Origin: Candidatus Taenariivivens baikalensis
GTDB taxonomy: Bacteria; Omnitrophota; Omnitrophia; Omnitrophales; Aquincolibacteriaceae
Assembly: GCA_009691445.1 (NCBI GenBank)
Contig: SICL01000002.1
Location: 63 to 64,062, forward strand
DNA length: 64,000 nucleotides
Reading direction: 5' to 3'
Shown here: positions 1-64,000 of the stretch, one piece after another
How the letters are laid out: each line of letters starts with the position of its first letter
Numbering within the stretch: position 1 is the stretch's first letter
Notes under the pieces: generated by a model
Seen by the model: the letters and a program-made list of their open reading frames with translations, nothing else
Told to the model about the DNA's origin: nothing
The model's database searches: none
Made by a program: the position numbers and the translations under genes

Positions 1-424
1 TGATGCCAAAACGTTTTCCCGCATCCATATCAGAAATTTTATCGCCGATAAAACAAGTCTCCGTCTTATCAAATTCAAGCCCTGAAGTTGCTTCCAGGAA
101 AAGCCCAATTTCTGGCTTGCGGCATTTGCAGCCCGCGCTTTTTCCGTGGTGGCAGTAATGAGACGAACGGAAGCGAATCTTATTTTGGCGGAAGACCTCG
201 ATCATGTTCCGGTCGATTCTTTCGAGTTCGGACGCGGGATAAATCGAGTCTCCCACTCCGGCCTGATTTGAAATCACAATAATTTCGTATCCGGCATCCG
301 AAAGGCTCTTCAGACCATCCAGAGCACCCTCTTCAAAGCGAAAATCTTCCCAGCGTTTAATGTAATCCCCAATTGGATCCACATTAATAACACCGTCTCG
401 GTCCACAAAAATAATTTTTTCCAT
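1..424 (-). CDS. gmhB: D-glycero-D-manno-heptose 1,7-bisphosphate phosphatase (HAD family), C-terminus truncated at window start
   Basis: Reverse translation from ATG at complement(422-424) gives MEKIIFVDRDGVINVDPIGDYIKRWEDFRFEEGALDGLKSLSDAGYEIIVISNQAGV..., the classic GmhB/HAD-IIIA DxDGV motif and GmhB-like body. The frame stays open to position 1. Confidence 0.8.
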   Translation of the reverse strand, partial: MEKIIFVDRDGVINVDPIGDYIKRWEDFRFEEGALDGLKSLSDAGYEIIVISNQAGVGDSIYPASELERIDRNMIEVFRQNKIRFRSSHYCHHGKSAGCKCRKPEIGLFLEATSGLEFDKTETCFIGDKISDMDAGKRFGI

Positions 425-434
425 ATTCTTTGAT

Positions 435-493
435 GAGATTGCTTCGTCGGATGACCTCATCGCAATGACGTCATTGCGAGCAAGGCGATCTCG
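435..493. repeat. Intergenic palindromic repeat element, copy A. Perfect 20-bp palindrome TCGCAATGACGTCATTGCGA at 460-479, preceded by GAGATTGCTTCG.
   Basis: Read directly in sequence. It shares a GTCATTGCGAG core and GAGATTGC arm with copies at ~2456-2520, 3997-4110, 7697-7782 and 63100-63220. Confidence 0.6.
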
Positions 494-497
494 TTTT

Positions 498-1646
498 TTA
501 GTGAGGCTTATAAAATTTTTGAATATGATCACAGACCTGATTAACCTCTTCGAAGGTCATTTCCGGAAAAAGAGGCAGAGAAACGATTTCACGCGTGGTT
601 TGAAGGGTCGCGGGAAGATCCCAGGATTTTTTGCTTTGTTTCCGGTAAAAAGGTTGAAGATGAACCGGAGTTTTGTAGTGCACGAGTGTGGTCACACCCT
701 GCCGGCTGAGGTAATCTCGGAGCGTCTCGCGTTTTCCTTGAGGAATTCTTGCGACCATCAGGTGATAAGCTGACCCGGCATCAGAAACTTCTTCCGGGAA
801 AATCACGGGAGTATTTTTCAGATTTTTCCGGTAATGCTGTGCCAGCTCATAACGCTTGCGGTTAAAATCATCCAGATGCTTGAGTTTAATCTCTAGAACG
901 CAAGCTTGGAGTTCATCTAGTCGACTGGTCCATCCGAGTTCTGAATGATCCGCATGAAAACTAATATGGCCTAAGTTACGCAAAGTAAGGATTTTTTTTG
1001 CCAGGGTCGCGGAGTTTGTTACGACCATTCCTCCGTCGCCGTAAGCTCCAAGATTTTTTGTCGGATAAAAACTGAAACATCCAAAATCACCAAAGGTGCC
1101 GGCCTTTTTACCCTTCCAGGACGCACCGTGAGCCTGAGCGACGTCTTCGACAACTTTCAGTTTATGTTTGCGGGCAATTTTCATAATGGCCGTCATGTTG
1201 GCGGCTTGTCCGTATAAGTGAACCGGAAGAATAGCCTTAGTTTTTGGGGTGATAGCCTTTTCGATCAGATCGGGATTGATGCAAAATGTTTTCGGATCAA
1301 TATCCACAAAAACAGGTTCCGCACCGTGATGCATAAACCCAAATACAGAGGCCGTGTAAGTATAAGAAGGAACAATGACCTGATCCCCTTTTCCGATGCC
1401 GAGTGCACGGAAGGCTAGGATGAGAGCGTCGGTTCCCGATGCGACGCCAATCGCATGTTTGACGCCGAGATATTTCGCGAAAGACTTCTCAAAGGTCTGA
1501 ACTTTTGAACCAAGAACGAACTGGCCAGATTCAAGCACACCATTAATTTCCTGGCGGATCTCTTTTTCAAGAGAACGGAATTGGCGCTTGAGATCAAAAT
1601 AAGGAATTTGGGTGGAGGATTGATTCAGGGCCAGCGACTTGATCAT
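498..1646 (-). CDS. DegT/DnrJ/EryC1/StrS-family PLP-dependent sugar aminotransferase
   Basis: 382-aa ORF. Motifs GVASGTDAL, SFYPTKNLGAYGDGG and the overall DegT architecture are present. It is tightly spaced with the downstream GT2. Confidence 0.85.
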   Translation of the reverse strand: MIKSLALNQSSTQIPYFDLKRQFRSLEKEIRQEINGVLESGQFVLGSKVQTFEKSFAKYLGVKHAIGVASGTDALILAFRALGIGKGDQVIVPSYTYTASVFGFMHHGAEPVFVDIDPKTFCINPDLIEKAITPKTKAILPVHLYGQAANMTAIMKIARKHKLKVVEDVAQAHGASWKGKKAGTFGDFGCFSFYPTKNLGAYGDGGMVVTNSATLAKKILTLRNLGHISFHADHSELGWTSRLDELQACVLEIKLKHLDDFNRKRYELAQHYRKNLKNTPVIFPEEVSDAGSAYHLMVARIPQGKRETLRDYLSRQGVTTLVHYKTPVHLQPFYRKQSKKSWDLPATLQTTREIVSLPLFPEMTFEEVNQVCDHIQKFYKPH

Positions 1647-1649
1647 GGA

Positions 1650-2414
1650 TTATAATTTGACGAGACGCCGTTTCATTTCGCGGTACTTTGCGTAGCTAAA
1701 GAGCTGATAAAGACCGTGAAAGGCCGACATGAGAAATCCCATGAAGCCATGCTTCCATCCCTTTTTAAGGAAATAGTTTTTCAGGAACCGGTCTACGGTT
1801 TTTCTGAGTGAGTTAGCCAGTTTCACCTTGCGTCCGTCTTGAATCCACTTGTCCGCTTCGAGCGTGGTTTCCCGGTTAAATTTTGAAATCCAGTGTTCTA
1901 AACTCTGGCAAGAGTAGTGAAAAATGTCCCCTTTGAGATGTCCACAGGTTCCTTGATAAATTGCGCGCGGATGGACGCGGGCTTCTTCGTAACGAAACTG
2001 TCCTTTGCGAAACAGGCGAGTTTTGGCTGCCGGATAATAACCAGCTCCCTGAATCCATTCGTCGGCAATGAAAGTCCTGATAGGGATAGAGAAGCAAATA
2101 TGGGTGGTACTTCCGGTAATGGTTTGCGTAATTTCCCTGGCAAGTTCGGGAGTGATACGTTCATCGGCATCGAGACTCAAAACCCAGGGTTGGGTGGCCT
2201 GGTCATAGGCATAATTTCTCTGGCGGCCTTCGATATCCATCGCGCGTTGGAAGACTTTGCATCCGTACTGGTTTGCAATTTCACGGGTCTTATCGGTGCT
2301 CATATCGTCGAGGACAACAATTTCCTGGGCCCAACTTGCAGACTTCAAACAGTCTTCAATTCGCTTTTCTTCATTCTTGGCAATAATCACTACAGAGACA
2401 GGTGCTTTTTCCAT
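1650..2414 (-). CDS. Family 2 glycosyltransferase (LPS-core type, WaaE/KdtX-like)
   Basis: 254 aa. N-terminal VSVVIIAKNEEKRIEDCL...VVLDDMSTDKT motif is the GT2 DxD region. It is a paralog of the ORF at 11260-11997. Confidence 0.8.
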   Translation of the reverse strand: MEKAPVSVVIIAKNEEKRIEDCLKSASWAQEIVVLDDMSTDKTREIANQYGCKVFQRAMDIEGRQRNYAYDQATQPWVLSLDADERITPELAREITQTITGSTTHICFSIPIRTFIADEWIQGAGYYPAAKTRLFRKGQFRYEEARVHPRAIYQGTCGHLKGDIFHYSCQSLEHWISKFNRETTLEADKWIQDGRKVKLANSLRKTVDRFLKNYFLKKGWKHGFMGFLMSAFHGLYQLFSYAKYREMKRRLVKL

Positions 2415-2455
2415 AAATTCCTTGGTTGAAGAGGCTTAGAGCGTCTAGCAAAACG

Positions 2456-2520
2456 GTCATCGCAAGCTCCACAGGGCGCGACGATCTCGGGGATTGCTTC
2501 CGCGCTTCACTCGCAATGAC
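2456..2520. repeat. Intergenic palindromic repeat element, copy B (GTCATCGCAAG ... GATCTCGGGGATTGCTTCCG ... CTCGCAATGAC)
   Basis: Imperfect inverted repeat sharing core with copy A. It lies in the 149-bp gap between the GT2 and the sugar phosphotransferase. Confidence 0.5.
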
Positions 2521-2563
2521 AGGATTTTATTAGGTGCCGTAGTTTAATCGATTTTTCTGGATT

Positions 2564-3961
2564 TTAATAGGCATTTTTGAAGGCGAAGAGTGTCATGAAG
2601 AGGATTTCGATATCAAGGACGATCGACCAGTTCTCCATATAATAAAGATCATACTTAATGCGTTCTTCAATGGAGGTGTTGCCGCGATAGCCATTGACCT
2701 GGGCCCAGCCTGTAAGTCCTGATTTGATTTTATGACGGGCCATGTACCGCGGAATTTCGGTGCGAAACTGGTCAATAAAATGCGGACGTTCTGGGCGTGG
2801 TCCGACAAGACTCATATCGCCGTTTAAAACATTAAAGAGTTGCGGCAGTTCATCAATATTCCACCGGCGGAGAAAAGTTCCCATCGAAGTGCGCCGGGTA
2901 TCATCCTTTTTGGCCCAGACCGGCCCGGTTTCCTTTTCCGCATCCATTTTCATGGTGCGAAATTTGATGACTTTGAAAATTTTTTGATCTCTCCCCATTC
3001 TTTCCTGAAAATAAAAAATAGGACCTCCATCCTGAAGCTTAATCAACGCCGTGGTGATGATCCAGATGGGAGACGTGACGAGGAGCATGAAGGATGAAAC
3101 CAGCAGATCAAAAGTTCTCTTGATCACTCGATTCCAGGGGTCGTCCAGAGGCAATTCATTGAATCCAAGCAAGGGAACCGTACTCATATAGGTCACATCC
3201 ACATTCCGTGACATGAGTCCGTAAATGTCCGCACCGATTTTAAAATCAATAAAACGATCTTCGCAAAGAGCGACCAAATCTGCAATTTTTTCCCGGGAAA
3301 GAGTATGGTCCAGCAAAATAACTTCTTGAGGCTGGAGATCTTGAATAAAAGTTTCGCAATGAGGAATGGTTCCAAGAATAGGAATCTCATCCAAATGCTT
3401 TCCGAGATCTTCCACATCCTGAGTCAAAACTCCGATGACTTTTCGGCCGTAGTGTTTATTCGTGTGTGCCCACTCAATGATGTGGCGGGCATTTCGGTTG
3501 GAGCCAATCAGCAGGACGCGGCAGATATCCTTCTGTTGGAGTTTTCGCTGATATTCATACTGGATGAGAAGATAGCGGCCCAAACTCACATAAAGGATGG
3601 AAAAAACCCACAAGGTGATTAGGTAAATTCGGGAGTAAGTTAGCTCACGGTAAAAAAAAGTAACGGCCATTAAAATAATCACAGCAAATGTGACTGCCTT
3701 CACGACTTGAAAAATTTCTTCCACACGGCGTCTTTGATGTTTTTGGGAGTAGAGGCCATAGATGCGGAAAAACCATAAATAGACGGGAATAATGACAACA
3801 AGAGCTTGAAGATAGATTTTCAGGTCCGGGGGGGTTCCGTGGAGCGGAAGAATGCCAAGGTAAAACCGGAAATGATAGGTCGACACAAGGCTGGCGGCAA
3901 TGGCCAGAGAGTCCATCAAGAGACAGAGAAGTGAGAAAAGACGATGTTTATGAGACAACAT
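2564..3961 (-). CDS. Undecaprenyl-phosphate hexose-1-phosphate transferase (bacterial sugar transferase, WbaP/WcaJ-type initiating enzyme)
   Basis: 465 aa. N-terminal TM segments plus C-terminal Bac_transf domain ([17 protein letters not shown]..., [27 protein letters not shown]). Confidence 0.9.
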
Positions 3962-3996
3962 AAGTTTAATTGACCGTTAGCAAAATTTGAATGGTA

Positions 3997-4110
3997 GAGA
4001 TTGCTTACGGATCCCCGCCTCTGGCGGAGTCGCCAATCCCTTTGGACTGCTCTCAATGACTGTCATTGCGAGTCCTTCGTCTGTCATCCTGGGCAGAGCG
4101 AAGGATCTCA
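3997..4110. repeat. Intergenic palindromic repeat element, copy C (GAGATTGCTTACGG ... CAATGACTGTCATTGCGAG ... CGAAGGATCTC)
   Basis: Same core and arm motifs as copies A/B. It lies in the 146-bp gap upstream of the phosphotransferase. Confidence 0.5.
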
Positions 4111-5199
4111 GGATAAACTCCGCGAAGCCATCTCGTTTGTGACACACTCTTTGATTCGTTGTTTAAAGAATTCTTTGCTAAAGGATTCTACCTGAGATGG
4201 GATCTGGGTTCGATCAAAATTTTCACCTTCGAATTCCAGGATGGCTTTACGTAAAGCTTCTTTGGTTTGACCGGAGAAAAAAAGACCGGTTTTCACGCTT
4301 TCTAAAGCCCCGCCCTCTTTCAGAGCAATCACCGGAGTGCCGCAGGCCTGGGCCTCAAGCGGTACAATCCCGAAATCCTCATTGGTTGGGAAAATAAGCG
4401 CCTTAGCCTGCGAATAGATTTTAGAAAGCTCTTGATTAGAGACCGAGCCAAGAAATGAAATGCGGTCGGTCTTGCGCAGCTGCTTGTACCTTTTCTCCAT
4501 CGGGCCGGAACCCACGATTAAAAGTTTTCGATCAAGGGCATTAAAGGTCTCAATAACAAGATCAACTTTCTTATAAGGAACGAACGCTGAAACGACTAAA
4601 TAGAAATCGCCATCGTGAGGACCTGCTTGATAGGCATTCGTATCAAGCGGAGGATGAATGACCTTGGCTTCCCGTCCGTAGAAATTCTTAATACGGGAAC
4701 GCACGTTCTCTGAATTTGCAATAAACAAACTCACCTTTTTATTGGATTCCAGATCCCAGATTCGAAGCGGCCTAAGGAGGAGTTTGATGAACGGTTTGAT
4801 CCAAAAGGGAAAATTTCCGAAATAATCCTTTTCAAATCCCCAAAGATAACGCATCGGCGTGTGAATATACGAAACGTGAAAAGCCTTGGGTGGAATACGA
4901 ATCCCTTTGGCAACGCAGTGAGAGGATGAGAGCACGAGATCCGTGTCCGGGTCGATTTCAATTTTTTGGATCATGGCCGGGAGAATGGGAAGCAGCCAAC
5001 GGTAGAAACGTTTAATCCCAGGAACGCACTGGAGCGGACTTGCTTTAATTTTCATGCGCTGGAGCGGCGGGCTTAGTTTGTCACGGTCATAAAAGAGCGT
5101 ATGAATCACGGCATCGGGATAAAGCTCGGAGAAGGCTTCCAAAACTTTTTCACCGCCGCGCATGTGAAACAGCCAATCGTGGACGAGCGCGATTTTCAT
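4108..5199 (-). CDS. Family 4 glycosyltransferase (GT-B, retaining)
   Basis: 363 aa. C-terminal EX7E-type region (FPTNEDFGIVPLEAQACGTPVIA). 4-bp overlap with the next GT4. Confidence 0.85.
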   Translation of the reverse strand: MKIALVHDWLFHMRGGEKVLEAFSELYPDAVIHTLFYDRDKLSPPLQRMKIKASPLQCVPGIKRFYRWLLPILPAMIQKIEIDPDTDLVLSSSHCVAKGIRIPPKAFHVSYIHTPMRYLWGFEKDYFGNFPFWIKPFIKLLLRPLRIWDLESNKKVSLFIANSENVRSRIKNFYGREAKVIHPPLDTNAYQAGPHDGDFYLVVSAFVPYKKVDLVIETFNALDRKLLIVGSGPMEKRYKQLRKTDRISFLGSVSNQELSKIYSQAKALIFPTNEDFGIVPLEAQACGTPVIALKEGGALESVKTGLFFSGQTKEALRKAILEFEGENFDRTQIPSQVESFSKEFFKQRIKECVTNEMASRSLS

Positions 5200-6308
5200 G
5201 ACCGCCTCAAGACTTTCTCATAAACCGCAAAGGTTTGTTCTGCCGTCTTGTTCCAATGAAATCGGCGCACATTCTCTTTCCCCTTTTCGATGAGCTGTTG
5301 GCGGATAGTTTCTGATCCTTCAATTTCCATGAGAGCGTTCTGGAGCTGAACAGAGTTGGAGGATTCGATCAGATAAGCCCCCTCTCCCGCAACCTCCGGG
5401 ATCGAAGAGTTCCGGCACGCAATCACCGGAGTTTGGCTTGCCATGGCTTCCAGTAACGTAAGGCCAAAGCCTTCGTAAAGTGACGGATGAATCAGGGCCT
5501 TGGCCATTTGGTAGAAAATGGGCAGCTCTGAATACTCCACACGTTCAATGTGATGGAGAAGCCCGCGGGACTTAAGGGAATTTAGAAGCTGGGTCAACTC
5601 CGGGTCTTTAAGATCATCCTTCCCGACAAGAACCAGAGCTGCCTCGGTCTTTTTTTGATCCCGGAGATCTGTAAAGGTGCGGAGAAGCCAGGGAAGATTT
5701 TTGTGAAGTTTGAAGGACCCGACATAAAGAAAAAAAGAATCCGGAAGCCGGTATTTTTCTTTCAAATTTATTTTTTGATCATTGTCAACCAAAACGGAAA
5801 ATCGTTCATCAACACCCTCATAGGTCACGGTGATCTTTCGAGGGTCCGCTTGAAAATAGCGGATAAGATCAGATTGAGTATGTTCGGACACGGTTAAAAT
5901 ATGATCCGAATATTTCACGGCCCGTGCAAGCATCAGGCCGGCATAAAATTCCTGAGTTTTGGAAAGGAAAGATTTGCGGAAAACCCAGTGGATAATGTCA
6001 TGAATGGTTACCACTAATTTAGTTTTTCCTTTAAAAAATGGAATATTGTAATGCGGAGAATGCCAGAGCCGGCACTCAGAAACATTTTTTGAGTACTCCC
6101 ATTGCTCGTTCAGAGAATAGATGGGGGCGCGGAAAGGACGGTGCGCAGGAGCGGCTTGTGTGCAGGGACGCTCAGGAGATTCATACAAGGCGACTTGCAA
6201 GGATTGATCTTTGGCTGATTGAAGCACGCCCGGAAGAATCTGCCGCACATAAGTACCGATGCCTGTGTGCTGAATCATGCGAACATCAATGCCAATATCC
6301 CATTTCAT
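5196..6308 (-). CDS. Family 4 glycosyltransferase
   Basis: 370 aa. SLYEGFGLTLLEAMASQTPVIA motif. ATGA overlap with the upstream GT9 gene. Confidence 0.85.
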   Translation of the reverse strand: MKWDIGIDVRMIQHTGIGTYVRQILPGVLQSAKDQSLQVALYESPERPCTQAAPAHRPFRAPIYSLNEQWEYSKNVSECRLWHSPHYNIPFFKGKTKLVVTIHDIIHWVFRKSFLSKTQEFYAGLMLARAVKYSDHILTVSEHTQSDLIRYFQADPRKITVTYEGVDERFSVLVDNDQKINLKEKYRLPDSFFLYVGSFKLHKNLPWLLRTFTDLRDQKKTEAALVLVGKDDLKDPELTQLLNSLKSRGLLHHIERVEYSELPIFYQMAKALIHPSLYEGFGLTLLEAMASQTPVIACRNSSIPEVAGEGAYLIESSNSVQLQNALMEIEGSETIRQQLIEKGKENVRRFHWNKTAEQTFAVYEKVLRRS

Positions 6309-7480
6309 TTTTTTGCGCCTTGGTTTTGTTCGAGGAGCGCTTGCTCAACGGCTTTGTAAACTTCTTCCGGATCAATTTTGTTCATGCAATCATGATGGAT
6401 CAAAGGACACTCCCTTGATTCGCACGGAGAACACGGAACTGGATGCGTGAGGAGTGTCATGTGATTCGACCAGGGTTTCCAAATGTCCTGATTGTTTGCT
6501 CCGCTGAAAAGGATCACGAGCGGTAATCCCTGGAGCGCCGCCAGGTGGGAAGGACCTGAGTCCTGACCGATAAAGAGATCTGCGTGATTAAGTAAAACCG
6601 GAAGTTCTTCCAGGTTTGTCATTCCCCTCAAGTCGATCATTTCTGATGCTGGAAAGGAAGAAAAATCGGCCGAGGATTTTTCCGCCTGCGTTCCGATCAA
6701 AATTAATTTCCCCAATCGATGCTCCAGGATTTTTTTGATGAGAGAAGAAAAATGTTTATGAGGCCACTGTTTTGAAGGATACCCGGCTCCGGGATGAATC
6801 ACAATCCGTTTCATTCCGGGCTTAAAAAAAGCTGGAGGGATTTTCCCAAGAAGATCTTTTCTCTCTCCCCACGCATAAGAAAAAGAATGTCGATCTGTCG
6901 GGGCCTCGATACCCATGGATTTTAAAAGCTGGAAATTGACTTCCGTTTGATGGGCTTTGAAGTCATATCGAGGAGAATGTGTGAGCCAAAAGCTTCCCCC
7001 GGTGAGACCATAACCGACGCGGATCGGGATGAGAGCCTCTTTCATGAGCCAGATATTTCGAATGTCACCCCGAAAGTCAATGGCAAGATCATAGTGGTTT
7101 CTTCGCAGTTGATTTAGGATTTGTTTTGCTTCTCGCCACATCTCCCCGGAACCTGATTTCGAGAACCAATGATGGACAAAGGGAATGGTGCGGTGAATGC
7201 CGGTAATCTTTTGTCCAAGGCTGGCGCATTCGGCGGCGACTAGCAAATCAACCGTTGAGTCAGGAAAGGATTTTTTGACCAGGGATAGGGCGGGAGCTGT
7301 CAGAAGAAGATCTCCCAGCTGATCGTTACGAATCAGGAGGATATTTTTAATTTTTTTTGGATCAAACCTTCTCGGTTGAAAGAAGAGGCGTCCGTATATC
7401 AAAGATCCCGCAAGATCAAAAAGGAAAACACCCAGACGGCGATACCACGCCTTGTAGCGATACTGCGAAAACCATTTCAC
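6305..7480 (-). CDS. Family 9 glycosyltransferase (ADP-heptose:LPS heptosyltransferase-like)
   Basis: 391 aa. N-terminal ILLIRNDQLGDLLLTAPAL motif is typical of RfaC/RfaF heptosyltransferases. Co-occurs with gmhB in the window. Confidence 0.8.
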   Translation of the reverse strand: MKWFSQYRYKAWYRRLGVFLFDLAGSLIYGRLFFQPRRFDPKKIKNILLIRNDQLGDLLLTAPALSLVKKSFPDSTVDLLVAAECASLGQKITGIHRTIPFVHHWFSKSGSGEMWREAKQILNQLRRNHYDLAIDFRGDIRNIWLMKEALIPIRVGYGLTGGSFWLTHSPRYDFKAHQTEVNFQLLKSMGIEAPTDRHSFSYAWGERKDLLGKIPPAFFKPGMKRIVIHPGAGYPSKQWPHKHFSSLIKKILEHRLGKLILIGTQAEKSSADFSSFPASEMIDLRGMTNLEELPVLLNHADLFIGQDSGPSHLAALQGLPLVILFSGANNQDIWKPWSNHMTLLTHPVPCSPCESRECPLIHHDCMNKIDPEEVYKAVEQALLEQNQGAKK

Positions 7481-7516
7481 GAATCTTTCTCCCCCTTCGT
7501 TGGAGGAGGTATTCTA

Positions 7517-7675
7517 TCAGAAGAGCGTATAAATGAAAGGCGCGACCGGGGTGCTTTGGGTCAAGACGATCAGGATCCCTAGGAGCAGGAAAACGATTAC
7601 GATCGGGGTGAGCCACCACTTTTTACGGATTTTGAGGAAATCCCAGAATTCTTTCAGGATGGATAGTTTGCCCAT
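7517..7675 (-). CDS. Small single-TM protein, SxtK/DUF5989-like (carbamoyltransferase-associated)
   Basis: The ORF track gives 80 aa. The likely true start is MGKLSILKEFWDFLKIRKKWWLTPIVIVFLLLGILIVL... (about 52 aa). Size, the charged N-terminus followed by one TM helix, and position after an SxtJ-like gene and a carbamoyltransferase fit the sxtI-J-K arrangement. Confidence 0.55.
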   Translation of the reverse strand: MGKLSILKEFWDFLKIRKKWWLTPIVIVFLLLGILIVLTQSTPVAPFIYTLF

Positions 7676-7696
7676 ATTTTCTCTTCTCCTTATCAA

Positions 7697-7782
7697 GTCA
7701 TTGCGCGGGAACAAAGCGACCGAAGCAATCTCACAGTTTGAGATTGCCACGCCCGTCAAAAAGCAGACGGACTCGCAACGAC
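7697..7782. repeat. Intergenic palindromic repeat element, copy D (GTCATTGCGCGG ... CGAAGCAATCTC-acagttt-GAGATTGC hairpin ... ACTCGCAACGAC)
   Basis: Stem GCAATCTC/GAGATTGC with a 7-nt loop read directly. It shares motifs with copies A-C and E. Confidence 0.55.
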
Positions 7783-7795
7783 TAATACTATTTCG

Positions 7796-8212
7796 TTAAT
7801 ATTGAGTTTCGCAGCTTTTTTGAGGATCTTTCTTTGGCTTCGGGATCCAATAACTATCCGTGGGCTTTTTGAATTTAAAATCCAAAAACTCTTTCCCGGT
7901 TAAACGGGCAATCATAGCTATCGGTGTGATTCCTGAAAAGTAAAGTAGGCCCAGGACAGCAGGAGCAACGACTGCACCGAGAAGGAGGCCAAAGGCCATC
8001 CAGGCGATATAGATTTGTTTTAAAGATTTTGGAAGAAGCAGACCGAGTAAGACCAAAGGAACTCCGATGCCAAAGAAGACGGGAAAATGCGGTTTTCCAC
8101 GCCAAAGCATCAGGGCTCCAAGCGCCATAAAAATCCCACCGACCATCCAGCCGAAGGTTTTAAGTTCCTTCTCTCCGCTTTTAATCTGTTTGATTTCTTC
8201 AAGTAGTTTCAT
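7796..8212 (-). CDS. SxtJ-like membrane protein (carbamoyltransferase-associated)
   Basis: 138 aa with two to three hydrophobic segments. It sits immediately downstream of the carbamoyltransferase in the same orientation, as in sxtI-sxtJ-sxtK. Confidence 0.5.
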   Translation of the reverse strand: MKLLEEIKQIKSGEKELKTFGWMVGGIFMALGALMLWRGKPHFPVFFGIGVPLVLLGLLLPKSLKQIYIAWMAFGLLLGAVVAPAVLGLLYFSGITPIAMIARLTGKEFLDFKFKKPTDSYWIPKPKKDPQKSCETQY

Positions 8213-8214
8213 GA

Positions 8215-10032
8215 TTAATCCAGCACAAATTCTTTTTTCCAGTTCGTGTCTTTGTCCAAGGGCTTTTGCTCTTTTTTATCCAGGATATAATTTCCCAAGA
8301 CCAGATAATCCATATCCGTGCGCATAAAACATCGGAACGCATCTTCCGGAGAGCAAACCAGCGGTTCTCCGCGGACATTAAAAGACGTATTGATGATCGT
8401 GGCGCAGCCGTGGCGGTCACGAAGCTCCCGGATGGTTTCGTAGTAGGCCGGGCTTGTTTCATGCGAAACGGTTTGGACCCGGGCTGAATAATCCACATGA
8501 GTGACGGCAGGAATCGTGGAACGGATGGCGTTCAGTTTTTGAATTCCAAAAAGTTGTTCTTCCGTTTCTGTCATGGCGCGGCGGATATCTTTTTTTATGG
8601 GAGCGACCAGAAGCATGTAAGGGCTTTCATGGGTCAGTTCAAAATAATCCGCGCAGTTCTCTTCAAGAACGCTGGGTGCAAAGGGGCGAAAGCTTTCGCG
8701 GAATTTGATTTTGACATTCATCGTCTCCTGCATTTTGGGAGAGCGCGCATCACCGATGATTGAACGCGCTCCCAATGCGCGCGGCCCAAATTCCATGCGT
8801 CCATGAAACCAGCCAATGACTTTTTCTTCTGCGATAAGATCCGCCACCGTTTTCGGGAGTTCTTGTGCGGAGCACTTTTTGTAAGGGATTTTTTTTTCTT
8901 CCAGAAATATTTTGATCTCGTCATCTGTAAAAATTGGGCCGAGGTAGGAGCCTCGCATAAAATCCTTTTTGTTTTCTGGATGCCGCGGTTTATCGAGATA
9001 TTGATGCCAGGCATAAAGAGCTGCACCAAGGGCTCCTCCGGCGTCCCCGGCTGCGGGTTGAATCCAGACACTCTCAAAAGGGCCTTCGCGGAGAATGCGG
9101 CCGTTGGCAACACAATTCAGGGCGACTCCGCCGGAAAGACAGAGATTTTTCATCCCGGTTACTTTGTGAATGTGGCGTGAAATGCACAGCATTACTTCTT
9201 CGGTGACATCTTGGATGGATCGGGCAATATCCATATCCTTTTGGGTGATGAGAGACTCAGGTTTGCGCGGAGGTCCGCCAAAGAGACGGTGGAAGTGATG
9301 ATTCGTCATGGTCAGGCCTGCTGGGTAATTGAAATATTTTAAATTCAGATGAAACGAACCGTCCTCTTTTAAATCCAGCAGTTCATTCAAAATGAGATCC
9401 TTGTATTTTGGAATTCCGTACGGGGCAAGCCCCATTAATTTATATTCTCCGGAATTAACTCTAAATCCTGCGTAGTAGGTGAACGCTGAGTAAAGAAGCC
9501 CGAGCGAATGCGGAAAGCGGATTTCATTCAGGATTTCCATATGATTCCCCTGCCCGATCCCAAAACTGGTCGTGGCCCATTCCCCAACTCCGTCTGCGGT
9601 GATAAAGGCCGCGTTTTCATAGGGCGAGGCATAGAAGGCGGACGCGGCATGAGACTCATGATGTTCGGGGAAAATAATTTTTCCGGCAAACCCGAGTTTT
9701 TCTCCGATGATGTCCTTGATCCACAGCTTTTCCTTGAGCCAGACCGGCATGGCTTTGATGAAAGAGAAAAGTCCCGCGGGAGCGTAGCTTAGATAAGTTT
9801 CCAGAAGGCGTTCAAATTTAACAAAAGGTTTTTCGTAGAAGGCAACGATGTCGAGGTCTTTGGCTTGAATCCCCCCTTCCTTCAGGCAGTATTCAATCGC
9901 GCGTTCGGGAAAGGCTGCGTCATGTTTTTTCCGGGTAAAGCGTTCTTCCTGCGCCGCCGCAATAATTTTTCCGTCCACGACCAAACACGCAGCCGCGTCA
10001 TGATAAAAAGCTGAAATTCCAAGGATGTTCAT
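8215..10032 (-). CDS. Carbamoyltransferase, NodU/CmcH/SxtI family (O-carbamoylation of a sugar)
   Basis: 605 aa. The N-terminal MNILGISAFYHDAAACLVVDGKIIAAAQEERFTRKKHD is the hallmark Kae1/YgjD-like carbamoyltransferase N-domain. It has a C-terminal YrdC-like half. Confidence 0.9.
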   Translation of the reverse strand: MNILGISAFYHDAAACLVVDGKIIAAAQEERFTRKKHDAAFPERAIEYCLKEGGIQAKDLDIVAFYEKPFVKFERLLETYLSYAPAGLFSFIKAMPVWLKEKLWIKDIIGEKLGFAGKIIFPEHHESHAASAFYASPYENAAFITADGVGEWATTSFGIGQGNHMEILNEIRFPHSLGLLYSAFTYYAGFRVNSGEYKLMGLAPYGIPKYKDLILNELLDLKEDGSFHLNLKYFNYPAGLTMTNHHFHRLFGGPPRKPESLITQKDMDIARSIQDVTEEVMLCISRHIHKVTGMKNLCLSGGVALNCVANGRILREGPFESVWIQPAAGDAGGALGAALYAWHQYLDKPRHPENKKDFMRGSYLGPIFTDDEIKIFLEEKKIPYKKCSAQELPKTVADLIAEEKVIGWFHGRMEFGPRALGARSIIGDARSPKMQETMNVKIKFRESFRPFAPSVLEENCADYFELTHESPYMLLVAPIKKDIRRAMTETEEQLFGIQKLNAIRSTIPAVTHVDYSARVQTVSHETSPAYYETIRELRDRHGCATIINTSFNVRGEPLVCSPEDAFRCFMRTDMDYLVLGNYILDKKEQKPLDKDTNWKKEFVLD

Positions 10033-11288
10033 TAAGTTCTCTGATCTGTATGGGAGGGGCTATTTAAAAAAGATAGTCCCAGTCCAAGAAAAAAGTAAAA
10101 GGCAACAATCGTCACTGAATTGTGAAGAATGGTATCCACCAAGGCCATCAGCATGAAATTAAGAATTCCCCATCCCACATAAAACGAATCCGTCGAATAA
10201 GAAGCGCCTCTCAACACGTATTTAAGAAGCAAAGATAAAAAAGCTAAAAAAAAGAGTGCGCACGGGATCCCGGTTTCAGCGGCCATTTGAAGATAACCAT
10301 TATGCGCGTAATAGTTCTGAACTCTCCAGCTTTTGTTTCGGTCGTATTTCTGGTGAGCCACCGCGTATGTATTGATCCCTGTTCCTAGGAGCGGCTTGGC
10401 ACGAATCACGTCAAGGGCTCTCTCCCAGAGATCATGGCGTTCCACGAGAGATTGTTCCTTGCGTTCTTTGTCATAATGAATCTTCATGGAAGAAGGAAGC
10501 AGGAACAAACCCACCGCTGAAAAAAAAACGAGGAATCCCATAACCTTGAGTTGTCGCTTGAGAATGAGAAAGATGAACGTTCCCAGGAGAAATGCAAGCA
10601 TGGCTCCCCGACATCGAGTGACATAAAGCATGAATCCAGAAAGAAGCAGGATCACCAAAGCTACCAAGTTATAGGGGAATTTTTTTAAGAAGCGGATAAA
10701 TATTCCGACTAAAACGGGTATGACTAGAAGAAGGTAAGCCGCAAAAAGTCCGTACACTTTAAACGAACTAGTAACTCGAATTCCCGATTCGGAATCTTCT
10801 GCGGCGATGTGGCGAAGTAAGTCGGTATGAAACCCGTACTGATAAAGACCATTCAAAATAATGATTGTGTGCCAGGAGATCAGGACGATCAAAAAATGCC
10901 GGCGGTGTTTCGTGTCAGAAAGGCCATCGGCTGTGGCAAACATGATAAGTGTCCAGCGGATGATTTTGAAAATCCCCTGAACGCTTTGCTTCGGAAACTC
11001 GGACCAAAAAACGGAGGCTAGACTTAAAGCAAGGAAAATGCCCAGTGAAAATTTAAGTTCCCGAGGCATCGTCTTGAATGCGGAGCAGCCTTGCTTCTGA
11101 AAATACATGCGTGCCCCCCAAAAAAGGAGGGTCAAGACTGTGCCGATCGAAACAAGAGCAAGTGAAAAAGAAACCCCGGCCCAGAGCAGACAGAGGCTGA
11201 CTAAAAAGGCTTGGTCCAAAAATGAGAAAAGTTTTGAGGACTCGGGATTTTGACTGGCCTTAACCATTTTGTTTCCGATAAAGTTCAT
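10032..11288 (-). CDS. O-antigen ligase / Wzy_C-family polytopic membrane protein
   Basis: Multi-TM protein with the Wzy_C signature region (YYAHNGYLQMAAETGIP). Start uncertain: MNF at 11288 or MVK at 11267. The ORF-track start at 11357 would overlap the upstream GT2. Confidence 0.7.
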   Translation of the reverse strand: MNFIGNKMVKASQNPESSKLFSFLDQAFLVSLCLLWAGVSFSLALVSIGTVLTLLFWGARMYFQKQGCSAFKTMPRELKFSLGIFLALSLASVFWSEFPKQSVQGIFKIIRWTLIMFATADGLSDTKHRRHFLIVLISWHTIIILNGLYQYGFHTDLLRHIAAEDSESGIRVTSSFKVYGLFAAYLLLVIPVLVGIFIRFLKKFPYNLVALVILLLSGFMLYVTRCRGAMLAFLLGTFIFLILKRQLKVMGFLVFFSAVGLFLLPSSMKIHYDKERKEQSLVERHDLWERALDVIRAKPLLGTGINTYAVAHQKYDRNKSWRVQNYYAHNGYLQMAAETGIPCALFFLAFLSLLLKYVLRGASYSTDSFYVGWGILNFMLMALVDTILHNSVTIVAFYFFLGLGLSFLNSPSHTDQRT

Positions 11289-11997
11289 ATTTAGCAAACG
11301 TATAATAAGCTGATAAAAAGGCAAAAAGAAATCCCGCCCAGCTATCAAGGAATCCAAAGTCGATAATATAGCACCGGAGGAATCGAGCGATCGGACGAAG
11401 GATGAGATCGCTCAGTCTCCTGGGTCGATTCTGCAGTGTCATTGTCTGAATTTCAAGAGGAATATAGCGGTTCATTTTTTTTTGATATTCCTGGAGAGTT
11501 TGAGTGGTGTGATGTTCCATCCGATGGATGAGTTTTTCACAAGGTAAATCCGTCAAAAGTTGTTCGTGAACGGGTTGAGTGAAAGAGGCTTTCCCTCGCG
11601 GAAATAAACGGAGGGGGTAGTCGTTTTGGGATCCGCTAAAACGCAAGGGTTGATTGAAAAAATAATTGATGCGCCCGATGGCATAAACTTTTTCCGGTGA
11701 CTGGGAAGTGACGACTGCTTGGATTTCCCGGGCCAATGGTTCGGGAATCACTTCATCGGCGTCCAGGACAAGAATCCAAGGCTGAGAGGCTTTGGAAATT
11801 GCGAAATTTTTCTGAGAGGAAAAATCCTGGAAGGGATGATCAAAGACATGGGATGTGTACGTTCCTGCGATTCGGGATGTTTCATCCTCACTGGCGCTGT
11901 CCACGACAATAATTTCTTCCGCCCATCGGACGGACTCAAGTGAACGAACAATCCGGTGAGCCTCATTTTTGACAATCATCACCACGGAAAGAGTCAT
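11260..11997 (-). CDS. Family 2 glycosyltransferase (paralog of 1650-2414)
   Basis: Likely start MTLSVVMIVKNEAHRIVRSLESV...VVDSASEDETSRIA at 11997, giving an ATGA overlap with the upstream GT2. It has the GT2 DxD region and aligns motif-for-motif with the ORF at 1650-2414. Confidence 0.75.
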   Translation of the reverse strand: MTLSVVMIVKNEAHRIVRSLESVRWAEEIIVVDSASEDETSRIAGTYTSHVFDHPFQDFSSQKNFAISKASQPWILVLDADEVIPEPLAREIQAVVTSQSPEKVYAIGRINYFFNQPLRFSGSQNDYPLRLFPRGKASFTQPVHEQLLTDLPCEKLIHRMEHHTTQTLQEYQKKMNRYIPLEIQTMTLQNRPRRLSDLILRPIARFLRCYIIDFGFLDSWAGFLFAFLSAYYTFAKYELYRKQNG

Positions 11998-12857
11998 GAT
12001 TTTTTTTTGCCCACCATTTGCAGGGCAGCCCAGAATCCCATCCACATCGGATAGTTGCCTTTGATGAGTGCATAAAGGAGCCGGAAAGGCAGCCAAAAAA
12101 TGTGGGACGGCCAGAATCTCCAGGTGTGAAAATTTTTCCACATGAATAAAAAAGTATTTCGCTGGGCAATCTGCTGGATTTTCGAAGCACCAAAAGCTTT
12201 TTTAAAACTGGCCTGTCCCATATGATAAACCATACTTTGAGGTTCATAATAGAGGGAGTATCCGGCTTGTCTTGCCCGGTGACACAAGTCCACATCTTCC
12301 ATAATTCCGGGGAAAAAACGGTGGTCATATCCTCCAAGCCTTAAGAAAAACTCTCGGGAAAACGCTCCGAATCCGGAGGAATAAGTATCCGACGGAGTCA
12401 TCACTTCCCTTTCATAGCCCGGATAGCGTGCGTCACACCAGAACATTCCAAAACGATGAAAGGAACGGGTTCGTCCCGCCTCGACGGTTGTTCCGTCAAA
12501 ACTGAGAACGCGCGGCGCCACTAGAAATGTTTTTGGGTCCTCTTCAAATTTTCGGATTATCGGATCCACAAAATTCTTATCGACCCGGATGTCATTATTG
12601 AGAAGGATGGCAATGGGTTCCTGCATTTGCTCAAGATAACGATTGTAAGAACCGAGAACAAGATTTTCGGGAGCATGAACAATTTCAACCTGGGGAAATT
12701 CTCTCCGGACGTATTCCAATCCATCATCTTGGCTGAGATTATCCAAAAGAGTCACTTTAACAGAATATTTAGAGGACTGTGCCGCGCCAACAATGCTGGG
12801 GAGGCATCGGGGAAGCAGTGCCTCACCATTGTAATTAAGAACGACAATACGGATCAT
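11994..12857 (-). CDS. Family 2 glycosyltransferase (rhamnosyltransferase-like GT2)
   Basis: 287 aa. Starts MIRIVVLNYNGEALLPRCL and has the DVDLCHRARQAGY motif typical of WbbL-like GT2 enzymes. It is the first gene of the minus-strand block, facing a divergent promoter. Confidence 0.8.
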   Translation of the reverse strand: MIRIVVLNYNGEALLPRCLPSIVGAAQSSKYSVKVTLLDNLSQDDGLEYVRREFPQVEIVHAPENLVLGSYNRYLEQMQEPIAILLNNDIRVDKNFVDPIIRKFEEDPKTFLVAPRVLSFDGTTVEAGRTRSFHRFGMFWCDARYPGYEREVMTPSDTYSSGFGAFSREFFLRLGGYDHRFFPGIMEDVDLCHRARQAGYSLYYEPQSMVYHMGQASFKKAFGASKIQQIAQRNTFLFMWKNFHTWRFWPSHIFWLPFRLLYALIKGNYPMWMGFWAALQMVGKKKS

Positions 12858-12924
12858 GCTTCAGAAACTCTTGATCGTTAAGATCCTATGGACAAATAGG
12901 ATAAAGTAGAGATAATTCCGGTTA
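12858..12924. promoter_or_regulatory. Short divergent intergenic region between the minus-strand GT operon and the plus-strand MBOAT operon
   Basis: 67-bp gap between divergently transcribed genes. No motif verified. Confidence 0.3.
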
Positions 12925-14301
12925 ATGTTATTTAACAGCCTTGAATTTATTTATGGGTTTCTTCCGTTAACCCTGATCGCTTTTTACCTTGCCACGCATT
13001 ATCGCCTGCCAAAGCTGGCTAAAACCTTTTTACTTCTGGCATCTCTTTTTTTTTACGCCTATTGGAAGCTCACCTATTTTCTGTTAATGATGGTCAGCAT
13101 TATAGTGAACTATGTTTTCGCCGTCACCCTCGAAAAATATCGCTCAAAAAACGTACTCAAACTCAGTTTATGCTGGAATTTGGGGCTATTAGGCTATTTC
13201 AAGTACTTTAATTTTTTTATCGAAAATCTGAACCCCTTATTTTCCACGGCTCTGACCACTGTTCGGCTGGCGATTCCGCTTGGAATCTCATTTTATACAT
13301 TTCAGCAGATTACTTACCTAGTGGATGTCTATCAGGGGAAAATCAAAAGATTTCAATTAGGTGACTACGCTCTCTGTGTCACCTTTTTCCCGCATTTGAT
13401 TGCGGGACCCATTCTTCATTATGGACAAATTATGCCGCAGTTCAGCCGTTTACGCACTTACCGGGCTAATTACCGTCATTTATTTCTCGGGATTTTCTTT
13501 TTTGTGATCGGGCTTTTCCAAAAACTCGTGATTGCCGATTTCCTGAGTCCGATCGCAGACCGGGCTTTCATGAACGCGCATCTCTTGAATGTTCTTGAAG
13601 CTTGGGGAGGATTGTTTGCTTACTCCTTTCAGCTTTATTTTGATTTTGCCGGATATTCCAATATGGCGATTGGACTCGGTTGGCTCTTTAATATCCAGAT
13701 CATTCAGAATTTTAATTCCCCTTATCAGGCGGTATCTTTCATTGATTTTTGGAAACGATGGCATATGAGTCTTTCACAATTTTTGAAGGATTATGTTTAT
13801 ATTCCTCTGGGCGGTAACCGCCTGGGCGTTTCGAGAAAATATTTTAATATTTTATTGACGATGCTGATCGGCGGGTTTTGGCATGGAGCAGGATGGACAT
13901 TCCTTTTGTGGGGATTTTATCATGGGGTTCTTCTGGTGCTTAATCATTGGGCGGACGATTTAAAGATTAAATTCTCACTCATCGGGGGAAGAGTCATCAC
14001 TTTTATCATGATTTGTTACGGCTGGGTTTGGTTCCGGGCGTCTCACTTTTCGGAAGCGGTAGAAATGTCAAAAGCGCTCCTTGGATTCCACGGATTTGGG
14101 AAAGAAACCTATTTTTTGTGGAAACATGAGGTGGCGGTCTTAGCCATCCTTGGGGCTGCGGCACTCTTTATGCCCAACGCTCAAAAATGGAGTCAAAGAC
14201 TCTCACCGACACGAACGTGGTGTTTTCTTTTAGTGATTGTTTTTTTAATGGATCTGCTTTACTTGAACCGGGAAAGTTCCTTTTTGTACTTTCAATTCTG
14301 A
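12925..14301 (+). CDS. Membrane-bound O-acyltransferase (MBOAT), AlgI/DltB/PatA-like
   Basis: 458 aa and polytopic. Conserved MBOAT region FWKRWHMSLSQFLKDYVYIPLGGN...GGFWHGAGW with the catalytic His. Confidence 0.9.
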   Translation: MLFNSLEFIYGFLPLTLIAFYLATHYRLPKLAKTFLLLASLFFYAYWKLTYFLLMMVSIIVNYVFAVTLEKYRSKNVLKLSLCWNLGLLGYFKYFNFFIENLNPLFSTALTTVRLAIPLGISFYTFQQITYLVDVYQGKIKRFQLGDYALCVTFFPHLIAGPILHYGQIMPQFSRLRTYRANYRHLFLGIFFFVIGLFQKLVIADFLSPIADRAFMNAHLLNVLEAWGGLFAYSFQLYFDFAGYSNMAIGLGWLFNIQIIQNFNSPYQAVSFIDFWKRWHMSLSQFLKDYVYIPLGGNRLGVSRKYFNILLTMLIGGFWHGAGWTFLLWGFYHGVLLVLNHWADDLKIKFSLIGGRVITFIMICYGWVWFRASHFSEAVEMSKALLGFHGFGKETYFLWKHEVAVLAILGAAALFMPNAQKWSQRLSPTRTWCFLLVIVFLMDLLYLNRESSFLYFQF

Positions 14302-15449
14302 TGAAAAAAAACGCCGATCGCTCCTTCGTCTTGCTGTTTACTGCGCTGACTTTGGTGATCCCTGTGTTGATTATTGCTTTAAATTTCTTCCAGGACCCTC
14401 ATCATCGTTATCGGTCTAAAGTGCCCACCGAGCGGCTTGAAGAACTTGCCAAGTCTCCCGACAAAATCTTAACCGTTCCCGGTACTTACGATGATCGGAT
14501 TCTTCTCAAGAGGTTTATGGAAGTTTCACCCGCTCCCCGGATCCTCGTTTTGGGAGGAAGTATTGCGATGGATTTTCAGCAGGAGATGTTCACGGAAAGA
14601 CTGCTGAACGCCGGCGTAACGGCCGGAAGTATTCAGGATTTTGTTGCCATTTGGGCTTTGGCAGAAAAAAACCATTTTCATCCCCGGATGACAATCATGG
14701 TGCTCGCAGAATATAATTTGCATCCCCAATCATTTAACGAACGCTACTTATCCATTTATGAGGATTATCTTCGTTTTTCCCAAAAAGGGATTTCGCTGCG
14801 GGCGATGTTTTCGGAAAAAACCTCACAATTCAAAGATCTTCTTTCCCTTCAAACCACGCAATCCTCGCTGATGGGTTTATTCACTCATTCTAAAGAGCAG
14901 ACTCAGGATCTCGTATCGCGCTCAGGTTTTGATTTCGCGCTGCCTGCCCGGACATTGTCTTTTTCTATGCTTTATCCGAAAGATTATGAAGAGCGAACGC
15001 CCAAAGTGACCAATCCTCTTGGCGTAGCGCATGGTTTAGGGGAAGCTCAGGTTTTTGAAAAATGGAATGTTCAAGGCGGCGGTCTGCGATTTGAATTGCT
15101 TCGCCAATTAATCCGCCGGATTCAGGATCAAGGAAGCCGTGTTCTTATTCTGACAATGCCCTACCACCCCCAAGCTTATGCAGTGATTCGTGAAAATCCA
15201 AAAGCGTATGCGAATTTCAAGAACTATCTCCAGGCCATCCGGCTGATTGCGGCAGAATCCGGCGTTGATTTTTATAATCAGGCTGATTCAACGTCATTTT
15301 GGAAAGAAGATGAATTTACGGATGGGGTCCACCTAAAGACGGCCGTAATATACCGTTGGATTAAAGCAGCAGACCAGGAGTTTCAGCTAGGAATCGCGAA
15401 CGATGCGTTTGGGAAAGAACCGATTTATCCGAAGTCAGCTAAGCGTTGA
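14301..15449 (+). CDS. DltD/AlgJ-like SGNH-fold acyltransferase partner protein (N-terminal TM anchor)
   Basis: The start ATG overlaps the MBOAT stop (TGATG). It has an N-terminal hydrophobic anchor, a DGVH (DxxH) motif near the C-terminus, and sits right after an MBOAT, like AlgI-AlgJ, DltB-DltD and PatA-PatB. Confidence 0.6.
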   Translation: MKKNADRSFVLLFTALTLVIPVLIIALNFFQDPHHRYRSKVPTERLEELAKSPDKILTVPGTYDDRILLKRFMEVSPAPRILVLGGSIAMDFQQEMFTERLLNAGVTAGSIQDFVAIWALAEKNHFHPRMTIMVLAEYNLHPQSFNERYLSIYEDYLRFSQKGISLRAMFSEKTSQFKDLLSLQTTQSSLMGLFTHSKEQTQDLVSRSGFDFALPARTLSFSMLYPKDYEERTPKVTNPLGVAHGLGEAQVFEKWNVQGGGLRFELLRQLIRRIQDQGSRVLILTMPYHPQAYAVIRENPKAYANFKNYLQAIRLIAAESGVDFYNQADSTSFWKEDEFTDGVHLKTAVIYRWIKAADQEFQLGIANDAFGKEPIYPKSAKR

Positions 15450-16509
15450 GAGCGCGCTGATAAGCTTCGATGGTTTTGAGCGCTGTCTGCTTCCATAGAT
15501 AGTTAGCCCGGAGACGATTTTTAAGTTTTGGATTCGCGGTCTGACTAAATGCTGCGAGGGTTTTATCTTTGATGTCTTTTAAATTTTTTGGATCGACATA
15601 AAGGGCATCGTTTGAAAAGTATTCCCGGGCTGCACCTTCCTGGGTGATCACAATCTTGGCACCCGCCAACCCCGCCTCAAGAGCGGCAAGTCCTGGGGTT
15701 TCCAGCCAGCTTGCCAGAAGAAACGTATTGCAAGCGCCGTACGCCGACCGAAGAAGATCGCTGCCATGAGGAAGTCCCCCAAGAAAATGAATATTGGAGG
15801 AGGCCTCCTTGCGGCATTGGTCGTAATAACCTTGGTAATGGGAAACGCAATCACCGATAAAGAGAACTGTTTGAGTGATTCCTTTCAGGGCTCGGACCAT
15901 TCCGAGCTGGTTTTTACGCGGTTCAATTCGGCCCACGCAGAGGATAAAGTTTTTAAATCCGTATTTTTCCTCAAAGGCGTTTGGTGAAGCTTGAGCAAAG
16001 GATTCATCAACGGCATTCGGCACCACGAAAATTTTTGATTCTGGAATACAGAAAAAACGTTTCAACTGAGCCGCTTCACTTTGTGAATTGGGAAGCAAGA
16101 GATCGGAGATTCCCATCATCCGTTTTCGTTTGGAGGACACGAAAGGTGCAAAGACTTTGACGGCATAACGAAGTGAGGATAGCGCCTTTGATTGAAGATC
16201 CGGATAAGTGAACAATGAAGATTTCCAGCTGTACCAGCAAATGGTGGAAAGTACATTTTTGATCCCGGCTTTCGAAGCTGCTTCCATCATGGGGAGACAG
16301 TCTTTGACCGATCCAAACGTGTGAAGGATATCAAAATCTTTGAGTCTATCTTTCCAGGGATCGAACAGTTTGACCGCAATCCCCTCTTTTTCAAGATACT
16401 CTTTGGTTTTAAGCAGCTGGACTTCTCCCCCGCCTGGATTTTGGAAAGCAGTTGGATAGACGTAAAAGGCAATGCGCCAATCCTGGGGCTTTTTAAGCGG
16501 ACTCGTCAT
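15439..16509 (-). CDS. Family 4 glycosyltransferase
   Basis: 356 aa. GRIEPRKNQ and C-terminal LETPGLAALEAGLAGAKIV EX7E-like region. Confidence 0.8.
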   Translation of the reverse strand: MTSPLKKPQDWRIAFYVYPTAFQNPGGGEVQLLKTKEYLEKEGIAVKLFDPWKDRLKDFDILHTFGSVKDCLPMMEAASKAGIKNVLSTICWYSWKSSLFTYPDLQSKALSSLRYAVKVFAPFVSSKRKRMMGISDLLLPNSQSEAAQLKRFFCIPESKIFVVPNAVDESFAQASPNAFEEKYGFKNFILCVGRIEPRKNQLGMVRALKGITQTVLFIGDCVSHYQGYYDQCRKEASSNIHFLGGLPHGSDLLRSAYGACNTFLLASWLETPGLAALEAGLAGAKIVITQEGAAREYFSNDALYVDPKNLKDIKDKTLAAFSQTANPKLKNRLRANYLWKQTALKTIEAYQRALNA

Positions 16510-17621
16510 GAGAGGTACTTCAAAATTATTTTCAGGATTCGCTCGCTTGAGTGACCGTCTCCGTAAGGATTTTTGGACATGACCATCTTCTGATAGGCTT
16601 TCGGGTTGTCTAAAAGGCGTTTTGATTCGGAAGTGATTTTATTAAAGGATGTTCCGACCAGTTTAGCGACTCCGAGATGAATTCCTTCATTACGTTCCGA
16701 CACTTCCCGCATGACTAAAACAGGCTTGCCAAACGAAGGGGCTTCTTCCTGAATGCCGCCCGAATCGGTGAGGATCAAATAGGATCGGTCCATTAGGACC
16801 AGAAACTCCGTATAAGAAAGCGGCGGCAATAAATGGATGCGGGGGTTGTTTCCCAGTTTTTGAAAGACCACGTCTTTGATATTCGGATTAAGATGGACTG
16901 GATAAACAATTTCCGTGTCTGGATACCCTTCAGAAATTGCCTTCATGGCACGGCATATTTCCAGGATAGGTTTTCCGAAGTTTTCCCGGCGGTGAGCCGT
17001 GACAAGAATAATTCTCTTTGTGAAATCAATTCTCTTAAAAACCAGGGAATTAAAATGATGAAGTTTGGGACGGATTAATTTTAACGCATCCACAACCGTA
17101 TTTCCCGTCACAAAAATAGTCTGCGAAGAAACGCCTTCCTTTAAAAGATTTTTAGCAGCTTCCTGAGTGGGAGCGAAATGGTAATCAGCAATTCGGGAAA
17201 TAAGGACGCGGTTGATTTCCTCCGGATAAGGATGAAGCTTGTTGAAGCTTCGGAGTCCTGCTTCAACATGAGCCACGGGGATGCGATGGTAGAAACCTTG
17301 AAGGGCCGCTGCAAAAGCTGTGGTGGTATCCCCCTGGACTAAAATAAAACCCGGTTTTAACTTTCTAAGAATCGGGTCCAAACTTTCCAGAACTTTTTGG
17401 GTCAAGGATGAGAGCGTTTGCCCCTCGGTCATGATATTTAAGTCAAAATCCGGCCGGATTTTAAAGAGCTCCAAAACCTGATCGACCATTTGCCGGTGCT
17501 GGGCGGTGAGGCAGGTGTAAACTTTCAAGGCACGATTTCGTTGCGCGCTTAAAATGAGCGGAGCTAATTTAAGGGCTTCGGGACGCGTTCCGAAAACAAA
17601 GAGTATCTTTTTAGCCTTCAC
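16506..17621 (-). CDS. wecB: UDP-N-acetylglucosamine 2-epimerase (non-hydrolysing, WecB/MnaA type)
   Basis: 371 aa. Starts MKAKKILFVFGTRPEALKLAP, has DTTTAFAAALQGFYHRIPVAHVEAGLRS, and full-length similarity to WecB. Confidence 0.9.
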   Translation of the reverse strand: MKAKKILFVFGTRPEALKLAPLILSAQRNRALKVYTCLTAQHRQMVDQVLELFKIRPDFDLNIMTEGQTLSSLTQKVLESLDPILRKLKPGFILVQGDTTTAFAAALQGFYHRIPVAHVEAGLRSFNKLHPYPEEINRVLISRIADYHFAPTQEAAKNLLKEGVSSQTIFVTGNTVVDALKLIRPKLHHFNSLVFKRIDFTKRIILVTAHRRENFGKPILEICRAMKAISEGYPDTEIVYPVHLNPNIKDVVFQKLGNNPRIHLLPPLSYTEFLVLMDRSYLILTDSGGIQEEAPSFGKPVLVMREVSERNEGIHLGVAKLVGTSFNKITSESKRLLDNPKAYQKMVMSKNPYGDGHSSERILKIILKYLS

Positions 17622-19261
17622 GGGTTATCCCTCATGCGTTTGAAAAGATAGAAAGTCTCCTGATGAAATGCGGTGCGATAGCCCATTTCCTGGAGCTCGG
17701 ACAAAGTGGCTTCAAAGCCTTCATTTTCCCAATAGAGTTTATCGAGAATAACATAATCGGGCTGAAGTTGATGGACTTGCTTTAGCTTGGTAAGTGGACC
17801 GGAATATTCAAATTGGTAGACTTTAAAACGGTTTGCGAGTTGAGGGATAAAATTATTATGGGTTAATACGGAAGCGTTCTGCGGAATTTCCCGGAGTTTT
17901 CTTTTGACCATTTCCGTATGCGGCGTTGCATGAGCAAGGTCTTTCCAGATGAAAAAATATTCGGAAGGACCGGATCGGATGAGCCCGATGAAGATGAGAA
18001 GTCCTAAAAGCCAGCGTCTAAAAAGCGGATGGGAATGGCGCTGGATAAGCCCGCGAAATCCTTCGGTAGCAGAAATAAACAGAAAGGGCGCCATTCCTAT
18101 CGTGTAATGGTAACTTAACGAAAGCATCAGAGGATTCTGGCTGAGTATATTTTGAAACAGGATCGGAAAAGCAAGCATCAAAGTAGGGAAATGGAAAAGC
18201 GGCAAAAAAAGAAGCGGACTCAATAGTTTGAGGACATATTCCCACGCGTCCGCTCGTAAAAGGCTTTGAAGGATTCCCGAGAAGGGGTTGGAAGTGAATT
18301 GACGATAATTTTCCTGATAAAAATATTGTCCGTGATTAAAATGTGGCACGATCCACCGGATGCTTACTGCGAATAATGCGAGAGAAAAAAAGATAAGAAA
18401 AAACGAAAACCGTTTCCCCTTTTTTGCTGCCCAGGCATAAATCCCCATCATCAATGTAATTCCCGCCATATTTTCTTTGGCCATCCAGACGGGAATGAGG
18501 TACAGGATGGTTTGTGAAATTCTTTTCCTTTCGAGGGCAAAAAAGGACAGGAGCAAAAAAGGTTCAATGAGAACCTCGGGATGAAAGTCTTCATGCAGGG
18601 CGGAGCGTGTTGGAAGAAAGAAAAAGTAAATGACGGCAAGTAAAACGGCAAAGGTCTTATCCCCGGTTCGTTCAAAGGCCCAGGATCCAATCAAAAACAA
18701 ACAAGAGCCGGAAGCGATGGCTTGAAGGAGGAGCAGGCACTTAGGATCGCTCCAGAGGGCATAAAAAGGAACCACGGCGGCAAGGATTGGGCTGACATGA
18801 TCGCCGAGGAGACAAATGTCACCTTTGATGGATGAAAAAAGAAAATGTCCTTTCATCGTCGTCCAAACTGCCTGGGAAAAAATCCCCAAATCAAAAGCTC
18901 TTGTGGCCATCACCTCGTGACGGATAAAACCATTGAAGCTCATAAGAGACACGTAAAGAAAGAAGAGCGTCCCGAGAATCGCGCCTAGCGGAAGGGTATT
19001 TATCTTTTTCCATATTTGCGCGATTTGCAGCCCCCTAAATCTTTCAGAGAATTTCCAGCGAAGTAGGATCATTAAAATCGCAAAGCCACTGAGGCTGTAG
19101 CGCATCAGGTTTTCATAGTCGTTCTTTTTTCTAAGTTCGTGCATCAGCCCCATTTGAACGAGTGGAATGCCATTTGTCAGAAGAAAAAATGCAGTAATGA
19201 GAGCCGCAAAAAAAAGGCAAAAATCAAGTAGTGTGTGCTGCGATTTGAGGGGAACGGTCAT
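17618..19261 (-). CDS. DUF2079-family polytopic membrane protein (putative GT-C-like glycosyltransferase)
   Basis: 547 aa with more than 10 TM helices. Motifs RAFDLGIFSQAVW and GDHVSPILA match my recollection of DUF2079. The C-terminal domain is soluble. Confidence 0.55.
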   Translation of the reverse strand: MTVPLKSQHTLLDFCLFFAALITAFFLLTNGIPLVQMGLMHELRKKNDYENLMRYSLSGFAILMILLRWKFSERFRGLQIAQIWKKINTLPLGAILGTLFFLYVSLMSFNGFIRHEVMATRAFDLGIFSQAVWTTMKGHFLFSSIKGDICLLGDHVSPILAAVVPFYALWSDPKCLLLLQAIASGSCLFLIGSWAFERTGDKTFAVLLAVIYFFFLPTRSALHEDFHPEVLIEPFLLLSFFALERKRISQTILYLIPVWMAKENMAGITLMMGIYAWAAKKGKRFSFFLIFFSLALFAVSIRWIVPHFNHGQYFYQENYRQFTSNPFSGILQSLLRADAWEYVLKLLSPLLFLPLFHFPTLMLAFPILFQNILSQNPLMLSLSYHYTIGMAPFLFISATEGFRGLIQRHSHPLFRRWLLGLLIFIGLIRSGPSEYFFIWKDLAHATPHTEMVKRKLREIPQNASVLTHNNFIPQLANRFKVYQFEYSGPLTKLKQVHQLQPDYVILDKLYWENEGFEATLSELQEMGYRTAFHQETFYLFKRMRDNP

Positions 19262-19741
19262 ACGGACATACTAGTTTTTTTTACCGGAACAATTGTTAAA
19301 AAACTTTTTGTCATATCCATTATCAATGAGATCATAACATAGGATGCCACGATACCCATGAGGGGTTCAAGAGAAAAAACTGTGATTTTCCGTCAAATCC
19401 GCTTGAAAGCAGGACCTTTTTTGAGGTCATTGGGATACGCTGGCGGACTATCAGAATGGACGCATAATTTCCCTTTACTTCCCCAAACCATAAATGTAGT
19501 CTTCCCTGTCAAAGTTGTGCGGAATTTGAGATTGCTCATGGGCGCATTTTTATGTATATTCTTGCTGAACCTATGAGGAAATATCGGGTTCATTCGCATT
19601 CTAAATCCCGCAAAAAAAATTCAGGGATGACACCACACAAAACTCAGTGACCCAAAAGCATTTATAGCGGCTCATGAAATCCATCTGGAAATAATCCAAA
19701 GCTTGTGTCCCGTCTAAAAACTTGAAATACGGATGTGAAAA
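19262..19741. promoter_or_regulatory. 480-bp divergent intergenic region (probable promoters for the minus operon ending at 19261 and the plus CDP-sugar operon starting at 19742)
   Basis: Largest non-coding gap in the window. It is flanked by divergent operon starts, is AT-rich, and contains degenerate copies of the GAGATTGC/GTCATTG repeat motifs (around 19420 and 19526). Confidence 0.45.
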
Positions 19742-20518
19742 ATGAAAGTAGTCATATTGGCAGGGGGCCGGGGTTCTAGGATCAGTGAAGAAACGGAAGT
19801 TCTGCCTAAACCCATGATTGAAATCGGCGGGAAGCCCATGATATGGCACATCATGAAATTGTATTCTTTTTATGGCTACAATGAATTTATTGTCTGCCTG
19901 GGATATCGAGGTTACATGCTGAAAGAATATTTTTCTCATTATTTTATGCATATGAGTGATGTGACTATCGATTTATCCAGGAATGAAACGAAAATTCACA
20001 CCACCACCTCGGAACCGTGGAAAATCACGCTCGTGGACACAGGTTTGGAGACAATGACAGGAAGTCGAATCAAACGCGTACAGAAGTATGTCGGAAATCA
20101 CCCGTTCCTTTTGACTTATGGCGATGGCTTGTCGGATGTCAATATTAAAAAGTTAGTCCAATTTCACAAAAAAAATAAAGGCCTCGCGACATTAACCGCG
20201 ATACAGACTGCGGGGAGATTTGGCATCGTAAGCATTGACCAGGGCTCTAAGGTTTCTTCTTTCCTGGAAAAACCTACGGGAGGTGACCGCTGGATTAACG
20301 GGGGCTTCTTTGTGCTTGAACCTGAAATTTTTGATTTTATAAAAAACAATGATACGGTGGTTTGGGAAAGTGAGCCTTTAGAGAATCTAGCAAAAAAAGG
20401 TAAATTGCGTGCCTATAAACACCCCGGATTTTGGGGCTGCATGGATACTTTGCGCGATAAAATAAATTTTGAGCGAATTTGGCAATCAGGAAACATTCCC
20501 TGGAAAGTGTGGCAATAG
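19742..20518 (+). CDS. rfbF: Glucose-1-phosphate cytidylyltransferase
   Basis: 258 aa. Starts MKVVILAGGRGSRISEETEVLPKPMIEIGGKPMIWHIMK and shows RfbF/DdhA-type similarity end to end. Confidence 0.92.
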   Translation: MKVVILAGGRGSRISEETEVLPKPMIEIGGKPMIWHIMKLYSFYGYNEFIVCLGYRGYMLKEYFSHYFMHMSDVTIDLSRNETKIHTTTSEPWKITLVDTGLETMTGSRIKRVQKYVGNHPFLLTYGDGLSDVNIKKLVQFHKKNKGLATLTAIQTAGRFGIVSIDQGSKVSSFLEKPTGGDRWINGGFFVLEPEIFDFIKNNDTVVWESEPLENLAKKGKLRAYKHPGFWGCMDTLRDKINFERIWQSGNIPWKVWQ

Positions 20519-20523
20519 TATCT

Positions 20524-21513
20524 ATGGATAAAAAATTCTGGAAGAATAAAAAAGTGCTCGTCACTGGTTTCGAAGGTTTCCTCGGTTCGAATTTGACTGG
20601 AAAGCTTATTTCTTTAGGAGCTGCTGTTTGGGGTCTCGATATAAAAGTGAGACGGAAAGAAACAATTCTTACTCCCAATGATTACAAGAGAATAAAAGTC
20701 ATTAAGGGAGATGTGGCTAATAGCCCACTCCTTAAAAAAATCATCCGAAAAAATAAGATACAAATTGTTTTTCATTTAGCCGCCGAAGCTCTGGTGGGCA
20801 AAGGTTATGATGCTCCCCTAAAAGCATTTAAATCCAATATCGCCGGAACCTGGAGCGTCCTTGAAGCTTGCCGTCTCGCGGAGAACTTGGAAGCGATCAT
20901 CGTTGCCTCAAGTGATAAGGCTTATGGGGCACACAAAAACTTACCCTACAAAGAAAATTTTTCGCTGAACGGATGTTATCCTTATGATGTTTCAAAAAGC
21001 TGTACTGATTTGCTGACGAACACGTATTTTCACACCTATGGGCTTCCGGTATCCATCACCCGTTGCGGGAATATATTTGGGCCCGGAGATTTTAATTTTA
21101 GCCGTCTTGTCCCCGATGCCGTCAGGTGCTTAATACGAAATAAAACATTGAAGATACGAAGCGATGGGACTTTTGTTCGTGATTATGTTTATGTTGAGGA
21201 CATCGTCGCGGGTTACATGAGGATTGCGGAACTTCTTAAGAAGAAAAATCTTTCGGGCGAAGCATTCAACTTCAGTTATGAAAAGCCCCTATCGGTAGTC
21301 CATTTATTAGAAGAGATCGATAAGCTTCATTTCTCCTCGCAGAAGTTAAACCGTCAAATCCTTAACAAGGCCAGGTATGAGATAAAAGAACAGTATCTTT
21401 CCGCGGCAAAAGCCAGACGTGTTTTGGGTTGGAAACCCGAATTCACTTTACGTAGCGGGCTGAAGAAAACAATCGCCTGGTTCTATCACAATAAAAAACT
21501 CCAACCGCAATAG
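20524..21513 (+). CDS. rfbG: CDP-glucose 4,6-dehydratase
   Basis: The start MDKKFWKNKKVLVTGFEGFLGSNL at 20524 is chosen to avoid overlap. It has the SDR Rossmann motif and YxxxK, matches RfbG/DdhB-type sequence, and follows rfbF. Confidence 0.85.
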   Translation: MDKKFWKNKKVLVTGFEGFLGSNLTGKLISLGAAVWGLDIKVRRKETILTPNDYKRIKVIKGDVANSPLLKKIIRKNKIQIVFHLAAEALVGKGYDAPLKAFKSNIAGTWSVLEACRLAENLEAIIVASSDKAYGAHKNLPYKENFSLNGCYPYDVSKSCTDLLTNTYFHTYGLPVSITRCGNIFGPGDFNFSRLVPDAVRCLIRNKTLKIRSDGTFVRDYVYVEDIVAGYMRIAELLKKKNLSGEAFNFSYEKPLSVVHLLEEIDKLHFSSQKLNRQILNKARYEIKEQYLSAAKARRVLGWKPEFTLRSGLKKTIAWFYHNKKLQPQ

Positions 21514-21514
21514 G

Positions 21515-22585
21515 ATGAATCTCTCAATGCGAAATCAAATTATTTGCGAGGACCTGGAGTTTATCGCAAAAGCGCCTATCCCCTGGAAAGATTTGGAGGG
21601 GAAGAATATACTTATCACTGGCGCAACTGGCTTCCTCCCCGCATATATGATCGAACTGCTATTATTTCTGAACGATAATTTTTTTCAAAAAAAAGTGCAA
21701 ATATTTGCATTAGCACGCAACAAAATGAAAGTTCTTGATCGATTCCAGAATTATGGGAAAAGACCCGACCTTAATTTTTTAATTCAAGATGTCTGCCTGC
21801 CCATCATCGACGAAGGAACAAGGTTTGATTTTGTGATTCACGCCGCAAGCCTAGCGAGTCCCAAGTTTTATGGCGTTGATCCCGTCGGGACTATTTTGGC
21901 CAACACCGTTGGGACAGCAAATCTTTTGGCTTTGGCTGAGAAACACAAGAGTGAGGCTTTTTTATTTTTCAGCAGCGCTGAAGTCTACGGAGATATAAGC
22001 TCCGATCGAATGCCCATCCGGGAGGATTGCTTTGGTCCTCTGGATCCCCTGCTTATTCGTTCCTGTTATGCTGAAGGTAAGCGGGCCGGAGAAAATATGT
22101 GTATTTCATGGAGCCAGCAATATGGACTCCCCGTGAAAATCATCCGCCCTTTTCATACTTATGGTCCTGGTATGAGTCTTGACGACGGAAGGGTTTTTGC
22201 CGATTTTGTTTCTGATATCGTCCACGGAAGGAATATCCAAATGACGAGCGATGGAAGTGCCGTACGAGCGTTTTGTTATCTCGCTGACGCAGTTGTGGGC
22301 TTTTTCATGGTTCTTCTAAAAGGAAGTCCTGCCCAGGCTTATAATATCGGAAACGATTTGTGTAAAACCAGCATTGTGGAACTTGCCGAGTTGCTGATCG
22401 GTATTTTTCCTGAAAAGCGTTTGAAGGTTGTTCCCAGTAAAGCTGTGAATTCTCCGGGATACATCAAGAGCAAAATTTCCGTAAGCGTTCCTGATACCTG
22501 CAAAATCAGGGCATTAGGGTGGAGCCCCTCATACTCATTAAAAGAAGGTTTTGCACGAACAATCAGGAGCTTTTCGGGTGAATAA
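21515..22585 (+). CDS. NAD(P)-dependent epimerase/dehydratase-family protein (extended SDR; CDP-sugar reductase/epimerase candidate)
   Basis: 356 aa. ILITGATGFLPAYMIE Rossmann motif and a YAEGKRAGE catalytic region. It sits between rfbG and rfbH, as in CDP-dideoxyhexose loci. Exact specificity not assignable. Confidence 0.6.
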   Translation: MNLSMRNQIICEDLEFIAKAPIPWKDLEGKNILITGATGFLPAYMIELLLFLNDNFFQKKVQIFALARNKMKVLDRFQNYGKRPDLNFLIQDVCLPIIDEGTRFDFVIHAASLASPKFYGVDPVGTILANTVGTANLLALAEKHKSEAFLFFSSAEVYGDISSDRMPIREDCFGPLDPLLIRSCYAEGKRAGENMCISWSQQYGLPVKIIRPFHTYGPGMSLDDGRVFADFVSDIVHGRNIQMTSDGSAVRAFCYLADAVVGFFMVLLKGSPAQAYNIGNDLCKTSIVELAELLIGIFPEKRLKVVPSKAVNSPGYIKSKISVSVPDTCKIRALGWSPSYSLKEGFARTIRSFSGE

Positions 22586-23504
22586 ACTGTCGCAGATTGA
22601 GAGTGCCTACCGAGCGGGGTCTCTTCCTAAAAAAACGTACATTAAAAAGATGCATGAACGCCATCTTCTTCTTTGGGAGCATTCGGAGTTCCTCCAGAAT
22701 AAAAATATTGAATCCATCATCATGGACCATCAACGCATCGTCGTCAGGACAAAAAGCGGGGTGCGCTTGATCTGCGATCCTCAAGACAAGCGGCACATGT
22801 TCATGGAGATTTTAAACTTCAATGACTATGAAGCCGCTGAACTCAAAATGATGAAACTCCTTTTGAAGAAAAACAGCATCATCCTTGATATTGGTGCCAA
22901 TGTTGGTTGGTATTCTATCCATCTTGCAAGGCAAGTTCCCCAAGGCAAGATCTTCGCTTTTGAACCCATTCCGCGAACTTATGATTTTTTAACAGAAAAT
23001 ATCGCATTAAACGGTCTGACCAATATCAAAACCTATAAGATTGGATTTTCCGACAAAGCCGGTTTTTTCAATTTTTACTATAATCGCGATTACCCAACCG
23101 CGACTTCGCTGAAAGATATTATGCAAGGAAATGATGTCGCTTTGGTAAAATGCCGCGTGGAAAGGCTGGATGATTTTTTAAAAAAACACCGTATTAAGCA
23201 TTTCGATTTCATTAAGTGTGACGTCGAAGGCGCCGAAAAGTTCGTGATCGAGGGTGGCTCACAAGCCATTGCGGAAAACAAGCCGATTATTTTTTTAGAA
23301 TTGCTCCGGAAGTGGTCTGCTAAGTTTAATTACCATCCCAATGACGTGATCAACGCTCTTGCCCACATCGGCTATGCCTGCTGCGAGATCGCTGAAACCA
23401 GGCTCCAACAGATCGAAAAAATCACCGATGCCACTGAATCGACCAATTTTTATTTTCTCCACAAAACCCACCACGCCAGTTTATTGAGAAAGTTCGCTCG
23501 ATAG
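22551..23504 (+). CDS. FkbM-family SAM-dependent methyltransferase
   Basis: LDIGANVGWYS and FAFEPIPRTYDFLTENIALNG motifs are typical of FkbM methyltransferases. The start is ambiguous: ATG 22551 (35-nt overlap), GTG 22578 or ATG 22650. Confidence 0.75.
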   Translation: MHEQSGAFRVNKLSQIESAYRAGSLPKKTYIKKMHERHLLLWEHSEFLQNKNIESIIMDHQRIVVRTKSGVRLICDPQDKRHMFMEILNFNDYEAAELKMMKLLLKKNSIILDIGANVGWYSIHLARQVPQGKIFAFEPIPRTYDFLTENIALNGLTNIKTYKIGFSDKAGFFNFYYNRDYPTATSLKDIMQGNDVALVKCRVERLDDFLKKHRIKHFDFIKCDVEGAEKFVIEGGSQAIAENKPIIFLELLRKWSAKFNYHPNDVINALAHIGYACCEIAETRLQQIEKITDATESTNFYFLHKTHHASLLRKFAR

Positions 23505-23506
23505 TT

Positions 23507-24889
23507 ATGGAAAAAGAAATCAGAAAAAAAATTCACTTACTAGTGAGATCTCTGATCAAGCGCCGACTTGCTAAACAGCGGTTTGTGCCTGGCACCTCCC
23601 CCGTCCATTATTCCGGGAGGGTTTATGATGAAAAAGAGGTGATAAATCTAGTCGACGCTTCATTGGATTTCTGGCTCACAGCGGGACGATTCGCCGAAGA
23701 ATTCGAACGAAAACTGGCGAAGTTTATCGGTGTACGCTTTTGCCTTCTGACCAACTCCGGATCCTCAGCAAATCTTTTGGCGCTATCCGCGCTTACTTCC
23801 CCTCTATTAAAAGAGAGACGGCTGAAACCCGGGGATGAGGTCATTACCACCGCGTGCGGTTTTCCCACCACACTCAATCCAATGCTACAAAACAATTTGA
23901 TCCCGGTTTTCGTTGATATAGACCTTAAAACCTACAATATTGATGCGAAAAAGATTGAGCGCGCGATAAGTAAAAAAACAAAAGCCATTTTTTTAGCGCA
24001 TACACTCGGCAATCCGGCCAACCTTCTGCTGATCAAAAAAATGGCGGAAAAATATCATTTGTGGGTGATTGAGGATAATTGTGACGCTTTGGGCGCTCAA
24101 TACTCGGGAAAACATACGGGCTCTTTCGGAGACATTGCCACGTTCAGCTTTTATCCTGCGCATCATATTACCATGGGGGAAGGTGGCGCCGTTGTGACCG
24201 ACAATCCTCAGTTGCGCAGGATCCTGCTTTCTTTCAGGGATTGGGGGCGGGATTGTTTTTGTGATCCGGGGAAGGACAATACCTGCGGAAGGAGATTTGG
24301 TCAAAAATTCGCCAAGCTACCCTTCGGATATGATCACAAATACGTCTATTCGCATATCGGCTATAACCTCAAGGCGACCGACATGCAAGCTTCGATCGGT
24401 GTCGCACAAATGGATAAGCTTCCCTCGTTCATAAAAATGCGACGCGAAAACTTTCAACGCCTCCGTGACCACCTTGACAAATACCGCCGTTTTTTCCATT
24501 TTGTTGAAGCGGCAGCTCATTCGCAGCCGAGTTGGTTTGGATTCCCCCTCTTAATCAAGAAATCAGCTCCTTTTTCCAGAGGAGAGATTGTTTCCTACTT
24601 GGAACAGCGAAAGATCGCCACGCGCATGCTTTTTGGCGGAAATTTAACGAAACAGCCCGCGTACAAGGATTCTAAATACCGCATTGCCGGCAGCTTGAAG
24701 AATACGGATTTAGTGATGAACGATTTGTTTTGGATAGGCGTCTATCCAGGCTTAGATTCCGATCAACTTTCCTATGTCCTTAGCGCTTTTGATGATTTTC
24801 TCAAGCAGTGCACTCAAAAGAAAAAAGACATCCATCGAGTGCCTGCCACTTCATCCAGTTGTCCTTGCGGGGAGGCCATAGGCCAATGA
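23507..24889 (+). CDS. rfbH: CDP-6-deoxy-D-xylo-4-hexulose 3-dehydrase (E1, PMP-dependent; RfbH/DdhC/AscC family)
   Basis: 460 aa in the DegT fold. The position that is the PLP lysine in DegT aminotransferases is His (YSHIGYNLKATD). It has the RfbH-specific DWGRDCFCDPGKDNTCGRRFG motif. Confidence 0.85.
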   Translation: MEKEIRKKIHLLVRSLIKRRLAKQRFVPGTSPVHYSGRVYDEKEVINLVDASLDFWLTAGRFAEEFERKLAKFIGVRFCLLTNSGSSANLLALSALTSPLLKERRLKPGDEVITTACGFPTTLNPMLQNNLIPVFVDIDLKTYNIDAKKIERAISKKTKAIFLAHTLGNPANLLLIKKMAEKYHLWVIEDNCDALGAQYSGKHTGSFGDIATFSFYPAHHITMGEGGAVVTDNPQLRRILLSFRDWGRDCFCDPGKDNTCGRRFGQKFAKLPFGYDHKYVYSHIGYNLKATDMQASIGVAQMDKLPSFIKMRRENFQRLRDHLDKYRRFFHFVEAAAHSQPSWFGFPLLIKKSAPFSRGEIVSYLEQRKIATRMLFGGNLTKQPAYKDSKYRIAGSLKNTDLVMNDLFWIGVYPGLDSDQLSYVLSAFDDFLKQCTQKKKDIHRVPATSSSCPCGEAIGQ

Positions 24890-25812
24890 ATCTCATCAGC
24901 GTGATTACCCCGTGCTACAACGAAGAAAAAAATGTTGAGGATCTTTATCTTCAAGTCAAAGCAGTGTTTCAGGGCCTCAAATATCAGTACGAGCATATTT
25001 TTATTGATAATGCTTCCACGGATGGGACCATCACCATCTTGAAACGACTTGCACAAGCCGATAATAATCTGAAGATCATTATCAACTCTAAAAATTTCGG
25101 ATGGGTACGCTCACCTTTTTATGGAATGCTGCAGGGGCACGGGGCTGCTGTGGTTTTATTAGCGTCGGATCTGCAAGATCCGCCGGGGCTCATCATCGAA
25201 TTCATAAAAAAGTGGGAAGAGGGTTATAAAATAGTCCTTGGAGTTAAAACCAAAAGTAAAGAACCCGCCCTGATTTACAAGGCAAGAAGTTTGTACTATG
25301 GGCTCTACAATAAACTCTCTGAAAATGAGATTGTGCGGCACAGTACGGGTTTTGGACTGTACGATAAGACCATCATAGAAATCTTCCGGCAGTTAAAGGA
25401 ACCCTACCCATTTCTAAAGAGCTTGATCCCTGAAATAGGTTTCAAGAAGGCAACGGTTGAATATATACAGGAAAAAAGGGAAAAAGGCATTTCATCGAGT
25501 AGTCTTTATCGACTCTATGACGTTGCAATTCATGGAATCATTAGCGATTCCAGGGTGCTTATCCGAGGCGCAACGCTGTTTGGATTTCTTGCGTCTGCCC
25601 TCAGTCTTTTAATCGCTATTGCGTATTTGATTTTAAAAATAACTTTGTGGGAAAGATTTCAATTGGGTATCGCCTCGGTGGCAATAGGCGTTTTCTTTTT
25701 CGCGTCCGTGCAGCTTTTTTTCATTGGAATCATTGGTGAATATGTCGGAGCAATCTATACGCATGTCAAAGACAGACCGCTTGTTATCGAAAAGGAAAGA
25801 ATAAATTTTTAG
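24886..25812 (+). CDS. Polyprenyl-phosphate glycosyltransferase (GT2, GtrB/ArnC/Dpm1-like, C-terminal TM pair)
   Basis: The start MNLISVITPCYNEEKNVEDL overlaps the rfbH stop (ATGA). It has the GT2 core plus two C-terminal TM helices, as in bactoprenol glucosyltransferase GtrB and ArnC. Confidence 0.8.
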   Translation: MNLISVITPCYNEEKNVEDLYLQVKAVFQGLKYQYEHIFIDNASTDGTITILKRLAQADNNLKIIINSKNFGWVRSPFYGMLQGHGAAVVLLASDLQDPPGLIIEFIKKWEEGYKIVLGVKTKSKEPALIYKARSLYYGLYNKLSENEIVRHSTGFGLYDKTIIEIFRQLKEPYPFLKSLIPEIGFKKATVEYIQEKREKGISSSSLYRLYDVAIHGIISDSRVLIRGATLFGFLASALSLLIAIAYLILKITLWERFQLGIASVAIGVFFFASVQLFFIGIIGEYVGAIYTHVKDRPLVIEKERINF

Positions 25813-25894
25813 CTGCCATCCAGCAAGAGTTGCATGAAACGGATCTGTCAGCCGGTTCGTAGGACACTTTCCAGAAAGTCGAGAAAATATTCAG

Positions 25895-26701
25895 ATGAAG
25901 AAAACGGACGATTTTGCCTTCCAGTTGAGGGAAATCATATTACGCCAATCGAAGCGAGCGAATGCGGGTCATATTGGCAGCTCCCTTTCAATCGCCGACT
26001 TGATCGCTGTACTTTATAGCGAAGTTCTTGGTCCCATTGGGCCTCGTCGCGAGCCTGATCGAGATCGTTTTGTGTTATCCAAGGGGCACGCGGCTCTCGC
26101 GCTCTATGGGGCACTCTATCTGAAGGGAGTTTTTGATCAATCCATTCTTGATACTTATTGCGCTGACGGTTCTCTTTTGGGAGTTCATCCTGAGCATGCT
26201 CTCGACGGAGTGGATTTTTGTACGGGTTCCCTTGGCATGGGATTTTCATTCGCGGTAGGGGCAGCGCTGGCCGCCAAGCTGTCAGGATCCAAACGGCGGA
26301 TTTTTGTTCTTCTCAGCGATGCTGAATGCAACGAAGGTGTGGTCTGGGAGGCCGCCCTTTTTGCCGCACATCACCGTCTTTCTAATCTGGTCGCAATATT
26401 GGATCTCAATGGCCAGCAAGCATTGGGTTATACCCGGGATGTCCTGGATCTCACCTCAATTTCTAAAAAATGGCAAGCCTTCGGATGGATCGCACGCGAT
26501 CTGGATGGACACGATCGAACTGAGATCGCCCGGGCGATTTCAGAACACAACTTTGCGTTAGGATCCCCTGCAATATTAATCGCAAAAACAATCTTCGGTA
26601 AAGGGGTTTCCTTCATGGAAAACCGTATTCCGTGGCATTACTTGTCGCTCAATGACGAACAGTACGCTGTTGCTTTGCGTGACATAGGCGTAGAGCCATG
26701 A
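25895..26701 (+). CDS. Transketolase, N-terminal (TPP-binding) subunit of a split transketolase
   Basis: 268 aa. Motifs GHIGSSLSIADL and GHAALALYGALYLKG. 4-bp overlap with the C-terminal subunit gene. Confidence 0.85.
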   Translation: MKKTDDFAFQLREIILRQSKRANAGHIGSSLSIADLIAVLYSEVLGPIGPRREPDRDRFVLSKGHAALALYGALYLKGVFDQSILDTYCADGSLLGVHPEHALDGVDFCTGSLGMGFSFAVGAALAAKLSGSKRRIFVLLSDAECNEGVVWEAALFAAHHRLSNLVAILDLNGQQALGYTRDVLDLTSISKKWQAFGWIARDLDGHDRTEIARAISEHNFALGSPAILIAKTIFGKGVSFMENRIPWHYLSLNDEQYAVALRDIGVEP

Positions 26702-27624
26702 GAAACGCATTTGCAAGCACGATACTGGATATTGCCCAGATGGAACCACGCGTCCTTCTCCTGACGGGAGATCTTGGATTCATGGTCCTGGAACCCTTTC
26801 AAAAACGTTATCCCGAGAGGTTTATTAATGTTGGCGTTTCTGAACAAAATCTTTTGGGTTTGGCGACTGGCTTGGCGGAGGCGGGTTGGATTCCTTACGT
26901 CTATTCGATTGCAAATTTTATAGCGCTTCGTCCGTACGAATTTATTCGCAACGGTCCGGTATTGCATCGTTTACCGGTTCGAATCGTTGGAATCGGAGAT
27001 GGATTTGATTACGGACATGCCGGCCCGACCCATTTGAGCATTGATGATGTGGGCGTGCTTCGAACGCTTCCGGGTATGGAGATCATTGCGCCGGCCACGC
27101 CCGGTCAAGCGCGTGAGGCATTGCTCAAGACTTATGCCTCGCAGGGTCCGATCTATTATCGTCTCGGGAAATCCGCGGGAGGAACATTGCCTCCGGTCGA
27201 ATTTCATTCAGGGAAAGTTGAATGGCTCCGCAACGGCAAAGATGTTGTTTTGCTGACCATGGGAGGTATTGCTGCCGAGGCTTTGAGCGCCGCTGCACAG
27301 CTGGAAGCCCTCGGAATTTCTGCGGCTGTTATCGCTGTCGCTCACATATCCCCGACTCCCCAAAATGCTCTTTTTGAGGTCTTGAAAAAATTTCCTCTGG
27401 CCGCCACGATTGAAGCTCATTCTGTTCAAGGCGGATTGGGCTCGATGGTTGCCGAAGTGATCGCTGAGGGACAAATGGTCTGCCGCCTGTTGCGCTTTGG
27501 CGTTAGGAAGCCGTTTGACGGTAGATCCGGTTCCCTTAAGTGGTTACTTCGCGAACATGGCCTGGATGCTGCATCTGTATCGAGCACTCTCCATAAAATG
27601 ATTAGAAATATTGGGGAACAATGA
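26698..27624 (+). CDS. Transketolase, C-terminal (pyrimidine-binding/transketolase C) subunit
   Basis: 308 aa. EQNLLGLATGLAEAGWIPYV plus a C-terminal transketolase-C domain. Overlaps the next gene start. Confidence 0.85.
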   Translation: MRNAFASTILDIAQMEPRVLLLTGDLGFMVLEPFQKRYPERFINVGVSEQNLLGLATGLAEAGWIPYVYSIANFIALRPYEFIRNGPVLHRLPVRIVGIGDGFDYGHAGPTHLSIDDVGVLRTLPGMEIIAPATPGQAREALLKTYASQGPIYYRLGKSAGGTLPPVEFHSGKVEWLRNGKDVVLLTMGGIAAEALSAAAQLEALGISAAVIAVAHISPTPQNALFEVLKKFPLAATIEAHSVQGGLGSMVAEVIAEGQMVCRLLRFGVRKPFDGRSGSLKWLLREHGLDAASVSSTLHKMIRNIGEQ

Positions 27625-29096
27625 AAACGATACTTTTTTATCTTTACCAGTATGTCAAGTTTGGCCCCTTGACAACCTATTTCCTCATGGCTGTAAGCAG
27701 TATCTTATTAGGAAAATATTTCTTGAAATTCAAATGGCCCTTTTCATCTCGAACGACTTTTTTCATGATCCTTGTGCTGGGGCTTGCGCTTCGGATCGGG
27801 TGGGTCTTTTATTCCGCGCACACGCCCATGAGCCATTGGAACGCTGAGCACATGCTTGAGAACGATAGGATCAATGTCCATGCCATAGAGTTAGTGGAAA
27901 AGAATCGCTGGTTTCTTGAGCCGGACGGACGCCCATCGGGACGCCGTCCGATTGGTTATCCACTTTTTTTAGCTGTTTTTTATAAGATCTTCGGGGTCCA
28001 TATCGGAGTTGCATGGGCAGTAAACCTTGGGCTTTTTTCCATTTCACTTTTTTTCCTGTACAAGCTGGCGGAGAAGATCTTTGGCGGCTCAGTAGCCTTG
28101 ATCACGGTTTTCTTATTTTCCATCTACCCCATGTCCATCTACAGCATTAAGCTCCTCACCGATGAGCATCTTTTCATTCCATTTTGGTATGGAGGGCTTT
28201 TTCTTCTTTTTGAGATCCTTCATGATCGCAAAGTCCGATGGGACTGGATTTGGCTTGGACTTATATTCGGTTATACAGCCATGATACGCACTCATGCGAT
28301 CTTTATGCCGCTGGTTGTTGGTATTGCTTTTTGGCTTTTAAAGCGTCCGTGGAGAGAAATAATCGGAAAGATCATCCTTGTGGCTATCGTCATGCAGGTT
28401 ATCAATCTGCCTTGGATAGTCCGAAATTACATCGCTTGGAAAGTTCCCATTCTTTATATCGCTTCGGGGGCTGGTGTTTACGCTCAAGTGAATTCAACAG
28501 CCAAACCCGAAGGGAATGGTCATGTTCCTGAAAAGGGTGACCCGGGTTATTCTCCGGAACTCGATCAGGCGATCGCCTCAGGCAATGAGGGTCTCATCCA
28601 TAAGATTTCAAACCGTGAGATGAAACGCTGGATATTGGAACACCCACAAGAGTTTTGGGTCATGGGTGTCAGCCGATTGCTTTATTTTATGAATTTCAAT
28701 CGCCAAGGGGGTGTCTGGGCCCTATGGCATCAATATTACCCCGGATCCTTCGATCCCAAACGCCCTTTGCCACCCAAGCTTCAGAAAATTCTGGAAGAAT
28801 ATGCGTTAGCCTTCTATTACATCGTTTTCTTTTCCTGGCTTTTCGCTATCGGTATTTTAATCAGTCGATGGCAAACATTAACACCCCTGACAAAAAATTG
28901 CCTGCTTGTTCTTGGAAGTTGTTTTTTGTTCTGGTTTGCCGAGCACATAATCATCTATCCGGACCGGAAGTATCGTTTTCCATTGGAACCTCTGATGCTG
29001 ATCACCACCGCTTTTTTCTTCTACAATCTTCATACGCCTAAATGGATCACCCCGCTACTGGCTTATTTAGCCCGGCTTAAAAAGACTAAATGCTGA
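27621..29096 (+). CDS. GT-C superfamily membrane glycosyltransferase (ArnT/PMT-like, GT39/GT83-type)
   Basis: 491 aa with about 11 TM helices. ArnT-like N-terminal loop (RRPIGYPLFLAVFYKIFG) and C-terminal hydrophilic region. It sits downstream of the GtrB-like gene. Confidence 0.7.
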   Translation: MKTILFYLYQYVKFGPLTTYFLMAVSSILLGKYFLKFKWPFSSRTTFFMILVLGLALRIGWVFYSAHTPMSHWNAEHMLENDRINVHAIELVEKNRWFLEPDGRPSGRRPIGYPLFLAVFYKIFGVHIGVAWAVNLGLFSISLFFLYKLAEKIFGGSVALITVFLFSIYPMSIYSIKLLTDEHLFIPFWYGGLFLLFEILHDRKVRWDWIWLGLIFGYTAMIRTHAIFMPLVVGIAFWLLKRPWREIIGKIILVAIVMQVINLPWIVRNYIAWKVPILYIASGAGVYAQVNSTAKPEGNGHVPEKGDPGYSPELDQAIASGNEGLIHKISNREMKRWILEHPQEFWVMGVSRLLYFMNFNRQGGVWALWHQYYPGSFDPKRPLPPKLQKILEEYALAFYYIVFFSWLFAIGILISRWQTLTPLTKNCLLVLGSCFLFWFAEHIIIYPDRKYRFPLEPLMLITTAFFFYNLHTPKWITPLLAYLARLKKTKC

Positions 29097-29149
29097 GAAT
29101 CTCAAAATACGCCCGTGTTGTCTTAATGGCCTCTTAAAAATAAACAAGT
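29097..29149. terminator. Convergent intergenic region between the plus GT-C gene and the minus GT-C gene (probable bidirectional termination zone)
   Basis: 53-bp AT-rich gap between convergent stops. No strong hairpin verified by eye. Confidence 0.3.
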
Positions 29150-31069
29150 TCAAACAATATGAAAAATGTAAAAGGTTTTTCCGGCCTTAGCAATAGATTT
29201 CATTTCTTTAAATTGTGAAAGGGGAAAGTTGCGCTGTGCGATCATGGCATCAATATCAAGCGCATAATATCCAGGCTGGGGCTGGAGCCAGTCCTCTTCA
29301 CCCATTGCCTCCCACTGAAGGTGATGAAAGGTATAGGCTTCTGGGTTGATAAATTTTGAAGCAATCTTGATCCGGGACACCTGATGTTCCGAGGCCCAAA
29401 GCGCCAGGTGCTTGTTGTCCTGGCCCCAATTCAGATTGGAGTCCGTAGTCAGTCTGGCCCCGTCCTCGACCTCTTTGACTCCTTCATTGAAGTAGGAAAG
29501 GTGATGGGGAAGATTGCTGAGAGACTGATGGACAAAGTGGATCAGTATAAATACCCCCACCCCTGCCGTTGCTTTCTGGAGAAAGATAGATTTTAGGGAA
29601 GCGACCCATTTCCCGACATAGCCTGCGATGACAAAAATAAAGGGGTAGATGGGAAGGATGTGACGGAGGCCAATTTTAACGTGACTGGCAAGGCTTGAGA
29701 CCGCTAAGAAAAATAAGGGCGGCCACAGAAGCATAAGCTTCACCTTCCAGGAGTATCCCTTCTCTTTCAGGAATAAAAACATTCCCATCCCGAAACAAAA
29801 AAGTGTTGTCCATGGAGTCTTAATTAAAAGAAGCCCTAAAAAGTATTTCCAATCACAGGTGATGAATGATCCGGAAACGCACATTTGGTGATTCATTTGT
29901 GTATTGGGGACTCCAATATGGAGCGATTCAAGGTAATGTTGGAAAGGCTTAAGCCGCAATAAAGTTGAGGGAAAGTCACGGTATGAGAAGATGAGGACCC
30001 AAGAAGCCACGACACACAATAAGGCAAAACATTGCGCAAAAAATAACGGTTTCGGCCCAGCCCGCAGAATCAGCCCCATGAGAAGGACAAAGATAAACAC
30101 ATTCCAGCCTGTAAACACCAAAGCCAATAGCCCCATCCCCTTTTTTGCAATCAAAAGGATCGAAACAAATGAGACCATAAAACCTGCGGCAGACAAAGCG
30201 ATTAAGAGCCACCGGGAAAGGTTCTTCTTTAGCAAAAACAGGATCAGGGCAGAACTAGTGACTGGAACCAAAAAACACAGGATGGACTTTTGCCCTAAGG
30301 ACAGGACGAAGAGAATTCCCGCAAGAAGCAACAGACCCGTCTCCGCATTTTTTGAGAGGTGGCAGGCATCGGATTCTTGTTTTCCATGGAACGGCTGCAG
30401 GATAAAGAGAAAAAGCAGGGTAGGAAGAACCAGAAGGCCGCTCATTTTTGAAAGCAAAGTCAGCCCCGTGAAGAAACCCGCAAGGAGCACATCGGGAATC
30501 CGCAATGTGATAAAAAATCGGTTCGTAAAATAGAGGGCGATGAAAAAGAAAGCGGCAATTCCGAGGTCTGTGGTAAAAAGACTTCCATGGGCGATCATAT
30601 TGGGGCAAAAGGCGATGAGAGTCAGTGAGAGCAATCCCCCGCCCCAACCAAAAAGTTCCTTGGACCATTTGAAAACAAAGAATGCCAGGAGAAGGGTGAC
30701 GAGGATAATAGGAATCCTTGAAAGAAAGAGAATCTGGTACGGATCGTTTCCCATGAGATAAAGAAATTTAAGTCCGGTCTTGGACACATCGATTTCATTC
30801 GAGTTTGGAAGATAGACAGGATTCTGGATGGGAAAACGGGGCTGAATCCATAAAAGGGGCAATGCCCCGAGCTGTGGCATAAGCGGCGGATGGGCTGTAC
30901 GGCTCCGGTAATCCGCATATCGGATTCCTGCGTAGCCCGTGGTGTAATAAAAAGGTTCATCCGAAGTTTGCCCGTTGTTCCATGCGAAATAGACGCATTG
31001 AACCGCAAGGACGCTCAAAAGTAATGCCGGAAAAATAAATTTTAAGGGTGCCGATAAAGAGCGGGGCAT
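29150..31069 (-). CDS. GT-C superfamily membrane glycosyltransferase (PMT/ArnT-like) with a large C-terminal periplasmic domain
   Basis: The likely start is MPRSLSAPLKFIFPALLL at 31069 (the ORF-track start at 31159 overlaps the upstream gene). It has a DE motif in the first loop (TSDEPFYYTTGYA), multiple TM helices, and an ~200-aa soluble C-terminal domain. Confidence 0.7.
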   Translation of the reverse strand: MPRSLSAPLKFIFPALLLSVLAVQCVYFAWNNGQTSDEPFYYTTGYAGIRYADYRSRTAHPPLMPQLGALPLLWIQPRFPIQNPVYLPNSNEIDVSKTGLKFLYLMGNDPYQILFLSRIPIILVTLLLAFFVFKWSKELFGWGGGLLSLTLIAFCPNMIAHGSLFTTDLGIAAFFFIALYFTNRFFITLRIPDVLLAGFFTGLTLLSKMSGLLVLPTLLFLFILQPFHGKQESDACHLSKNAETGLLLLAGILFVLSLGQKSILCFLVPVTSSALILFLLKKNLSRWLLIALSAAGFMVSFVSILLIAKKGMGLLALVFTGWNVFIFVLLMGLILRAGPKPLFFAQCFALLCVVASWVLIFSYRDFPSTLLRLKPFQHYLESLHIGVPNTQMNHQMCVSGSFITCDWKYFLGLLLIKTPWTTLFCFGMGMFLFLKEKGYSWKVKLMLLWPPLFFLAVSSLASHVKIGLRHILPIYPFIFVIAGYVGKWVASLKSIFLQKATAGVGVFILIHFVHQSLSNLPHHLSYFNEGVKEVEDGARLTTDSNLNWGQDNKHLALWASEHQVSRIKIASKFINPEAYTFHHLQWEAMGEEDWLQPQPGYYALDIDAMIAQRNFPLSQFKEMKSIAKAGKTFYIFHIV

Positions 31070-31073
31070 AAAT

Positions 31074-32147
31074 TCAGGATGACGGATCAAGGGGCTTAAG
31101 CATGACGGTTCGAAATATTTTTTGGGGGGCCTTCGAGGACCAGTGGGAGTCATCCGCATAATAGATATCCTTTTCCCCGCGGGCTAGCTCGGCAAGAAGA
31201 ATTTCTTTTGTGTCGATGAATGTGTAGGATTTTTTCAAAGTGCGTAGAGTTTCAAAAAAATGACTGTGCGGATAGGGGTTATGAAGGATGAAATCGCTGT
31301 AAAGGTTATATTTATCCACCACGGGCATAAAATAAAGTCGGATCCCCTTTTGATTTAATTTTTCCGCTAACGCGTTCAGGTTTCTATTCGCTTTTTGGAT
31401 TGAGGTTTCACTTTCCCCCGCCAAGTGCTCAATATCTTCGTAAGCAAAAATGAGTTTCCTTCCGTTTTTTACTGTAAAAAAAGGTCGGCTTAGCTCGCGC
31501 GTGTAAACTTTCGAAAAGAAAGCGTCGTCTTTAATCATGTATAAAAAATGGTAGAGAAGAAATTTTAAATTCCCGATATTCAGAAAAGAAATCTCAGGCG
31601 GTCGGTTGGTGTATTTCAGTTTTTGATAAGTCTTCAGAATATCTCCAAGAGGAAGGTGTTGGTCCATATCGACCGGTTTAGAAAGAAAGTCAGCGGCGTG
31701 GTGCTCAATGATTTCTAAAATAATGGCTTTGGGATGCACCTGATCCAGATAGCCGCTGTTGGCGAGAATAACAAGGGTATCAAAAAAATGTTTTCCGGGA
31801 AGCTTCTGAACATTCAGGACGGTTTTACTGTGAATCGTTGCAATCCAGTCTTGGTAATATTGATCGGTCTTGCCGTTGCTATTCGAAAATGAATCCCCAA
31901 TCGTTAGAATATCAATGGGCTCGTGCTGGTATTGATAATTTTCAAGATGTTTCCGCTGTAAACCGTACCCGGGTTTTGACGGGTAGCTTGATCCGGCAAT
32001 ATAACCGATCCGGGTATAATCGCCGCTGCGTGGGCCGTCGATTAAAAGTTCTTTTGTGTATTTTTCCCAAATCAAAAAATTGAGCGCAACAAAGCTCAAA
32101 AAAAATCCCAGTACACTCAATGTCCAGAACTTGTGAGTTTTCATCAA
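31074..32147 (-). CDS. AlgJ/AlgX-like SGNH-hydrolase-fold O-acyltransferase partner (signal-anchored)
   Basis: 357 aa with an N-terminal TM. Block I GDSF (TIGDSFSNSNG) and C-terminal DDSHW (DxxH) motifs. It lies directly downstream of an MBOAT. Confidence 0.7.
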   Translation of the reverse strand: MMKTHKFWTLSVLGFFLSFVALNFLIWEKYTKELLIDGPRSGDYTRIGYIAGSSYPSKPGYGLQRKHLENYQYQHEPIDILTIGDSFSNSNGKTDQYYQDWIATIHSKTVLNVQKLPGKHFFDTLVILANSGYLDQVHPKAIILEIIEHHAADFLSKPVDMDQHLPLGDILKTYQKLKYTNRPPEISFLNIGNLKFLLYHFLYMIKDDAFFSKVYTRELSRPFFTVKNGRKLIFAYEDIEHLAGESETSIQKANRNLNALAEKLNQKGIRLYFMPVVDKYNLYSDFILHNPYPHSHFFETLRTLKKSYTFIDTKEILLAELARGEKDIYYADDSHWSSKAPQKIFRTVMLKPLDPSS

Positions 32148-32151
32148 GGGC

Positions 32152-33567
32152 CTAAAAGTTGAAATAAATGAATTCGCTGACTTTGGTAATGCTGATGATT
32201 CCTGCGCAAGCGAGAAACGTACACAGAGCCGCTGTTTTCCAACTAGGTTGAAACGTTGAACGCATTAGGGAGGAATTTTTTAATATCAAAACTGCTGCGG
32301 TGAGACCCAATACGGTGGGGATTTGTGTTCTAAAATCCGCGGAAATTCCAAAGCCGTTACAGCCGGCCATTCCCCGAAGGATATGGACAGCATCTTCCCA
32401 GGTTTTTGCCCGAAAAAAAACCCAAGCTGCATTGACAAAGTTAAAGGTAAGAAACCACGCAAGGAAGCGATTCATTTTGATTCCAAATCCGCCCCAGATC
32501 CGGTGAATGACCATGGCCAATCCGTGAAGTGCTCCCCAAAAGACAAAGGTCCAGCTTGCCCCGTGCCAGAGTCCGCCCAGCAAAAAGGTGACCATTAGAT
32601 TGACCACTGTCCGCCATTCTCCGTGCTGATTTCCTCCCAAAGGAATATAAATATAATCGCGCAGGAATCGGGAAAGTGTGATGTGCCAACGGCGCCAGAA
32701 ATCCTGGATAGTCGTAGCCTGGTAGGGCGAGTCAAAGTTAATGGGAAGCTGGATATTAAACAGAAGCGCAGAACCAATCGCCATATCGATATAGCCGCTG
32801 AAGTCAAAATAGAGTTGAAGGCTGTAGGAGAGCGAAATCATCCAGGCTTCGCCAAAAGTGAGAAGGCTCGAATGATCAAATCCCTGATTAGCCCAGACGG
32901 CCACGGTATCTGCAATCAAAACCTTTTTACAAAGACCAATCGAAAAAATAAACAGACCTGCAGAAATATTTTTATAATTGAGAACTTTATTTTTAATTCG
33001 ATCAAACTGGGGCATTAAATCTTTATGATGAAGGATCGGGCCTGCAATCAAGTGCGGAAAAAAAGTAACAAAAAGTCCGTAATTGAGAAAATCGTACTCC
33101 TGGCACTCTTCCCGGTAACTATCGACCAAAAAAGCGATTTGAGTAAAGGTAAAAAAACTGATTCCGAGAGGTAAAGCAATGTGAAGAAGTGGTAGATTCA
33201 AGCCCGCAGCCCATCGGATATTGGAGATGAAAAAATCCGTGTACTTATAATAACCCAGGAGAAGCAAATTGGCGGTTACGCCAAAACACAAAATACCCTT
33301 GCGGGATGTTCGCCTCGGCCGTATCGGGATTCCCTCCGACGATTTCTTCCCTGATTTAATGAGAGCCGTTCCTACCGCATAGTTAAAGACAATGGAGATT
33401 AAAATAAGGGGCAAATAGGCGGCGTTCCAATAAGCATAAAAAAATAACGAACATAAAACCAGCCAGGCTTTCGCGGCTTGAAGCAGACGTTTGTGGGTTA
33501 GAAAAAAATAAATGCCAAACGATGCAGGGAGGGAAAAAAAGATATAGACATAGGAATTAAATAGCAC
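32152..33567 (-). CDS. Membrane-bound O-acyltransferase (MBOAT), AlgI-like, second copy
   Basis: 471 aa. FWRRWHITLSRFLRDYIYIPLGGN...GGLWHGASW. It is a paralog of the ORF at 12925-14301 (shared MLFNS... N-terminus). Confidence 0.9.
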   Translation of the reverse strand: MLFNSYVYIFFSLPASFGIYFFLTHKRLLQAAKAWLVLCSLFFYAYWNAAYLPLILISIVFNYAVGTALIKSGKKSSEGIPIRPRRTSRKGILCFGVTANLLLLGYYKYTDFFISNIRWAAGLNLPLLHIALPLGISFFTFTQIAFLVDSYREECQEYDFLNYGLFVTFFPHLIAGPILHHKDLMPQFDRIKNKVLNYKNISAGLFIFSIGLCKKVLIADTVAVWANQGFDHSSLLTFGEAWMISLSYSLQLYFDFSGYIDMAIGSALLFNIQLPINFDSPYQATTIQDFWRRWHITLSRFLRDYIYIPLGGNQHGEWRTVVNLMVTFLLGGLWHGASWTFVFWGALHGLAMVIHRIWGGFGIKMNRFLAWFLTFNFVNAAWVFFRAKTWEDAVHILRGMAGCNGFGISADFRTQIPTVLGLTAAVLILKNSSLMRSTFQPSWKTAALCTFLACAGIISITKVSEFIYFNF

Positions 33568-33576
33568 TTTTTATCC

Positions 33577-34326
33577 TTATCCAGAGGCGGTCGTGTCCAG
33601 CTTGCGTGTCATCACCTTCTGAGTCAGCTGAAGGATCCAGATGAGATTTGCAGAAAGGGCGTAAAAAATAAGAAGAAGATTAAAGACCCCCGCCATCGCG
33701 ATCGAGAAACCTTTGCAGACCAGATAGCTTGAAGAAATGACCAGAAGAAAATCAGGAAAGTTCAGAAGTTTATGCCAAGCCATGAATATGGTTTTGGGAA
33801 ATGACGGAGATATTTTTGATTTAGCCGGATTTGCCTCTGAAGGGTGCCGTGTCCCTTCTTTTTTAAGAAGGCTGTACCGGATAACATCTTCGCACATGGG
33901 AAGAATCATGAGCATGAGAAATCCGTAGGCTCCCGTGATTCCCCAGTGGGGTTTGTCCAAACAAATGCCTAAAGCAAGAAACGTCAGCGGTTGGATCATA
34001 AAGTTAACGATTGTATCGAAATAAAACCCGGTTGCAGAAGCCTTGCCGGTATAACGTGCAATTTCGCCGTCGACATGATCTAAAAGATACCAAACATTAA
34101 GTAAGCCGATCCCCCCCCCAAGTTTTTTATCAAAAGCAAAAATCCATGCGGATAAAAGTCCGGCCATAAGTGACACCAGTGTGACTTGGTTTGGGGTAAT
34201 TCTCAGAGGAAGAAAAAGCCAGGTTAGATAAATAGAAAAGCGCCGCATGACTTGCCGGCCGTACCAGGTATCAACCGCTTTGCGAGGTGCTTGAAGCTGC
34301 TCACGCAATTCCCGGATAGAACTCAT
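33577..34326 (-). CDS. CDP-alcohol phosphatidyltransferase-family membrane protein
   Basis: 249 aa, polytopic. Motif DHVDGEIARYTGKASATGFYFDTIVN is approximately D-x2-D-G-x2-A-R-x8-G-x3-D-x3-(D/N). The last Asp is replaced by Asn. Confidence 0.6.
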   Translation of the reverse strand: MSSIRELREQLQAPRKAVDTWYGRQVMRRFSIYLTWLFLPLRITPNQVTLVSLMAGLLSAWIFAFDKKLGGGIGLLNVWYLLDHVDGEIARYTGKASATGFYFDTIVNFMIQPLTFLALGICLDKPHWGITGAYGFLMLMILPMCEDVIRYSLLKKEGTRHPSEANPAKSKISPSFPKTIFMAWHKLLNFPDFLLVISSSYLVCKGFSIAMAGVFNLLLIFYALSANLIWILQLTQKVMTRKLDTTASG

Positions 34327-35111
34327 GACTTCGTTCCTGCCAAGATGACGAATTTCATGTCGATGTAGCAGTCTTTGTTTTCAATGACCATGTTGTAATC
34401 TCGCTTGCCCTGCTCATCGAGGTCGATATGCATCTGGAAAATTTCATTCTTAACTTTTGCCGGAAGCCCGCTACTATCAAGCCAATTCCGAATGCTGGAG
34501 TGACGAGCCCAATAAATCTTCTTCTGGATTTTTTTGAACCCCGCTTTTTTCATGAGGTTAGTCAGATCCTCTTCCATAAAAGTGATCCGGTCTTCCTTCA
34601 GTTTAAACATTTCGGTGTAGAAAGTTTTTACGTGTTTTGTGGGAGGGACGCCTTCAGAGAAAACCATAATCCCATCTTTTTTGAGAACGCGGTAGCATTC
34701 TTTCATTGCGGCCTGGGTATGATCGATGATGTGGTGGAAGACCATCCGGGCAGTGATTTTATTAAACGTCTGATCCTTAAATTTCAGATCGTGCGCGTAC
34801 ATGCGCATCCAGGAAATATTTTTAAAAGCCGGATTTTCCGCGCGCTTCAGCATTTCTTCCGAAATATCCACACCAACGACATTTTTAACAAAGGGCGAAA
34901 CGGTGTGGGCAATGATTCCCGTCCCTGTACCGATGTCGAGGGCGTGGTCACTCTCATGAAACTGCCCGATGTTCAGAAAAGTATGCAGATAATCACCCTT
35001 GCTGGCCCACTCAAGATTATTGTATTTCTTGGCGCGTGTTGCCCAAAATTCAATCTCATCATTCGGTTTGGTTTTGGATTTTGCTTGTACGGCCTTGGAT
35101 TTAATTTTCAA
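34323..35111 (-). CDS. Class I SAM-dependent methyltransferase
   Basis: 262 aa. Motif I LDIGTGTGIIA and the post-I acidic residue VDISEEM. ATGA-type overlap with the downstream gene. Confidence 0.8.
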   Translation of the reverse strand: MKIKSKAVQAKSKTKPNDEIEFWATRAKKYNNLEWASKGDYLHTFLNIGQFHESDHALDIGTGTGIIAHTVSPFVKNVVGVDISEEMLKRAENPAFKNISWMRMYAHDLKFKDQTFNKITARMVFHHIIDHTQAAMKECYRVLKKDGIMVFSEGVPPTKHVKTFYTEMFKLKEDRITFMEEDLTNLMKKAGFKKIQKKIYWARHSSIRNWLDSSGLPAKVKNEIFQMHIDLDEQGKRDYNMVIENKDCYIDMKFVILAGTKS

Positions 35112-36600
35112 GAAGTTCCTCCTGTGGTGGCGGCGGTTTAGGAATAAATTTATTTTTAAAGACCTTAAGCAAATCCAGTTCTTTATTGAGTTTGATCAAG
35201 AAGGGCGAATAGATAAGTAAGAAAATACCAAATTGAAGCAAAACTTTCCACAGGTTTTGTTCTGAACCCGGGATCAGACGGTCAAGAGCAAACAGGAGTC
35301 CGGTCAAAAGAACAAATTTGATAAAAAGAAGAGCAAAATGTCCGATCGTTTCCCGACGGTTGAAAATGTAGGATGAAGCAATCCAGTAAGTGGTGGCGAA
35401 TTCAACAAATTGGACGATTGTCGTCGCAATCGAGACTCCGATAATGCCGGTATGTCCTTTAATGGCCAGGTAATTGGAAACGAAAGCCAGGCCGCACGCG
35501 ACAAGCATAATCGGTACCATGAACGCTTGTTTGCGGATGACGGCCATAAAATAATTGAAAGGATTAATCAGGGCAAGAAAGTAAGAGCCCAGGATCAGTG
35601 CTTTCATCGGGGCAATGCTCTCTAAAAAATCAGGAAGAATGATGCGGGAAAAATACGGCGCAAAGAACCAGACGCCCGCAATTAAAAGAGGCATGAGATC
35701 GGAAAACGCGAGTGAGGACTTCATGAGATATCCCTTAAGGGCATCGGCTTTTTCAGTCTCTCCGTACCGTTCATGAAAATTGGGCATCAGCACAACCCCG
35801 ACGGCAGTGGGAATGGTTCCGATATAGGTATAAGCCAGAATCGCGAGACTGTAGATGCCCAGTTCGCGAAGTCCCAAGAATTTTGCGATCATGATTTTAT
35901 CAATGCTCAGGAATAAGGTCCCAAGAAACCCGGTGATCATAAGCGGGAATCCATAACAAACCATTCCCCAAAGAATTTTCCAGTTCAAATCAAAGCGGAA
36001 ATGAAAGGAATAGTAGCAGCGGATACAGATAATATTGAAAACAAAACTCAAGCACATCGCCAACATAAAACCATACATGCGAAATTTATAAGACAAGATC
36101 GCGACGAGGATGCCATTTACAATCGATGAGAGAACCATTTGTTTTCCTGCAAGGGTAAACAGCTTATAACCCCGCAAAAAAGCGATACTCAGATTACTGA
36201 TACGCTGCAGGATAACCAGGCCCCCGATAAACAATAATCCGTAAAACATGACTTCGGAAAGCCGGGACTGGTAGACAAGCGCATAAACCAGCGCGCCTAA
36301 ACTAATCAGGGCCGCCGTAAGCAGGGAGAAACTAAAAATAATATTCTTCATTTGGTCGGCGGTCTTGAGATCCCCTTTTCCCCGGTAGTACGGGACTTCT
36401 CGGGAGATGGATTCGGAGACGCCGAAGGTGGAATAAGAGGAATAATTCAGAATCACTTGAAGAAGAGACCAGGCGCCCATTTGAGTCGGTCCCAGAAAGC
36501 GGCGGGTCAAAAGGCCCGCGATAAGCGTGATTAGCTGGGTGACAATGGAAAGCGCCAAGTAAATGCTCGCATCTTTAATGATTTCGTTTTTCTTGGTCAT
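35101..36600 (-). CDS. wzx: Wzx-type oligosaccharide flippase (polysaccharide biosynthesis protein, MOP superfamily)
   Basis: 499 aa with about 12-14 TM helices. The N-terminal region is typical of PST-family flippases. Confidence 0.75.
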   Translation of the reverse strand: MTKKNEIIKDASIYLALSIVTQLITLIAGLLTRRFLGPTQMGAWSLLQVILNYSSYSTFGVSESISREVPYYRGKGDLKTADQMKNIIFSFSLLTAALISLGALVYALVYQSRLSEVMFYGLLFIGGLVILQRISNLSIAFLRGYKLFTLAGKQMVLSSIVNGILVAILSYKFRMYGFMLAMCLSFVFNIICIRCYYSFHFRFDLNWKILWGMVCYGFPLMITGFLGTLFLSIDKIMIAKFLGLRELGIYSLAILAYTYIGTIPTAVGVVLMPNFHERYGETEKADALKGYLMKSSLAFSDLMPLLIAGVWFFAPYFSRIILPDFLESIAPMKALILGSYFLALINPFNYFMAVIRKQAFMVPIMLVACGLAFVSNYLAIKGHTGIIGVSIATTIVQFVEFATTYWIASSYIFNRRETIGHFALLFIKFVLLTGLLFALDRLIPGSEQNLWKVLLQFGIFLLIYSPFLIKLNKELDLLKVFKNKFIPKPPPPQEELLEN

Positions 36601-38501
36601 ATGATTGAGGCGAGCTCGCGGGGTGTTATTTTTAGGGACTTTTGGATAAAATTCGCAACCCGACCTGCTTGATCCGTACCCGATTTTCCAAGAAAGAATT
36701 CTATTTCTTCAGAAGGCAGGTTTTTCCAGGGGATTGTGTCTTTTTCATAAGGTTTGAGGCGGTTCAAGGCCTGCTTGATTTCGTTTTCATTTCTTGCGAC
36801 CTGAATGAAGTTTCTCTTTTCAAAATCAGAGATCCTCTCCCGGTTTTTATCCGATAAATCCATAAAAATAACGGGAAGCTGGCAGAGAACAGCTTCAATG
36901 ATGGTGGTGGACCAGGAAGAAAGAATCATTGCATCACACTGATGGATCAGGGTGATAATTTCTGATTTTGGATCGCTGACCACCCTGATTTTATTTTCAA
37001 TCTCATATTCTTTAAATAAACGCTTCCATGTTCCAAGGCCCATTGTATTGTGGGGCTTAAAGATGACTTCAAGTTCCCCTTTGAATTCCCTCAGAATCTT
37101 GAAAAAACTACGGGCGGCGGGTTCAACAATTTGTTGAAAGCTATCATCATGAATGCCGAGGTATCCGTGATGATCCGGAGTTTGTGGCGTAATGTAGGTA
37201 TTAGCGCAATAGAGAAGCTTTATTTTTGAAGAAAAGGATTTTTTAAGACGTTTTTTAAATTCCCGGATTAATTCATCATAGCGCGGTGTTCCGGTTACAA
37301 CGATTCCCTTGGGATTCCATCCTCGGCGAACATAAAAATCTTTTTCATATTGGGATTGAACGAGCGTGGAGGATTGGTGAAAGACCTGGCAATCCGTCGG
37401 TACTGCGAAATTAACGGCGAGATTGGCGTGCGACAGGCAATAGACCGGGATTTTCTTTCGTTTGGCAAAGGCGCCCAGGAATCCTCCCCGGAGAGCGTAA
37501 TCATCTTCAGTGAGAATTGCCTTTACCTTTGTCGCTTGAAAAACTTTTTCATATTCTTCGTATCGTTTGCCCAGTTGTTTCAGAAATGGATAAAAAGACG
37601 GAAGGACTAAATCAAGAATGAAAGGACTGAGGTTATCCTCCTTATAATGAAAGAATCCTGCGTCCGATGCAGACCGAAGGCCTGCAGATAGTTCCTGAAA
37701 AGCGGCGGAAGAGTCGTATTCAGCCGGAGTAACACCGTGAGATCGATAAGAGTCCGAAGTCATATAAGGAATGCGATTTTTTTGCGACCAGGAAAAAAGA
37801 TTGGCATTAAACGCACTGTCGTAAATACCCGTCGAAATGCCTTGTGACGAAAGAACCTGGAGAAGACGGCCTAAATGACGCAAAGAACCAATCGCCAGAA
37901 TATCCACATGTTTTGGAGGATGGAAAAAAGAAGCGTGAATTTTTGAAATCTGATTTTTGAATTTGGCGGAAAGTTCCGGTGGCACCGGATGGCCTCCTGA
38001 TTCTCCGGAGTTTATTGAGCTGGAATCAAGTTCAACCATTGGGAGAGCGGACTCTTTTGCTTTTTGCTGAAGCAAATAGTTGAGATAACTATTGCCGGAA
38101 AAATCAGGGTAAGTTTTAAAAAAAGGTTTAAACGTAATGACCGCGGCTGGAGATGCGCATTTCAAAATTATTTCTGAAAATAATAAATTTTTGACCGCCT
38201 GGCACAGTAAGTGTGAAAAGAAAAGATAGACGGTAGAGGCAAGATCAATGGTTTTAAAAACCGATCGCTCCCGGCAAAACTCAATCCATTTCGCCGCACG
38301 GCCGCAGCCCCAGGCATTGATTTCAGCCCACTGAGATTTTAAGGCGAAGTCATCAACCTTCCGGAAATTAATTTTTTGATTTCCCAAATAAGAATATATC
38401 TGGGGATTGTCACAAAAAATAAGAATATCACTGAGGCAGGGATAAGCCTCAGCCAATTTTTTATGCTGAATTTCATTGGATAATACGGCAACAGCCTTCA
38501 T
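36597..38501 (-). CDS. Large GT-B-like transferase, possibly TagF/Glyphos_transf-like polyol-phosphate (CDP-glycerol/ribitol) transferase
   Basis: 634 aa. The C-terminal half has KIKLLYCANTY...HHG and CDAMILSSWSTTIIEA. I judge these similar to TagF LYAPTFRD and SDxLITDYSS blocks. Function not firmly assignable. Confidence 0.4.
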   Translation of the reverse strand: MKAVAVLSNEIQHKKLAEAYPCLSDILIFCDNPQIYSYLGNQKINFRKVDDFALKSQWAEINAWGCGRAAKWIEFCRERSVFKTIDLASTVYLFFSHLLCQAVKNLLFSEIILKCASPAAVITFKPFFKTYPDFSGNSYLNYLLQQKAKESALPMVELDSSSINSGESGGHPVPPELSAKFKNQISKIHASFFHPPKHVDILAIGSLRHLGRLLQVLSSQGISTGIYDSAFNANLFSWSQKNRIPYMTSDSYRSHGVTPAEYDSSAAFQELSAGLRSASDAGFFHYKEDNLSPFILDLVLPSFYPFLKQLGKRYEEYEKVFQATKVKAILTEDDYALRGGFLGAFAKRKKIPVYCLSHANLAVNFAVPTDCQVFHQSSTLVQSQYEKDFYVRRGWNPKGIVVTGTPRYDELIREFKKRLKKSFSSKIKLLYCANTYITPQTPDHHGYLGIHDDSFQQIVEPAARSFFKILREFKGELEVIFKPHNTMGLGTWKRLFKEYEIENKIRVVSDPKSEIITLIHQCDAMILSSWSTTIIEAVLCQLPVIFMDLSDKNRERISDFEKRNFIQVARNENEIKQALNRLKPYEKDTIPWKNLPSEEIEFFLGKSGTDQAGRVANFIQKSLKITPRELASII

Positions 38502-38520
38502 AAGTCCTTAAAGATCAAGC

Positions 38521-39297
38521 TCAGGCGGGATGGGTTAATTTTTCAAAATAAGTTTTAAAAAGGCGGTCCTGCGGCATTTGAGAGCGAATGAGTTCAAGAT
38601 CCTGCGGCGTATCCACGCTGACCGTGGCGTGCGGAATGTGAACGGCTTTAATTTTGTATCCCTTTTCTAAAATTCTCAGGTATTCATTGAACTCAATGGT
38701 TTCAAGCTTCCCTTTCGTCCACGCCGCGTATTGCAGCAAAAAAGATTTACGGAATGGAACCAGATGGCAGACCTTGAGTAAAGGCGGATTCGGTGTCCGT
38801 GCATCCGAAGGAATATCTGAACGGGAAAAATACATCACTTCATCTTTTTCATTCAATACGGTTTTGATGACAGAGGTGATTCCCCGCTCAGCAAAAGGAG
38901 TCACTAAAAGAGCGACCGAGAGATCAGGATTTTGATAGAGCGCCGTAACCGCGGCATCAATATGTTCGGGATCGAGAAGGGCTTCATCCCCTTGAACATT
39001 GACAATGATATCCGCTTCGATTCCAGCAGCTGCTTCCGCAATTCGATCGGTGCCGGTTTGATGCCGGCTGTTTGTCATGATGGCCTTGCCGCCAAACTTT
39101 TGAACGGTTTCGAGAATCTCAGCACTGTCCGTTGCCACATAGACATCATGGAGAGTTTTAGCCATTTGACTTCTTCGAAGCACATGAACAATCATGGGAA
39201 GGCCGCAAATATCCGCCAAAGGTTTTTTTGGAAGGCGCGATGATTCGAGCCGGGCCGGAATAATGGCAACCGTTCTGGGAGTGGCGTGATTACTCAT
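38521..39297 (-). CDS. kdsB: 3-deoxy-manno-octulosonate cytidylyltransferase-like (CMP-Kdo synthetase family)
   Basis: 258 aa. VAIIPARLESSRLPKKPLADICGLPMIVHVL, NVQGDEALL and SVDTPQDLE align closely with E. coli KdsB blocks. This is a better fit than NeuA. Confidence 0.8.
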   Translation of the reverse strand: MSNHATPRTVAIIPARLESSRLPKKPLADICGLPMIVHVLRRSQMAKTLHDVYVATDSAEILETVQKFGGKAIMTNSRHQTGTDRIAEAAAGIEADIIVNVQGDEALLDPEHIDAAVTALYQNPDLSVALLVTPFAERGITSVIKTVLNEKDEVMYFSRSDIPSDARTPNPPLLKVCHLVPFRKSFLLQYAAWTKGKLETIEFNEYLRILEKGYKIKAVHIPHATVSVDTPQDLELIRSQMPQDRLFKTYFEKLTHPA

Positions 39298-40070
39298 TGA
39301 AATTTTTTAAAAGCCTGGTGAACGGTGCTGTATTCCCGGTAAAGGAGATTGGCATCCACTCCGTACGTGATAAATTTCAACCCTAAATTCAGAAGTTTTT
39401 TAATATCGTTTTGAGAATGGGCCACAAATCCTCCGGCGCATTTTCCCACAGCAGACACCTTCGCAATTCCCTGTTTTAAAGGTTTCATGACATCGGCGTG
39501 ATAGATGTCGCCCGGATGACCAAAAACGGCGGAGAGGTCATAGGCGCCGAAGTAAACGATATCTAAGTCTTCGATTTCGAGAATCTCGTCCAGGTTTTCA
39601 AATCCTTCTTTTGACTCAATAATAATGGAGCGGACAATATTTTGATTCGAATGCTTTACATAGTCGCCTGCATTTGTGCCGTTAAAAGAGCCTGCTTTGG
39701 TAAAGGGTGTGAATCCCCGCGTGCCTTTCGGAGAAAATTGGGTAGTGCGAATAAACTCCTTCACATCATTTGCATTCTGCATGTGAGGAACCATCAATCC
39801 TTCAGCCCCTTGATCGAGGGCTTGTTGAATCATCCAGGGCTCAGGGACCGGGAGGCGGACAATCGGTGCGCAGCCGTAGGCCTGACAGTGGCTGACATAG
39901 TCCGAAATCCGGTGAAGTTCAAAGGGGCCGTGTTCGAAGTCAATGATGACGAAATCAAGACCGGATTGCGCAATCGCATCAGTCACAAGCGAAGCGCCTA
40001 AGGTATTCCAGGTCCCCAGGATAGGATTTTTTTTCTGAATTTTATTTTTAAGCGTGAAGGGCATGTTCAT
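39294..40070 (-). CDS. HpcH/HpaI-family class II (metal-dependent) 2-keto-3-deoxy-acid aldolase
   Basis: 258 aa. ILGTWNTLGASLVTDAIAQSGLDFVIIDFEHGP is the family signature. Confidence 0.75.
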   Translation of the reverse strand: MNMPFTLKNKIQKKNPILGTWNTLGASLVTDAIAQSGLDFVIIDFEHGPFELHRISDYVSHCQAYGCAPIVRLPVPEPWMIQQALDQGAEGLMVPHMQNANDVKEFIRTTQFSPKGTRGFTPFTKAGSFNGTNAGDYVKHSNQNIVRSIIIESKEGFENLDEILEIEDLDIVYFGAYDLSAVFGHPGDIYHADVMKPLKQGIAKVSAVGKCAGGFVAHSQNDIKKLLNLGLKFITYGVDANLLYREYSTVHQAFKKFQ

Positions 40071-40836
40071 TTTCTACCTTGAGCTGGTTAAAGGATTCAA
40101 TGATGTGACAAGGCAGGTCTTTAAAATCCTCTCGGGTTCCGAGTCCGGTCAAGACACCGATATTACAGATGAGCCCCGCGTTTTCCCCCATCAGAATATC
40201 CACCGGATGATCCCCGATGACGGCCGTCTTTTCCCGGCGTGCCTTTGTTTTTACAAGAAGCCTTTCTACGGCTTCAGGTTCGGGTTTTGAATTCTGAATC
40301 TGATCGCCTCCCAGGACAGAGTGAAAATAGGGAGAAAGGCCAAACTGATTCAGAGTTTCCTGGGCGCGATTAGTCCGATCGCTTGTCGCAATGGAAAGCA
40401 GGATTCCGGCATCGTGAGCTTTCCTGACAAAATTTTCCACGCCCGGAAGTAATCGAACGAAATCACGGATGTGAGAAAGCGTTTTCTCATCCACTTCACG
40501 AAAAAGAGTTTCGATCTCCTGGACTGATGCCGCGGCGCCCATCTCCTTGAGTGTCTGAATGACGACTTGAACGATAAAACTCCGCGGTTTAATCCCGACC
40601 GGCCCTTCCCTTTTCATTTTGCCTGTGGATTCATCAATTCCCATGGCTTCAATCAAACGGGTGGAACGTTGTGAATCCGAGGTGTCCTTAAAGTATTTCT
40701 GAACAAGCAACTCGGTTCGCATGCGGATCATCGCGGTCCAGTAAAAATGGACATCAATGAGGGTTCCGTCTTTATCAAAAATAATAAGTTCCGGATCCTC
40801 CAGAAGAGTCTGGCCGGTGTCAAGCTTTAACGCTTT
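40048..40836 (-). CDS. HAD-superfamily hydrolase (phosphatase, HAD-IA-like)
   Basis: The start MKALKLDT... is chosen at 40836 to avoid overlap. Motif I IIFDKDGTLID and a C-terminal GDHPVDI motif. Confidence 0.75.
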   Translation of the reverse strand, partial: KALKLDTGQTLLEDPELIIFDKDGTLIDVHFYWTAMIRMRTELLVQKYFKDTSDSQRSTRLIEAMGIDESTGKMKREGPVGIKPRSFIVQVVIQTLKEMGAAASVQEIETLFREVDEKTLSHIRDFVRLLPGVENFVRKAHDAGILLSIATSDRTNRAQETLNQFGLSPYFHSVLGGDQIQNSKPEPEAVERLLVKTKARREKTAVIGDHPVDILMGENAGLICNIGVLTGLGTREDFKDLPCHIIESFNQLKVENEHALHA

Positions 40837-41833
40837 CATAAAATCCTTCGTGCACCAGTTCTTTTCCGATTTCCACGGCAGAGCGTATATTTTCGGCATT
40901 CGTATCAAAATCCGGTTTAATAAGGAATTCATTCACAATCTTCCGTGCATGAGTTCCTACAGAAATTCCGTTATAACGAACCCCGCACATCCGGGCAAGC
41001 TTAGAGGTTTGATTATTGGTTCCTCCGGAAACGAGGATTTTAAGGCTCTTGAAATTTTTCCGGATAATATCCGTCGTCGCAATGGCCTGAAGCGTGGTAT
41101 TAAAATCGTCTTTTCCCCCGCTCATTGGAACCCCGTCGGCCTGAATAATGGTTCTGTCTTTGGCAATGGATAAGGCTTCCTTGATACGCTGCGTCAGGCT
41201 GTGTGTGGATAAGTAAGCTCGGTCGAGGCACATCGAGATGAAGTTATTCGGTTGAATCTCATTCACCGTTTTCCATTCCTCAATAATTTGGTCATTGGAC
41301 GGGACGGCGGCATGAAGTTCAATATTTTCCGCGCCGGCTTCAAGGCATTCGGGAAGAATTTTTTTGAGCGACTTATCATCATGTTCGTAACGGATGGCAT
41401 CAATTTTTTTCGGACAGGCTTCTTCACAAGCGCCGCATCCGATACAAAGATCCCGGATGATCACCAGATTGAGCGGAATCGCATCCGTCGGGCAAACCGG
41501 AATACATTTATCGCATTTAATGCAGGTATCAATGATGTAAGCTTTGCGGACATGATGATCGCCCGGCATCCCGACGCTGACGGTGATAAAAGGCCGGTTA
41601 GGGATTTCAATATTCAGTTTTTTGGACCATTCGTACGCGGTATTGATTCCCGAAACACAGGATTGAACAATATGCGGCTTGGCAGAAACATCAAAACCGT
41701 TGGCACCGGCAAGCGTATAAACAACCGCAAGCTTGCGGACTTCCTCGGCGTTTTCGTTCCCCGCTCCGCAGACCAGTTTAAAATAACGGTTTTCATCCAA
41801 AAGCTTTCTCATTTCCTCGAAACGCGCATTCAT
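40820..41833 (-). CDS. 4Fe-4S dicluster-domain protein of unknown function
   Basis: 337 aa. Central CIKCDKCIPVCP and CIGCGACEEACP ferredoxin motifs, flanked by an N-domain (KLVCGAGNE) and a C-domain (KILVSGGTNN) that look like split halves of a barrel. Confidence 0.5.
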   Translation of the reverse strand: MNARFEEMRKLLDENRYFKLVCGAGNENAEEVRKLAVVYTLAGANGFDVSAKPHIVQSCVSGINTAYEWSKKLNIEIPNRPFITVSVGMPGDHHVRKAYIIDTCIKCDKCIPVCPTDAIPLNLVIIRDLCIGCGACEEACPKKIDAIRYEHDDKSLKKILPECLEAGAENIELHAAVPSNDQIIEEWKTVNEIQPNNFISMCLDRAYLSTHSLTQRIKEALSIAKDRTIIQADGVPMSGGKDDFNTTLQAIATTDIIRKNFKSLKILVSGGTNNQTSKLARMCGVRYNGISVGTHARKIVNEFLIKPDFDTNAENIRSAVEIGKELVHEGFYESVKA

Positions 41834-41834
41834 T

Positions 41835-43481
41835 TCATTTCTCCTTCAGTTTTTGAGAATTATTTTTAGAAAATTCCGGGGAATAAATGGAACTTTGAGT
41901 GACCGAGTAAGTGGTCGGAGTGACGCTGATGATCGATGGGGCCAGCGGAATTTTTTTATAAAGATTTAAAATATGTTCCATCTCTTTGTGGCGAGGGTCC
42001 TGGTAATCATAGCCATCAAATCCGGCCAAAAGAATCCGGGATGCTCCGCTGCTGATCCCAAGTGCAAACACGTAAGCGGCAACCAGCATGAGAGGGATCA
42101 CGCAGTCATTTTCCTCGGCTAGAAAAGTATTTTCACTCGTTCCCATTCCATAATCAAAAACTTTCAAATTTTTAAATTTATGTTTTACAATTTCAGGCAC
42201 GGCGTTCATGGGTGCGATGATCGGACGGTTTAATGATTGGTATTTATCGGAATCCATGAGTAATCGGGTTTTGTGGCAGGTGGCATAAGCCGTAATATGT
42301 TCAGGAGCAATATACGGATTAATGTTCAGAGAAACCACTACCGGGTCATTTTCTTTGATCAAGCGGACAACATCCTCTTTATATCTTTCCAGCTGCGGCC
42401 CTGATCCCAGAATAAGTAAGTCACGGTTTTGAGCCCATCCGGATGCGGACCACGAACCTTTCAGAGGCTGATGAAGATTATTCAGGGCTTTTTCCAGATC
42501 CTTATCTTTAAAAGAAGTGGCGCCGCTGTTTTTTAAAGATTCCAATGCCGCAAGAATCTTTTCCGGCTGGTAATCAGGTTTTGAAAGAATCTCCTGAATG
42601 TAAGTCGGGTGGATTCCGTATTTGCCGGAAAGATAATAAAGCAGATTATTTCCCCAGCCGTAGCGTTTTTTCATTTTTTCAAAATCGTCGATCACCAGGG
42701 AGAAAAGGGCGTCGGGATAAAAGGTTTGAATGCCCCGGCTCGTGAGTTCCAGGATAAGAAGTTCGGTGCAGGCATTCCCCGCTCCGCGTCCCATGCCAAG
42801 GATGGTGCCGTCAATCCACGCAGCCCCTGTTTCGATGGCCGTTAAAGAGTTCTCAAGTGCGTTGCCCATATTATCGTGAGTGTGAATCCCCACCGGTCCG
42901 TCCCAATTTTTTTGAATGGTCTGGATGATTTCCCGTGTTTGTTTGGGATCAAGACTTCCCAAACTGTCCGCAATATAAAAGACATCAATCATGTTTTGAT
43001 TTTTTATCCATCCGGAATATTCGCGGAGCTGATGAGGGGGGATATGCGAAATATGCATTAAATTTAAACCGATCGCATAACCCAATTTTTTTAAAGCGCT
43101 CATCAAAGCGGCACATTCTGTCAGCTGATTCGGATTGACGGCAATTCGCACAAGTTCGACGCGGGAATTTACCGCGGGCTGGAATACAAGATCAACCGCT
43201 TGTTCAATCCCCCCGGGGTATTGAAGAAATTCTTTGGCATTGATCATGACCCCAAGCTTCAGGTCTTCCGGGACATCGAGAGTGGAAATAAAATAATCCG
43301 TCGTGTAGGCAAATGGCCCCAGGAAACCTTCCTGAGGAAGTGAACGAAAACCCAATTCAACCGTCCGAATACCCGCGGTATGAACGGCCTGAAGGTAGCG
43401 GGACACAAGATCCGCAGGAAAATCCCACTGATTGTAGTAGCCGCCGTCGCGGAGCGTGCAATCAAGAATTCTTAAATCCAT
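41835..43481 (-). CDS. Fusion protein: N-terminal DRE-TIM metallolyase (HMGL-like aldolase/synthase) domain plus C-terminal MptE/DUF115-like domain
   Basis: N-terminal LDCTLRDGGYYNQWDF...TVELGFR is the DRE-TIM signature. The C-terminal ~230 aa (LILGSGPQLE...ILLAGFDGY) resembles Maf/DUF115 (MptE-like) domains. Start either MDL at 43481 or MIQ at 43526. Confidence 0.55.
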   Translation of the reverse strand: MDLRILDCTLRDGGYYNQWDFPADLVSRYLQAVHTAGIRTVELGFRSLPQEGFLGPFAYTTDYFISTLDVPEDLKLGVMINAKEFLQYPGGIEQAVDLVFQPAVNSRVELVRIAVNPNQLTECAALMSALKKLGYAIGLNLMHISHIPPHQLREYSGWIKNQNMIDVFYIADSLGSLDPKQTREIIQTIQKNWDGPVGIHTHDNMGNALENSLTAIETGAAWIDGTILGMGRGAGNACTELLILELTSRGIQTFYPDALFSLVIDDFEKMKKRYGWGNNLLYYLSGKYGIHPTYIQEILSKPDYQPEKILAALESLKNSGATSFKDKDLEKALNNLHQPLKGSWSASGWAQNRDLLILGSGPQLERYKEDVVRLIKENDPVVVSLNINPYIAPEHITAYATCHKTRLLMDSDKYQSLNRPIIAPMNAVPEIVKHKFKNLKVFDYGMGTSENTFLAEENDCVIPLMLVAAYVFALGISSGASRILLAGFDGYDYQDPRHKEMEHILNLYKKIPLAPSIISVTPTTYSVTQSSIYSPEFSKNNSQKLKEK

Positions 43482-43482
43482 T

Positions 43483-44532
43483 TCAGATTTCACGCGAACC
43501 TCTGCTAATCTTTGCGTTTGGATCACTGGTTAAGTAGTTATTTTCATAATCTTCTGCCATTTGTTCCAGAATTTTACGGTAAAAATCCGAAACTTGGTAT
43601 TCCTGATATCGGTTATCAACGATTTTGCGCTGTTGTACCCAGTAAGTTGACGGAAGGATTCGCGGGATATTCATGTTTTTGAACATCGTGGCTGTTCGGG
43701 ATGTTTCACAGATTCCTAATTTTTTTTGTACAGTTGTCCAGTCATCGTTTGGGGTTACGACAAATCTTTCAAAAGGGATGATCATCACCTTGTTTTGGAA
43801 TGAGGGCCGTTGAGTATAAAATTCCTTAGCTTGATGAAGAAGATGATGCGTCACAAGAATTGCTTGTTCAAAGGGATTGGCCGCTAAATAATCATCGGCA
43901 ATTTCAAGGGCAAACCAAGGTATTATTTTATCTTTTACTAATAAAACCTGCTGAAATTCTCTAGGATCATTACCGAGGCGTTTATTCCAGTTGCCTTTAG
44001 TCCAGTTTTCCACAAGCCAAAATGGATGTCTGATCGGTACAACCATGAGTTTAAGACGATGATGGAAGGTGTCAAACATAAGCTCAGAGATTCCGAAAAG
44101 ATAATGGGTCATCAGCACTAAAATGGGTTTTTCTAATTTTATTTTATCAACAATAGCTTCTCCTTCTGTTTTGTCTTCGAGCCTCAAACGATATTTTTCC
44201 TCCTGAAGATTTGCTTGTATGCTGCTTAGGTCAGAAGCTCTAAGGTTAATGTGTCTTCCTATCATAAGGTGGTAAAGATCCATATCAGCATAGGTTTTGA
44301 GGAATGTCGCTGCCACAGATCGATTCATGAATCCGTAATGGTCCGCCATGCACAAGTAGTCATAATTATAATTTGCGATCCATGCCTCACATCGATCCAA
44401 GCTGCTGATAAGTGGTGCTAGCAGGGATTTTCCGGAGCCTGAAAATCCATCAATAACAACAATATCCTCGGCAAGTTGCAGAGGGCGAATCAAGACTGCT
44501 TCACTTAGGGGATTTGAAATCTTGGGACTCAT
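43483..44532 (-). CDS. P-loop NTPase-fold protein (Walker A GFSGSGKS; kinase- or sulfotransferase-like)
   Basis: 349 aa. VVIDGFSGSGKSLLAPL Walker A resembles APS-kinase/zeta-type kinases. No further family assignment possible. Confidence 0.4.
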   Translation of the reverse strand: MSPKISNPLSEAVLIRPLQLAEDIVVIDGFSGSGKSLLAPLISSLDRCEAWIANYNYDYLCMADHYGFMNRSVAATFLKTYADMDLYHLMIGRHINLRASDLSSIQANLQEEKYRLRLEDKTEGEAIVDKIKLEKPILVLMTHYLFGISELMFDTFHHRLKLMVVPIRHPFWLVENWTKGNWNKRLGNDPREFQQVLLVKDKIIPWFALEIADDYLAANPFEQAILVTHHLLHQAKEFYTQRPSFQNKVMIIPFERFVVTPNDDWTTVQKKLGICETSRTATMFKNMNIPRILPSTYWVQQRKIVDNRYQEYQVSDFYRKILEQMAEDYENNYLTSDPNAKISRGSREI

Positions 44533-44533
44533 G

Positions 44534-45352
44534 TTAACTTTTTTGTAGTGTTGACAGATTTTTTGATGGATTCAATTTAAATTTTTCCCATTGAGCCAAG
44601 TCAAATCCTGATTCGATCAAGGATTGGCGGGATTTTTCCAGACCGTCTCCGATAAAGTTAAATAGATGGGCCGTGGCCACGGCATCGACTCGTGGATCTT
44701 TTAACCCCTGGGCAAGGTGATGATAGTTACCGGCACCGCCCGCAAGGATCACCGGAATGGTTAGAGTCTCCGGGATTTGATCCAATAAGCCTAAGTCGTA
44801 ACCCTGTCCTGTTCCATCCCGATGAATCGAATTCAAATAAAGTTCGCCAATAGGATAGTTTGATATTTTTTGGAGCCAGGTACTCAGGGAATCATTGACC
44901 GGCTTACTTCCATTTTCGACCATGATTCGGTATCCGGACTCATGGAGGGAAGCATCAACGGAGGCAATAATGCATTGCTGTCCAAATTCTACAGCCAGTT
45001 GGTTGAGAAGGATGGGGTTTTCAAAGATCGGAGTGTTGATAACGATCTTATCTGCGCCAGACCGGAGAAGTTGTTTAGCTTGCTCAACGGAGCGGATTCC
45101 TCCCCCTGCGGCTATCGGCATAAAGCAACCCTCCGTGAGCGACTTGAGATGTTCACAAAAAAGATCAAATTGGCGAGCGTCTCGTGAAACATCAAGGACG
45201 ATCAATTCATCGATCGAAAATGCCACTCGATAAAAGTTATAATTCTTTTGCAGCCACCGTAGATCACCCACGCGCTGCAGACGAAAATTACGGCTTAACA
45301 TGAATGAGCCGTGATCAAATAAGAGTGTAAAAATAACACGTTTTTTAAGCAT
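44534..45352 (-). CDS. HisF-like cyclase subunit of a glycan-modifying imidazole-glycerol-phosphate-synthase-like complex (WbuY/PseudoHisF type)
   Basis: The start MLKKRVIFTLLFDHG is chosen at 45352. IAAGGGIRSVEQAKQLLRSGADKIVINT is a HisF-type (beta/alpha)8 phosphate-binding motif. It sits next to a HisH-like gene and a WbpG-like amidotransferase. Confidence 0.8.
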   Translation of the reverse strand: MLKKRVIFTLLFDHGSFMLSRNFRLQRVGDLRWLQKNYNFYRVAFSIDELIVLDVSRDARQFDLFCEHLKSLTEGCFMPIAAGGGIRSVEQAKQLLRSGADKIVINTPIFENPILLNQLAVEFGQQCIIASVDASLHESGYRIMVENGSKPVNDSLSTWLQKISNYPIGELYLNSIHRDGTGQGYDLGLLDQIPETLTIPVILAGGAGNYHHLAQGLKDPRVDAVATAHLFNFIGDGLEKSRQSLIESGFDLAQWEKFKLNPSKNLSTLQKS

Positions 45353-45354
45353 GG

Positions 45355-45981
45355 TTAAATCTCTAGAAAATTTCCTAATAAAATCAAACCGTTCGTTTGG
45401 CTTTTTTCCGGATGAAATTGAGTGCCGCATATATTGTTCACCTCAAATGCAGCGAGGAACTCAGTGCCATAGTTGCAAGTCCCCCAATTCCCTTTCAGTT
45501 CTGCGCCAAGCATGCGATAGGAGTGAACAAAGTAAAAATCAGCGGCAGGAGGCAATGAGCGAAATAATCCTGAGCATTTGGCAAAATGAACCGTATTGAA
45601 TCCCACATGAGGGATTTTATTTCGGTTGAGTTCTTGCGGTGAAAATTTATCAACGGCATTCGAAATCAATCCAAGGCCTTTCGTCTTACCATCTTCTGAA
45701 CCGGAAGCACCCAAAAGCTGCATGCCTAGACAGATTCCTAATATTTTTGCACCGCGAACTTTAACAGCCTCTAAAATCGCCTGTTCAAGACGCGTGCGTC
45801 TCAAGGTTTCCATTGCTTTTCTAAAGGAGCCTACGCCCGGTAAAATTAAGAAATTCGCCTCGCGAACTTGATCAGGATCGCTGCTTAAGAGGGATTGTCT
45901 TCCCAAGTAGCGGACCGCACTCTGAACTGACCAAAGATTGCCCATTCCATAATCGATCGTAACAATCTTTTTTTGTGACAT
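45355..45981 (-). CDS. HisH-like class I glutamine amidotransferase subunit
   Basis: 208 aa. IVTIDYGMGNLWSVQSA...ILPGVGSF plus the catalytic Cys region GICLGMQLL. Confidence 0.85.
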   Translation of the reverse strand: MSQKKIVTIDYGMGNLWSVQSAVRYLGRQSLLSSDPDQVREANFLILPGVGSFRKAMETLRRTRLEQAILEAVKVRGAKILGICLGMQLLGASGSEDGKTKGLGLISNAVDKFSPQELNRNKIPHVGFNTVHFAKCSGLFRSLPPAADFYFVHSYRMLGAELKGNWGTCNYGTEFLAAFEVNNICGTQFHPEKSQTNGLILLGNFLEI

Positions 45982-47126
45982 TAGAGGGTTGTAAAAACCG
46001 GGATCCAGCGCCCATTTTCTTTTTTAAATAAATTTTTATTTGCCCATTGATCGAGCACAGCATCAAATTCATTTTGAGTCATCTGATAATAATCCAGATA
46101 GGTTTCAATGAATTCTTCAGGATAATGTCCATCATAAAGACGAACGAGATTGATTGCTTGGTCACGAGTCATCGCGCCGCGACGGATTTCGATTCCTGCA
46201 TCTTGGGTGGCTCTTCCAAAACCAAATTTAAGATACATCATATAAGTGTGAAGGGCATATAAAGCCTGATCATTCTGGGCAAAATTTGTAAACGTGCCGG
46301 TATTATTTTCAGTAGCCTCCTGCAAACCACAATGTTCTTTCGCCGTCAAATAGTTCTGATAAGGGTCCCAGGATTCAAAATAAGACCAGTGGGTGATTTT
46401 TAGATCCTTGCCTTTCAGTTCCCGGTCGGATGGGAATGAAAAGAAGTACAATTCAGCGTCGCTTAGGCCGCACGAGTTAAGTATCCTTTCATGGCCGCCC
46501 TCGAGATAAATCCTTTTCATGTAAGCAATGTCATAAACGGGATGATTTTTCGATTCCGAAGATCCGCCATATTCCACCTCACCATCCTCTCCATAAAACA
46601 GAAGCGGGATATTTAGATTCACCGCGAGACGGACGACGGCGGCTTGCACCGCCACTAACCAGCCATAATAGGGGAATCCTTTCTCGATAAATCCCTGACG
46701 ATTCAGGATGCGCATAACTTTTGGATTGGGATTGATCTGAATATGGTTATGCCCGCTCTCGATATAATTTCGAAGATTTTTATTCCCCAAATCGAGCGAC
46801 AAAGCAGGGGTCACAGTAATTGCCAAAGGATTCATTCCATGGTTATGCTTGAGCTGATATGAAACATAAGAGCCATCTTTTCCTCCGCTGACAGGGACGA
46901 CACAATCAAAAGTTCCTGATGAAGATTTGTACTGATTGAGGATTTCAGTCAGCTCATTTCTCCGCGAATCCCAATTAAGATTCCTTTTTTCCTCCATCCA
47001 TTGGCAGGCATTGCACCATCCCCTGTCATCAAAGGTAATGCGCGGACGGGTTGACATGTTGAGACAGTTTTTGCACCAAAAAACTTTACTGCTGGAATGA
47101 GTCATAAACTTTTCCTGATTAAGCAT
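45981..47126 (-). CDS. N-acetyl sugar amidotransferase (WbpG/PseA/LegA-like, PP-loop ATP pyrophosphatase)
   Basis: 381 aa. N-terminal CKNCLNMSTRPRITFDDRGWCNACQW zinc-ribbon and PP-loop VPVSGGKDGS. This is the hallmark of acetamidino-forming amidotransferases. Confidence 0.85.
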   Translation of the reverse strand: MLNQEKFMTHSSSKVFWCKNCLNMSTRPRITFDDRGWCNACQWMEEKRNLNWDSRRNELTEILNQYKSSSGTFDCVVPVSGGKDGSYVSYQLKHNHGMNPLAITVTPALSLDLGNKNLRNYIESGHNHIQINPNPKVMRILNRQGFIEKGFPYYGWLVAVQAAVVRLAVNLNIPLLFYGEDGEVEYGGSSESKNHPVYDIAYMKRIYLEGGHERILNSCGLSDAELYFFSFPSDRELKGKDLKITHWSYFESWDPYQNYLTAKEHCGLQEATENNTGTFTNFAQNDQALYALHTYMMYLKFGFGRATQDAGIEIRRGAMTRDQAINLVRLYDGHYPEEFIETYLDYYQMTQNEFDAVLDQWANKNLFKKENGRWIPVFTTL

Positions 47127-47147
47127 AATTTTAAAAGAGGTTCAGTG

Positions 47148-47966
47148 TTACCAAACCGTTAATCCCCCATCAACAATAAGGTTGTGCCCTGTGACATAAC
47201 TTGAGGCACCGGAAGCAAGATAGATAAGAGCACCCACCATTTCTTGAGGATGAGCCATTCGCCCTAGAGGAACACGGTCGGAATATTTCTTTTGAAACGT
47301 TTTATTTTGCCCGCTAAAGACTCCTCCAGGTGTAAGCGTATTGACGCGAATTTTATGAGGAGCCAAGTGGGTTGACAAATATTTTGTTAGAGCAATCACG
47401 CCGCCCTTTGAGGCAGAGTACACGGCGGGATTGTTAATCTCTTGATTGAGATAAAACGACCCTTGATAGGTTCGCGGATCATGTGACGAAAGGCCATAAA
47501 TGGACGCCGTTTGTATAATTGAGCCGCCTTTTTCTTGCTTTATCATTTGGCTACTGACGGCCTGCGCGACGAGGAACATTGCATCCAGATTGATCGCCAT
47601 AATTTCCCGCCATGTTTCTAGAGAGTAGCGTTCAAATTTCTCAAAAAACGCATGGGCGTCTTTTGATTTTCCGGCGGCATTATTATGGAGGATGTGAACG
47701 GTTTTAAAGGTTTTAAGGATTTGTCGGAGCATTTCGTTTACATTTTGCGGTTGTGTAATGTCGCAGCCCACGCCTAAAGCTTTTATTTTATATTTTTGAT
47801 TCAATTTTTTTGCTAGAGAAACCGCCTCTTTTTCGCGGATATCCACAATCGCCACATGAGATCCGCGGGCAGCCAAGGCTTCACAGAAATGCTTCCCTAA
47901 GATCCCGCAGCCGCCAGTGACAATGGAAGTTTTCCCTTGAAGGCTAAACAGGTCCTTAAAACTCAT
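47148..47966 (-). CDS. Short-chain dehydrogenase/reductase (PtmA-like)
   Basis: The start MSFKDLFSLQGKTSIVTGGCGILG is chosen at 47966. It has the classic SDR TGxxxGxG and YxxxK. Its position matches ptmA of the Campylobacter legionaminic acid locus. Confidence 0.75.
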   Translation of the reverse strand: MSFKDLFSLQGKTSIVTGGCGILGKHFCEALAARGSHVAIVDIREKEAVSLAKKLNQKYKIKALGVGCDITQPQNVNEMLRQILKTFKTVHILHNNAAGKSKDAHAFFEKFERYSLETWREIMAINLDAMFLVAQAVSSQMIKQEKGGSIIQTASIYGLSSHDPRTYQGSFYLNQEINNPAVYSASKGGVIALTKYLSTHLAPHKIRVNTLTPGGVFSGQNKTFQKKYSDRVPLGRMAHPQEMVGALIYLASGASSYVTGHNLIVDGGLTVW

Positions 47967-48690
47967 GGTAATTCCCCTGGTTTTGATGCTGACGATCCAT
48001 GAGAAGTTTGACCACTTCAAAATCCAGATCATGATCAATATCCACGGAACGCTCAGGCGGCATTTCGTAAAGCAATGTGTCGGAATAAAAAATAGCAGGA
48101 TTTTCAATAAAGCGATTCCGTTTCCAGACATAAATTGACGCATTCATGTCGTAACATGCTGGTGAATCTTGCCGGCGGACAACCGGTGTCGGAGTATTTT
48201 TGGAAAGACGGACAAAGCCCTCCGAATTATTTTCTACCAGATTAAAATAGGGCGAATGCCGGGATCGTGCCGCAGTGATGACGTTAGAAACTTTGCGCGA
48301 GTCAAAGAGCCGAACCGCATGATGGATATCCTGAATCGTCCTCAAAGGGGATGTGGCATCCAGATCAACGATCGTTTCGTAAGCATACTTCTTGATTTTT
48401 TCAATTTCAAGTACCGCGTGCCGGATTGCAGGAAGTTTGGATGCCGTATCAGTCGCCATTTCTTCGGGACGCTTCAGGAAGTAATCCGCTCCCCATTCGC
48501 GGCTAACCTTGAGAATATCATCTGAATCACTACTGACAACAACGGCATCAAAAAGTTTTGAATCTTTAGCTTGTTGAAGTGTGTGAGCGATCAAGGGTTT
48601 CCCTTGAATCAGCATAATGTTTTTATTTTTGAGGCCTTTGGAACCGCCTCGTGCACAGATCGTGCAAATTCGCTTTATCGGTGTATCCAC
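47956..48690 (-). CDS. CMP-nonulosonate (acylneuraminate/legionaminate) cytidylyltransferase, NeuA/LegF/PtmB family
   Basis: 244 aa. ICARGGSKGLKNKN is the NeuA-family signature. Confidence 0.85.
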   Translation of the reverse strand: MDTPIKRICTICARGGSKGLKNKNIMLIQGKPLIAHTLQQAKDSKLFDAVVVSSDSDDILKVSREWGADYFLKRPEEMATDTASKLPAIRHAVLEIEKIKKYAYETIVDLDATSPLRTIQDIHHAVRLFDSRKVSNVITAARSRHSPYFNLVENNSEGFVRLSKNTPTPVVRRQDSPACYDMNASIYVWKRNRFIENPAIFYSDTLLYEMPPERSVDIDHDLDFEVVKLLMDRQHQNQGNYHEF

Positions 48691-49586
48691 TTGAAGTCCT
48701 TTGCTGCTTCTTCAGCCGCTTCAATCATTTTTACGACATCTATTCCCTCTTCAAAAGAGCATAGCGATTCTGTGTTTCCGGAGAGCACGGCTTCGTGCTG
48801 CCGAAGATAGGTGTGATTTTTATCCATGGGATACTGCTCAATCTGATCATCGGTCTCAAGTGTATTCTGGACTAAATCGGCTTTGAACGTCTGATTGTCT
48901 GTTTGGATGATAATCTCACGCCGGGATTTTCTATCCAGGTAGTTCATTTGTAAAGAGACCAAAGGACATCGCCTTGTTTTTAGCAGGAGAGAATAAGCAT
49001 CGTCACTATCTAGGGTGTTATCGCTGAAGCGCCCTCCGACTGCCGTTAAAGCCTGCCAACCCCCAAGAAGCCAGTTCAAATAGTCCAGTTCATGACTTAA
49101 ATCCCGAAGGACACCCCCGCCGCCTGCTCGGGTTGCGGAGTATCCCAATCGCCCATCAGGCCTCCAGGTGGAAATATGTTTTCCGACGTAGGCTTGAACT
49201 TGAATAATATTTTTAGAGGCGGCAAGGATCATCTTGAGTTTTTGAAGAATGGGATGAAAGCGCAGGTTATAGGCTGTATAAATATAAGTGATCGAATGCT
49301 TTGGGATTGTCACCCTATTGGCAAAAAGGGGCTTTTCGATTAAAACCTTTCCCCTAAAGGACGTATCCGCTAAGGTTTTGAATGAATCAAAATGAGAGCG
49401 GGTATCATTTGCGATCACGACATAATCCGGATTAAAATTCTTGAGACACTCACCGAGCGAAGTAAATAAAGAATCATCATCAGAGTGGTGACGACTGATC
49501 ACTGCGACGTGACAGCCAAGTTCTTTAAGGCAGTTTGCATGACGCACTCCAATGGATCCGTATCCAACCACAGCGGCTTTGATCAT
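48675..49586 (-). CDS. Gfo/Idh/MocA-family NAD(P) oxidoreductase (PtmF-like)
   Basis: 303 aa. N-terminal Rossmann AVVGYGSIGVRH and a Gfo/Idh/MocA C-terminal domain. Confidence 0.75.
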   Translation of the reverse strand: MIKAAVVGYGSIGVRHANCLKELGCHVAVISRHHSDDDSLFTSLGECLKNFNPDYVVIANDTRSHFDSFKTLADTSFRGKVLIEKPLFANRVTIPKHSITYIYTAYNLRFHPILQKLKMILAASKNIIQVQAYVGKHISTWRPDGRLGYSATRAGGGGVLRDLSHELDYLNWLLGGWQALTAVGGRFSDNTLDSDDAYSLLLKTRRCPLVSLQMNYLDRKSRREIIIQTDNQTFKADLVQNTLETDDQIEQYPMDKNHTYLRQHEAVLSGNTESLCSFEEGIDVVKMIEAAEEAAKDFKWIHR

Positions 49587-49589
49587 CGA

Positions 49590-50663
49590 TTAATCTTTGA
49601 CGGAGGGTGCGGGTGCTTTAAAGATTTCCGCAAACTCACCATTCGCACGGACGAGATCCTCAACGCGGCCGACATCAAGCCAATATTCGCGCAGTGGAAA
49701 TGCCGCTGTTTCTTTTTTGTTTTGGATTAAGATTTCAAACAAATTTGGCATATCGAAATACTCGTTTTGAGGAATCAAAGAAATAGCGTCTGGTTCAAAG
49801 GCGTAAATTCCGGCATTGACAAAAAATTTGTGAATAGGTTTTTCGTCGATAGCTTGAATCCGTTGACGGTCGAGCTGAACGACTCCAAAGGGAACCTGGA
49901 AGTCATATTCCCGGACGCACATGGTGCCGAGGGCTTCATGTTCCCTGTGGAATTGGAGAAGCTGCCGAAAATTAATTTTTGTCAACAAATCACCATTCAT
50001 GACAATAAAGGTTTGTTTCGGGGTTTCAGGAAGCAGCGCAAGAGCACCGGCAGTTCCCCGGCGTTCATGTTCATGGAGATAAGTGATATCGGCTCCCCAC
50101 TTGCTACCATTTCCAAAATAATGACGAACCATTTCATCCTTATAATGAACTGAAATAAAAAAACGATGAAACCCCTGTTCAATAAAATTTTGCAGAATGG
50201 TTTCTAAAATAGGCTTGTTTCCCACCGACAAAAGGGGTTTTGGGCAATCATCGGTGAGAGGCCGCAGGCGAGTTCCAAGTCCCCCCGCCATTAAAATGAT
50301 CCAATTGTGGACGGGATCGACTTTTAATAATTCATCAATGATTTTCACATCAATAATCTGGCCTTCAGAGTTAAGAATTGGAAGTTGATGAATTTCACGC
50401 TTTTGCATTGTTTCCCGCGCTAAAATTGGATCATCGCTCATCGCAAGAACGGCCGGGTTATGTCGCATAATTGACTCAACGGGTGCGGAAAGAGGAACTC
50501 CCTTAAGCATGCCCCGGCGAACATCCCCATCCGTGACCGTGCCGCAGAGTTTATTCATGGCATCCACGACAAAAGCGATCTGAATGGAGCCGGCGTCAAT
50601 TTTAGCGATAGCATCGGCAATGGATGCCCCGCTAGCAACAAGTGCTTTCTTCCAGTCCGGCAT
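49590..50663 (-). CDS. CBS-domain plus nucleotidyltransferase fusion (PtmE-like sugar-1-phosphate guanylyl/nucleotidyltransferase)
   Basis: The start MPDWKKAL is chosen at 50663. It has an N-terminal CBS pair, then ILMAGGLGTRLRPLTDDCPKPLL NTP-transferase motifs. The architecture matches PtmE of the GDP-GlcNAc-based legionaminic acid pathway. Confidence 0.75.
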   Translation of the reverse strand: MPDWKKALVASGASIADAIAKIDAGSIQIAFVVDAMNKLCGTVTDGDVRRGMLKGVPLSAPVESIMRHNPAVLAMSDDPILARETMQKREIHQLPILNSEGQIIDVKIIDELLKVDPVHNWIILMAGGLGTRLRPLTDDCPKPLLSVGNKPILETILQNFIEQGFHRFFISVHYKDEMVRHYFGNGSKWGADITYLHEHERRGTAGALALLPETPKQTFIVMNGDLLTKINFRQLLQFHREHEALGTMCVREYDFQVPFGVVQLDRQRIQAIDEKPIHKFFVNAGIYAFEPDAISLIPQNEYFDMPNLFEILIQNKKETAAFPLREYWLDVGRVEDLVRANGEFAEIFKAPAPSVKD

Positions 50664-51292
50664 TAAGCAGTCCTCTTCATTAAATTTTGTGATGCTGATG
50701 AAGCAATGTTGCGAAGGATCGTTGAACCTGCTTTGATAAGGGTGTTGGGGCCGATGTGCCTTTCCTGAATGATCACAGAACCGCTTCCGATGAGCGAGTT
50801 TTCCCCAACAATGACTCCACCGCATAAAGTAACCCCAGGTGCAATATGAACATGAGGCCCAATCTTGCAATCATGATCGATCGAGGATCGGGTATTAATA
50901 ATGGAATTTTCCCGAATAATGGTTCCAGGCTGAACAACGGTTCCGGCCATGATCTGTACCCCCTCACCTATTTGGACATCCGAAGCAATCACGGAAGAAG
51001 GATGGACAACGGAAGCAAAGTTATAACCCAAGGATTTAAAATAAGTAAAAATTCTTTTGCGATGGTCGCTGACCCTAATGGTGCCAAGCCCATTGACTAA
51101 ACGAATTTTTGAATTTGTAAATTCAAGAACGGCGTTATCATCACCCAGGACACTTAATCCTGAAATTTTTTCACCGGCTTTATGTGAAGGGTCAGTGATC
51201 CCAATTATTCTTTCTTTGCGTAGTTTTAACGTCTCAATCAAGACCCTCGCATGCCCCCCACCCCCAAGAATGATAATCGGTGGTTGTTTCAT
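50663..51292 (-). CDS. PglD/NeuD-family hexapeptide-repeat sugar N-acetyltransferase (LegH-like)
   Basis: The start MKQPPIIILGGGGHARVLIE is chosen at 51292. It has an N-terminal Rossmann-like segment plus a left-handed beta-helix (IGEGVQIMAGTVV...GENSLIGSGSVI). Confidence 0.8.
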   Translation of the reverse strand: MKQPPIIILGGGGHARVLIETLKLRKERIIGITDPSHKAGEKISGLSVLGDDNAVLEFTNSKIRLVNGLGTIRVSDHRKRIFTYFKSLGYNFASVVHPSSVIASDVQIGEGVQIMAGTVVQPGTIIRENSIINTRSSIDHDCKIGPHVHIAPGVTLCGGVIVGENSLIGSGSVIIQERHIGPNTLIKAGSTILRNIASSASQNLMKRTA

Positions 51293-52362
51293 AAAGTCAC
51301 CAAGTCGTCTTTGCAAAAGTTTTTGAGAGAAGGACGTCCCAGGAGTTCCCAATATTTATAGGGACTGAGACCCAAGCCGGGTCTTTTGATCGCAAGATTA
51401 GATGATGAAAACAAATCCCCTTTTTTAATCGAGGAGGATGCCACAATGCTTTTTCGGATGGCCGATATGTTTTTAGTTTCACACAAAGAGGGTTTTTTTT
51501 GACCGTCGCCTAGGGCGTATTCAACAGCGCGTATTCCATCGATCATTTGTTTGAGTTCATTAGGTTCAAGAGAAGCAAAGTGATCCGGTCCGGAAAGTCT
51601 TCGATCCAGTGTAAAGTGTTTCTCAATAATGGTTGTTCCCAGAGCGGCTGCGGCGATGGGCACTGCACCTCCCAAGGAATGATCGGACAGTCCGGTGGAA
51701 AGGCTAAAGATTTTTTGCAAAGTCATCATGGCACGTAAATTAATGGCGTGATAAGGAGCTGGATACTCCGTGGTGCATTGAAGCAAAGTCACTTTTTCTT
51801 TCAGAAGCCCCTTTCCTTCCCGAGAATCGTAATAAGATTTAAACTTTCGTTCTGATGGGTCTTCCTTGGCTGAAGAAAGAAATCCAAAGGCTAGCACCGA
51901 GAGTGCTTTTTTAATTTCCTGAAGGGTTGACATTCCCGTTGATAAAATAATAGGCAACTTTTTTCGGGCGACGTGAAGTAAGAACGGAGCGTTTGTAATT
52001 TCTCCTGATGAGATTTTAAAACGCTTAACCCCAAGTTCATATAAAAAGTCTGCACTGGCCTCATCAAAAGGCGTTGAGAGAAATTCGATTTTTTGCTTTG
52101 TGCATTCCCGGAATAAAGCTTGATGACTTCGATCCGTTAACTCCAGGCGCTTAATCATATTCCATTGCGATGAACCCCTAGTCTGTTTCATTTGGTACGA
52201 TGCTTTGGGGGTTGTTTTGGTCAGAAGCGTCTCAGCTCGGAAAGTTTGAAACTTGACCGCGTCTGCGCCCGATGATTTTGCGCAACGCACCATTTCAAGG
52301 GCTCTTTCCACATTCCCATTATGATTGACGCCGGCCTCGGCAATAACATATACGTGTTTCAT
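51289..52362 (-). CDS. Nonulosonic acid synthase (NeuB/LegI/PseI family) with C-terminal SAF domain
   Basis: 357 aa. Starts MKHVYVIAEAGVNHNGNVERALEMV, has the SGADAVKFQTF motif, and ends in an antifreeze-like domain. Confidence 0.9.
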   Translation of the reverse strand: MKHVYVIAEAGVNHNGNVERALEMVRCAKSSGADAVKFQTFRAETLLTKTTPKASYQMKQTRGSSQWNMIKRLELTDRSHQALFRECTKQKIEFLSTPFDEASADFLYELGVKRFKISSGEITNAPFLLHVARKKLPIILSTGMSTLQEIKKALSVLAFGFLSSAKEDPSERKFKSYYDSREGKGLLKEKVTLLQCTTEYPAPYHAINLRAMMTLQKIFSLSTGLSDHSLGGAVPIAAAALGTTIIEKHFTLDRRLSGPDHFASLEPNELKQMIDGIRAVEYALGDGQKKPSLCETKNISAIRKSIVASSSIKKGDLFSSSNLAIKRPGLGLSPYKYWELLGRPSLKNFCKDDLVTL

Positions 52363-53027
52363 CGGGTCTCACGAAGAATCATAAACGCTTCAGCTGCTTT
52401 AACACCGCATTCGGATCCTCGAAGCAGCGCGAGCGCTTTCATTGTATCGGCAGAACGAGGAAACGGATGTTTTCCCCATTCACTTTGATACGTTTTCATG
52501 GCGTTTATTTTTTTTTGCAGGAACGAGGTGATATTGATATATAAATTAGGAACAAATGATTTTTGAGTCGGATCAAGCTTGAAACCTGTTTCAGAAAGGG
52601 TTTCATAGGTATAGATGTTTTTAACCGAAGGAGCACGAAACCATTTTGCTGCAGTCAGCACCGCGTCAAATGCAGCCCGGTGATCACTATGAGCGTCTCC
52701 CGGGAAAGGAACAAATAAGGTATCCGGTTTGATTTCATTGATAACTTTTTTGATTTTAAAGATCAAATCTGATTTTGGAATCTGATCGAGGGAACAAGGA
52801 GAGAATCCGAGATCCCAGGATGAATTAAATCGATAGAATTTTTCGATGGCTTTAATTTCTTTCTCCCGTCGTGAGATTGAAGAAACGGAATAGCCTGAAC
52901 GCGGACTCATTTGTGTAACGCGAATCCAATGGATTCTTTTTCCTTCTGCCCGAAGCCGAAAAAGAGTTCCTCCGCAGCCAAGAGTTTCATCATCGGGATG
53001 AGGAGCGATAACTACAATATTTTTCAT
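52359..53027 (-). CDS. PIG-L/LmbE-family N-deacetylase
   Basis: The start MKNIVVIAPHPDDETLGCGGT is chosen at 53027. AHPDDE is the family zinc-binding signature. Confidence 0.8.
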   Translation of the reverse strand: MKNIVVIAPHPDDETLGCGGTLFRLRAEGKRIHWIRVTQMSPRSGYSVSSISRREKEIKAIEKFYRFNSSWDLGFSPCSLDQIPKSDLIFKIKKVINEIKPDTLFVPFPGDAHSDHRAAFDAVLTAAKWFRAPSVKNIYTYETLSETGFKLDPTQKSFVPNLYINITSFLQKKINAMKTYQSEWGKHPFPRSADTMKALALLRGSECGVKAAEAFMILRETR

Positions 53028-53923
53028 AGATACTCTCCCGCTTTCGGGCATTGAGGAATGTCGTGGCTGAGGATTTGCAGAGCGGATGCGCCGCCGCATT
53101 TTATGGTGAAATGCTTTTTGGAAGCATTAAGAATTTTACCGGGCTCGCAATTATCCTTTAAATTTGTAACTACTTGAGATCTCCAGACAGCAAATTTCTT
53201 TCCGTTGTATCGGCACACAGCTCCAGGATAAGGTTTGGCCAGTGCTCGGATGAGATTGTAAATCGTTTCGGCGGACATTCTCCAATCAATTGCACCGTCC
53301 CCTTCCGATCGTTTTCTCCAAGTATTTCCGTGATCAGCAGGTTGTTTCCCACGTTTAAATTCCCCAGAAGCGAGTGCTAAGCTAAAAGTGGGTATTTGCT
53401 GTTTTGCAATTTTAAGGAGACGCTGATAGAGATCATGCGCATAATCGGTCTTTGAGATTTTTACATTTTTTTGGTCAAGAATATCCCCTGTGTCCGCTTT
53501 CTCATCCATGAAAAAGAAAGTCGATGCGGTTTGTTTTAAGCCGAGGGCTAAAGCCCAGATAATCGGATGCCGTCCTCGATTATAGGGTAGTTTGGCAGGA
53601 TGGTATCCAATGACCCCCAGGCGCGGAATTTCCAAAATTGTTTTTTGCAGCAACCACGACCATCCGAAACAATAAATCACATCAGGGCATATTTCATGAA
53701 GCCATTTCACAAGATTTTCTTCGTTGTGCTGGTCTGCAAGGAAATAAGGGATTTTATGGCGGGCTGCAACGGGCTGAAGTGAAGTGAAATCGCTGTTAAA
53801 ACTGGATGCTTTACGTGTGACAACTCCGGCCACATGATAATGCTTATTTTTTTGCTTCAGAAGATCTCGGAGGCATGACTCGCTGAATTGGACACAACCC
53901 ATAAAAACTATCTTCATCGGCAA
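53024..53923 (-). CDS. Formyltransferase (Fmt/ArnA-N-like, N10-formyl-THF-dependent sugar N-formyltransferase candidate)
   Basis: 299 aa. The formyl_trans_N fold with GVIGYHPAKLPYNRGRHP (HxSLLPxxRG-like catalytic region). Confidence 0.75.
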   Translation of the reverse strand: MPMKIVFMGCVQFSESCLRDLLKQKNKHYHVAGVVTRKASSFNSDFTSLQPVAARHKIPYFLADQHNEENLVKWLHEICPDVIYCFGWSWLLQKTILEIPRLGVIGYHPAKLPYNRGRHPIIWALALGLKQTASTFFFMDEKADTGDILDQKNVKISKTDYAHDLYQRLLKIAKQQIPTFSLALASGEFKRGKQPADHGNTWRKRSEGDGAIDWRMSAETIYNLIRALAKPYPGAVCRYNGKKFAVWRSQVVTNLKDNCEPGKILNASKKHFTIKCGGASALQILSHDIPQCPKAGEYL

Positions 53924-55077
53924 CCTGCCGGAACGTAAAATTTTTTCTTGAGCAAATCCGCACCAAGAGGAAAATATTTTATTTCCTTTTTAATCATCAT
54001 GGATGCCCGGCCCTTGCCGTAAAGGAAATCGGGTTTTACTTTTTTTGATCGTATTAAACCCGATTGAATCGATTGTTTAATTTTTCCTGAATTTTCAGGG
54101 CAATCGATGACCGTTTTAGCGCGCAATCTTCCTTTTTGCCGGTCACCGATATTGATAGAGATTTTCCCCATAAAAGGCGCTTCAATAATTCCGCTGGATG
54201 AATTTCCAACCAGAAGAGTGGCGTGGTGCATCAGGCTTAAGTAGATTTCTTGACCAAGCGACGTGAAAGCAAAAGTACGAGATTTTTTTTCCACATACTC
54301 ATCTATCAATTGATTAATCGAAAGGCCCAGGGGGTCTGTATTGCTTTTAGTAATAATAATGGTCCCTCGCCGAAAATGATTTAGGGCTTTAAAGAGTTCC
54401 TGGGCGGAACGTAACGACTTCTTCCCTTCCAAAGTGACGGGATGATAAGTGACGAGAAAAAGAGGGCTGTGGATTTTTATTTTCAGACAACTTTCAAGTT
54501 CCTGGAGAGTAAGCGCTTTCGTCTTCTTGATGTGGTCAAGTCCCGGAGCCCCATAATTAAATACCCGGTTGGGTTCCTCACCCATTTGGATGATGTGTTT
54601 TCGATAAGTTTCCGAGGCGGCAAAATGAAGATGAGCCATTTTTGTGATCGAATGGCGAATGGCTTCATCGATAAGCCCCTCGGTGGATTCTCCCCCGTGA
54701 ATATGGGCGATGGGGATACGGGCAATCATTGCCGCTTGAGCCGCTGCAAATATTTCATAGCGGTCCCCTAAAATAACGAGCAGATCCGGATTTAATTTTT
54801 TGAGTCCTTTCGCGAAGGAATCCACTCCAATGCCCAGGGATTTACTGACAGCTTCAGGGGAATCGGTTGCTAAGGGCATCCTGGCCTTGTAGGCGATTGA
54901 AAAGCCATCTTTTTCAATCTTTTCAACCGTGCGACCAAATTGTTTTAAGAGATGCGCGGCACCCGCGATCACCTGGAGTTTCAAAGAAGAGTCATTCTGG
55001 ATTTCTTTCATAATCCAATAGAGATGTCCATAATCAGCGCGTGATCCCGTGACGACGCAAATCTTTCTCTTTTTCAT
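53914..55077 (-). CDS. UDP/GDP-N-acetylglucosamine 2-epimerase, hydrolysing (NeuC/LegG family)
   Basis: 387 aa. Starts ICVVTGSRADYGHL, has HIHGGE, and matches NeuC throughout. Confidence 0.85.
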   Translation of the reverse strand: MKKRKICVVTGSRADYGHLYWIMKEIQNDSSLKLQVIAGAAHLLKQFGRTVEKIEKDGFSIAYKARMPLATDSPEAVSKSLGIGVDSFAKGLKKLNPDLLVILGDRYEIFAAAQAAMIARIPIAHIHGGESTEGLIDEAIRHSITKMAHLHFAASETYRKHIIQMGEEPNRVFNYGAPGLDHIKKTKALTLQELESCLKIKIHSPLFLVTYHPVTLEGKKSLRSAQELFKALNHFRRGTIIITKSNTDPLGLSINQLIDEYVEKKSRTFAFTSLGQEIYLSLMHHATLLVGNSSSGIIEAPFMGKISINIGDRQKGRLRAKTVIDCPENSGKIKQSIQSGLIRSKKVKPDFLYGKGRASMMIKKEIKYFPLGADLLKKKFYVPAGCR

Positions 55078-56249
55078 AGAAGAACACCGCTTGGGATATT
55101 AATAAGACGTGTTTCAATATCTTCGGCTGTCGATAAATCCATTCTCGGACATTCCGAGTACATGGGAAGGCGGTGCATGAGTGTCCAGCACGGACGTGTA
55201 CTCATTCCATTTTGATTTGTGATTTCAAGCAGCGGATTGCGCATTGACGCTTGATCGGCATCAAGAAGAAGTGCATTGAGCCAGTAATTGCTTTGAGATT
55301 CCTTAGGTTCGGTAAAAAAATGGATTCCGGATAAGCCTTCAAAAGCTTTTTGATAGCGTCCTGCAAGCTCTCGTTTATTTTTTAGAAAAAGAGGTATTTG
55401 TTCGAGCTGGGCACAACCAAGGGCTGCATTGATATTAGGAAGGCGGTAATTAAAACCTATTTCATCATGGGCGAAAAAATAGCCGTGAGGAATCCGAGCC
55501 GTTGTGGTGATATGTTTCAATTTTTGTGCGAGTTTTTCATTGTTTGTCAGAATGGCCCCGCCGCCTCCGGTGGTGATGATTTTGTTTCCATTAAAACTTA
55601 AAATCGTCAGATCGCCCCAGCTTCCGGTGTGCTTTCCCTGGTAATAAGAGCCAAGGGATTCTGCGGCATCTTCGATAAAAATAAGATTGTATTTTTTACA
55701 GAGCGTCTGAATGAGATCCGCCCGAAAGGGATGACCGAAGATATGAACACCGATTAAAGCTTTGATCGGATTTCCAGTCTTACGATTAACAAGCTGGCCA
55801 TTCTTAATCTGAGCAATAGTTTCAAGATACTGATCGAGTTTTTCCGGATCAACACCCAGGGTTTTTTGTTCCGAGTCAATCAAATGAGGAATGGCTCCCA
55901 AATAGCTTACCGCATTCGCTGTGGCGACAAAGGTGAGGGTGGGAATCAAGACTTCGTCGTTTGGAGCAATTCCCGAAATTTTGAGTGCCGCATGGAGTGC
56001 CGCCGTTCCATTAACAACTGCCACGGCCTTTTTTATTCCCGTAAATTGGACAAGATCATTTTCAAACCGATCTACATAAGTTCCAACCGATGAAACCCAC
56101 CCCGTGTCCAAACATTCTTTTACGTAATCCCACTCCTTGCCCGCAAAATGGGGTGCGTGAAGAGGGACGGGTAAAGATGATTCAGGAATACAACTTTTGA
56201 TTTTACGAAAAACCATTTCAAGATCTAATTCGATTTTAAGTTTTGTCAT
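55074..56249 (-). CDS. DegT-family aminotransferase (LegC/PglE-like, NDP-4-keto-6-deoxy-sugar 4-aminotransferase)
   Basis: 391 aa. AVAVVNGTAALHAAL, FNGNKIITTGGGG and DegT fold. Confidence 0.85.
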   Translation of the reverse strand: MTKLKIELDLEMVFRKIKSCIPESSLPVPLHAPHFAGKEWDYVKECLDTGWVSSVGTYVDRFENDLVQFTGIKKAVAVVNGTAALHAALKISGIAPNDEVLIPTLTFVATANAVSYLGAIPHLIDSEQKTLGVDPEKLDQYLETIAQIKNGQLVNRKTGNPIKALIGVHIFGHPFRADLIQTLCKKYNLIFIEDAAESLGSYYQGKHTGSWGDLTILSFNGNKIITTGGGGAILTNNEKLAQKLKHITTTARIPHGYFFAHDEIGFNYRLPNINAALGCAQLEQIPLFLKNKRELAGRYQKAFEGLSGIHFFTEPKESQSNYWLNALLLDADQASMRNPLLEITNQNGMSTRPCWTLMHRLPMYSECPRMDLSTAEDIETRLINIPSGVLL

Positions 56250-56252
56250 GAG

Positions 56253-57263
56253 TTAAAGATTGTAAAGATACGATTTGTATTGAGCTAAATTATTCCGATC
56301 AGAAAACCAATGAATGGTTTCCTGAAGCCCTTGAATTAAACCTTCTTTGCCTTCCGATTGCGGTTTCCACCCGGTCAAACGCTGTACCTTCGTCGCGTCT
56401 GCACAAAGACGTTTCACCTCACTTTTTAAGGGGCGCAAACGTTCGGCATCATTTTCCAGTTCAAGGGGCGTATGCATAAGTTCTGAAATAAGTTGCGCAA
56501 GATCCCCGATAGAAATTTCAAAGCCGGTCCCCAGATTCAAAATTTCACCGGTTGTGGCAGGCGATTCTGCGGCTGCTATAAACCCACGAACGGTATCCAA
56601 GACGAAATTAAAATCACGCGTAGGATGAAGGGCCCCGAGTTTGATTTTCTGTTTCCCATTTGCAAGCTGGGTAATGATCGTGGGGATTACTGCCCTCGCA
56701 GATTGCCGGGGGCCATAGGTATTGAAGGGTCTTACGATGGTGACAGGTAGATCAAAGGATTCATGAAATGACATGGCAATCTGATCTGCGCCTATTTTTG
56801 TGGCGGCATACGGTGATTGTCCATGCAAAGGATGTTTTTCCGTGATGGGAACCGTTTGCGCGCTTCCGTAAACCTCGCTTGTTGAGGTGTGGATGAATTT
56901 TTTAATACCCATGTCTCGCGCAGCCTGCAGTAAGTTGAGTGTTCCCTTGATGTTGGTGTCCACATAGGCATCGGGAGAATGATAGGAAAATGGAATTCCG
57001 ATAAGGGCGGCTAAATGGAAGATATAGTCACAGCCGTGAAGCGCTGTCCTTACTCCGTGAGGATCTCGAATGTCCCCCATAAAGATTTCGATTTTGTCTT
57101 GAATTTCCGGCTCTAAATGGTCTAACCAGCCCCAACTATTGAACGAGTTATAAAAAACGAAGGCACGGATATCACATCCGGAACGGACTAATGCTTCTGT
57201 TAAATGGGACCCGATAAAGCCGTCCGCACCGGTCACCAGTATTTTTGAATTTTTGAGATTCAA
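56253..57263 (-). CDS. NAD-dependent NDP-sugar 4,6-dehydratase/epimerase (LegB-like extended SDR)
   Basis: 336 aa. VTGADGFIGSHL, YAATK, and dTDP-glucose-4,6-dehydratase-like layout. It is the first biosynthetic step gene, adjacent to the aminotransferase. Confidence 0.75.
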   Translation of the reverse strand: MNLKNSKILVTGADGFIGSHLTEALVRSGCDIRAFVFYNSFNSWGWLDHLEPEIQDKIEIFMGDIRDPHGVRTALHGCDYIFHLAALIGIPFSYHSPDAYVDTNIKGTLNLLQAARDMGIKKFIHTSTSEVYGSAQTVPITEKHPLHGQSPYAATKIGADQIAMSFHESFDLPVTIVRPFNTYGPRQSARAVIPTIITQLANGKQKIKLGALHPTRDFNFVLDTVRGFIAAAESPATTGEILNLGTGFEISIGDLAQLISELMHTPLELENDAERLRPLKSEVKRLCADATKVQRLTGWKPQSEGKEGLIQGLQETIHWFSDRNNLAQYKSYLYNL

Positions 57264-57278
57264 GAAACCCTCCCGGAC

Positions 57279-57512
57279 TTAATCTTCGTCATGGATCCAT
57301 CGCCGGGCTTTGTTGTAAGCAATCCCGACTTTATTTTCCAATTTGGGTGAAAGGATACGTAAAAGTTCTTTTCCCATAATGCGGTATTGTTTTCCCACTT
57401 TAGCGGAGCGAATCAGGCCTTTTTTAATCATGCGCGCAAGTGTGCTGGTACTGACTTTGAGGATTTCTTCAGTTTCGGCTAAGGTATATACTTCGTTTTC
57501 TCTAATTTCCAT
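57279..57512 (-). CDS. Helix-turn-helix DNA-binding protein, excisionase/MerR-like (HTH_17) family
   Basis: The start MEIRENEVYTLAETEEILKVSTSTLARMIKKGLIRSAKVGKQYRI is about 77 aa. This is a classic excisionase-family HTH. Confidence 0.7.
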   Translation of the reverse strand: MEIRENEVYTLAETEEILKVSTSTLARMIKKGLIRSAKVGKQYRIMGKELLRILSPKLENKVGIAYNKARRWIHDED

Positions 57513-57617
57513 AGGTGCTCCATGTGGTAAGGTGCCACATAGTACCATTAGCCCTATTTAAGTGTCAATACCTGTCAAAATATAACATCAAGAGAGAGCA
57601 GGTAAATAGCCGTCCCA

Positions 57618-59756
57618 TTAATTCGAAAGGGTGTAGCGGACAAAGTCGTCGTGGGAGGCGTCTTTGGAGTCGGTGAAGTTGGACTCAGTGGAAATGATCT
57701 TCCGGAACAGGCTTTCAACATTGCTCACTCGAGTCACAATCTTACTCAATGCATTGGCATGAATTCCGTAGCGCAAGAATTGATCGCGGCGAACCGCTAG
57801 TTGGTCCTCCGTAAAAAGAAAGTCATAGCGGATCGTATGATCGCGCATAAACCGCGAAAGCGGGGTTCCCTCCGGGCTTTTCATCCAGCCCACGATATCT
57901 ACATTGCATTCAAGGCTTTTCGGCGTCAAATCCCCTTCATGATTAAGAACGCCTTTTAGTTTCATTTTGACAAACTGATTGAGAAGGTTGATCTCTTCTT
58001 CCGTTTCCTTCCATTTTTCCCGGGAAAGTTTTTCATGTGCGATCTGAATACAGATTTGCATGAGGTAATCCGCCCAGGCGTCGGCAGCAAAAGCAAGACT
58101 CATGGCCTTGTATTTATAAATAACATTGCCGCCAATTTCCCCATGATACAGCGCTTTGTAGTTAGCATCCTTTTCGTAGAAATGCAGCATTTCCTCGGCG
58201 GAGTTCCAAAGCTCTCCTTTGGTCTCAGTAATAAAACCTTCAAAAATTTTCTTTACGTCTCCTGGAGCTGAGTCCATCGCGCCGTAAACACGTAGGATAA
58301 AATCAAAAAGTTTGATATCAAACGACGCCGCATAACGAAAAAATTCATTAAAAGGACGGCTATTGTGCAGCACTTCCACCATCATGGCGAGCCCTCGGAT
58401 CCAGAGGTAGTCCTCAAAGGACATGTCTTTATTGGCGATTCCCACTTCTTCATAATCAAAAATTCTTTTGCCACCATACTCGCCAAAGTTGAGGGGAACA
58501 ATGCGGTACTTGCCCTTGATTTGAAATTCATTTCTGTACTCAGGCTCCTGAAAAGGGGTTCCGTGCAGAAGCATTAAGGAGTATGTACAGACCATGCTGA
58601 CTCCCGCTTCAAGGATATTTTGAACACCGCGTGTAAAAGTCTCCTTCGTTTCTCCCGGCAATCCCACGATTAGTTCGCCCTTGGTTGATCGCCCGCGTTC
58701 CGTCAGGGTTTTATTCACCGCCACATAGTGATCGAGTTTGATATTGGCACGCTTGATATTTTCAAGAACTTGCGGATCCATAGACTGGACCGACATGTTG
58801 ACGGAGAAAGTATTTCCCAGCATTTGAGTGATTTCAATGACATGCTCTTTTTTATTCTTTCCTGTGGTTGCCATGATTTGAAGAGGCCATCCATACTGAG
58901 TCTGAGCGGTTAAAAGTTCCTGGCAAATTTCTTTATCGCGGACATACATGCCAAAATTCGTATCGGCGATGTGGAGGTTTTTAATGCCGTGCTTTTTCAT
59001 GTAAGGCCCGACATAACGGATTTCATCGCGGATTCTTTCAAACGAAAACATGTTGATATGATTGAAGTATTGATTCCCGGTATGGCAGAACGTGCAGGCA
59101 AAAGGACATCCGCGATTGGTTTCCAAAAACGGTGTCAGCCTTCCGTCAAAAAAATGATCCAAAAGCCCAGAAAGGTACGGTGACGGTATATCGTCCAGTG
59201 ACTTCAATCGTTCGGGAGGCATTCCTTTAAGGAGCAGGGGCTCGGAACTGTTACGACTTTCAGGGACAATAAAGACGCAGCCATCGACGGGTTTTTCAAA
59301 TACCTTTTTCCGGTTCCCGCGGCTTTCAAGGATCCTTCCGACTAGGTTAGAAAAAGCAATCTCCCCTTCAAGTTCTACAAAAACATCGGTATTGGGATAC
59401 TGAAGCATGAATCCAAGTTGTAATTCGCTCCGGTGCGGGAAATTAGTCCCTCCCATGGAGGTAATGACATCGGGGTTTGCTTGCTTGGCAATGCCGGCGA
59501 CATGCTCAGAAAGGCGGCTGTTCCAGGAGTAATTACTTAAGGCGATAACATCCGGCGGATTATTTTGAATGGCTTCAATGACTGATGCAGGGTATTTGAA
59601 TAGCGAGACTTCAATATCTTCTCCGTAGATTTTCTTTGCATAAGCCGCAATAAATCCAATATTAATGGGAATGGTATCAGAAACTAAAACAAGCGTGTCG
59701 TGCGTCAGATCACACAGATAGATTTTTAATTTATCCTTTAAAGCCTTTTGTATCAT
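57618..59756 (-). CDS. B12-binding radical SAM enzyme (class B radical SAM, methyltransferase-like) with an ~260-aa C-terminal extension
   Basis: 712 aa. N-terminal cobalamin-binding Rossmann-like domain (DVIALSNYSWNS...). CPFACTFC radical SAM cysteine triad at roughly residues 217-224. Confidence 0.8.
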   Translation of the reverse strand: MIQKALKDKLKIYLCDLTHDTLVLVSDTIPINIGFIAAYAKKIYGEDIEVSLFKYPASVIEAIQNNPPDVIALSNYSWNSRLSEHVAGIAKQANPDVITSMGGTNFPHRSELQLGFMLQYPNTDVFVELEGEIAFSNLVGRILESRGNRKKVFEKPVDGCVFIVPESRNSSEPLLLKGMPPERLKSLDDIPSPYLSGLLDHFFDGRLTPFLETNRGCPFACTFCHTGNQYFNHINMFSFERIRDEIRYVGPYMKKHGIKNLHIADTNFGMYVRDKEICQELLTAQTQYGWPLQIMATTGKNKKEHVIEITQMLGNTFSVNMSVQSMDPQVLENIKRANIKLDHYVAVNKTLTERGRSTKGELIVGLPGETKETFTRGVQNILEAGVSMVCTYSLMLLHGTPFQEPEYRNEFQIKGKYRIVPLNFGEYGGKRIFDYEEVGIANKDMSFEDYLWIRGLAMMVEVLHNSRPFNEFFRYAASFDIKLFDFILRVYGAMDSAPGDVKKIFEGFITETKGELWNSAEEMLHFYEKDANYKALYHGEIGGNVIYKYKAMSLAFAADAWADYLMQICIQIAHEKLSREKWKETEEEINLLNQFVKMKLKGVLNHEGDLTPKSLECNVDIVGWMKSPEGTPLSRFMRDHTIRYDFLFTEDQLAVRRDQFLRYGIHANALSKIVTRVSNVESLFRKIISTESNFTDSKDASHDDFVRYTLSN

Positions 59757-59877
59757 GGGGTTTAGCTGCCTTTTCTCATGCTAAGATTAGGAATTAATTA
59801 AATGTTTGTCAAGACCGATTTGACCGCAGAGTTCGTTATGATCGCAATGTTATCAATGAAGTTCAATATTGCATGGG

Positions 59878-60822
59878 TCATGATTGAGTTTTGAGATACC
59901 AATCAATGGTATTCTTAAGGCCATCCGCGAGTGCTGTTTTTGCTTTGAAGCCAAAAAAATGTTCTGCGCGTGAAATATCAACACATCTCCGCGGCTGCCC
60001 ATTAGGCTTGGAATCGTCCCATTCGATATCGCCTTGAAATCCTGTCATTTTAACAATCATTTCTGTGACTTGACGGATTGAAATTTCCTGGCCGGTTCCC
60101 AGGTTTACGGGTTCTTTTCCGTTATAGTGAAGCAAGCCAAGGACAATTCCTTCAGCCGCATCCTCAGCATAAAAAAATTCACGTGTGGGTGAACCATCGC
60201 CCCAGCAGATAATTTTGTTATCTCCTTGTTTTTTAGCCTGGATGCATTTTCGAATAATTGCAGGAATGACATGCGAAGTATGAGGATCAAAATTATCCCT
60301 AGGTCCATACATATTCACCGGCATCAAATAAATACTGTTCAGACCGTATTGTTCCCGGTAAGTTTGAGCTTGAACGAGTAAAAGTTTTTTGGCAATCCCG
60401 TAGGGGGCATTTGTTTCTTCTGGATAGCCATTCCAGAGATCTTCTTCCTTGAAAGGAACCGGGCAGAATTTCGGATAGGAGCATATGGTTCCAAGGATCA
60501 AGAGTTTTTCTACCGGCACATGGCGGCAGGATTCGATCAGTTGAGATCCCATCATCAGATTTTCATAAAGAAATTTTCCGGGATTGACCTGATTGGCTCC
60601 GATACCTCCGACACTCCCTGCGGCATGAATGATATAGTCAGGACGCTGATCTTTAAGGAGGCGAACAACCGCTTCTTTTTCGATTAGATTGTAGTCTTTG
60701 CTGCGGGGTACAAAGATTTTTTTCGCGCCTTTTTCTCGAAGCTTTTCCACAATAAAGCTTCCCAAAAAACCAGCCCCACCCGTCACTACAATCACTTTAT
60801 CTTTTAAATCTGGGGCACTCAT
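59878..60822 (-). CDS. fcl: GDP-L-fucose synthase-like NDP-4-keto-6-deoxyhexose 3,5-epimerase/4-reductase (Fcl/WcaG family)
   Basis: The start [25 protein letters not shown] is chosen at 60822. It has Fcl-type motifs ([27 protein letters not shown]). Confidence 0.8.
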
Positions 60823-60832
60823 CGGGACATCC

Positions 60833-61792
60833 TTAGCGTGAGCGAAGTTTTTTGACCTGCTCTTCAATCCAGGGATAGGTGATCGCAATGCCGTTCTTAA
60901 GCTTAAATTGCGCCTGCCATCCGGTTCGATAAATTTTTTCATTACTAAAATTGCGGGAAAGAACACCCACGGGACCGTCGACAAATTTTTTCTTTATTTT
61001 TTTCTTGGCTATTTCAGCAACGATGTCGACCAAGTCGCTCACCGTCAGATATTCAGGATTTCCAATATTAGCGGGCCCTTCCACCTGGGATTGCATTAAG
61101 CGATAGATTCCGTCCACCATGTCATCGACGTAGGTGTAGGATCGAACCGCCGTGCCGTCACCCCAAATTTCAATGGCTCCCCCGTTTTCCGCTTCAGCAA
61201 CTTTCCGGCAGATAGCGGCCGGGGCTTTCTCGCGTCCTCCGTGCCAGGTCCCTTCGGGGCCATAACAATTCTGAAAGCGAGCAATCCGGATCACCATACC
61301 GTGCTTCCGTCCAAAAGCCAAAGCCATTCGTTCCGCATAAAGTTTTTCCCAACCGTACTCATTATCTGGAAGTGCGGGATAAGCATCCTCTTCCTTAAGC
61401 TCGGGAGCACCCGGTTTCATGTCGCGGTAGACGCAGGCCGAAGAAGAAAAAAAATAACGTTTAATTTTTTTTTCCGCAGCGCCAGCTGTCATATTGCTAT
61501 TGATCAAAGCATTATGACGCATGATATCGCATTCCGCCGAATGAATGAAACCCATCCCGCCCATATCGGCTGCTAAATTAAAAACTTCGTCAAATCCTTG
61601 AGGATCAGATAAAGCTTTCCGACACTGTTCCATGTCCCGCAAATCAAAGATCTGGAAATCATCGGCTTGGGTGGGAGAATATTCTGGACTTTTGATATCG
61701 ACTCCGCGAACCCAATAGCCTTCACGCTTCAGACGTTTGACCAAGTGATGGGCGATGAATCCCCCGGCACCGGTTACAAGCGCGCGTCTCAT
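60833..61792 (-). CDS. GDP-mannose 3,5-epimerase-like (GME family) extended SDR
   Basis: 319 aa. [19 protein letters not shown] and [28 protein letters not shown] correspond to my recollection of plant GME blocks ([46 protein letters not shown]). It is not Gmd-like. Confidence 0.7.
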
Positions 61793-61891
61793 GTTTCTTT
61801 AGCCTTTTTGATCTTGGTTATCCAAAAAAAAATGCTGAGCACAACATGACTTATCATCGGTCTCTTGGCTGAATTCTAAAGGGAATCCCAT

Positions 61892-62629
61892 TCAAGACAA
61901 AGGGGCGGCTAATTCAGCCTGAGAAGAGGCAAGTTGATGCGGATAGAAATTAGCAAAGCGGACATAATCATTTTTAAGGAAGTTCTTTACATACGAAAAA
62001 TTCAAATCGCGGATATCGGTCCATCGTTCTTTGCGGAACATAGCCGGACTTTTATTCAGGATTTCACAATTTTCTCCAAAATGTTTCACATAGTCGTCTT
62101 TATGCAAAAGAAACTGAGATTTTTTCAGGTAGACGGCATTATGAAACCGGCCGAAGAGCTTTGCGCGTCGATCCACCAGGGCCACATCTTCAAGATCTTT
62201 GAGAATCTTTATTCTACGGAAAACCCCTTCAATGATTTTGCGGAAAGGATAAAGCCAAAAGGGTATGTCTAGTTGAACCGACAGCTCGCTCAGTGTCGTT
62301 TTAGAGTCCGGATTTTCATAATATCGGAGCATTGTTTTTGTTTTAATGACATGGTGAATGCTGGGAAGCCATTCGGGGTGAGGTCTCAAATGGTGGTTAA
62401 TGAATGTCGCCGGGGCGCGGTATTCGCAGATGTAGGTTTGTCCAAATGTAATCCCGAAAACATTCCAGGTTTGATGGCATTTGTAATAACGGAGGCCCTT
62501 TTTAAGGACCTCAATCGATGCGGTCAGAGATTTATGGAGAAAAATATAGTGCTCGGCATCAAGGTAGACTGCTACCGCAATTGCAAGCGGCATGTCCATT
62601 TCATAACAAATCTTAAAATGGTATTTCAT
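61892..62629 (-). CDS. Rieske-oxygenase catalytic (mononuclear non-heme Fe) domain protein, encoded separately from its Rieske domain
   Basis: 245 aa. N-terminal YLDAEHYIFLH matches the DxxHxxxxH 2-His iron motif of Rieske oxygenase alpha-subunit catalytic domains. The start overlaps the Rieske ORF stop by ATGA. Confidence 0.5.
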   Translation of the reverse strand: MKYHFKICYEMDMPLAIAVAVYLDAEHYIFLHKSLTASIEVLKKGLRYYKCHQTWNVFGITFGQTYICEYRAPATFINHHLRPHPEWLPSIHHVIKTKTMLRYYENPDSKTTLSELSVQLDIPFWLYPFRKIIEGVFRRIKILKDLEDVALVDRRAKLFGRFHNAVYLKKSQFLLHKDDYVKHFGENCEILNKSPAMFRKERWTDIRDLNFSYVKNFLKNDYVRFANFYPHQLASSQAELAAPLS

Positions 62630-63069
62630 AGAAACTTAGGCACATCAATGACAAGCTCATTTTGTATAATCTCGCAGGGAAATTCCCGGAATTTATAGTG
62701 GGGAGTTTTGTACTGATCCATTTTTCCTGCGGCGAGAGGCTGTATCCAGATTTTTTCATTGGGGTTTTCAAGAAGTGACAAACTGGTTTTGGAGTATCGA
62801 TAACCATGCCAGGGGCAAACAAGAGCATTCGTTTTTGAACAAAGCCAGCCTTGAGACAAAGGGCCGCCCATATGGGGGCAGACATCATGAAATGCCCGCC
62901 ACGTCTTTCCGTCATGAAGGATAACAACTGTAAGATCAAGGCTAATTTTCTTTGAGTTGACCTGATCTTCCTTGAGTGCACTTAGAGGTACAGCGATACA
63001 ACATTTTTTTTCTTCGGCGAGCTGTTGATACATGGATTTATTGTATCGCAGGCGCCCACGCAGGGTCAA
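62626..63069 (-). CDS. Rieske [2Fe-2S] domain protein
   Basis: CPHMGGPLSQG ... CPWHGYRY (CxH-x16-CxxH). The start may be the internal Met (MYQQLAEEKK) at 63033. Confidence 0.8.
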   Translation of the reverse strand: MTLRGRLRYNKSMYQQLAEEKKCCIAVPLSALKEDQVNSKKISLDLTVVILHDGKTWRAFHDVCPHMGGPLSQGWLCSKTNALVCPWHGYRYSKTSLSLLENPNEKIWIQPLAAGKMDQYKTPHYKFREFPCEIIQNELVIDVPKFL

Positions 63070-63099
63070 TCAGGATGATGGTGTCGGGTGCCTACTCGG

Positions 63100-63220
63100 A
63101 CCACTCGGTACAGTCATTGCGAGTCCCGCGCCTTGGCGGAGACGCGGCAATCCCTGGGCACAACCCGATATTGCTCTCGCTGCGGCTCGCACCAACGGTT
63201 GAGAGTTTTCTCGCAATACC
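63100..63220. repeat. Intergenic palindromic repeat element, copy E (GTCATTGCGAG ... GCGGCAATCCC ... TCTCGCAATACC)
   Basis: Same core motif as copies A-D. It lies in the 197-bp gap between the Rieske gene and the terminal membrane-protein gene. Confidence 0.5.
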
Positions 63221-63266
63221 AAGCGTATGAAGTTTTGGTAGGACCAATGATGTCGGGATGTTGGAG

Positions 63267-64000
63267 TTACTTCAGGCGGTAGACTGTATAAACATATTGA
63301 GATTCCCGGATATTTTGGGAGCGGATCTCGGTTAAGAATTCCGTTTTGGCGCTATTTTTCAACAGGTTGTCAAGAAACGGGTATAAATTGGATCCTCCTT
63401 TGGATGATGCAGGGATGATTTCATTTCGTAAAATATGAGTCACACCCTGTTGCTTGAGCAAAGTAATCAGCGTTGCTTCATTCCAGTCGGGACGATTCCG
63501 GTAGATGCGGTAAAACATCCAGGCATCGATTAAGCGGGGCTTGAAATAGAGATGATGAACTTCATTGGCATTAAAGATGACAGCATGAGCAGGAAGATGC
63601 TGATTGATCCATTCAGCAGCTGGATAGGCTCGGTCATAATGCCGCAAGAACACCTCTCGACTTTCATGCTTGATTAAATAAATGAGTTGGGCTCGGTAGT
63701 GTCGAATACCCAAGGCCAAATAGCCGAAAAGAGCGAGCAGACATACCACGCTGATTGGGTGCAAAATTTTAGAATTAAACCTTTCTCTTAGATCATTGAA
63801 TCCATACACGCAGCTTAAAAGCATTAGGGGGAAAATGGACAAAAGAAACCGAATGTCCTGGGCGGATAAAAACCACAGTGCCGTTACAACGAAGCTGATA
63901 AAAAAATAGGGACGTGCTTTTGGATTTTTGAATGCCCCCCAGGCGGCACAAGGAACAAGTAAGGTATAGAGGGGTCCAATCCAATGGTATTGATTGAATG
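63267..64000 (-). CDS. Polytopic membrane protein with C-terminal soluble domain (GT-C-like candidate), N-terminus beyond window end
   Basis: The ORF-track entry starts at a TTG. Manual translation shows the frame stays open through position 64000 (...FISFVVTALWFLSAQDIRFLLSIFPLMLLSCVYG...), so the gene begins outside the window. It has hydrophobic helices followed by a soluble tail. Confidence 0.5.
   Translation of the reverse strand, partial: FNQYHWIGPLYTLLVPCAAWGAFKNPKARPYFFISFVVTALWFLSAQDIRFLLSIFPLMLLSCVYGFNDLRERFNSKILHPISVVCLLALFGYLALGIRHYRAQLIYLIKHESREVFLRHYDRAYPAAEWINQHLPAHAVIFNANEVHHLYFKPRLIDAWMFYRIYRNRPDWNEATLITLLKQQGVTHILRNEIIPASSKGGSNLYPFLDNLLKNSAKTEFLTEIRSQNIRESQYVYTVYRLK

Follow-up and report, generated by a model that had tools for sequence, protein, structure and literature searches.

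A large surface-glycan (sugar-coat) gene island in a Candidatus Omnitrophica MAG carries, side by side, the genes for a homolog of GDP-mannose 3,5-epimerase (GM35E, or GME) and a homolog of GDP-L-fucose synthase (Fcl, or GMER). [quoted passage not shown] A preliminary description of this DNA had remarked on the pairing and on the lack of a nearby gmd, and had proposed that the two enzymes may make an unusual GDP-L-hexose or 6-deoxy-L-hexose in place of GDP-fucose; the observation is confirmed, while the interpretation is largely unsupported by the comparisons presented here.

The stretch of DNA that was analysed, hereafter the window, is 64 kb long and represents half of a 130,395-bp MAG contig. 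Genes of this MAG bear the locus-tag prefix EXS63_, and the reads are those of SRR8561390. According to the list of open reading frames, its minus strand from 44.5 to 63.1 kb forms a single tightly packed gene string, within which the pair and its neighbours are arranged as follows:

62626-63069, minus strand: Rieske [2Fe-2S] protein (Pfam Rieske), at the upstream end of the gene string
61892-62629, minus strand: SRPBCC-fold protein of unassigned family, 245 aa, directly upstream of the GME-like gene
60833-61792, minus strand: GM35E/GME-type GDP-mannose 3,5-epimerase homolog, 319 aa, MSR76837.1
60820-60838, minus strand: junction between the GME-like stop and the Fcl-like start, TAAGGATGTCCCGATG, read from the sequence
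59878-60822, minus strand: GDP-L-fucose synthase (Fcl/GMER) homolog, 314 aa, MSR76836.1, named 'GDP-L-fucose synthase'
57618-59756, minus strand: B12-binding radical SAM enzyme of the KedN5-like methyltransferase class, 712 aa, MSR76835.1 (Pfam B12-binding and Radical_SAM)
57279-57548, minus strand: small HTH_17 protein, between the radical SAM gene and the legionaminic-acid set
51289-57263, minus strand: legionaminic-acid-type gene set, downstream in the same gene string, with the members below
56253-57263, minus strand: LegB (TIGR04180 score 514, cutoff 475)
55074-56249, minus strand: LegC (TIGR04181 score 535)
53914-55077, minus strand: NeuC-like
53024-53923, minus strand: formyltransferase
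52359-53099, minus strand: PIG-L deacetylase
51289-52362, minus strand: NeuB-like

The GME-like and Fcl-like genes are separated by a gap of 10 nt. At their junction, a Shine-Dalgarno-like AAGGA overlaps the stop codon of the GME-like gene and is followed 8 nt later by an ATG; this ATG, at 60822, is the true start of the Fcl-like gene (314 aa) and coincides with the NCBI gene call MSR76836.1. The mechanically delimited Fcl-like ORF is longer (59878-60984, TTG start, 368 aa) and runs into the GME-like gene; its TTG start was rejected as a mechanical extension, since both the ribosome-binding site and the NCBI call favour the ATG at 60822. A promoter and terminator scan of 57000-63400 returned counts equal to the shuffled expectation and was uninformative.

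The two genes at the upstream end of the string share a 4-nt overlap, and their PDB matches are SxtT/GxtA and CntA; the AF2 model of the 61892-62629 product (pLDDT 89.7) predicts a Bet v1/SRPBCC fold. Neither gene was seen beside relatives of GME or Fcl in the 80 + 80 loci surveyed. Downstream, beyond the NeuB-like gene, lie a NeuD-family acetyltransferase, a PtmE-like CBS-nucleotidyltransferase, a GFO oxidoreductase, a CMP-transferase, an SDR and WbuX/HisH/WbuZ, and further model scores within the legionaminic-acid set are 447 (TIGR03568) and 454 (TIGR03569). The last ORF extends past the window edge, and to the left of the window start a 16 kb ENA contig shows just one more short gene.

We confidently place the 60833-61792 product among genuine GM35E/GME-type enzymes by family, and a GM35E-type annotation is warranted for a protein that NCBI names just 'NAD-dependent epimerase/dehydratase family protein'. 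Its match to the structures of GDP-mannose 3,5-epimerase from Arabidopsis (PDB 2c59) scores 287 bits (E=1.6e-84; 46% identity to AtGME over 305 residues), while the other PDB families score 95 bits (an unrelated SDR, the next best), 83 bits (E. coli Fcl) and at most 73 bits (GalE). The long identical blocks that had been said to link this protein to GME are borne out by the alignment, one of the quoted blocks being identical in Arabidopsis and another differing at one residue (H for K). Pfam PF01370 is matched with 156 bits, and the NAD motif GAGGFIA (GxxGxxA) is identical in AtGME. None of the NCBIfam equivalog models scored above its cutoff, the GalE model reaching 75 against a cutoff of 262.

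The residues that define the family are also in place. All eight positions of the published GM35E fingerprint (S143, C145, Y174, K178, N203, K217, R243 and R306 in Arabidopsis numbering; PMC8787198) are kept in the 60833-61792 product, and none of them varies among 81 bacterial relatives. By alignment, the catalytic triad S118/Y146/K150 corresponds to S143/Y174/K178 of the plant enzyme and the acid/base couple C120/K189 to C145/K217, the Lys of this couple, versus His in GMER, being what sets GM35E apart (PMC8787198). Likewise, R280, R217 and N175 correspond to the Cys-acidifying Arg306, the diphosphate-binding Arg243 and Asn203, and in total the protein keeps 143 of the 146 near-invariant family positions. 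Since the GME scores far exceed those for GalE and the whole fingerprint is kept, a grouping with the UDP-glucose 4-epimerases, which the preliminary description had named as the outcome that would tell against its proposal, is not what was found.

The same description had regarded GME as rare in bacteria, which is not the case. A homolog search returned at least 8000 candidates, all at E <=1e-20, the best 120 of which are each at least 70% identical to the window protein, and a pattern-limited scan in which each GTDB species was represented by one genome confirmed at least 559 GME loci in more than 12 phyla. These include Omnitrophota, Gemmatimonadota, Chloroflexota, Acidobacteriota/Aminicenantes, Verrucomicrobiota, Planctomycetota, Myxococcota, Nitrospira, Fibrobacterota and Actinomycetota, as well as cultured Rhodoplanes, and a bacterial GM35E was biochemically characterised in 2019 (PMC6678494). 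The abundance of GM35E homologs across uncultured phyla is useful for the mining of L-sugar enzymes, a prospect that papers on GM35E have already raised.

The Fcl-like identity of the 59878-60822 product was also recognised correctly at the outset. It reaches E=6e-69 against GDP-fucose synthases of solved structure (236 bits to PDB 7ll6, 221 bits to the E. coli enzyme GFS, 1bsv), shares 36% identity and its length class with E. coli Fcl, and keeps the catalytic set T107, C109, Y136, K140 and H179, the last being the His within 'SNSHVIP' (numbered as in E. coli; the probe behind the numbering was validated as a 100% match to PDB 1bsv). Where E. coli GMER has Lys283 to acidify its catalytic Cys (PMC8787198), the window protein has Arg. 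So do 83 of the 84 members of the subfamily, among them those whose genes directly follow a true gmd, and as judged from the alignment this is a conservative subfamily-wide change and no peculiarity of the window locus. The window protein has the expected residue at 114 of 118 near-invariant positions, the other four showing conservative hydrophobic exchanges (L to A, M, V and V). The score against NF047922 is 303.8, under the cutoff of 500. Gmd-adjacent relatives score alike (301 for L082 and 282 for L015), so that we do not read the low score as evidence of a functional change and consider the model too narrow for this subfamily. By these scores and residues the protein counts as a typical representative of an Fcl subfamily that is widespread. 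The homologies of both proteins to their families are, by score, far beyond chance, and nothing in either sequence suggests a changed function.

If the two enzymes act as ordinary family members, the GM35E would use its tightly bound NAD+ to oxidise C4 of GDP-mannose, epimerise C5 and C3 by means of Cys120/Lys189 (At C145/K217) and then re-reduce C4, giving GDP-L-galactose and some GDP-L-gulose for glycan assembly. The Fcl-like enzyme would carry out a Cys/His-mediated 3,5-epimerisation and an NADPH-dependent 4-reduction of GDP-4-keto-6-deoxy-D-mannose, which we infer to be supplied by a Gmd encoded, like manB and manC, outside the 64 kb window. The two reactions would not be consecutive steps of one pathway.

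That the window holds no gmd, as had been stated, withstood a direct search. By phmmer the 64 kb contain five extended SDRs, namely the GME-like and Fcl-like proteins, LegB and the following:

20479-21513: CDP-glucose-dehydratase-like SDR (phmmer)
21515-22585: another extended SDR (phmmer)

Over the SDRs of the window, the gmd model TIGR01472 scores 95 bits at best against a cutoff of 415, and tblastn of the window with three true Gmds (E. coli Gmd, its probe validated against PDB 1db3, and two environmental Gmds) gave LegB as its best match, at 27–28% identity, and no gmd fragment. A gmd pseudogene or remnant in the window was considered and rejected, as tblastn detected none and none fits the 10-nt gap between the GME-like and Fcl-like genes. 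As manB and manC were also not found within the 64 kb, although the GME-like enzyme needs GDP-mannose, the genes of GDP-mannose metabolism appear to lie outside the window. Nevertheless, the absence of gmd from 64 kb that are otherwise packed with sugar-nucleotide genes counts against the ordinary reading, as does the fact that the slot immediately upstream of fcl, usually that of gmd, is held by the GME-like gene; the missed NF047922 cutoff and the subfamily-wide change of K283 to Arg were also counted on this side. The substrate of the Fcl-like enzyme becomes an open and interesting question solely if gmd is truly missing from the genome.

The genomic context of relatives speaks to this point. 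We surveyed the loci of 80 metagenomic relatives of the Fcl-like protein (60–66% identity) and counted as informative the 55 in which the upstream sequence extends for at least 1.3 kb. In 39 of these, gmd lies immediately upstream on the same strand, and in 43 it is found somewhere in the locus; gmd genes beside Fcl relatives pass TIGR01472, with 474–560 bits against the cutoff of 415. The remaining 12 of the 55 have no gmd in the fetched locus, and a non-adjacent gmd is therefore not unusual. Among the 20 most similar relatives, all loci with at least ~0.8 kb of upstream sequence carry gmd, which is immediately upstream in all but one.

The juxtaposition of the two genes is far less common. 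A GME-like neighbour is absent from the loci of all 80 Fcl relatives, and only 4 of 80 GME-like relatives have an Fcl nearby. Three of these four also have gmd (L015, L035 and L046, from phyla other than that of the window, with the order GME-gmd-fcl in L015 and L046), the fourth being Rhodoplanes roseus (L078) with a convergent E. coli-type fcl. The GME-Fcl pair is thus not a conserved module. Since gmd adjoins GME-like relatives in 14 of 80 loci and accompanies three of the four GME-Fcl pairs, the association that recurs is a general one between GM35E and the gmd/fcl fucose pathway, and it fits glycans using both L-Gal and L-Fuc; fucosyltransferases accept GDP-L-Gal (PMC8787198). The frequency of GM35E-gmd(-fcl) clusters suggests that many environmental bacteria may build glycans with both L-galactose and L-fucose. 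With Fcl relatives typically following gmd (39/55), catalytic residues intact and the GME-Fcl adjacency not conserved, the proposal that the pair constitutes a special gmd-independent pathway loses its footing.

The involvement of the radical SAM enzyme, raised as a possibility at the same time, fares no better. This protein scores 212 bits against NF033712, far under the equivalog cutoff, and has many full-length relatives at 54–70% identity. In three independent contexts, relatives at 62–68% identity lie inside NeuB/NeuC-like/PIG-L/WbuX-HisH-HisF/CBS-nucleotidyltransferase clusters, which also contain DegT aminotransferases and NeuD-like genes, and no GME-like or Fcl-like gene is present in these three contexts; across the 160 loci surveyed, the link to GME-like or Fcl-like genes is not conserved. 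Because its relatives sit in nonulosonic-acid clusters, we group the enzyme with the adjacent legionaminic-acid genes, and it was rejected as a partner of the pair.

The best surviving alternative, unlikely as we judge it, is that the Fcl-like enzyme does not act on the product of Gmd and instead takes that of LegB, which it would 3,5-epimerise and reduce to a GDP-linked 6-deoxy-L-HexNAc, while the GME-like enzyme independently makes GDP-L-Gal. LegB, whose gene shares the strand of the Fcl-like gene and lies 2.6 kb downstream of it, accompanied by that of a PtmE-type CBS-nucleotidyltransferase, passes its equivalog cutoff (514 vs 475) and is the sole 4,6-dehydratase close to the Fcl-like gene in a window without gmd; LegB enzymes use GDP-GlcNAc (PMC5378307), and two relatives of the Fcl subfamily (L096 and L114) directly follow a LegB-like dehydratase, not gmd. 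However, these two dehydratases are LegB-like by a weak TIGR04180 score, far under the cutoff (260–268 bits vs 475), the closest relatives of the Fcl-like protein are gmd-linked, and LegC, encoded right after LegB, is the known consumer of the LegB product (PMC5378307). Nor does the Fcl-like protein show, at near-invariant positions, substitutions of the kind expected for a switch from a 2-OH manno to a 2-NAc gluco substrate. Recruitment of the Fcl-like enzyme to the GDP-GlcNAc-based legionaminic-acid branch, with the LegB product GDP-4-keto-6-deoxy-GlcNAc converted to GDP-activated 6-deoxy-L-HexNAc, is in our view decidedly unlikely; if true, it would account for a glycan island of 64 kb that has fcl but no gmd. 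We know of no description of GDP-activated 6-deoxy-L-HexNAc as a class of nucleotide sugar.

A genome truly devoid of gmd, in which the Fcl-like gene would be left over from an earlier GME-gmd-fcl cassette and its product would have no substrate today, is very unlikely. GME-gmd-Fcl trios do exist in other phyla (L015, L035 and L046), and deletion of gmd from such a trio would give exactly the arrangement in the window, but the Fcl-like gene is full length, has a good ribosome-binding site and start, and retains all catalytic residues together with its near-invariant positions (114/118), and there is no remnant of gmd in the 10-nt gap between the genes.

Least credible, to the point of being highly improbable, is the original idea of joint action by the GME-like and Fcl-like proteins, perhaps helped by the radical SAM enzyme, on GDP-mannose or a GDP-heptose that would not be 6-deoxygenated. 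In this scheme the Fcl-like reductase would receive a 4-keto intermediate and set the configuration of an unusual L-hexose. The idea draws on the tight coupling of the genes (10-nt gap, ribosome-binding site over the stop codon), the lack of gmd within the window and a precedent for Fcl-like C4-reductases acting on O6-retaining 4-keto sugars from an SDR C4-dehydrogenase (PMC10680097), but the pairing is not conserved (0/80 Fcl relatives; 4/80 GME relatives, 3 of the 4 with gmd), the GME-like protein has within itself all the catalytic residues it needs and shares ~70% identity with hundreds of homologs encoded on their own, GM35E holds its 4-keto intermediates bound (PMC8787198), and the relatives of the radical SAM enzyme belong to nonulosonic-acid clusters.

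Under the preferred reading of two ordinary, independently acting enzymes, the finding matters little beyond annotation, as the bacterial GM35E and the GDP-fucose synthase would both be of kinds already known, and both families are common.

Among known systems, the analog of a cooperation of the GME-like and Fcl-like enzymes on a 4-keto sugar is the GDP-heptose set of Campylobacter jejuni (Cj1427 C4-dehydrogenase, Cj1430 epimerase and Cj1428 Fcl-like C4-reductase; PMC10680097), which resembles the window locus in having an Fcl-like SDR that acts on GDP-4-keto sugars, a capsule or glycan cluster and no Gmd-type dehydratase. The window Fcl-like protein scores 144–178 bits against reductases of this type (PDB 7anh, 7m13 and 7cxt), below the 221–236 bits of true Fcl, and neither a cupin epimerase nor a Cj1427-type enzyme was identified at the window locus. 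E. coli Fcl (PDB 1BSV; NF047922) is closer, sharing with the window protein the length class and S/T107, C109, Y136, K140 and H179, and members of the window protein's subfamily mostly have gmd as their immediate upstream gene. Points of difference from E. coli Fcl are the 36% identity, the sub-cutoff NF047922 score, Arg in place of K283 and the GM35E gene that stands ahead of the window's Fcl-like gene instead of gmd. With the GM35E of Arabidopsis (PDB 2C59/2C54), the GME-like protein shares the extended-SDR fold, the GxxGxxA motif, the S/Y/K triad, the Cys-Lys pair and the equivalents of R306, R243 and N203; it differs in being without the ~30-residue N- and C-terminal extensions of the plant enzyme, and the gene for this predicted epimerase is part of a glycan island, where fcl and legionaminic-acid genes are its neighbours. 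The bacterial MfGM35E of Methylacidiphilum fumariolicum SolV (UniProt I0K0X9; PMC6678494) is ~50% identical to AtGME, to be compared with 46% for the window protein.

A true GDP-mannose 4,6-dehydratase gene (gmd) lies directly beside a homolog of the GDP-mannose 3,5-epimerase (GM35E) in 14 of the 80 bacterial genomes surveyed, at loci L010, L012, L015, L019-L021, L025, L029, L033, L035, L039, L040, L046 and L054, and in three of these 14 genomes the two are joined by fcl to form a GM35E-gmd-fcl trio. The pairing is a recurrent putative L-Gal/L-Fuc supply cassette, spread across Gemmatimonadota, Aminicenantes, Nitrospira, Omnitrophota and Hydrogenedentes. In one Omnitrophota genome (L025:10933-13185) gmd adjoins the GM35E homolog within a 751-codon stop-free frame, in which the Gmd match falls in two separate stretches; either a fusion or an insertion might account for this frame.

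A different partner precedes two relatives of the Fcl-like protein, which are 62-63% identical to it and lie in GT4-rich surroundings:

L096:8883-10921: LegB-like dehydratase and Fcl-subfamily member
L114:8974-10918: LegB-like dehydratase and Fcl-subfamily member

The gene immediately before the Fcl-subfamily member encodes a LegB-like 4,6-dehydratase, not gmd, at both loci (TIGR04180, 260-268 bits, below cutoff), an arrangement which may represent a variant 6-deoxy-L-sugar pathway.

Downstream of the Fcl-like gene, the operon continues as follows:

57618-59756, minus strand: B12-binding radical SAM enzyme of the KedN5-like class, 712 aa
57279-57548, minus strand: small HTH_17 (excisionase/MerR-like) DNA-binding protein
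44534-57263, minus strand: legionaminic-acid-type pathway with extra tailoring genes

The radical SAM enzyme belongs to a widespread family of proteins of about 710 aa, whose members at L163, L164 and L165/L166 are consistently found within nonulosonic-acid (Leg/Pse-type) clusters, adjoining PIG-L deacetylase, NeuC-like and WbuX/HisH/HisF genes. This context suggests that the family carries out an uncharacterised radical modification, perhaps a methylation, whose target would be a nonulosonic acid or a precursor of one. The legionaminic-acid-type pathway comprises LegB, LegC, a hydrolysing 2-epimerase and NeuB; its extra genes encode a formyltransferase, a PIG-L deacetylase, a NeuD-type acetyltransferase, a PtmE-like CBS-nucleotidyltransferase and a WbuX/HisH/WbuZ acetamidino module. 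This gene content implies that its product would be an N-formyl and/or acetamidino Leg derivative. The HTH_17 gene sits within the biosynthetic operon, with the radical SAM gene on one side and legB on the other, and its product has a weak homolog in one Fcl locus (L127).

Two overlapping genes stand at the other end of the operon, and a second such pair was found on a distant contig:

61892-63069, minus strand: Rieske protein and 245-aa protein genes, head of the operon
L168:5603-6570: second Rieske/overlap pair

The top PDB matches of the 147-aa Rieske protein are the SxtT/GxtA and CntA oxygenases, and its gene overlaps that of the 245-aa protein by 4 nt. The latter has no match by sequence in Pfam, NCBIfam or PDB, and its family is small, with 39 proteins, none of which (0/39) is fused to a Rieske domain. 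Within this family D24, E26, H27 and H32 are near-invariant, giving a D-x2-H-x4-H pattern, and D148 is invariant. The Rieske-then-overlap order of the window recurs in L168 and is not present in L167. It is possible that the pair constitutes a split Rieske non-haem-iron oxygenase; the confidently predicted structure of the 245-aa protein (pLDDT 89.7) has an SRPBCC/Bet v1 fold. However, this assignment is unproven, because the best structural matches of the model are PR-10 proteins and cyclases rather than oxygenase alpha subunits.

The remaining features lie outside this operon:

63270-64000, minus strand: membrane protein with a faint DUF6057 match, cut by the right end of the window
19742-27624, plus strand: second sugar-nucleotide module
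7500-10032, minus strand: carbamoyltransferase (605 aa) and small ORFs
2-556, minus strand: HAD phosphatase carrying 'FVDRDGVIN', a motif like that of GmhB, cut by the left end

Since genes are cut at both ends, the glycan island extends past the window on both sides. The plus-strand module encodes a glucose-1-phosphate cytidylyltransferase (401 bits), a CDP-glucose 4,6-dehydratase-like protein (221 bits, below cutoff), RfbH (712 bits), another SDR, an FkbM methyltransferase, a PgfS-like GT2 and a split transketolase pair, a content which points to a putative CDP-3,6-dideoxyhexose or branched-sugar pathway. After the carbamoyltransferase gene come two small ORFs, SxtJ-like (PF19588) and DUF5989, so placed that the three genes form a trio of the SxtI/J/K type; Wzy_C, GT9, GT4 and Bac_transf genes are neighbours. 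The glycan is likely O-carbamoylated.

What the first reader, a model, noticed from the sequence alone, without database searches (positions are those of the whole stretch)
61892..63069. Rieske non-heme iron oxygenase split into separately translated Rieske and catalytic-domain polypeptides at the end of the glycan operon
The 147-aa ORF carries CxH-x16-CxxH. The next ORF begins with DAEHYIFLH (DxxHxxxxH), the 2-His mononuclear iron motif that normally follows the Rieske domain within one alpha subunit. The two ORFs overlap by ATGA, so they read as coupled genes. This is either a natural domain split or a very recent frameshift. A Rieske oxygenase in a nonulosonate/glycan locus suggests sugar or N-acyl hydroxylation. 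CMP-Neu5Ac hydroxylase is a Rieske enzyme, but of a different fold for its catalytic part.
Basis: seen in the sequence. Interest (0 to 1): 0.6.

Follow-up and report, generated by a model that had tools for sequence, protein, structure and literature searches.

The report
Naturally split two-gene Rieske oxygenase
Two overlapping genes encode the iron-sulfur half and the catalytic iron half of a Rieske-type oxygenase as separate proteins; the arrangement is conserved as a unit in about 30 sugar-polymer gene clusters from many bacterial phyla, so it is a real, uncharacterised enzyme family and not a sequencing error.

Summary
On the minus strand, a Rieske [2Fe-2S] ORF (62626-63069; probable ATG start at 63033, 135 aa) overlaps a 245-aa ORF (61892-62629) by ATGA. 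Two details need correcting: the Rieske motif is CxH-x18-CxxH, not x16, and the pair lies at the 5' side of the minus-strand gene run, not at its end.

The split is natural. In 30 of 30 loci, from at least 9 phyla, a Rieske gene sits directly upstream of the ORF2 homologue. The junctions vary (ATGA, GTGA, small spacers). The two proteins co-diverge (r = 0.82).

ORF2 matches no Pfam, NCBIfam or PDB sequence. Its model (pLDDT 91) is a helix-grip SRPBCC fold. Across 86 family members the only invariant residues are D24, H27, H32, P73 and D/E148. That is the Rieske-oxygenase bridging carboxylate plus the 2-His-1-carboxylate triad.

A profile alignment to E. coli YeaW places all four residues in register (z about 6.8 against shuffles). 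A model of the concatenated pair matches only alpha3-type Rieske oxygenase alpha subunits, across both domains.

Split Rieske oxygenases are already known (Micromonas CAO, NdmCDE), so this is a new variant. Substrate, electron donor and complex formation are untested. Hydroxylation of a glycan or nucleotide sugar is inference only.

The parts
62626..63033 (-). Gene for the small Rieske [2Fe-2S] subunit (135 aa from ATG 63033). The longest ORF begins at TTG 63069 and gives 147 aa.
   Evidence: ORF list. Pfam PF00355 E = 3e-13. NCBI aa (P0040). Best solved relatives are the Rieske domains of alpha3-type oxygenases: SxtT 1.6e-7, then GxtA, CARDO, OMO, NdmA, KshA, CntA, DdmC.
62806..62880 (-). Rieske cluster-binding motif CPHMGGPLSQGWLCSKTNALVCPWH (CxH-x18-CxxH).
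   Evidence: Translation. C, H, C and H are invariant in 14 paired sequences. C.H...C.WH was found upstream of ORF2 in all 29 loci scanned.
62626..62629 (-). ATGA overlap: the stop of the Rieske gene overlaps the start of the catalytic-subunit gene (translational coupling). ORF2 is in the -1 frame.
   Evidence: The same 4-nt ATGA or GTGA overlap occurs in 5 of 7 metagenome loci and 18 of 22 genome loci. The others have spacers of 0, 3, 6, 19 or 84 nt or an 11-nt overlap.
61892..62629 (-). Gene for the 245-aa catalytic subunit. It has a minimal SRPBCC/helix-grip domain (about residues 1-190) plus a helical C-terminal extension that only the longer homologues share.
   Evidence: No Pfam, NCBIfam or PDB sequence hit. 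AF2 pLDDT 90.9. Foldseek gives Bet v 1 / cyclase SRPBCC folds. The concatenated model matches Rieske oxygenase alpha subunits over 276-434 alignment columns.
62534..62560 (-). D24-A-E-H27-Y-I-F-L-H32: putative bridging carboxylate and the two His ligands of the mononuclear iron.
   Evidence: D24, H27 and H32 are invariant in 86 of 86 family members. They align to YeaW YLECYHCGPAH, which by homology is CntA E205/H208/H213.
62186..62188 (-). D148 (in KDLED), on the long C-terminal helix: putative third, carboxylate iron ligand.
   Evidence: D in 85 and E in 1 of 86 members. Lies in helix 127-159 of the model. Aligned to YeaW FRPED325.
63040..63069 (-). Promoter-like TTGACC-18 nt-TACAAT, ending 6 nt before ATG 63033. 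This would imply a very short or absent leader.
   Evidence: Consensus scan, 10 of 12 matches and sequence. The number of such sites in the region (3) is no higher than in shuffles (3.2), so this is weak evidence.

Best explanation
The two genes encode the two halves of one Rieske non-heme iron oxygenase, made as separate, translationally coupled polypeptides.

What each part does:
- The 135-aa protein carries the Rieske [2Fe-2S] cluster (C64/H66/C85/H88 in 147-aa numbering).
- The 245-aa protein is a minimal helix-grip (SRPBCC) catalytic subunit.
- It binds mononuclear Fe(II) through H27, H32 and D148.
- D24 acts as the carboxylate that bridges to a histidine ligand of the Rieske cluster.

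Inferred mechanism:
1. The two proteins assemble, most likely as a head-to-tail ring like the alpha3 trimers of CntA, SxtT or KshA.
2. In those enzymes electron transfer already runs between a Rieske domain and the catalytic domain of a different chain, so a covalent link is not needed.
3. A non-dedicated cellular reductase or ferredoxin reduces the Rieske cluster.
4. Electrons pass via D24 to the iron, which activates O2 and oxidises a C-H bond. Monooxygenation is the most likely reaction.
5. The substrate is probably a nucleotide-activated or polymer-bound sugar, or its N-acyl or methyl substituent. In this genome that means products of the adjacent Fcl-like reductases, the B12 radical-SAM methyltransferase and the legionaminic-acid genes.

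Shown here: the domain identities, the ligand conservation, the obligate gene pairing and the co-divergence.
Inferred only: complex formation, the electron donor, oxygenase activity and the substrate.
For: Rieske half:
- PF00355 hit at 3e-13.
- Its best solved relatives are the Rieske domains of alpha3-type oxygenase alpha subunits.

Catalytic half:
- The AF2 model has pLDDT 90.9 and topology beta-alpha-alpha-beta6-long alpha.
- Foldseek places it in the SRPBCC fold.
- 5 of 37 members give weak Polyketide_cyc2 hits, a family of the SRPBCC clan.
- In 86 members spanning the whole family, the only invariant residues are D24, H27, H32, P73 and D/E148.
- H27 and H32 sit on the second short helix and D148 on the long C-terminal helix. 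From my own knowledge, that is where Rieske oxygenases place their ligands.

Similarity to a known Rieske oxygenase:
- hhalign of the family profile against the catalytic part of E. coli YeaW gives one colinear alignment of 151 columns.
- It puts DxxHxxxxH on ExxHxxxxH and ED148 on ED325.
- Score 27.7. In 100 shuffles the mean was 13.0, sd 2.2, maximum 18.4.
- The CntA ligands are H208/H213/D323 with bridging E205 (PMC7948474).

Concatenated model (pLDDT 82.5):
- All 50 top Foldseek PDB hits are Rieske oxygenase alpha subunits (GxtA/SxtT at 1e-12, then KshA, CARDO, NdmA/B, CntA, phthalate dioxygenase).
- The alignments are 276-434 columns long, so both domains align in the same order.
- No Rieske ferredoxin appears among them.

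Gene pairing:
- A Rieske gene lies directly upstream on the same strand in 30 of 30 loci: the window, 7 metagenome loci and 22 genomes from at least 9 phyla.
- Pairwise identities of the two proteins correlate at r = 0.82, with 0 of 2000 Mantel permutations reaching that value.
- One metagenomic fragment (P0083) has both parts in a single reading frame.

Precedent and geometry:
- In CntA the two centres of one chain are 44 A apart, and electron transfer crosses the subunit interface over 12.2 A. A split is therefore mechanistically harmless.
- Split Rieske oxygenases work in Micromonas CAO and in NdmCDE.

Context:
- Glycan genes are near the pair in 7 of the 8 Pfam-annotated loci.
- LegB, LegC, NeuC and NeuB score above their NCBIfam cutoffs in the window.
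Against: - ORF2 has no significant match to any Pfam Rieske-oxygenase catalytic family, NCBIfam model or PDB sequence, even as a profile.
- The link to the catalytic domain rests on fold, motif register and one modest profile-to-sequence alignment (hhalign probability only 16%). E. coli HcaE gave no significant score.
- ORF2 alone matches small Bet v 1-like proteins best.
- The concatenated model superposes poorly on real alpha subunits (TM 0.21-0.32, rmsd 16-25 A).
- Its alignment had the last 40 or so Rieske residues misaligned, so it says nothing about the interface.
- I had no model coordinates, so I could not check that H27, H32 and D148 converge on one site.
- No reductase or ferredoxin gene lies next to the pair in any annotated locus. 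The only ferredoxin-like gene in the window is 20 kb away.
- By my own knowledge, several hosts (Omnitrophica, Elusimicrobia/Endomicrobium, Methylomirabilota) are mostly anaerobic or microaerophilic, and O2-sensitive B12 radical-SAM genes are neighbours. That sits uneasily with an O2-dependent enzyme.
- Neighbouring genes vary a great deal, so the substrate is not defined.
Confidence: 0.8

Rival explanations
1. The pair is a recent frameshift, pseudogene or assembly error in a normal single-chain Rieske oxygenase gene.
For: The two ORFs overlap by 4 nt in different frames, as a 1-nt indel could produce. One fragment, P0083, is in a single frame.
Against: - 30 of 30 loci from at least 9 phyla keep two ORFs. 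Junctions vary (ATGA, GTGA, TAA-ATG, spacers of 3-84 nt, an 11-nt overlap).
- All 39 and all 21 homologues are stand-alone in length and begin at the same MKxxF.
- Of 75 representatives among 1.84 billion proteins, only the fragment P0083 carries both parts in one frame.
- Shine-Dalgarno-like GGAG/GAGG sequences precede the ORF2 start inside the Rieske gene in 14 of the 22 genome loci (my count of the junction sequences printed).
Confidence: 0.02
2. ORF1 is a Rieske-type ferredoxin. ORF2 is an SRPBCC protein that is not an iron oxygenase: for example a ligand-binding or carrier protein, or a cyclase/dehydratase-like enzyme that uses the conserved His and Asp residues as acid-base groups. The pair would be linked only by pathway.
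For: ORF2 alone matches Bet v 1/PR-10, thebaine synthase, aromatase/cyclases and START-like proteins best. Weak Polyketide_cyc2 hits occur in 5 of 37 members. There is no sequence hit to Rieske oxygenase catalytic families. Rieske ferredoxins appear among the Rieske hits.
Against: - The invariant residues are exactly D-x2-H-x4-H plus a helix carboxylate, in register with YeaW/CntA ligands.
- From my own knowledge, I know of no SRPBCC cyclase or binding protein with this conserved set.
- Strict adjacency, translational coupling and co-divergence with a redox protein are hard to explain for a protein with no redox role.
- The two-domain model hits only oxygenase alpha subunits, over both domains.
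Confidence: 0.1
3. The pair is a genuine two-metal-centre redox enzyme of Rieske-oxygenase ancestry but does not work as an O2-dependent hydroxylase. It might catalyse O- or N-demethylation or desaturation, or, in anaerobic hosts, a reaction that does not use O2.
For: - Many alpha3-type relatives are demethylases: NdmA/B, DdmC and the Stc2-like entry 3vca among the hits.
- SAM methyltransferases (an MT-GT2 fusion in 11 of 30 loci) and B12 radical-SAM methyltransferases (6-7 loci) are the commonest neighbours.
- Several hosts are anaerobes (titles, plus my own knowledge).
Against: Demethylation and desaturation by Rieske oxygenases are still O2-dependent monooxygenase chemistry, so this refines the main explanation more than it competes with it. 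From my own knowledge, I know of no O2-independent reaction of this scaffold. Aerobic hosts (Pseudanabaena, Polyangiaceae, Acidimicrobiia) also carry the pair.
Confidence: 0.08

Closest known systems
Alpha3-type Rieske non-heme iron monooxygenases (CntA/YeaW, SxtT/GxtA, KshA, NdmA/NdmB, DdmC, carbazole dioxygenase CarAa)
   Same: - Rieske CxH...CxxH cluster site.
- Helix-grip catalytic domain.
- D/E-x2-H-x4-H plus a carboxylate on the long helix.
- Same domain order.
- These are the best sequence hits for the Rieske part and the best fold hits for the concatenated model.
- The profile aligns to YeaW with all ligands in register.
   Different: - Two polypeptides instead of one.
- The catalytic core is only about 190 aa and is not recognised by any Pfam or NCBIfam catalytic-domain model.
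- The Rieske spacer is x17-18.
- The Rieske subunit has a family-specific ENPNE motif.
- No adjacent reductase gene.
- The setting is glycan biosynthesis, not catabolism or alkaloid or steroid metabolism.
Micromonas pusilla chlorophyllide a oxygenase (MpCAO1 + MpCAO2)
   Same: A natural Rieske oxygenase whose Rieske-cluster part and mononuclear-iron part are encoded by two genes. Both products are needed for activity.
   Different: It is a eukaryotic algal enzyme of chlorophyll b synthesis, and its genes are not an overlapping bacterial pair. Sequence relationship to this family was not tested. The substrate is a tetrapyrrole.
NdmCDE N7-demethylase of Pseudomonas putida CBB5
   Same: The catalytic non-heme iron subunit (NdmC) lacks a Rieske cluster, which another polypeptide supplies.
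   Different: In NdmCDE the Rieske domain is fused to the reductase NdmD, and a GST-like protein, NdmE, is required. Here the Rieske domain is a free 120-150 aa protein, and no reductase or GST-like gene accompanies it in the annotated loci.
CMP-Neu5Ac hydroxylase (CMAH) and mycobacterial NamH
   Same: Rieske-containing hydroxylases that act on nucleotide sugars (N-acetyl to N-glycolyl). This is a precedent for Rieske-dependent oxidation in glycan pathways.
   Different: Their catalytic part is a metallo-beta-lactamase/UlaG-type domain, not SRPBCC. They are single polypeptides.
Rieske-type ferredoxins (BphF, CarAc, HcaC, T4moC)
   Same: Small soluble stand-alone Rieske proteins of similar size. 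They appear among the weaker hits (NCBIfam hits).
   Different: Those proteins shuttle electrons to an oxygenase that has its own Rieske domain. Here the partner has none, the gene is always fused by overlap to the catalytic gene, and the CPHxG...CPWHGY motifs resemble alpha-subunit Rieske domains.

Membership tests
Rieske non-heme iron oxygenase (alpha subunit) | Rieske [2Fe-2S] site CxH-x15-18-CxxH | tested here: met
   CPH-x18-CPWH in ORF1. PF00355 at 3e-13. Ligands conserved in all 29 loci scanned.
Rieske non-heme iron oxygenase (alpha subunit) | Catalytic domain with helix-grip (SRPBCC) fold, following the Rieske domain | tested here: met
   AF2 pLDDT 90.9. SRPBCC hits. The concatenated model aligns over 276-434 columns to 50 of 50 Rieske oxygenase alpha subunits.
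Rieske non-heme iron oxygenase (alpha subunit) | 2-His-1-carboxylate iron site: H-x4-H plus an Asp on the C-terminal long helix | tested here: met
   H27 and H32 are 100% conserved and D148 is 85 D + 1 E of 86. Helix positions. In register with the YeaW/CntA ligands. The 3D convergence of the three residues could not be measured because no coordinates were available.
Rieske non-heme iron oxygenase (alpha subunit) | Bridging Asp/Glu three residues before the first His ligand | tested here: met
   D24 invariant in 86 of 86. Aligned to YeaW E208, which by homology is CntA E205.
Rieske non-heme iron oxygenase (alpha subunit) | Sequence membership in a curated catalytic-domain family (Pfam Ring_hydroxyl_A and related models, or NCBIfam) | tested here: not met
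   No Rieske-oxygenase catalytic model was reported for ORF2 or for any of the 37 members, even at E up to 10. The profile finds no PDB Rieske oxygenase.
Rieske non-heme iron oxygenase (alpha subunit) | Rieske and catalytic domains on one polypeptide | tested here: not met
   Separate ORFs in 30 of 30 loci. There is one apparent in-frame fragment, P0083.
Rieske non-heme iron oxygenase (alpha subunit) | Alpha3 or alpha3beta3 head-to-tail assembly with inter-subunit electron transfer | not testable with these tools
   No multimer prediction was possible. The orientation in the single-chain model is uninformative.
Rieske non-heme iron oxygenase (alpha subunit) | Cognate reductase (with or without ferredoxin) encoded with the oxygenase | tested here: inconclusive
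   None was found within about 8 kb in 8 annotated loci. A Fer4/LdpA_C protein lies 20 kb away. From my own knowledge, some biosynthetic Rieske oxygenases also lack a dedicated reductase.
Rieske non-heme iron oxygenase (alpha subunit) | O2- and NAD(P)H-dependent oxygenation of a substrate | not testable with these tools
   Needs biochemistry.
NdmCDE-type split Rieske oxygenase | Rieske domain fused to the reductase, and a GST-like structural subunit | tested here: not met
   The Rieske protein is free-standing at 117-157 aa. No reductase or GST-like neighbour was found.
CMAH / NamH nucleotide-sugar hydroxylases | Rieske domain combined with a metallo-beta-lactamase-type catalytic domain | tested here: not met
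   ORF2 is SRPBCC. NamH architecture. A Lactamase_B_2 gene precedes the pair in only one locus, L002.
SRPBCC polyketide cyclase/dehydrase (PF10604) | Score above the Pfam gathering threshold | tested here: not met
   Only 5 of 37 members give weak hits (best E = 5.7e-4), and the window protein gives none.

The most novel reading that the evidence does not exclude
This is a previously undescribed, obligately two-subunit, minimal Rieske oxygenase family. It is carried as a mobile two-gene tailoring cassette in glycan gene clusters across many phyla. It would perform an oxidation not yet known in bacterial glycan chemistry, for example hydroxylation of an N-acyl or C-methyl group on a legionaminic-acid-type or 6-deoxy sugar. 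Its architecture could represent the pre-fusion ancestral state of Rieske oxygenases and not a later fission.
Probability: 0.2. Interest if true: 0.75.

Novelty: new variant of a known kind. Interest (0 to 1): 0.55.

Why it matters
Rieske oxygenases are studied as single-chain alpha subunits. The natural splits I found in the literature here are the algal CAO and the caffeine NdmCDE system.

This family is different in several useful ways:
- It has a free Rieske subunit of about 130 aa and a catalytic core of about 190 aa, smaller than the 311-409-residue alpha-subunit chains it matches in the PDB.
- It is the form found at every locus examined, from very different bacteria.
- Current annotation misses it: ORF2 is 'hypothetical protein' with no Pfam family.

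It could serve as a simple system for studying how the Rieske and iron centres dock and pass electrons. It also points to an unrecognised oxidative tailoring step in bacterial surface-glycan biosynthesis. A profile for ORF2 would let annotators recognise these cassettes.

Tried and rejected
Searches and tools that gave nothing:
- Pfam, NCBIfam and PDB sequence searches of ORF2, as a single sequence and as a profile, found nothing useful.
- No Rfam family matches 61700-63400.
- A literature search for this specific split family found nothing. The library is limited, so this is not proof of novelty.

The concatenated model:
- Block alignments built with MAFFT put the Rieske homologues onto ORF2.
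- Only A5 was usable, and it still misaligns the last 40 or so Rieske residues. The concatenated model is therefore used only for fold and colinearity, not for the interface.

Other analyses with limits:
- hhalign against E. coli HcaE (an alpha3beta3 type) was not significant.
- My own ORF clustering of flanking genes produced spurious ORFs in GC-rich loci. I replaced it with seed-based tblastn, which only detects families I seeded.

Ideas considered and dropped:
- Programmed -1 frameshifting to make a fused protein. There is no slippery heptamer at TTTCTATGA, and other loci have in-frame stops and spacers.
- The Rieske protein as a reductant for the neighbouring B12 radical-SAM enzyme. That enzyme is present in only 6-7 of 30 loci, whereas ORF2 is present in all.
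Full report
**What is in the sequence**

Both ORFs lie on the minus strand.
- ORF1 spans 62626..63069 and is 147 aa from a TTG start. The NCBI annotation of the same MAG (Candidatus Omnitrophica bacterium) starts at ATG 63033, giving 135 aa.
- ORF2 spans 61892..62629 and is 245 aa.
- The stop of ORF1 and the start of ORF2 share ATGA...TTT CTA TGA / ATG AAA TAC.
- ORF1 matches Pfam Rieske PF00355 at 3e-13. Its cluster motif is CPH-x18-CPWH, not x16.
- ORF2 carries DAEHYIFLH at residues 24-32.
- On the coding strand the pair lies upstream of the glycan genes, not at their end.
- A membrane-protein gene on the same strand lies 197 nt further upstream and runs off the window.

**The split is natural, not a frameshift**

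- ORF2 has 39 homologues in a 5.8-billion-protein collection. They are 146-278 aa long, and all full-length members begin at the same MKxxF.
- ORF1 has 21 homologues, all 117-157 aa.
- An exhaustive profile search of 1.84 billion representatives found only 75 relatives. Every family member was at most 246 aa (one 6328-aa protein matched only short repeats). The only fused form was P0083, a 183-aa fragment in which a Rieske C-terminus runs in frame into an ORF2-like N-terminus.
- In 7 metagenome loci and in 22 genome loci a Rieske ORF lies directly upstream on the same strand.
- The 22 genomes are all MAGs. They include Rokubacteria/Methylomirabilota, Cyanobacteria, Polyangiaceae and other Myxococcota, Acidimicrobiia, Bacteriovoracaceae, Elusimicrobia/Endomicrobium, Rhodospirillaceae and Acidobacteria.
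- With the window, that makes 30 of 30 loci.
- The junctions differ: ATGA or GTGA in most, TAA-ATG with no gap, spacers of 3, 6, 19 and 84 nt, and one 11-nt overlap.
- Pairwise identities of the two proteins across 29 loci correlate at r = 0.82. None of 2000 Mantel permutations reached that value.
- The two genes are therefore inherited and diverge as one unit.

**What ORF2 is**

ORF2 has no Pfam, NCBIfam or PDB sequence match, even as a profile. Five of 37 members give weak hits to Polyketide_cyc2, which belongs to the SRPBCC clan.

The AlphaFold model is confident (pLDDT 90.9).
- Its topology is a strand, two short helices, a six-stranded antiparallel sheet and a long helix (127-159), followed by a helical extension.
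- Foldseek places it among Bet v 1/PR-10, START-like and aromatase/cyclase proteins, that is, the helix-grip SRPBCC fold.
- From my own knowledge, the catalytic domain of Rieske oxygenases belongs to this fold superfamily.

In an alignment of 86 full-length members that includes the most distant ones:
- The only invariant positions are D24, H27, H32 and P73, plus D148 (85 D, 1 E).
- H27 and H32 sit on the second short helix. D148 sits on the long helix.
- This matches the D/E-x2-H-x4-H ... D arrangement of the bridging carboxylate and the 2-His-1-carboxylate triad.
- In CntA these are E205, H208, H213 and D323 (PMC7948474).

**Direct comparison with known Rieske oxygenases**

Sequence profile against E. 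coli enzymes:
- hhalign of the family profile against the catalytic part of E. coli YeaW (the CntA orthologue, fetched) gives one colinear alignment of 151 columns.
- It puts YLDAEHYIFLH on YLECYHCGPAH and KDLED148 on FRPED325.
- Score 27.7, P = 0.0016. In 100 shuffles the mean was 13.0, sd 2.2, maximum 18.4.
- hhalign's own probability is low (16%). The alpha3beta3-type HcaE gives no significant score, although its DxxHxxxxH is still aligned.

Rieske half:
- Its best solved relatives are the Rieske domains of alpha3-type oxygenases: SxtT, GxtA, carbazole dioxygenase, OMO, NdmA, KshA, CntA and DdmC.
- The mouse RFESD protein and Rieske ferredoxins are interleaved among these hits.

Concatenated model:
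- I modelled ORF1+ORF2 as a single chain (pLDDT 82.5).
- All 50 top PDB matches are Rieske oxygenase alpha subunits, the best at 1e-12.
- The alignments are 276-434 columns long, so both domains align in the same order. No Rieske ferredoxin is among them.
- Superposition is poor (TM 0.21-0.32). This is expected, because the domain orientation was not informed and part of the alignment was wrong.
- I use this result only for fold and colinearity.

**How it most likely works**

- In canonical alpha3 enzymes the two metal centres of one chain are too far apart (44 A in CntA).
- Electrons instead cross a subunit interface (12.2 A) through the bridging carboxylate.
- Cutting the chain between the domains therefore leaves the functional interface intact.
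- Two functional precedents exist. Micromonas CAO needs two gene products, one with the Rieske motif and one with the iron motif. In NdmCDE the catalytic NdmC lacks a Rieske cluster, which the reductase NdmD supplies.
- I infer a hetero-oligomer of the 135-aa and 245-aa proteins, reduced by a general cellular reductase or ferredoxin.
- It would activate O2 at an H27/H32/D148 iron and oxidise a C-H bond.
- None of complex formation, electron donor, O2 dependence or substrate is shown here.

**Context and possible substrate**

In the window the pair is followed on the same strand by:
- two Fcl-like SDR epimerase/reductases;
- a KedN5-like B12 radical-SAM C-methyltransferase;
- a legionaminic-acid set: LegB, LegC, NeuC and NeuB all score above their NCBIfam cutoffs, alongside a formyltransferase, a PIG-L-type deacetylase, a PglD-like acetyltransferase, nucleotidyl- and cytidylyltransferases, glycosyltransferases, a flippase, an MBOAT and others.

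Elsewhere the neighbours vary.
- A methyltransferase-GT2 fusion occurs in 11 of 30 loci.
- B12 radical-SAM genes occur in 6-7 loci, and Fcl-like SDRs and DegT aminotransferases in about 6 each.
- Large unannotated polytopic membrane proteins and an O-antigen ABC transporter with a Wzt_C domain also occur.
- Only the pair itself is constant.

This looks like a portable tailoring cassette for glycans. Hydroxylation of a sugar, an N-acyl group or a newly added methyl group is a reasonable guess and no more than that. No reductase gene is adjacent in any annotated locus. By my own knowledge several hosts are mostly anaerobic, which is a caution for an O2-dependent role.

**Comparison and novelty**

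- The pair meets the cofactor-site and fold criteria of a Rieske oxygenase.
- It fails two membership criteria: it is not one polypeptide, and its catalytic part matches no curated catalytic-domain family.
- It is not an NdmCDE-type system, because the Rieske protein is free and there is no GST-like partner.
- It is not a CMAH/NamH type, because those use a metallo-beta-lactamase-type domain.
- Split Rieske oxygenases are known, so this is a new variant of a known kind. It is a rare, unannotated, phylogenetically scattered bacterial family with a free Rieske subunit and a very small catalytic core.
- My searches of the held literature found no description of it.

**Verdict**

The proposed chemistry is untested. 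Interest is moderate, 0.55.

Noticed in passing
window 63070-63266 (motif at 63116-63152, + strand) and 2492-2517 (- strand): The 197-nt intergenic region upstream of the Rieske gene is GC-rich (0.53-0.57, against about 0.43 nearby). It holds a hairpin-like motif, ATTGCGAG...GCAATC, and a second copy lies in another intergenic region at 2492-2517. Two matches were found where 0.04 are expected by chance. No Rfam family matches.
   Followed up: partly
window 63040-63069 (- strand): A promoter-like TTGACC-18-TACAAT ends 6 nt before ATG 63033, and no Shine-Dalgarno sequence lies in between. The Rieske gene may therefore be translated from a leaderless or near-leaderless mRNA. The TTG at 63069 lies inside the -35 element. 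Consensus sites in the region are no more frequent than in shuffles.
   Followed up: partly
window 63267-64000 (- strand): An open frame runs off the window end (at least 243 aa, no Pfam hit). It looks like the C-terminal part of a large membrane protein. Its homologue sits directly upstream of the Rieske pair in L005 too. Other loci have unrelated 520-716 aa polytopic proteins with no Pfam family next to the pair.
   Followed up: partly
window 57618-59756 (- strand): A 712-aa B12-binding radical-SAM protein, closest to the KedN5 family of cobalamin-dependent C-methyltransferases (212 bits, below the cutoff of 700), lies inside a legionaminic-acid locus. Similar enzymes neighbour the Rieske pair in 6-7 loci (one search adds L023 to the six found).
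   Followed up: partly
window 51289-57263 (- strand): A legionaminic-acid core: LegB (514 bits, cutoff 475), LegC (535, cutoff 420), NeuC-type hydrolysing 2-epimerase (447) and NeuB-type synthase (454). A formyltransferase and a PIG-L-type deacetylase are interposed, which suggests an N-formyl or otherwise re-acylated nonulosonate.
   Followed up: partly
window 44534-45981 (- strand): A glutamine amidotransferase (GATase) gene next to a His_biosynth (HisF-like) gene. From my own knowledge, this pairing is used elsewhere to make acetamidino groups on amino sugars.
   Followed up: no
window 40820-41833 (- strand): A 337-aa protein with 4Fe-4S ferredoxin domains and an LdpA_C domain. It is the only iron-sulfur electron-carrier-like gene seen in the annotated part of the glycan region, 20 kb from the Rieske pair.
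   Followed up: no
window 59878-60984 and 60833-61792 (- strand): The listed 368-aa Fcl-like ORF starts at a TTG that overlaps the preceding epimerase gene by about 150 nt. The Pfam match begins at residue 65, so the true start is probably an internal Met (around MSAPDL...).
   Followed up: no
P0083 (metagenomic protein fragment): This is the single case in which the Rieske C-terminus and the ORF2-like N-terminus are in one reading frame, joined by a linker of about 11 residues (...LELCKSMPIHSF...). It could be a rare natural re-fusion or a sequencing or gene-calling artefact. Its contig could not be retrieved.
   Followed up: partly
L002 6719-7594: A metallo-beta-lactamase-fold gene (Lactamase_B_2) lies immediately upstream of the Rieske gene in one locus only. 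This recalls the Rieske + MBL architecture of CMAH and NamH.
   Followed up: partly
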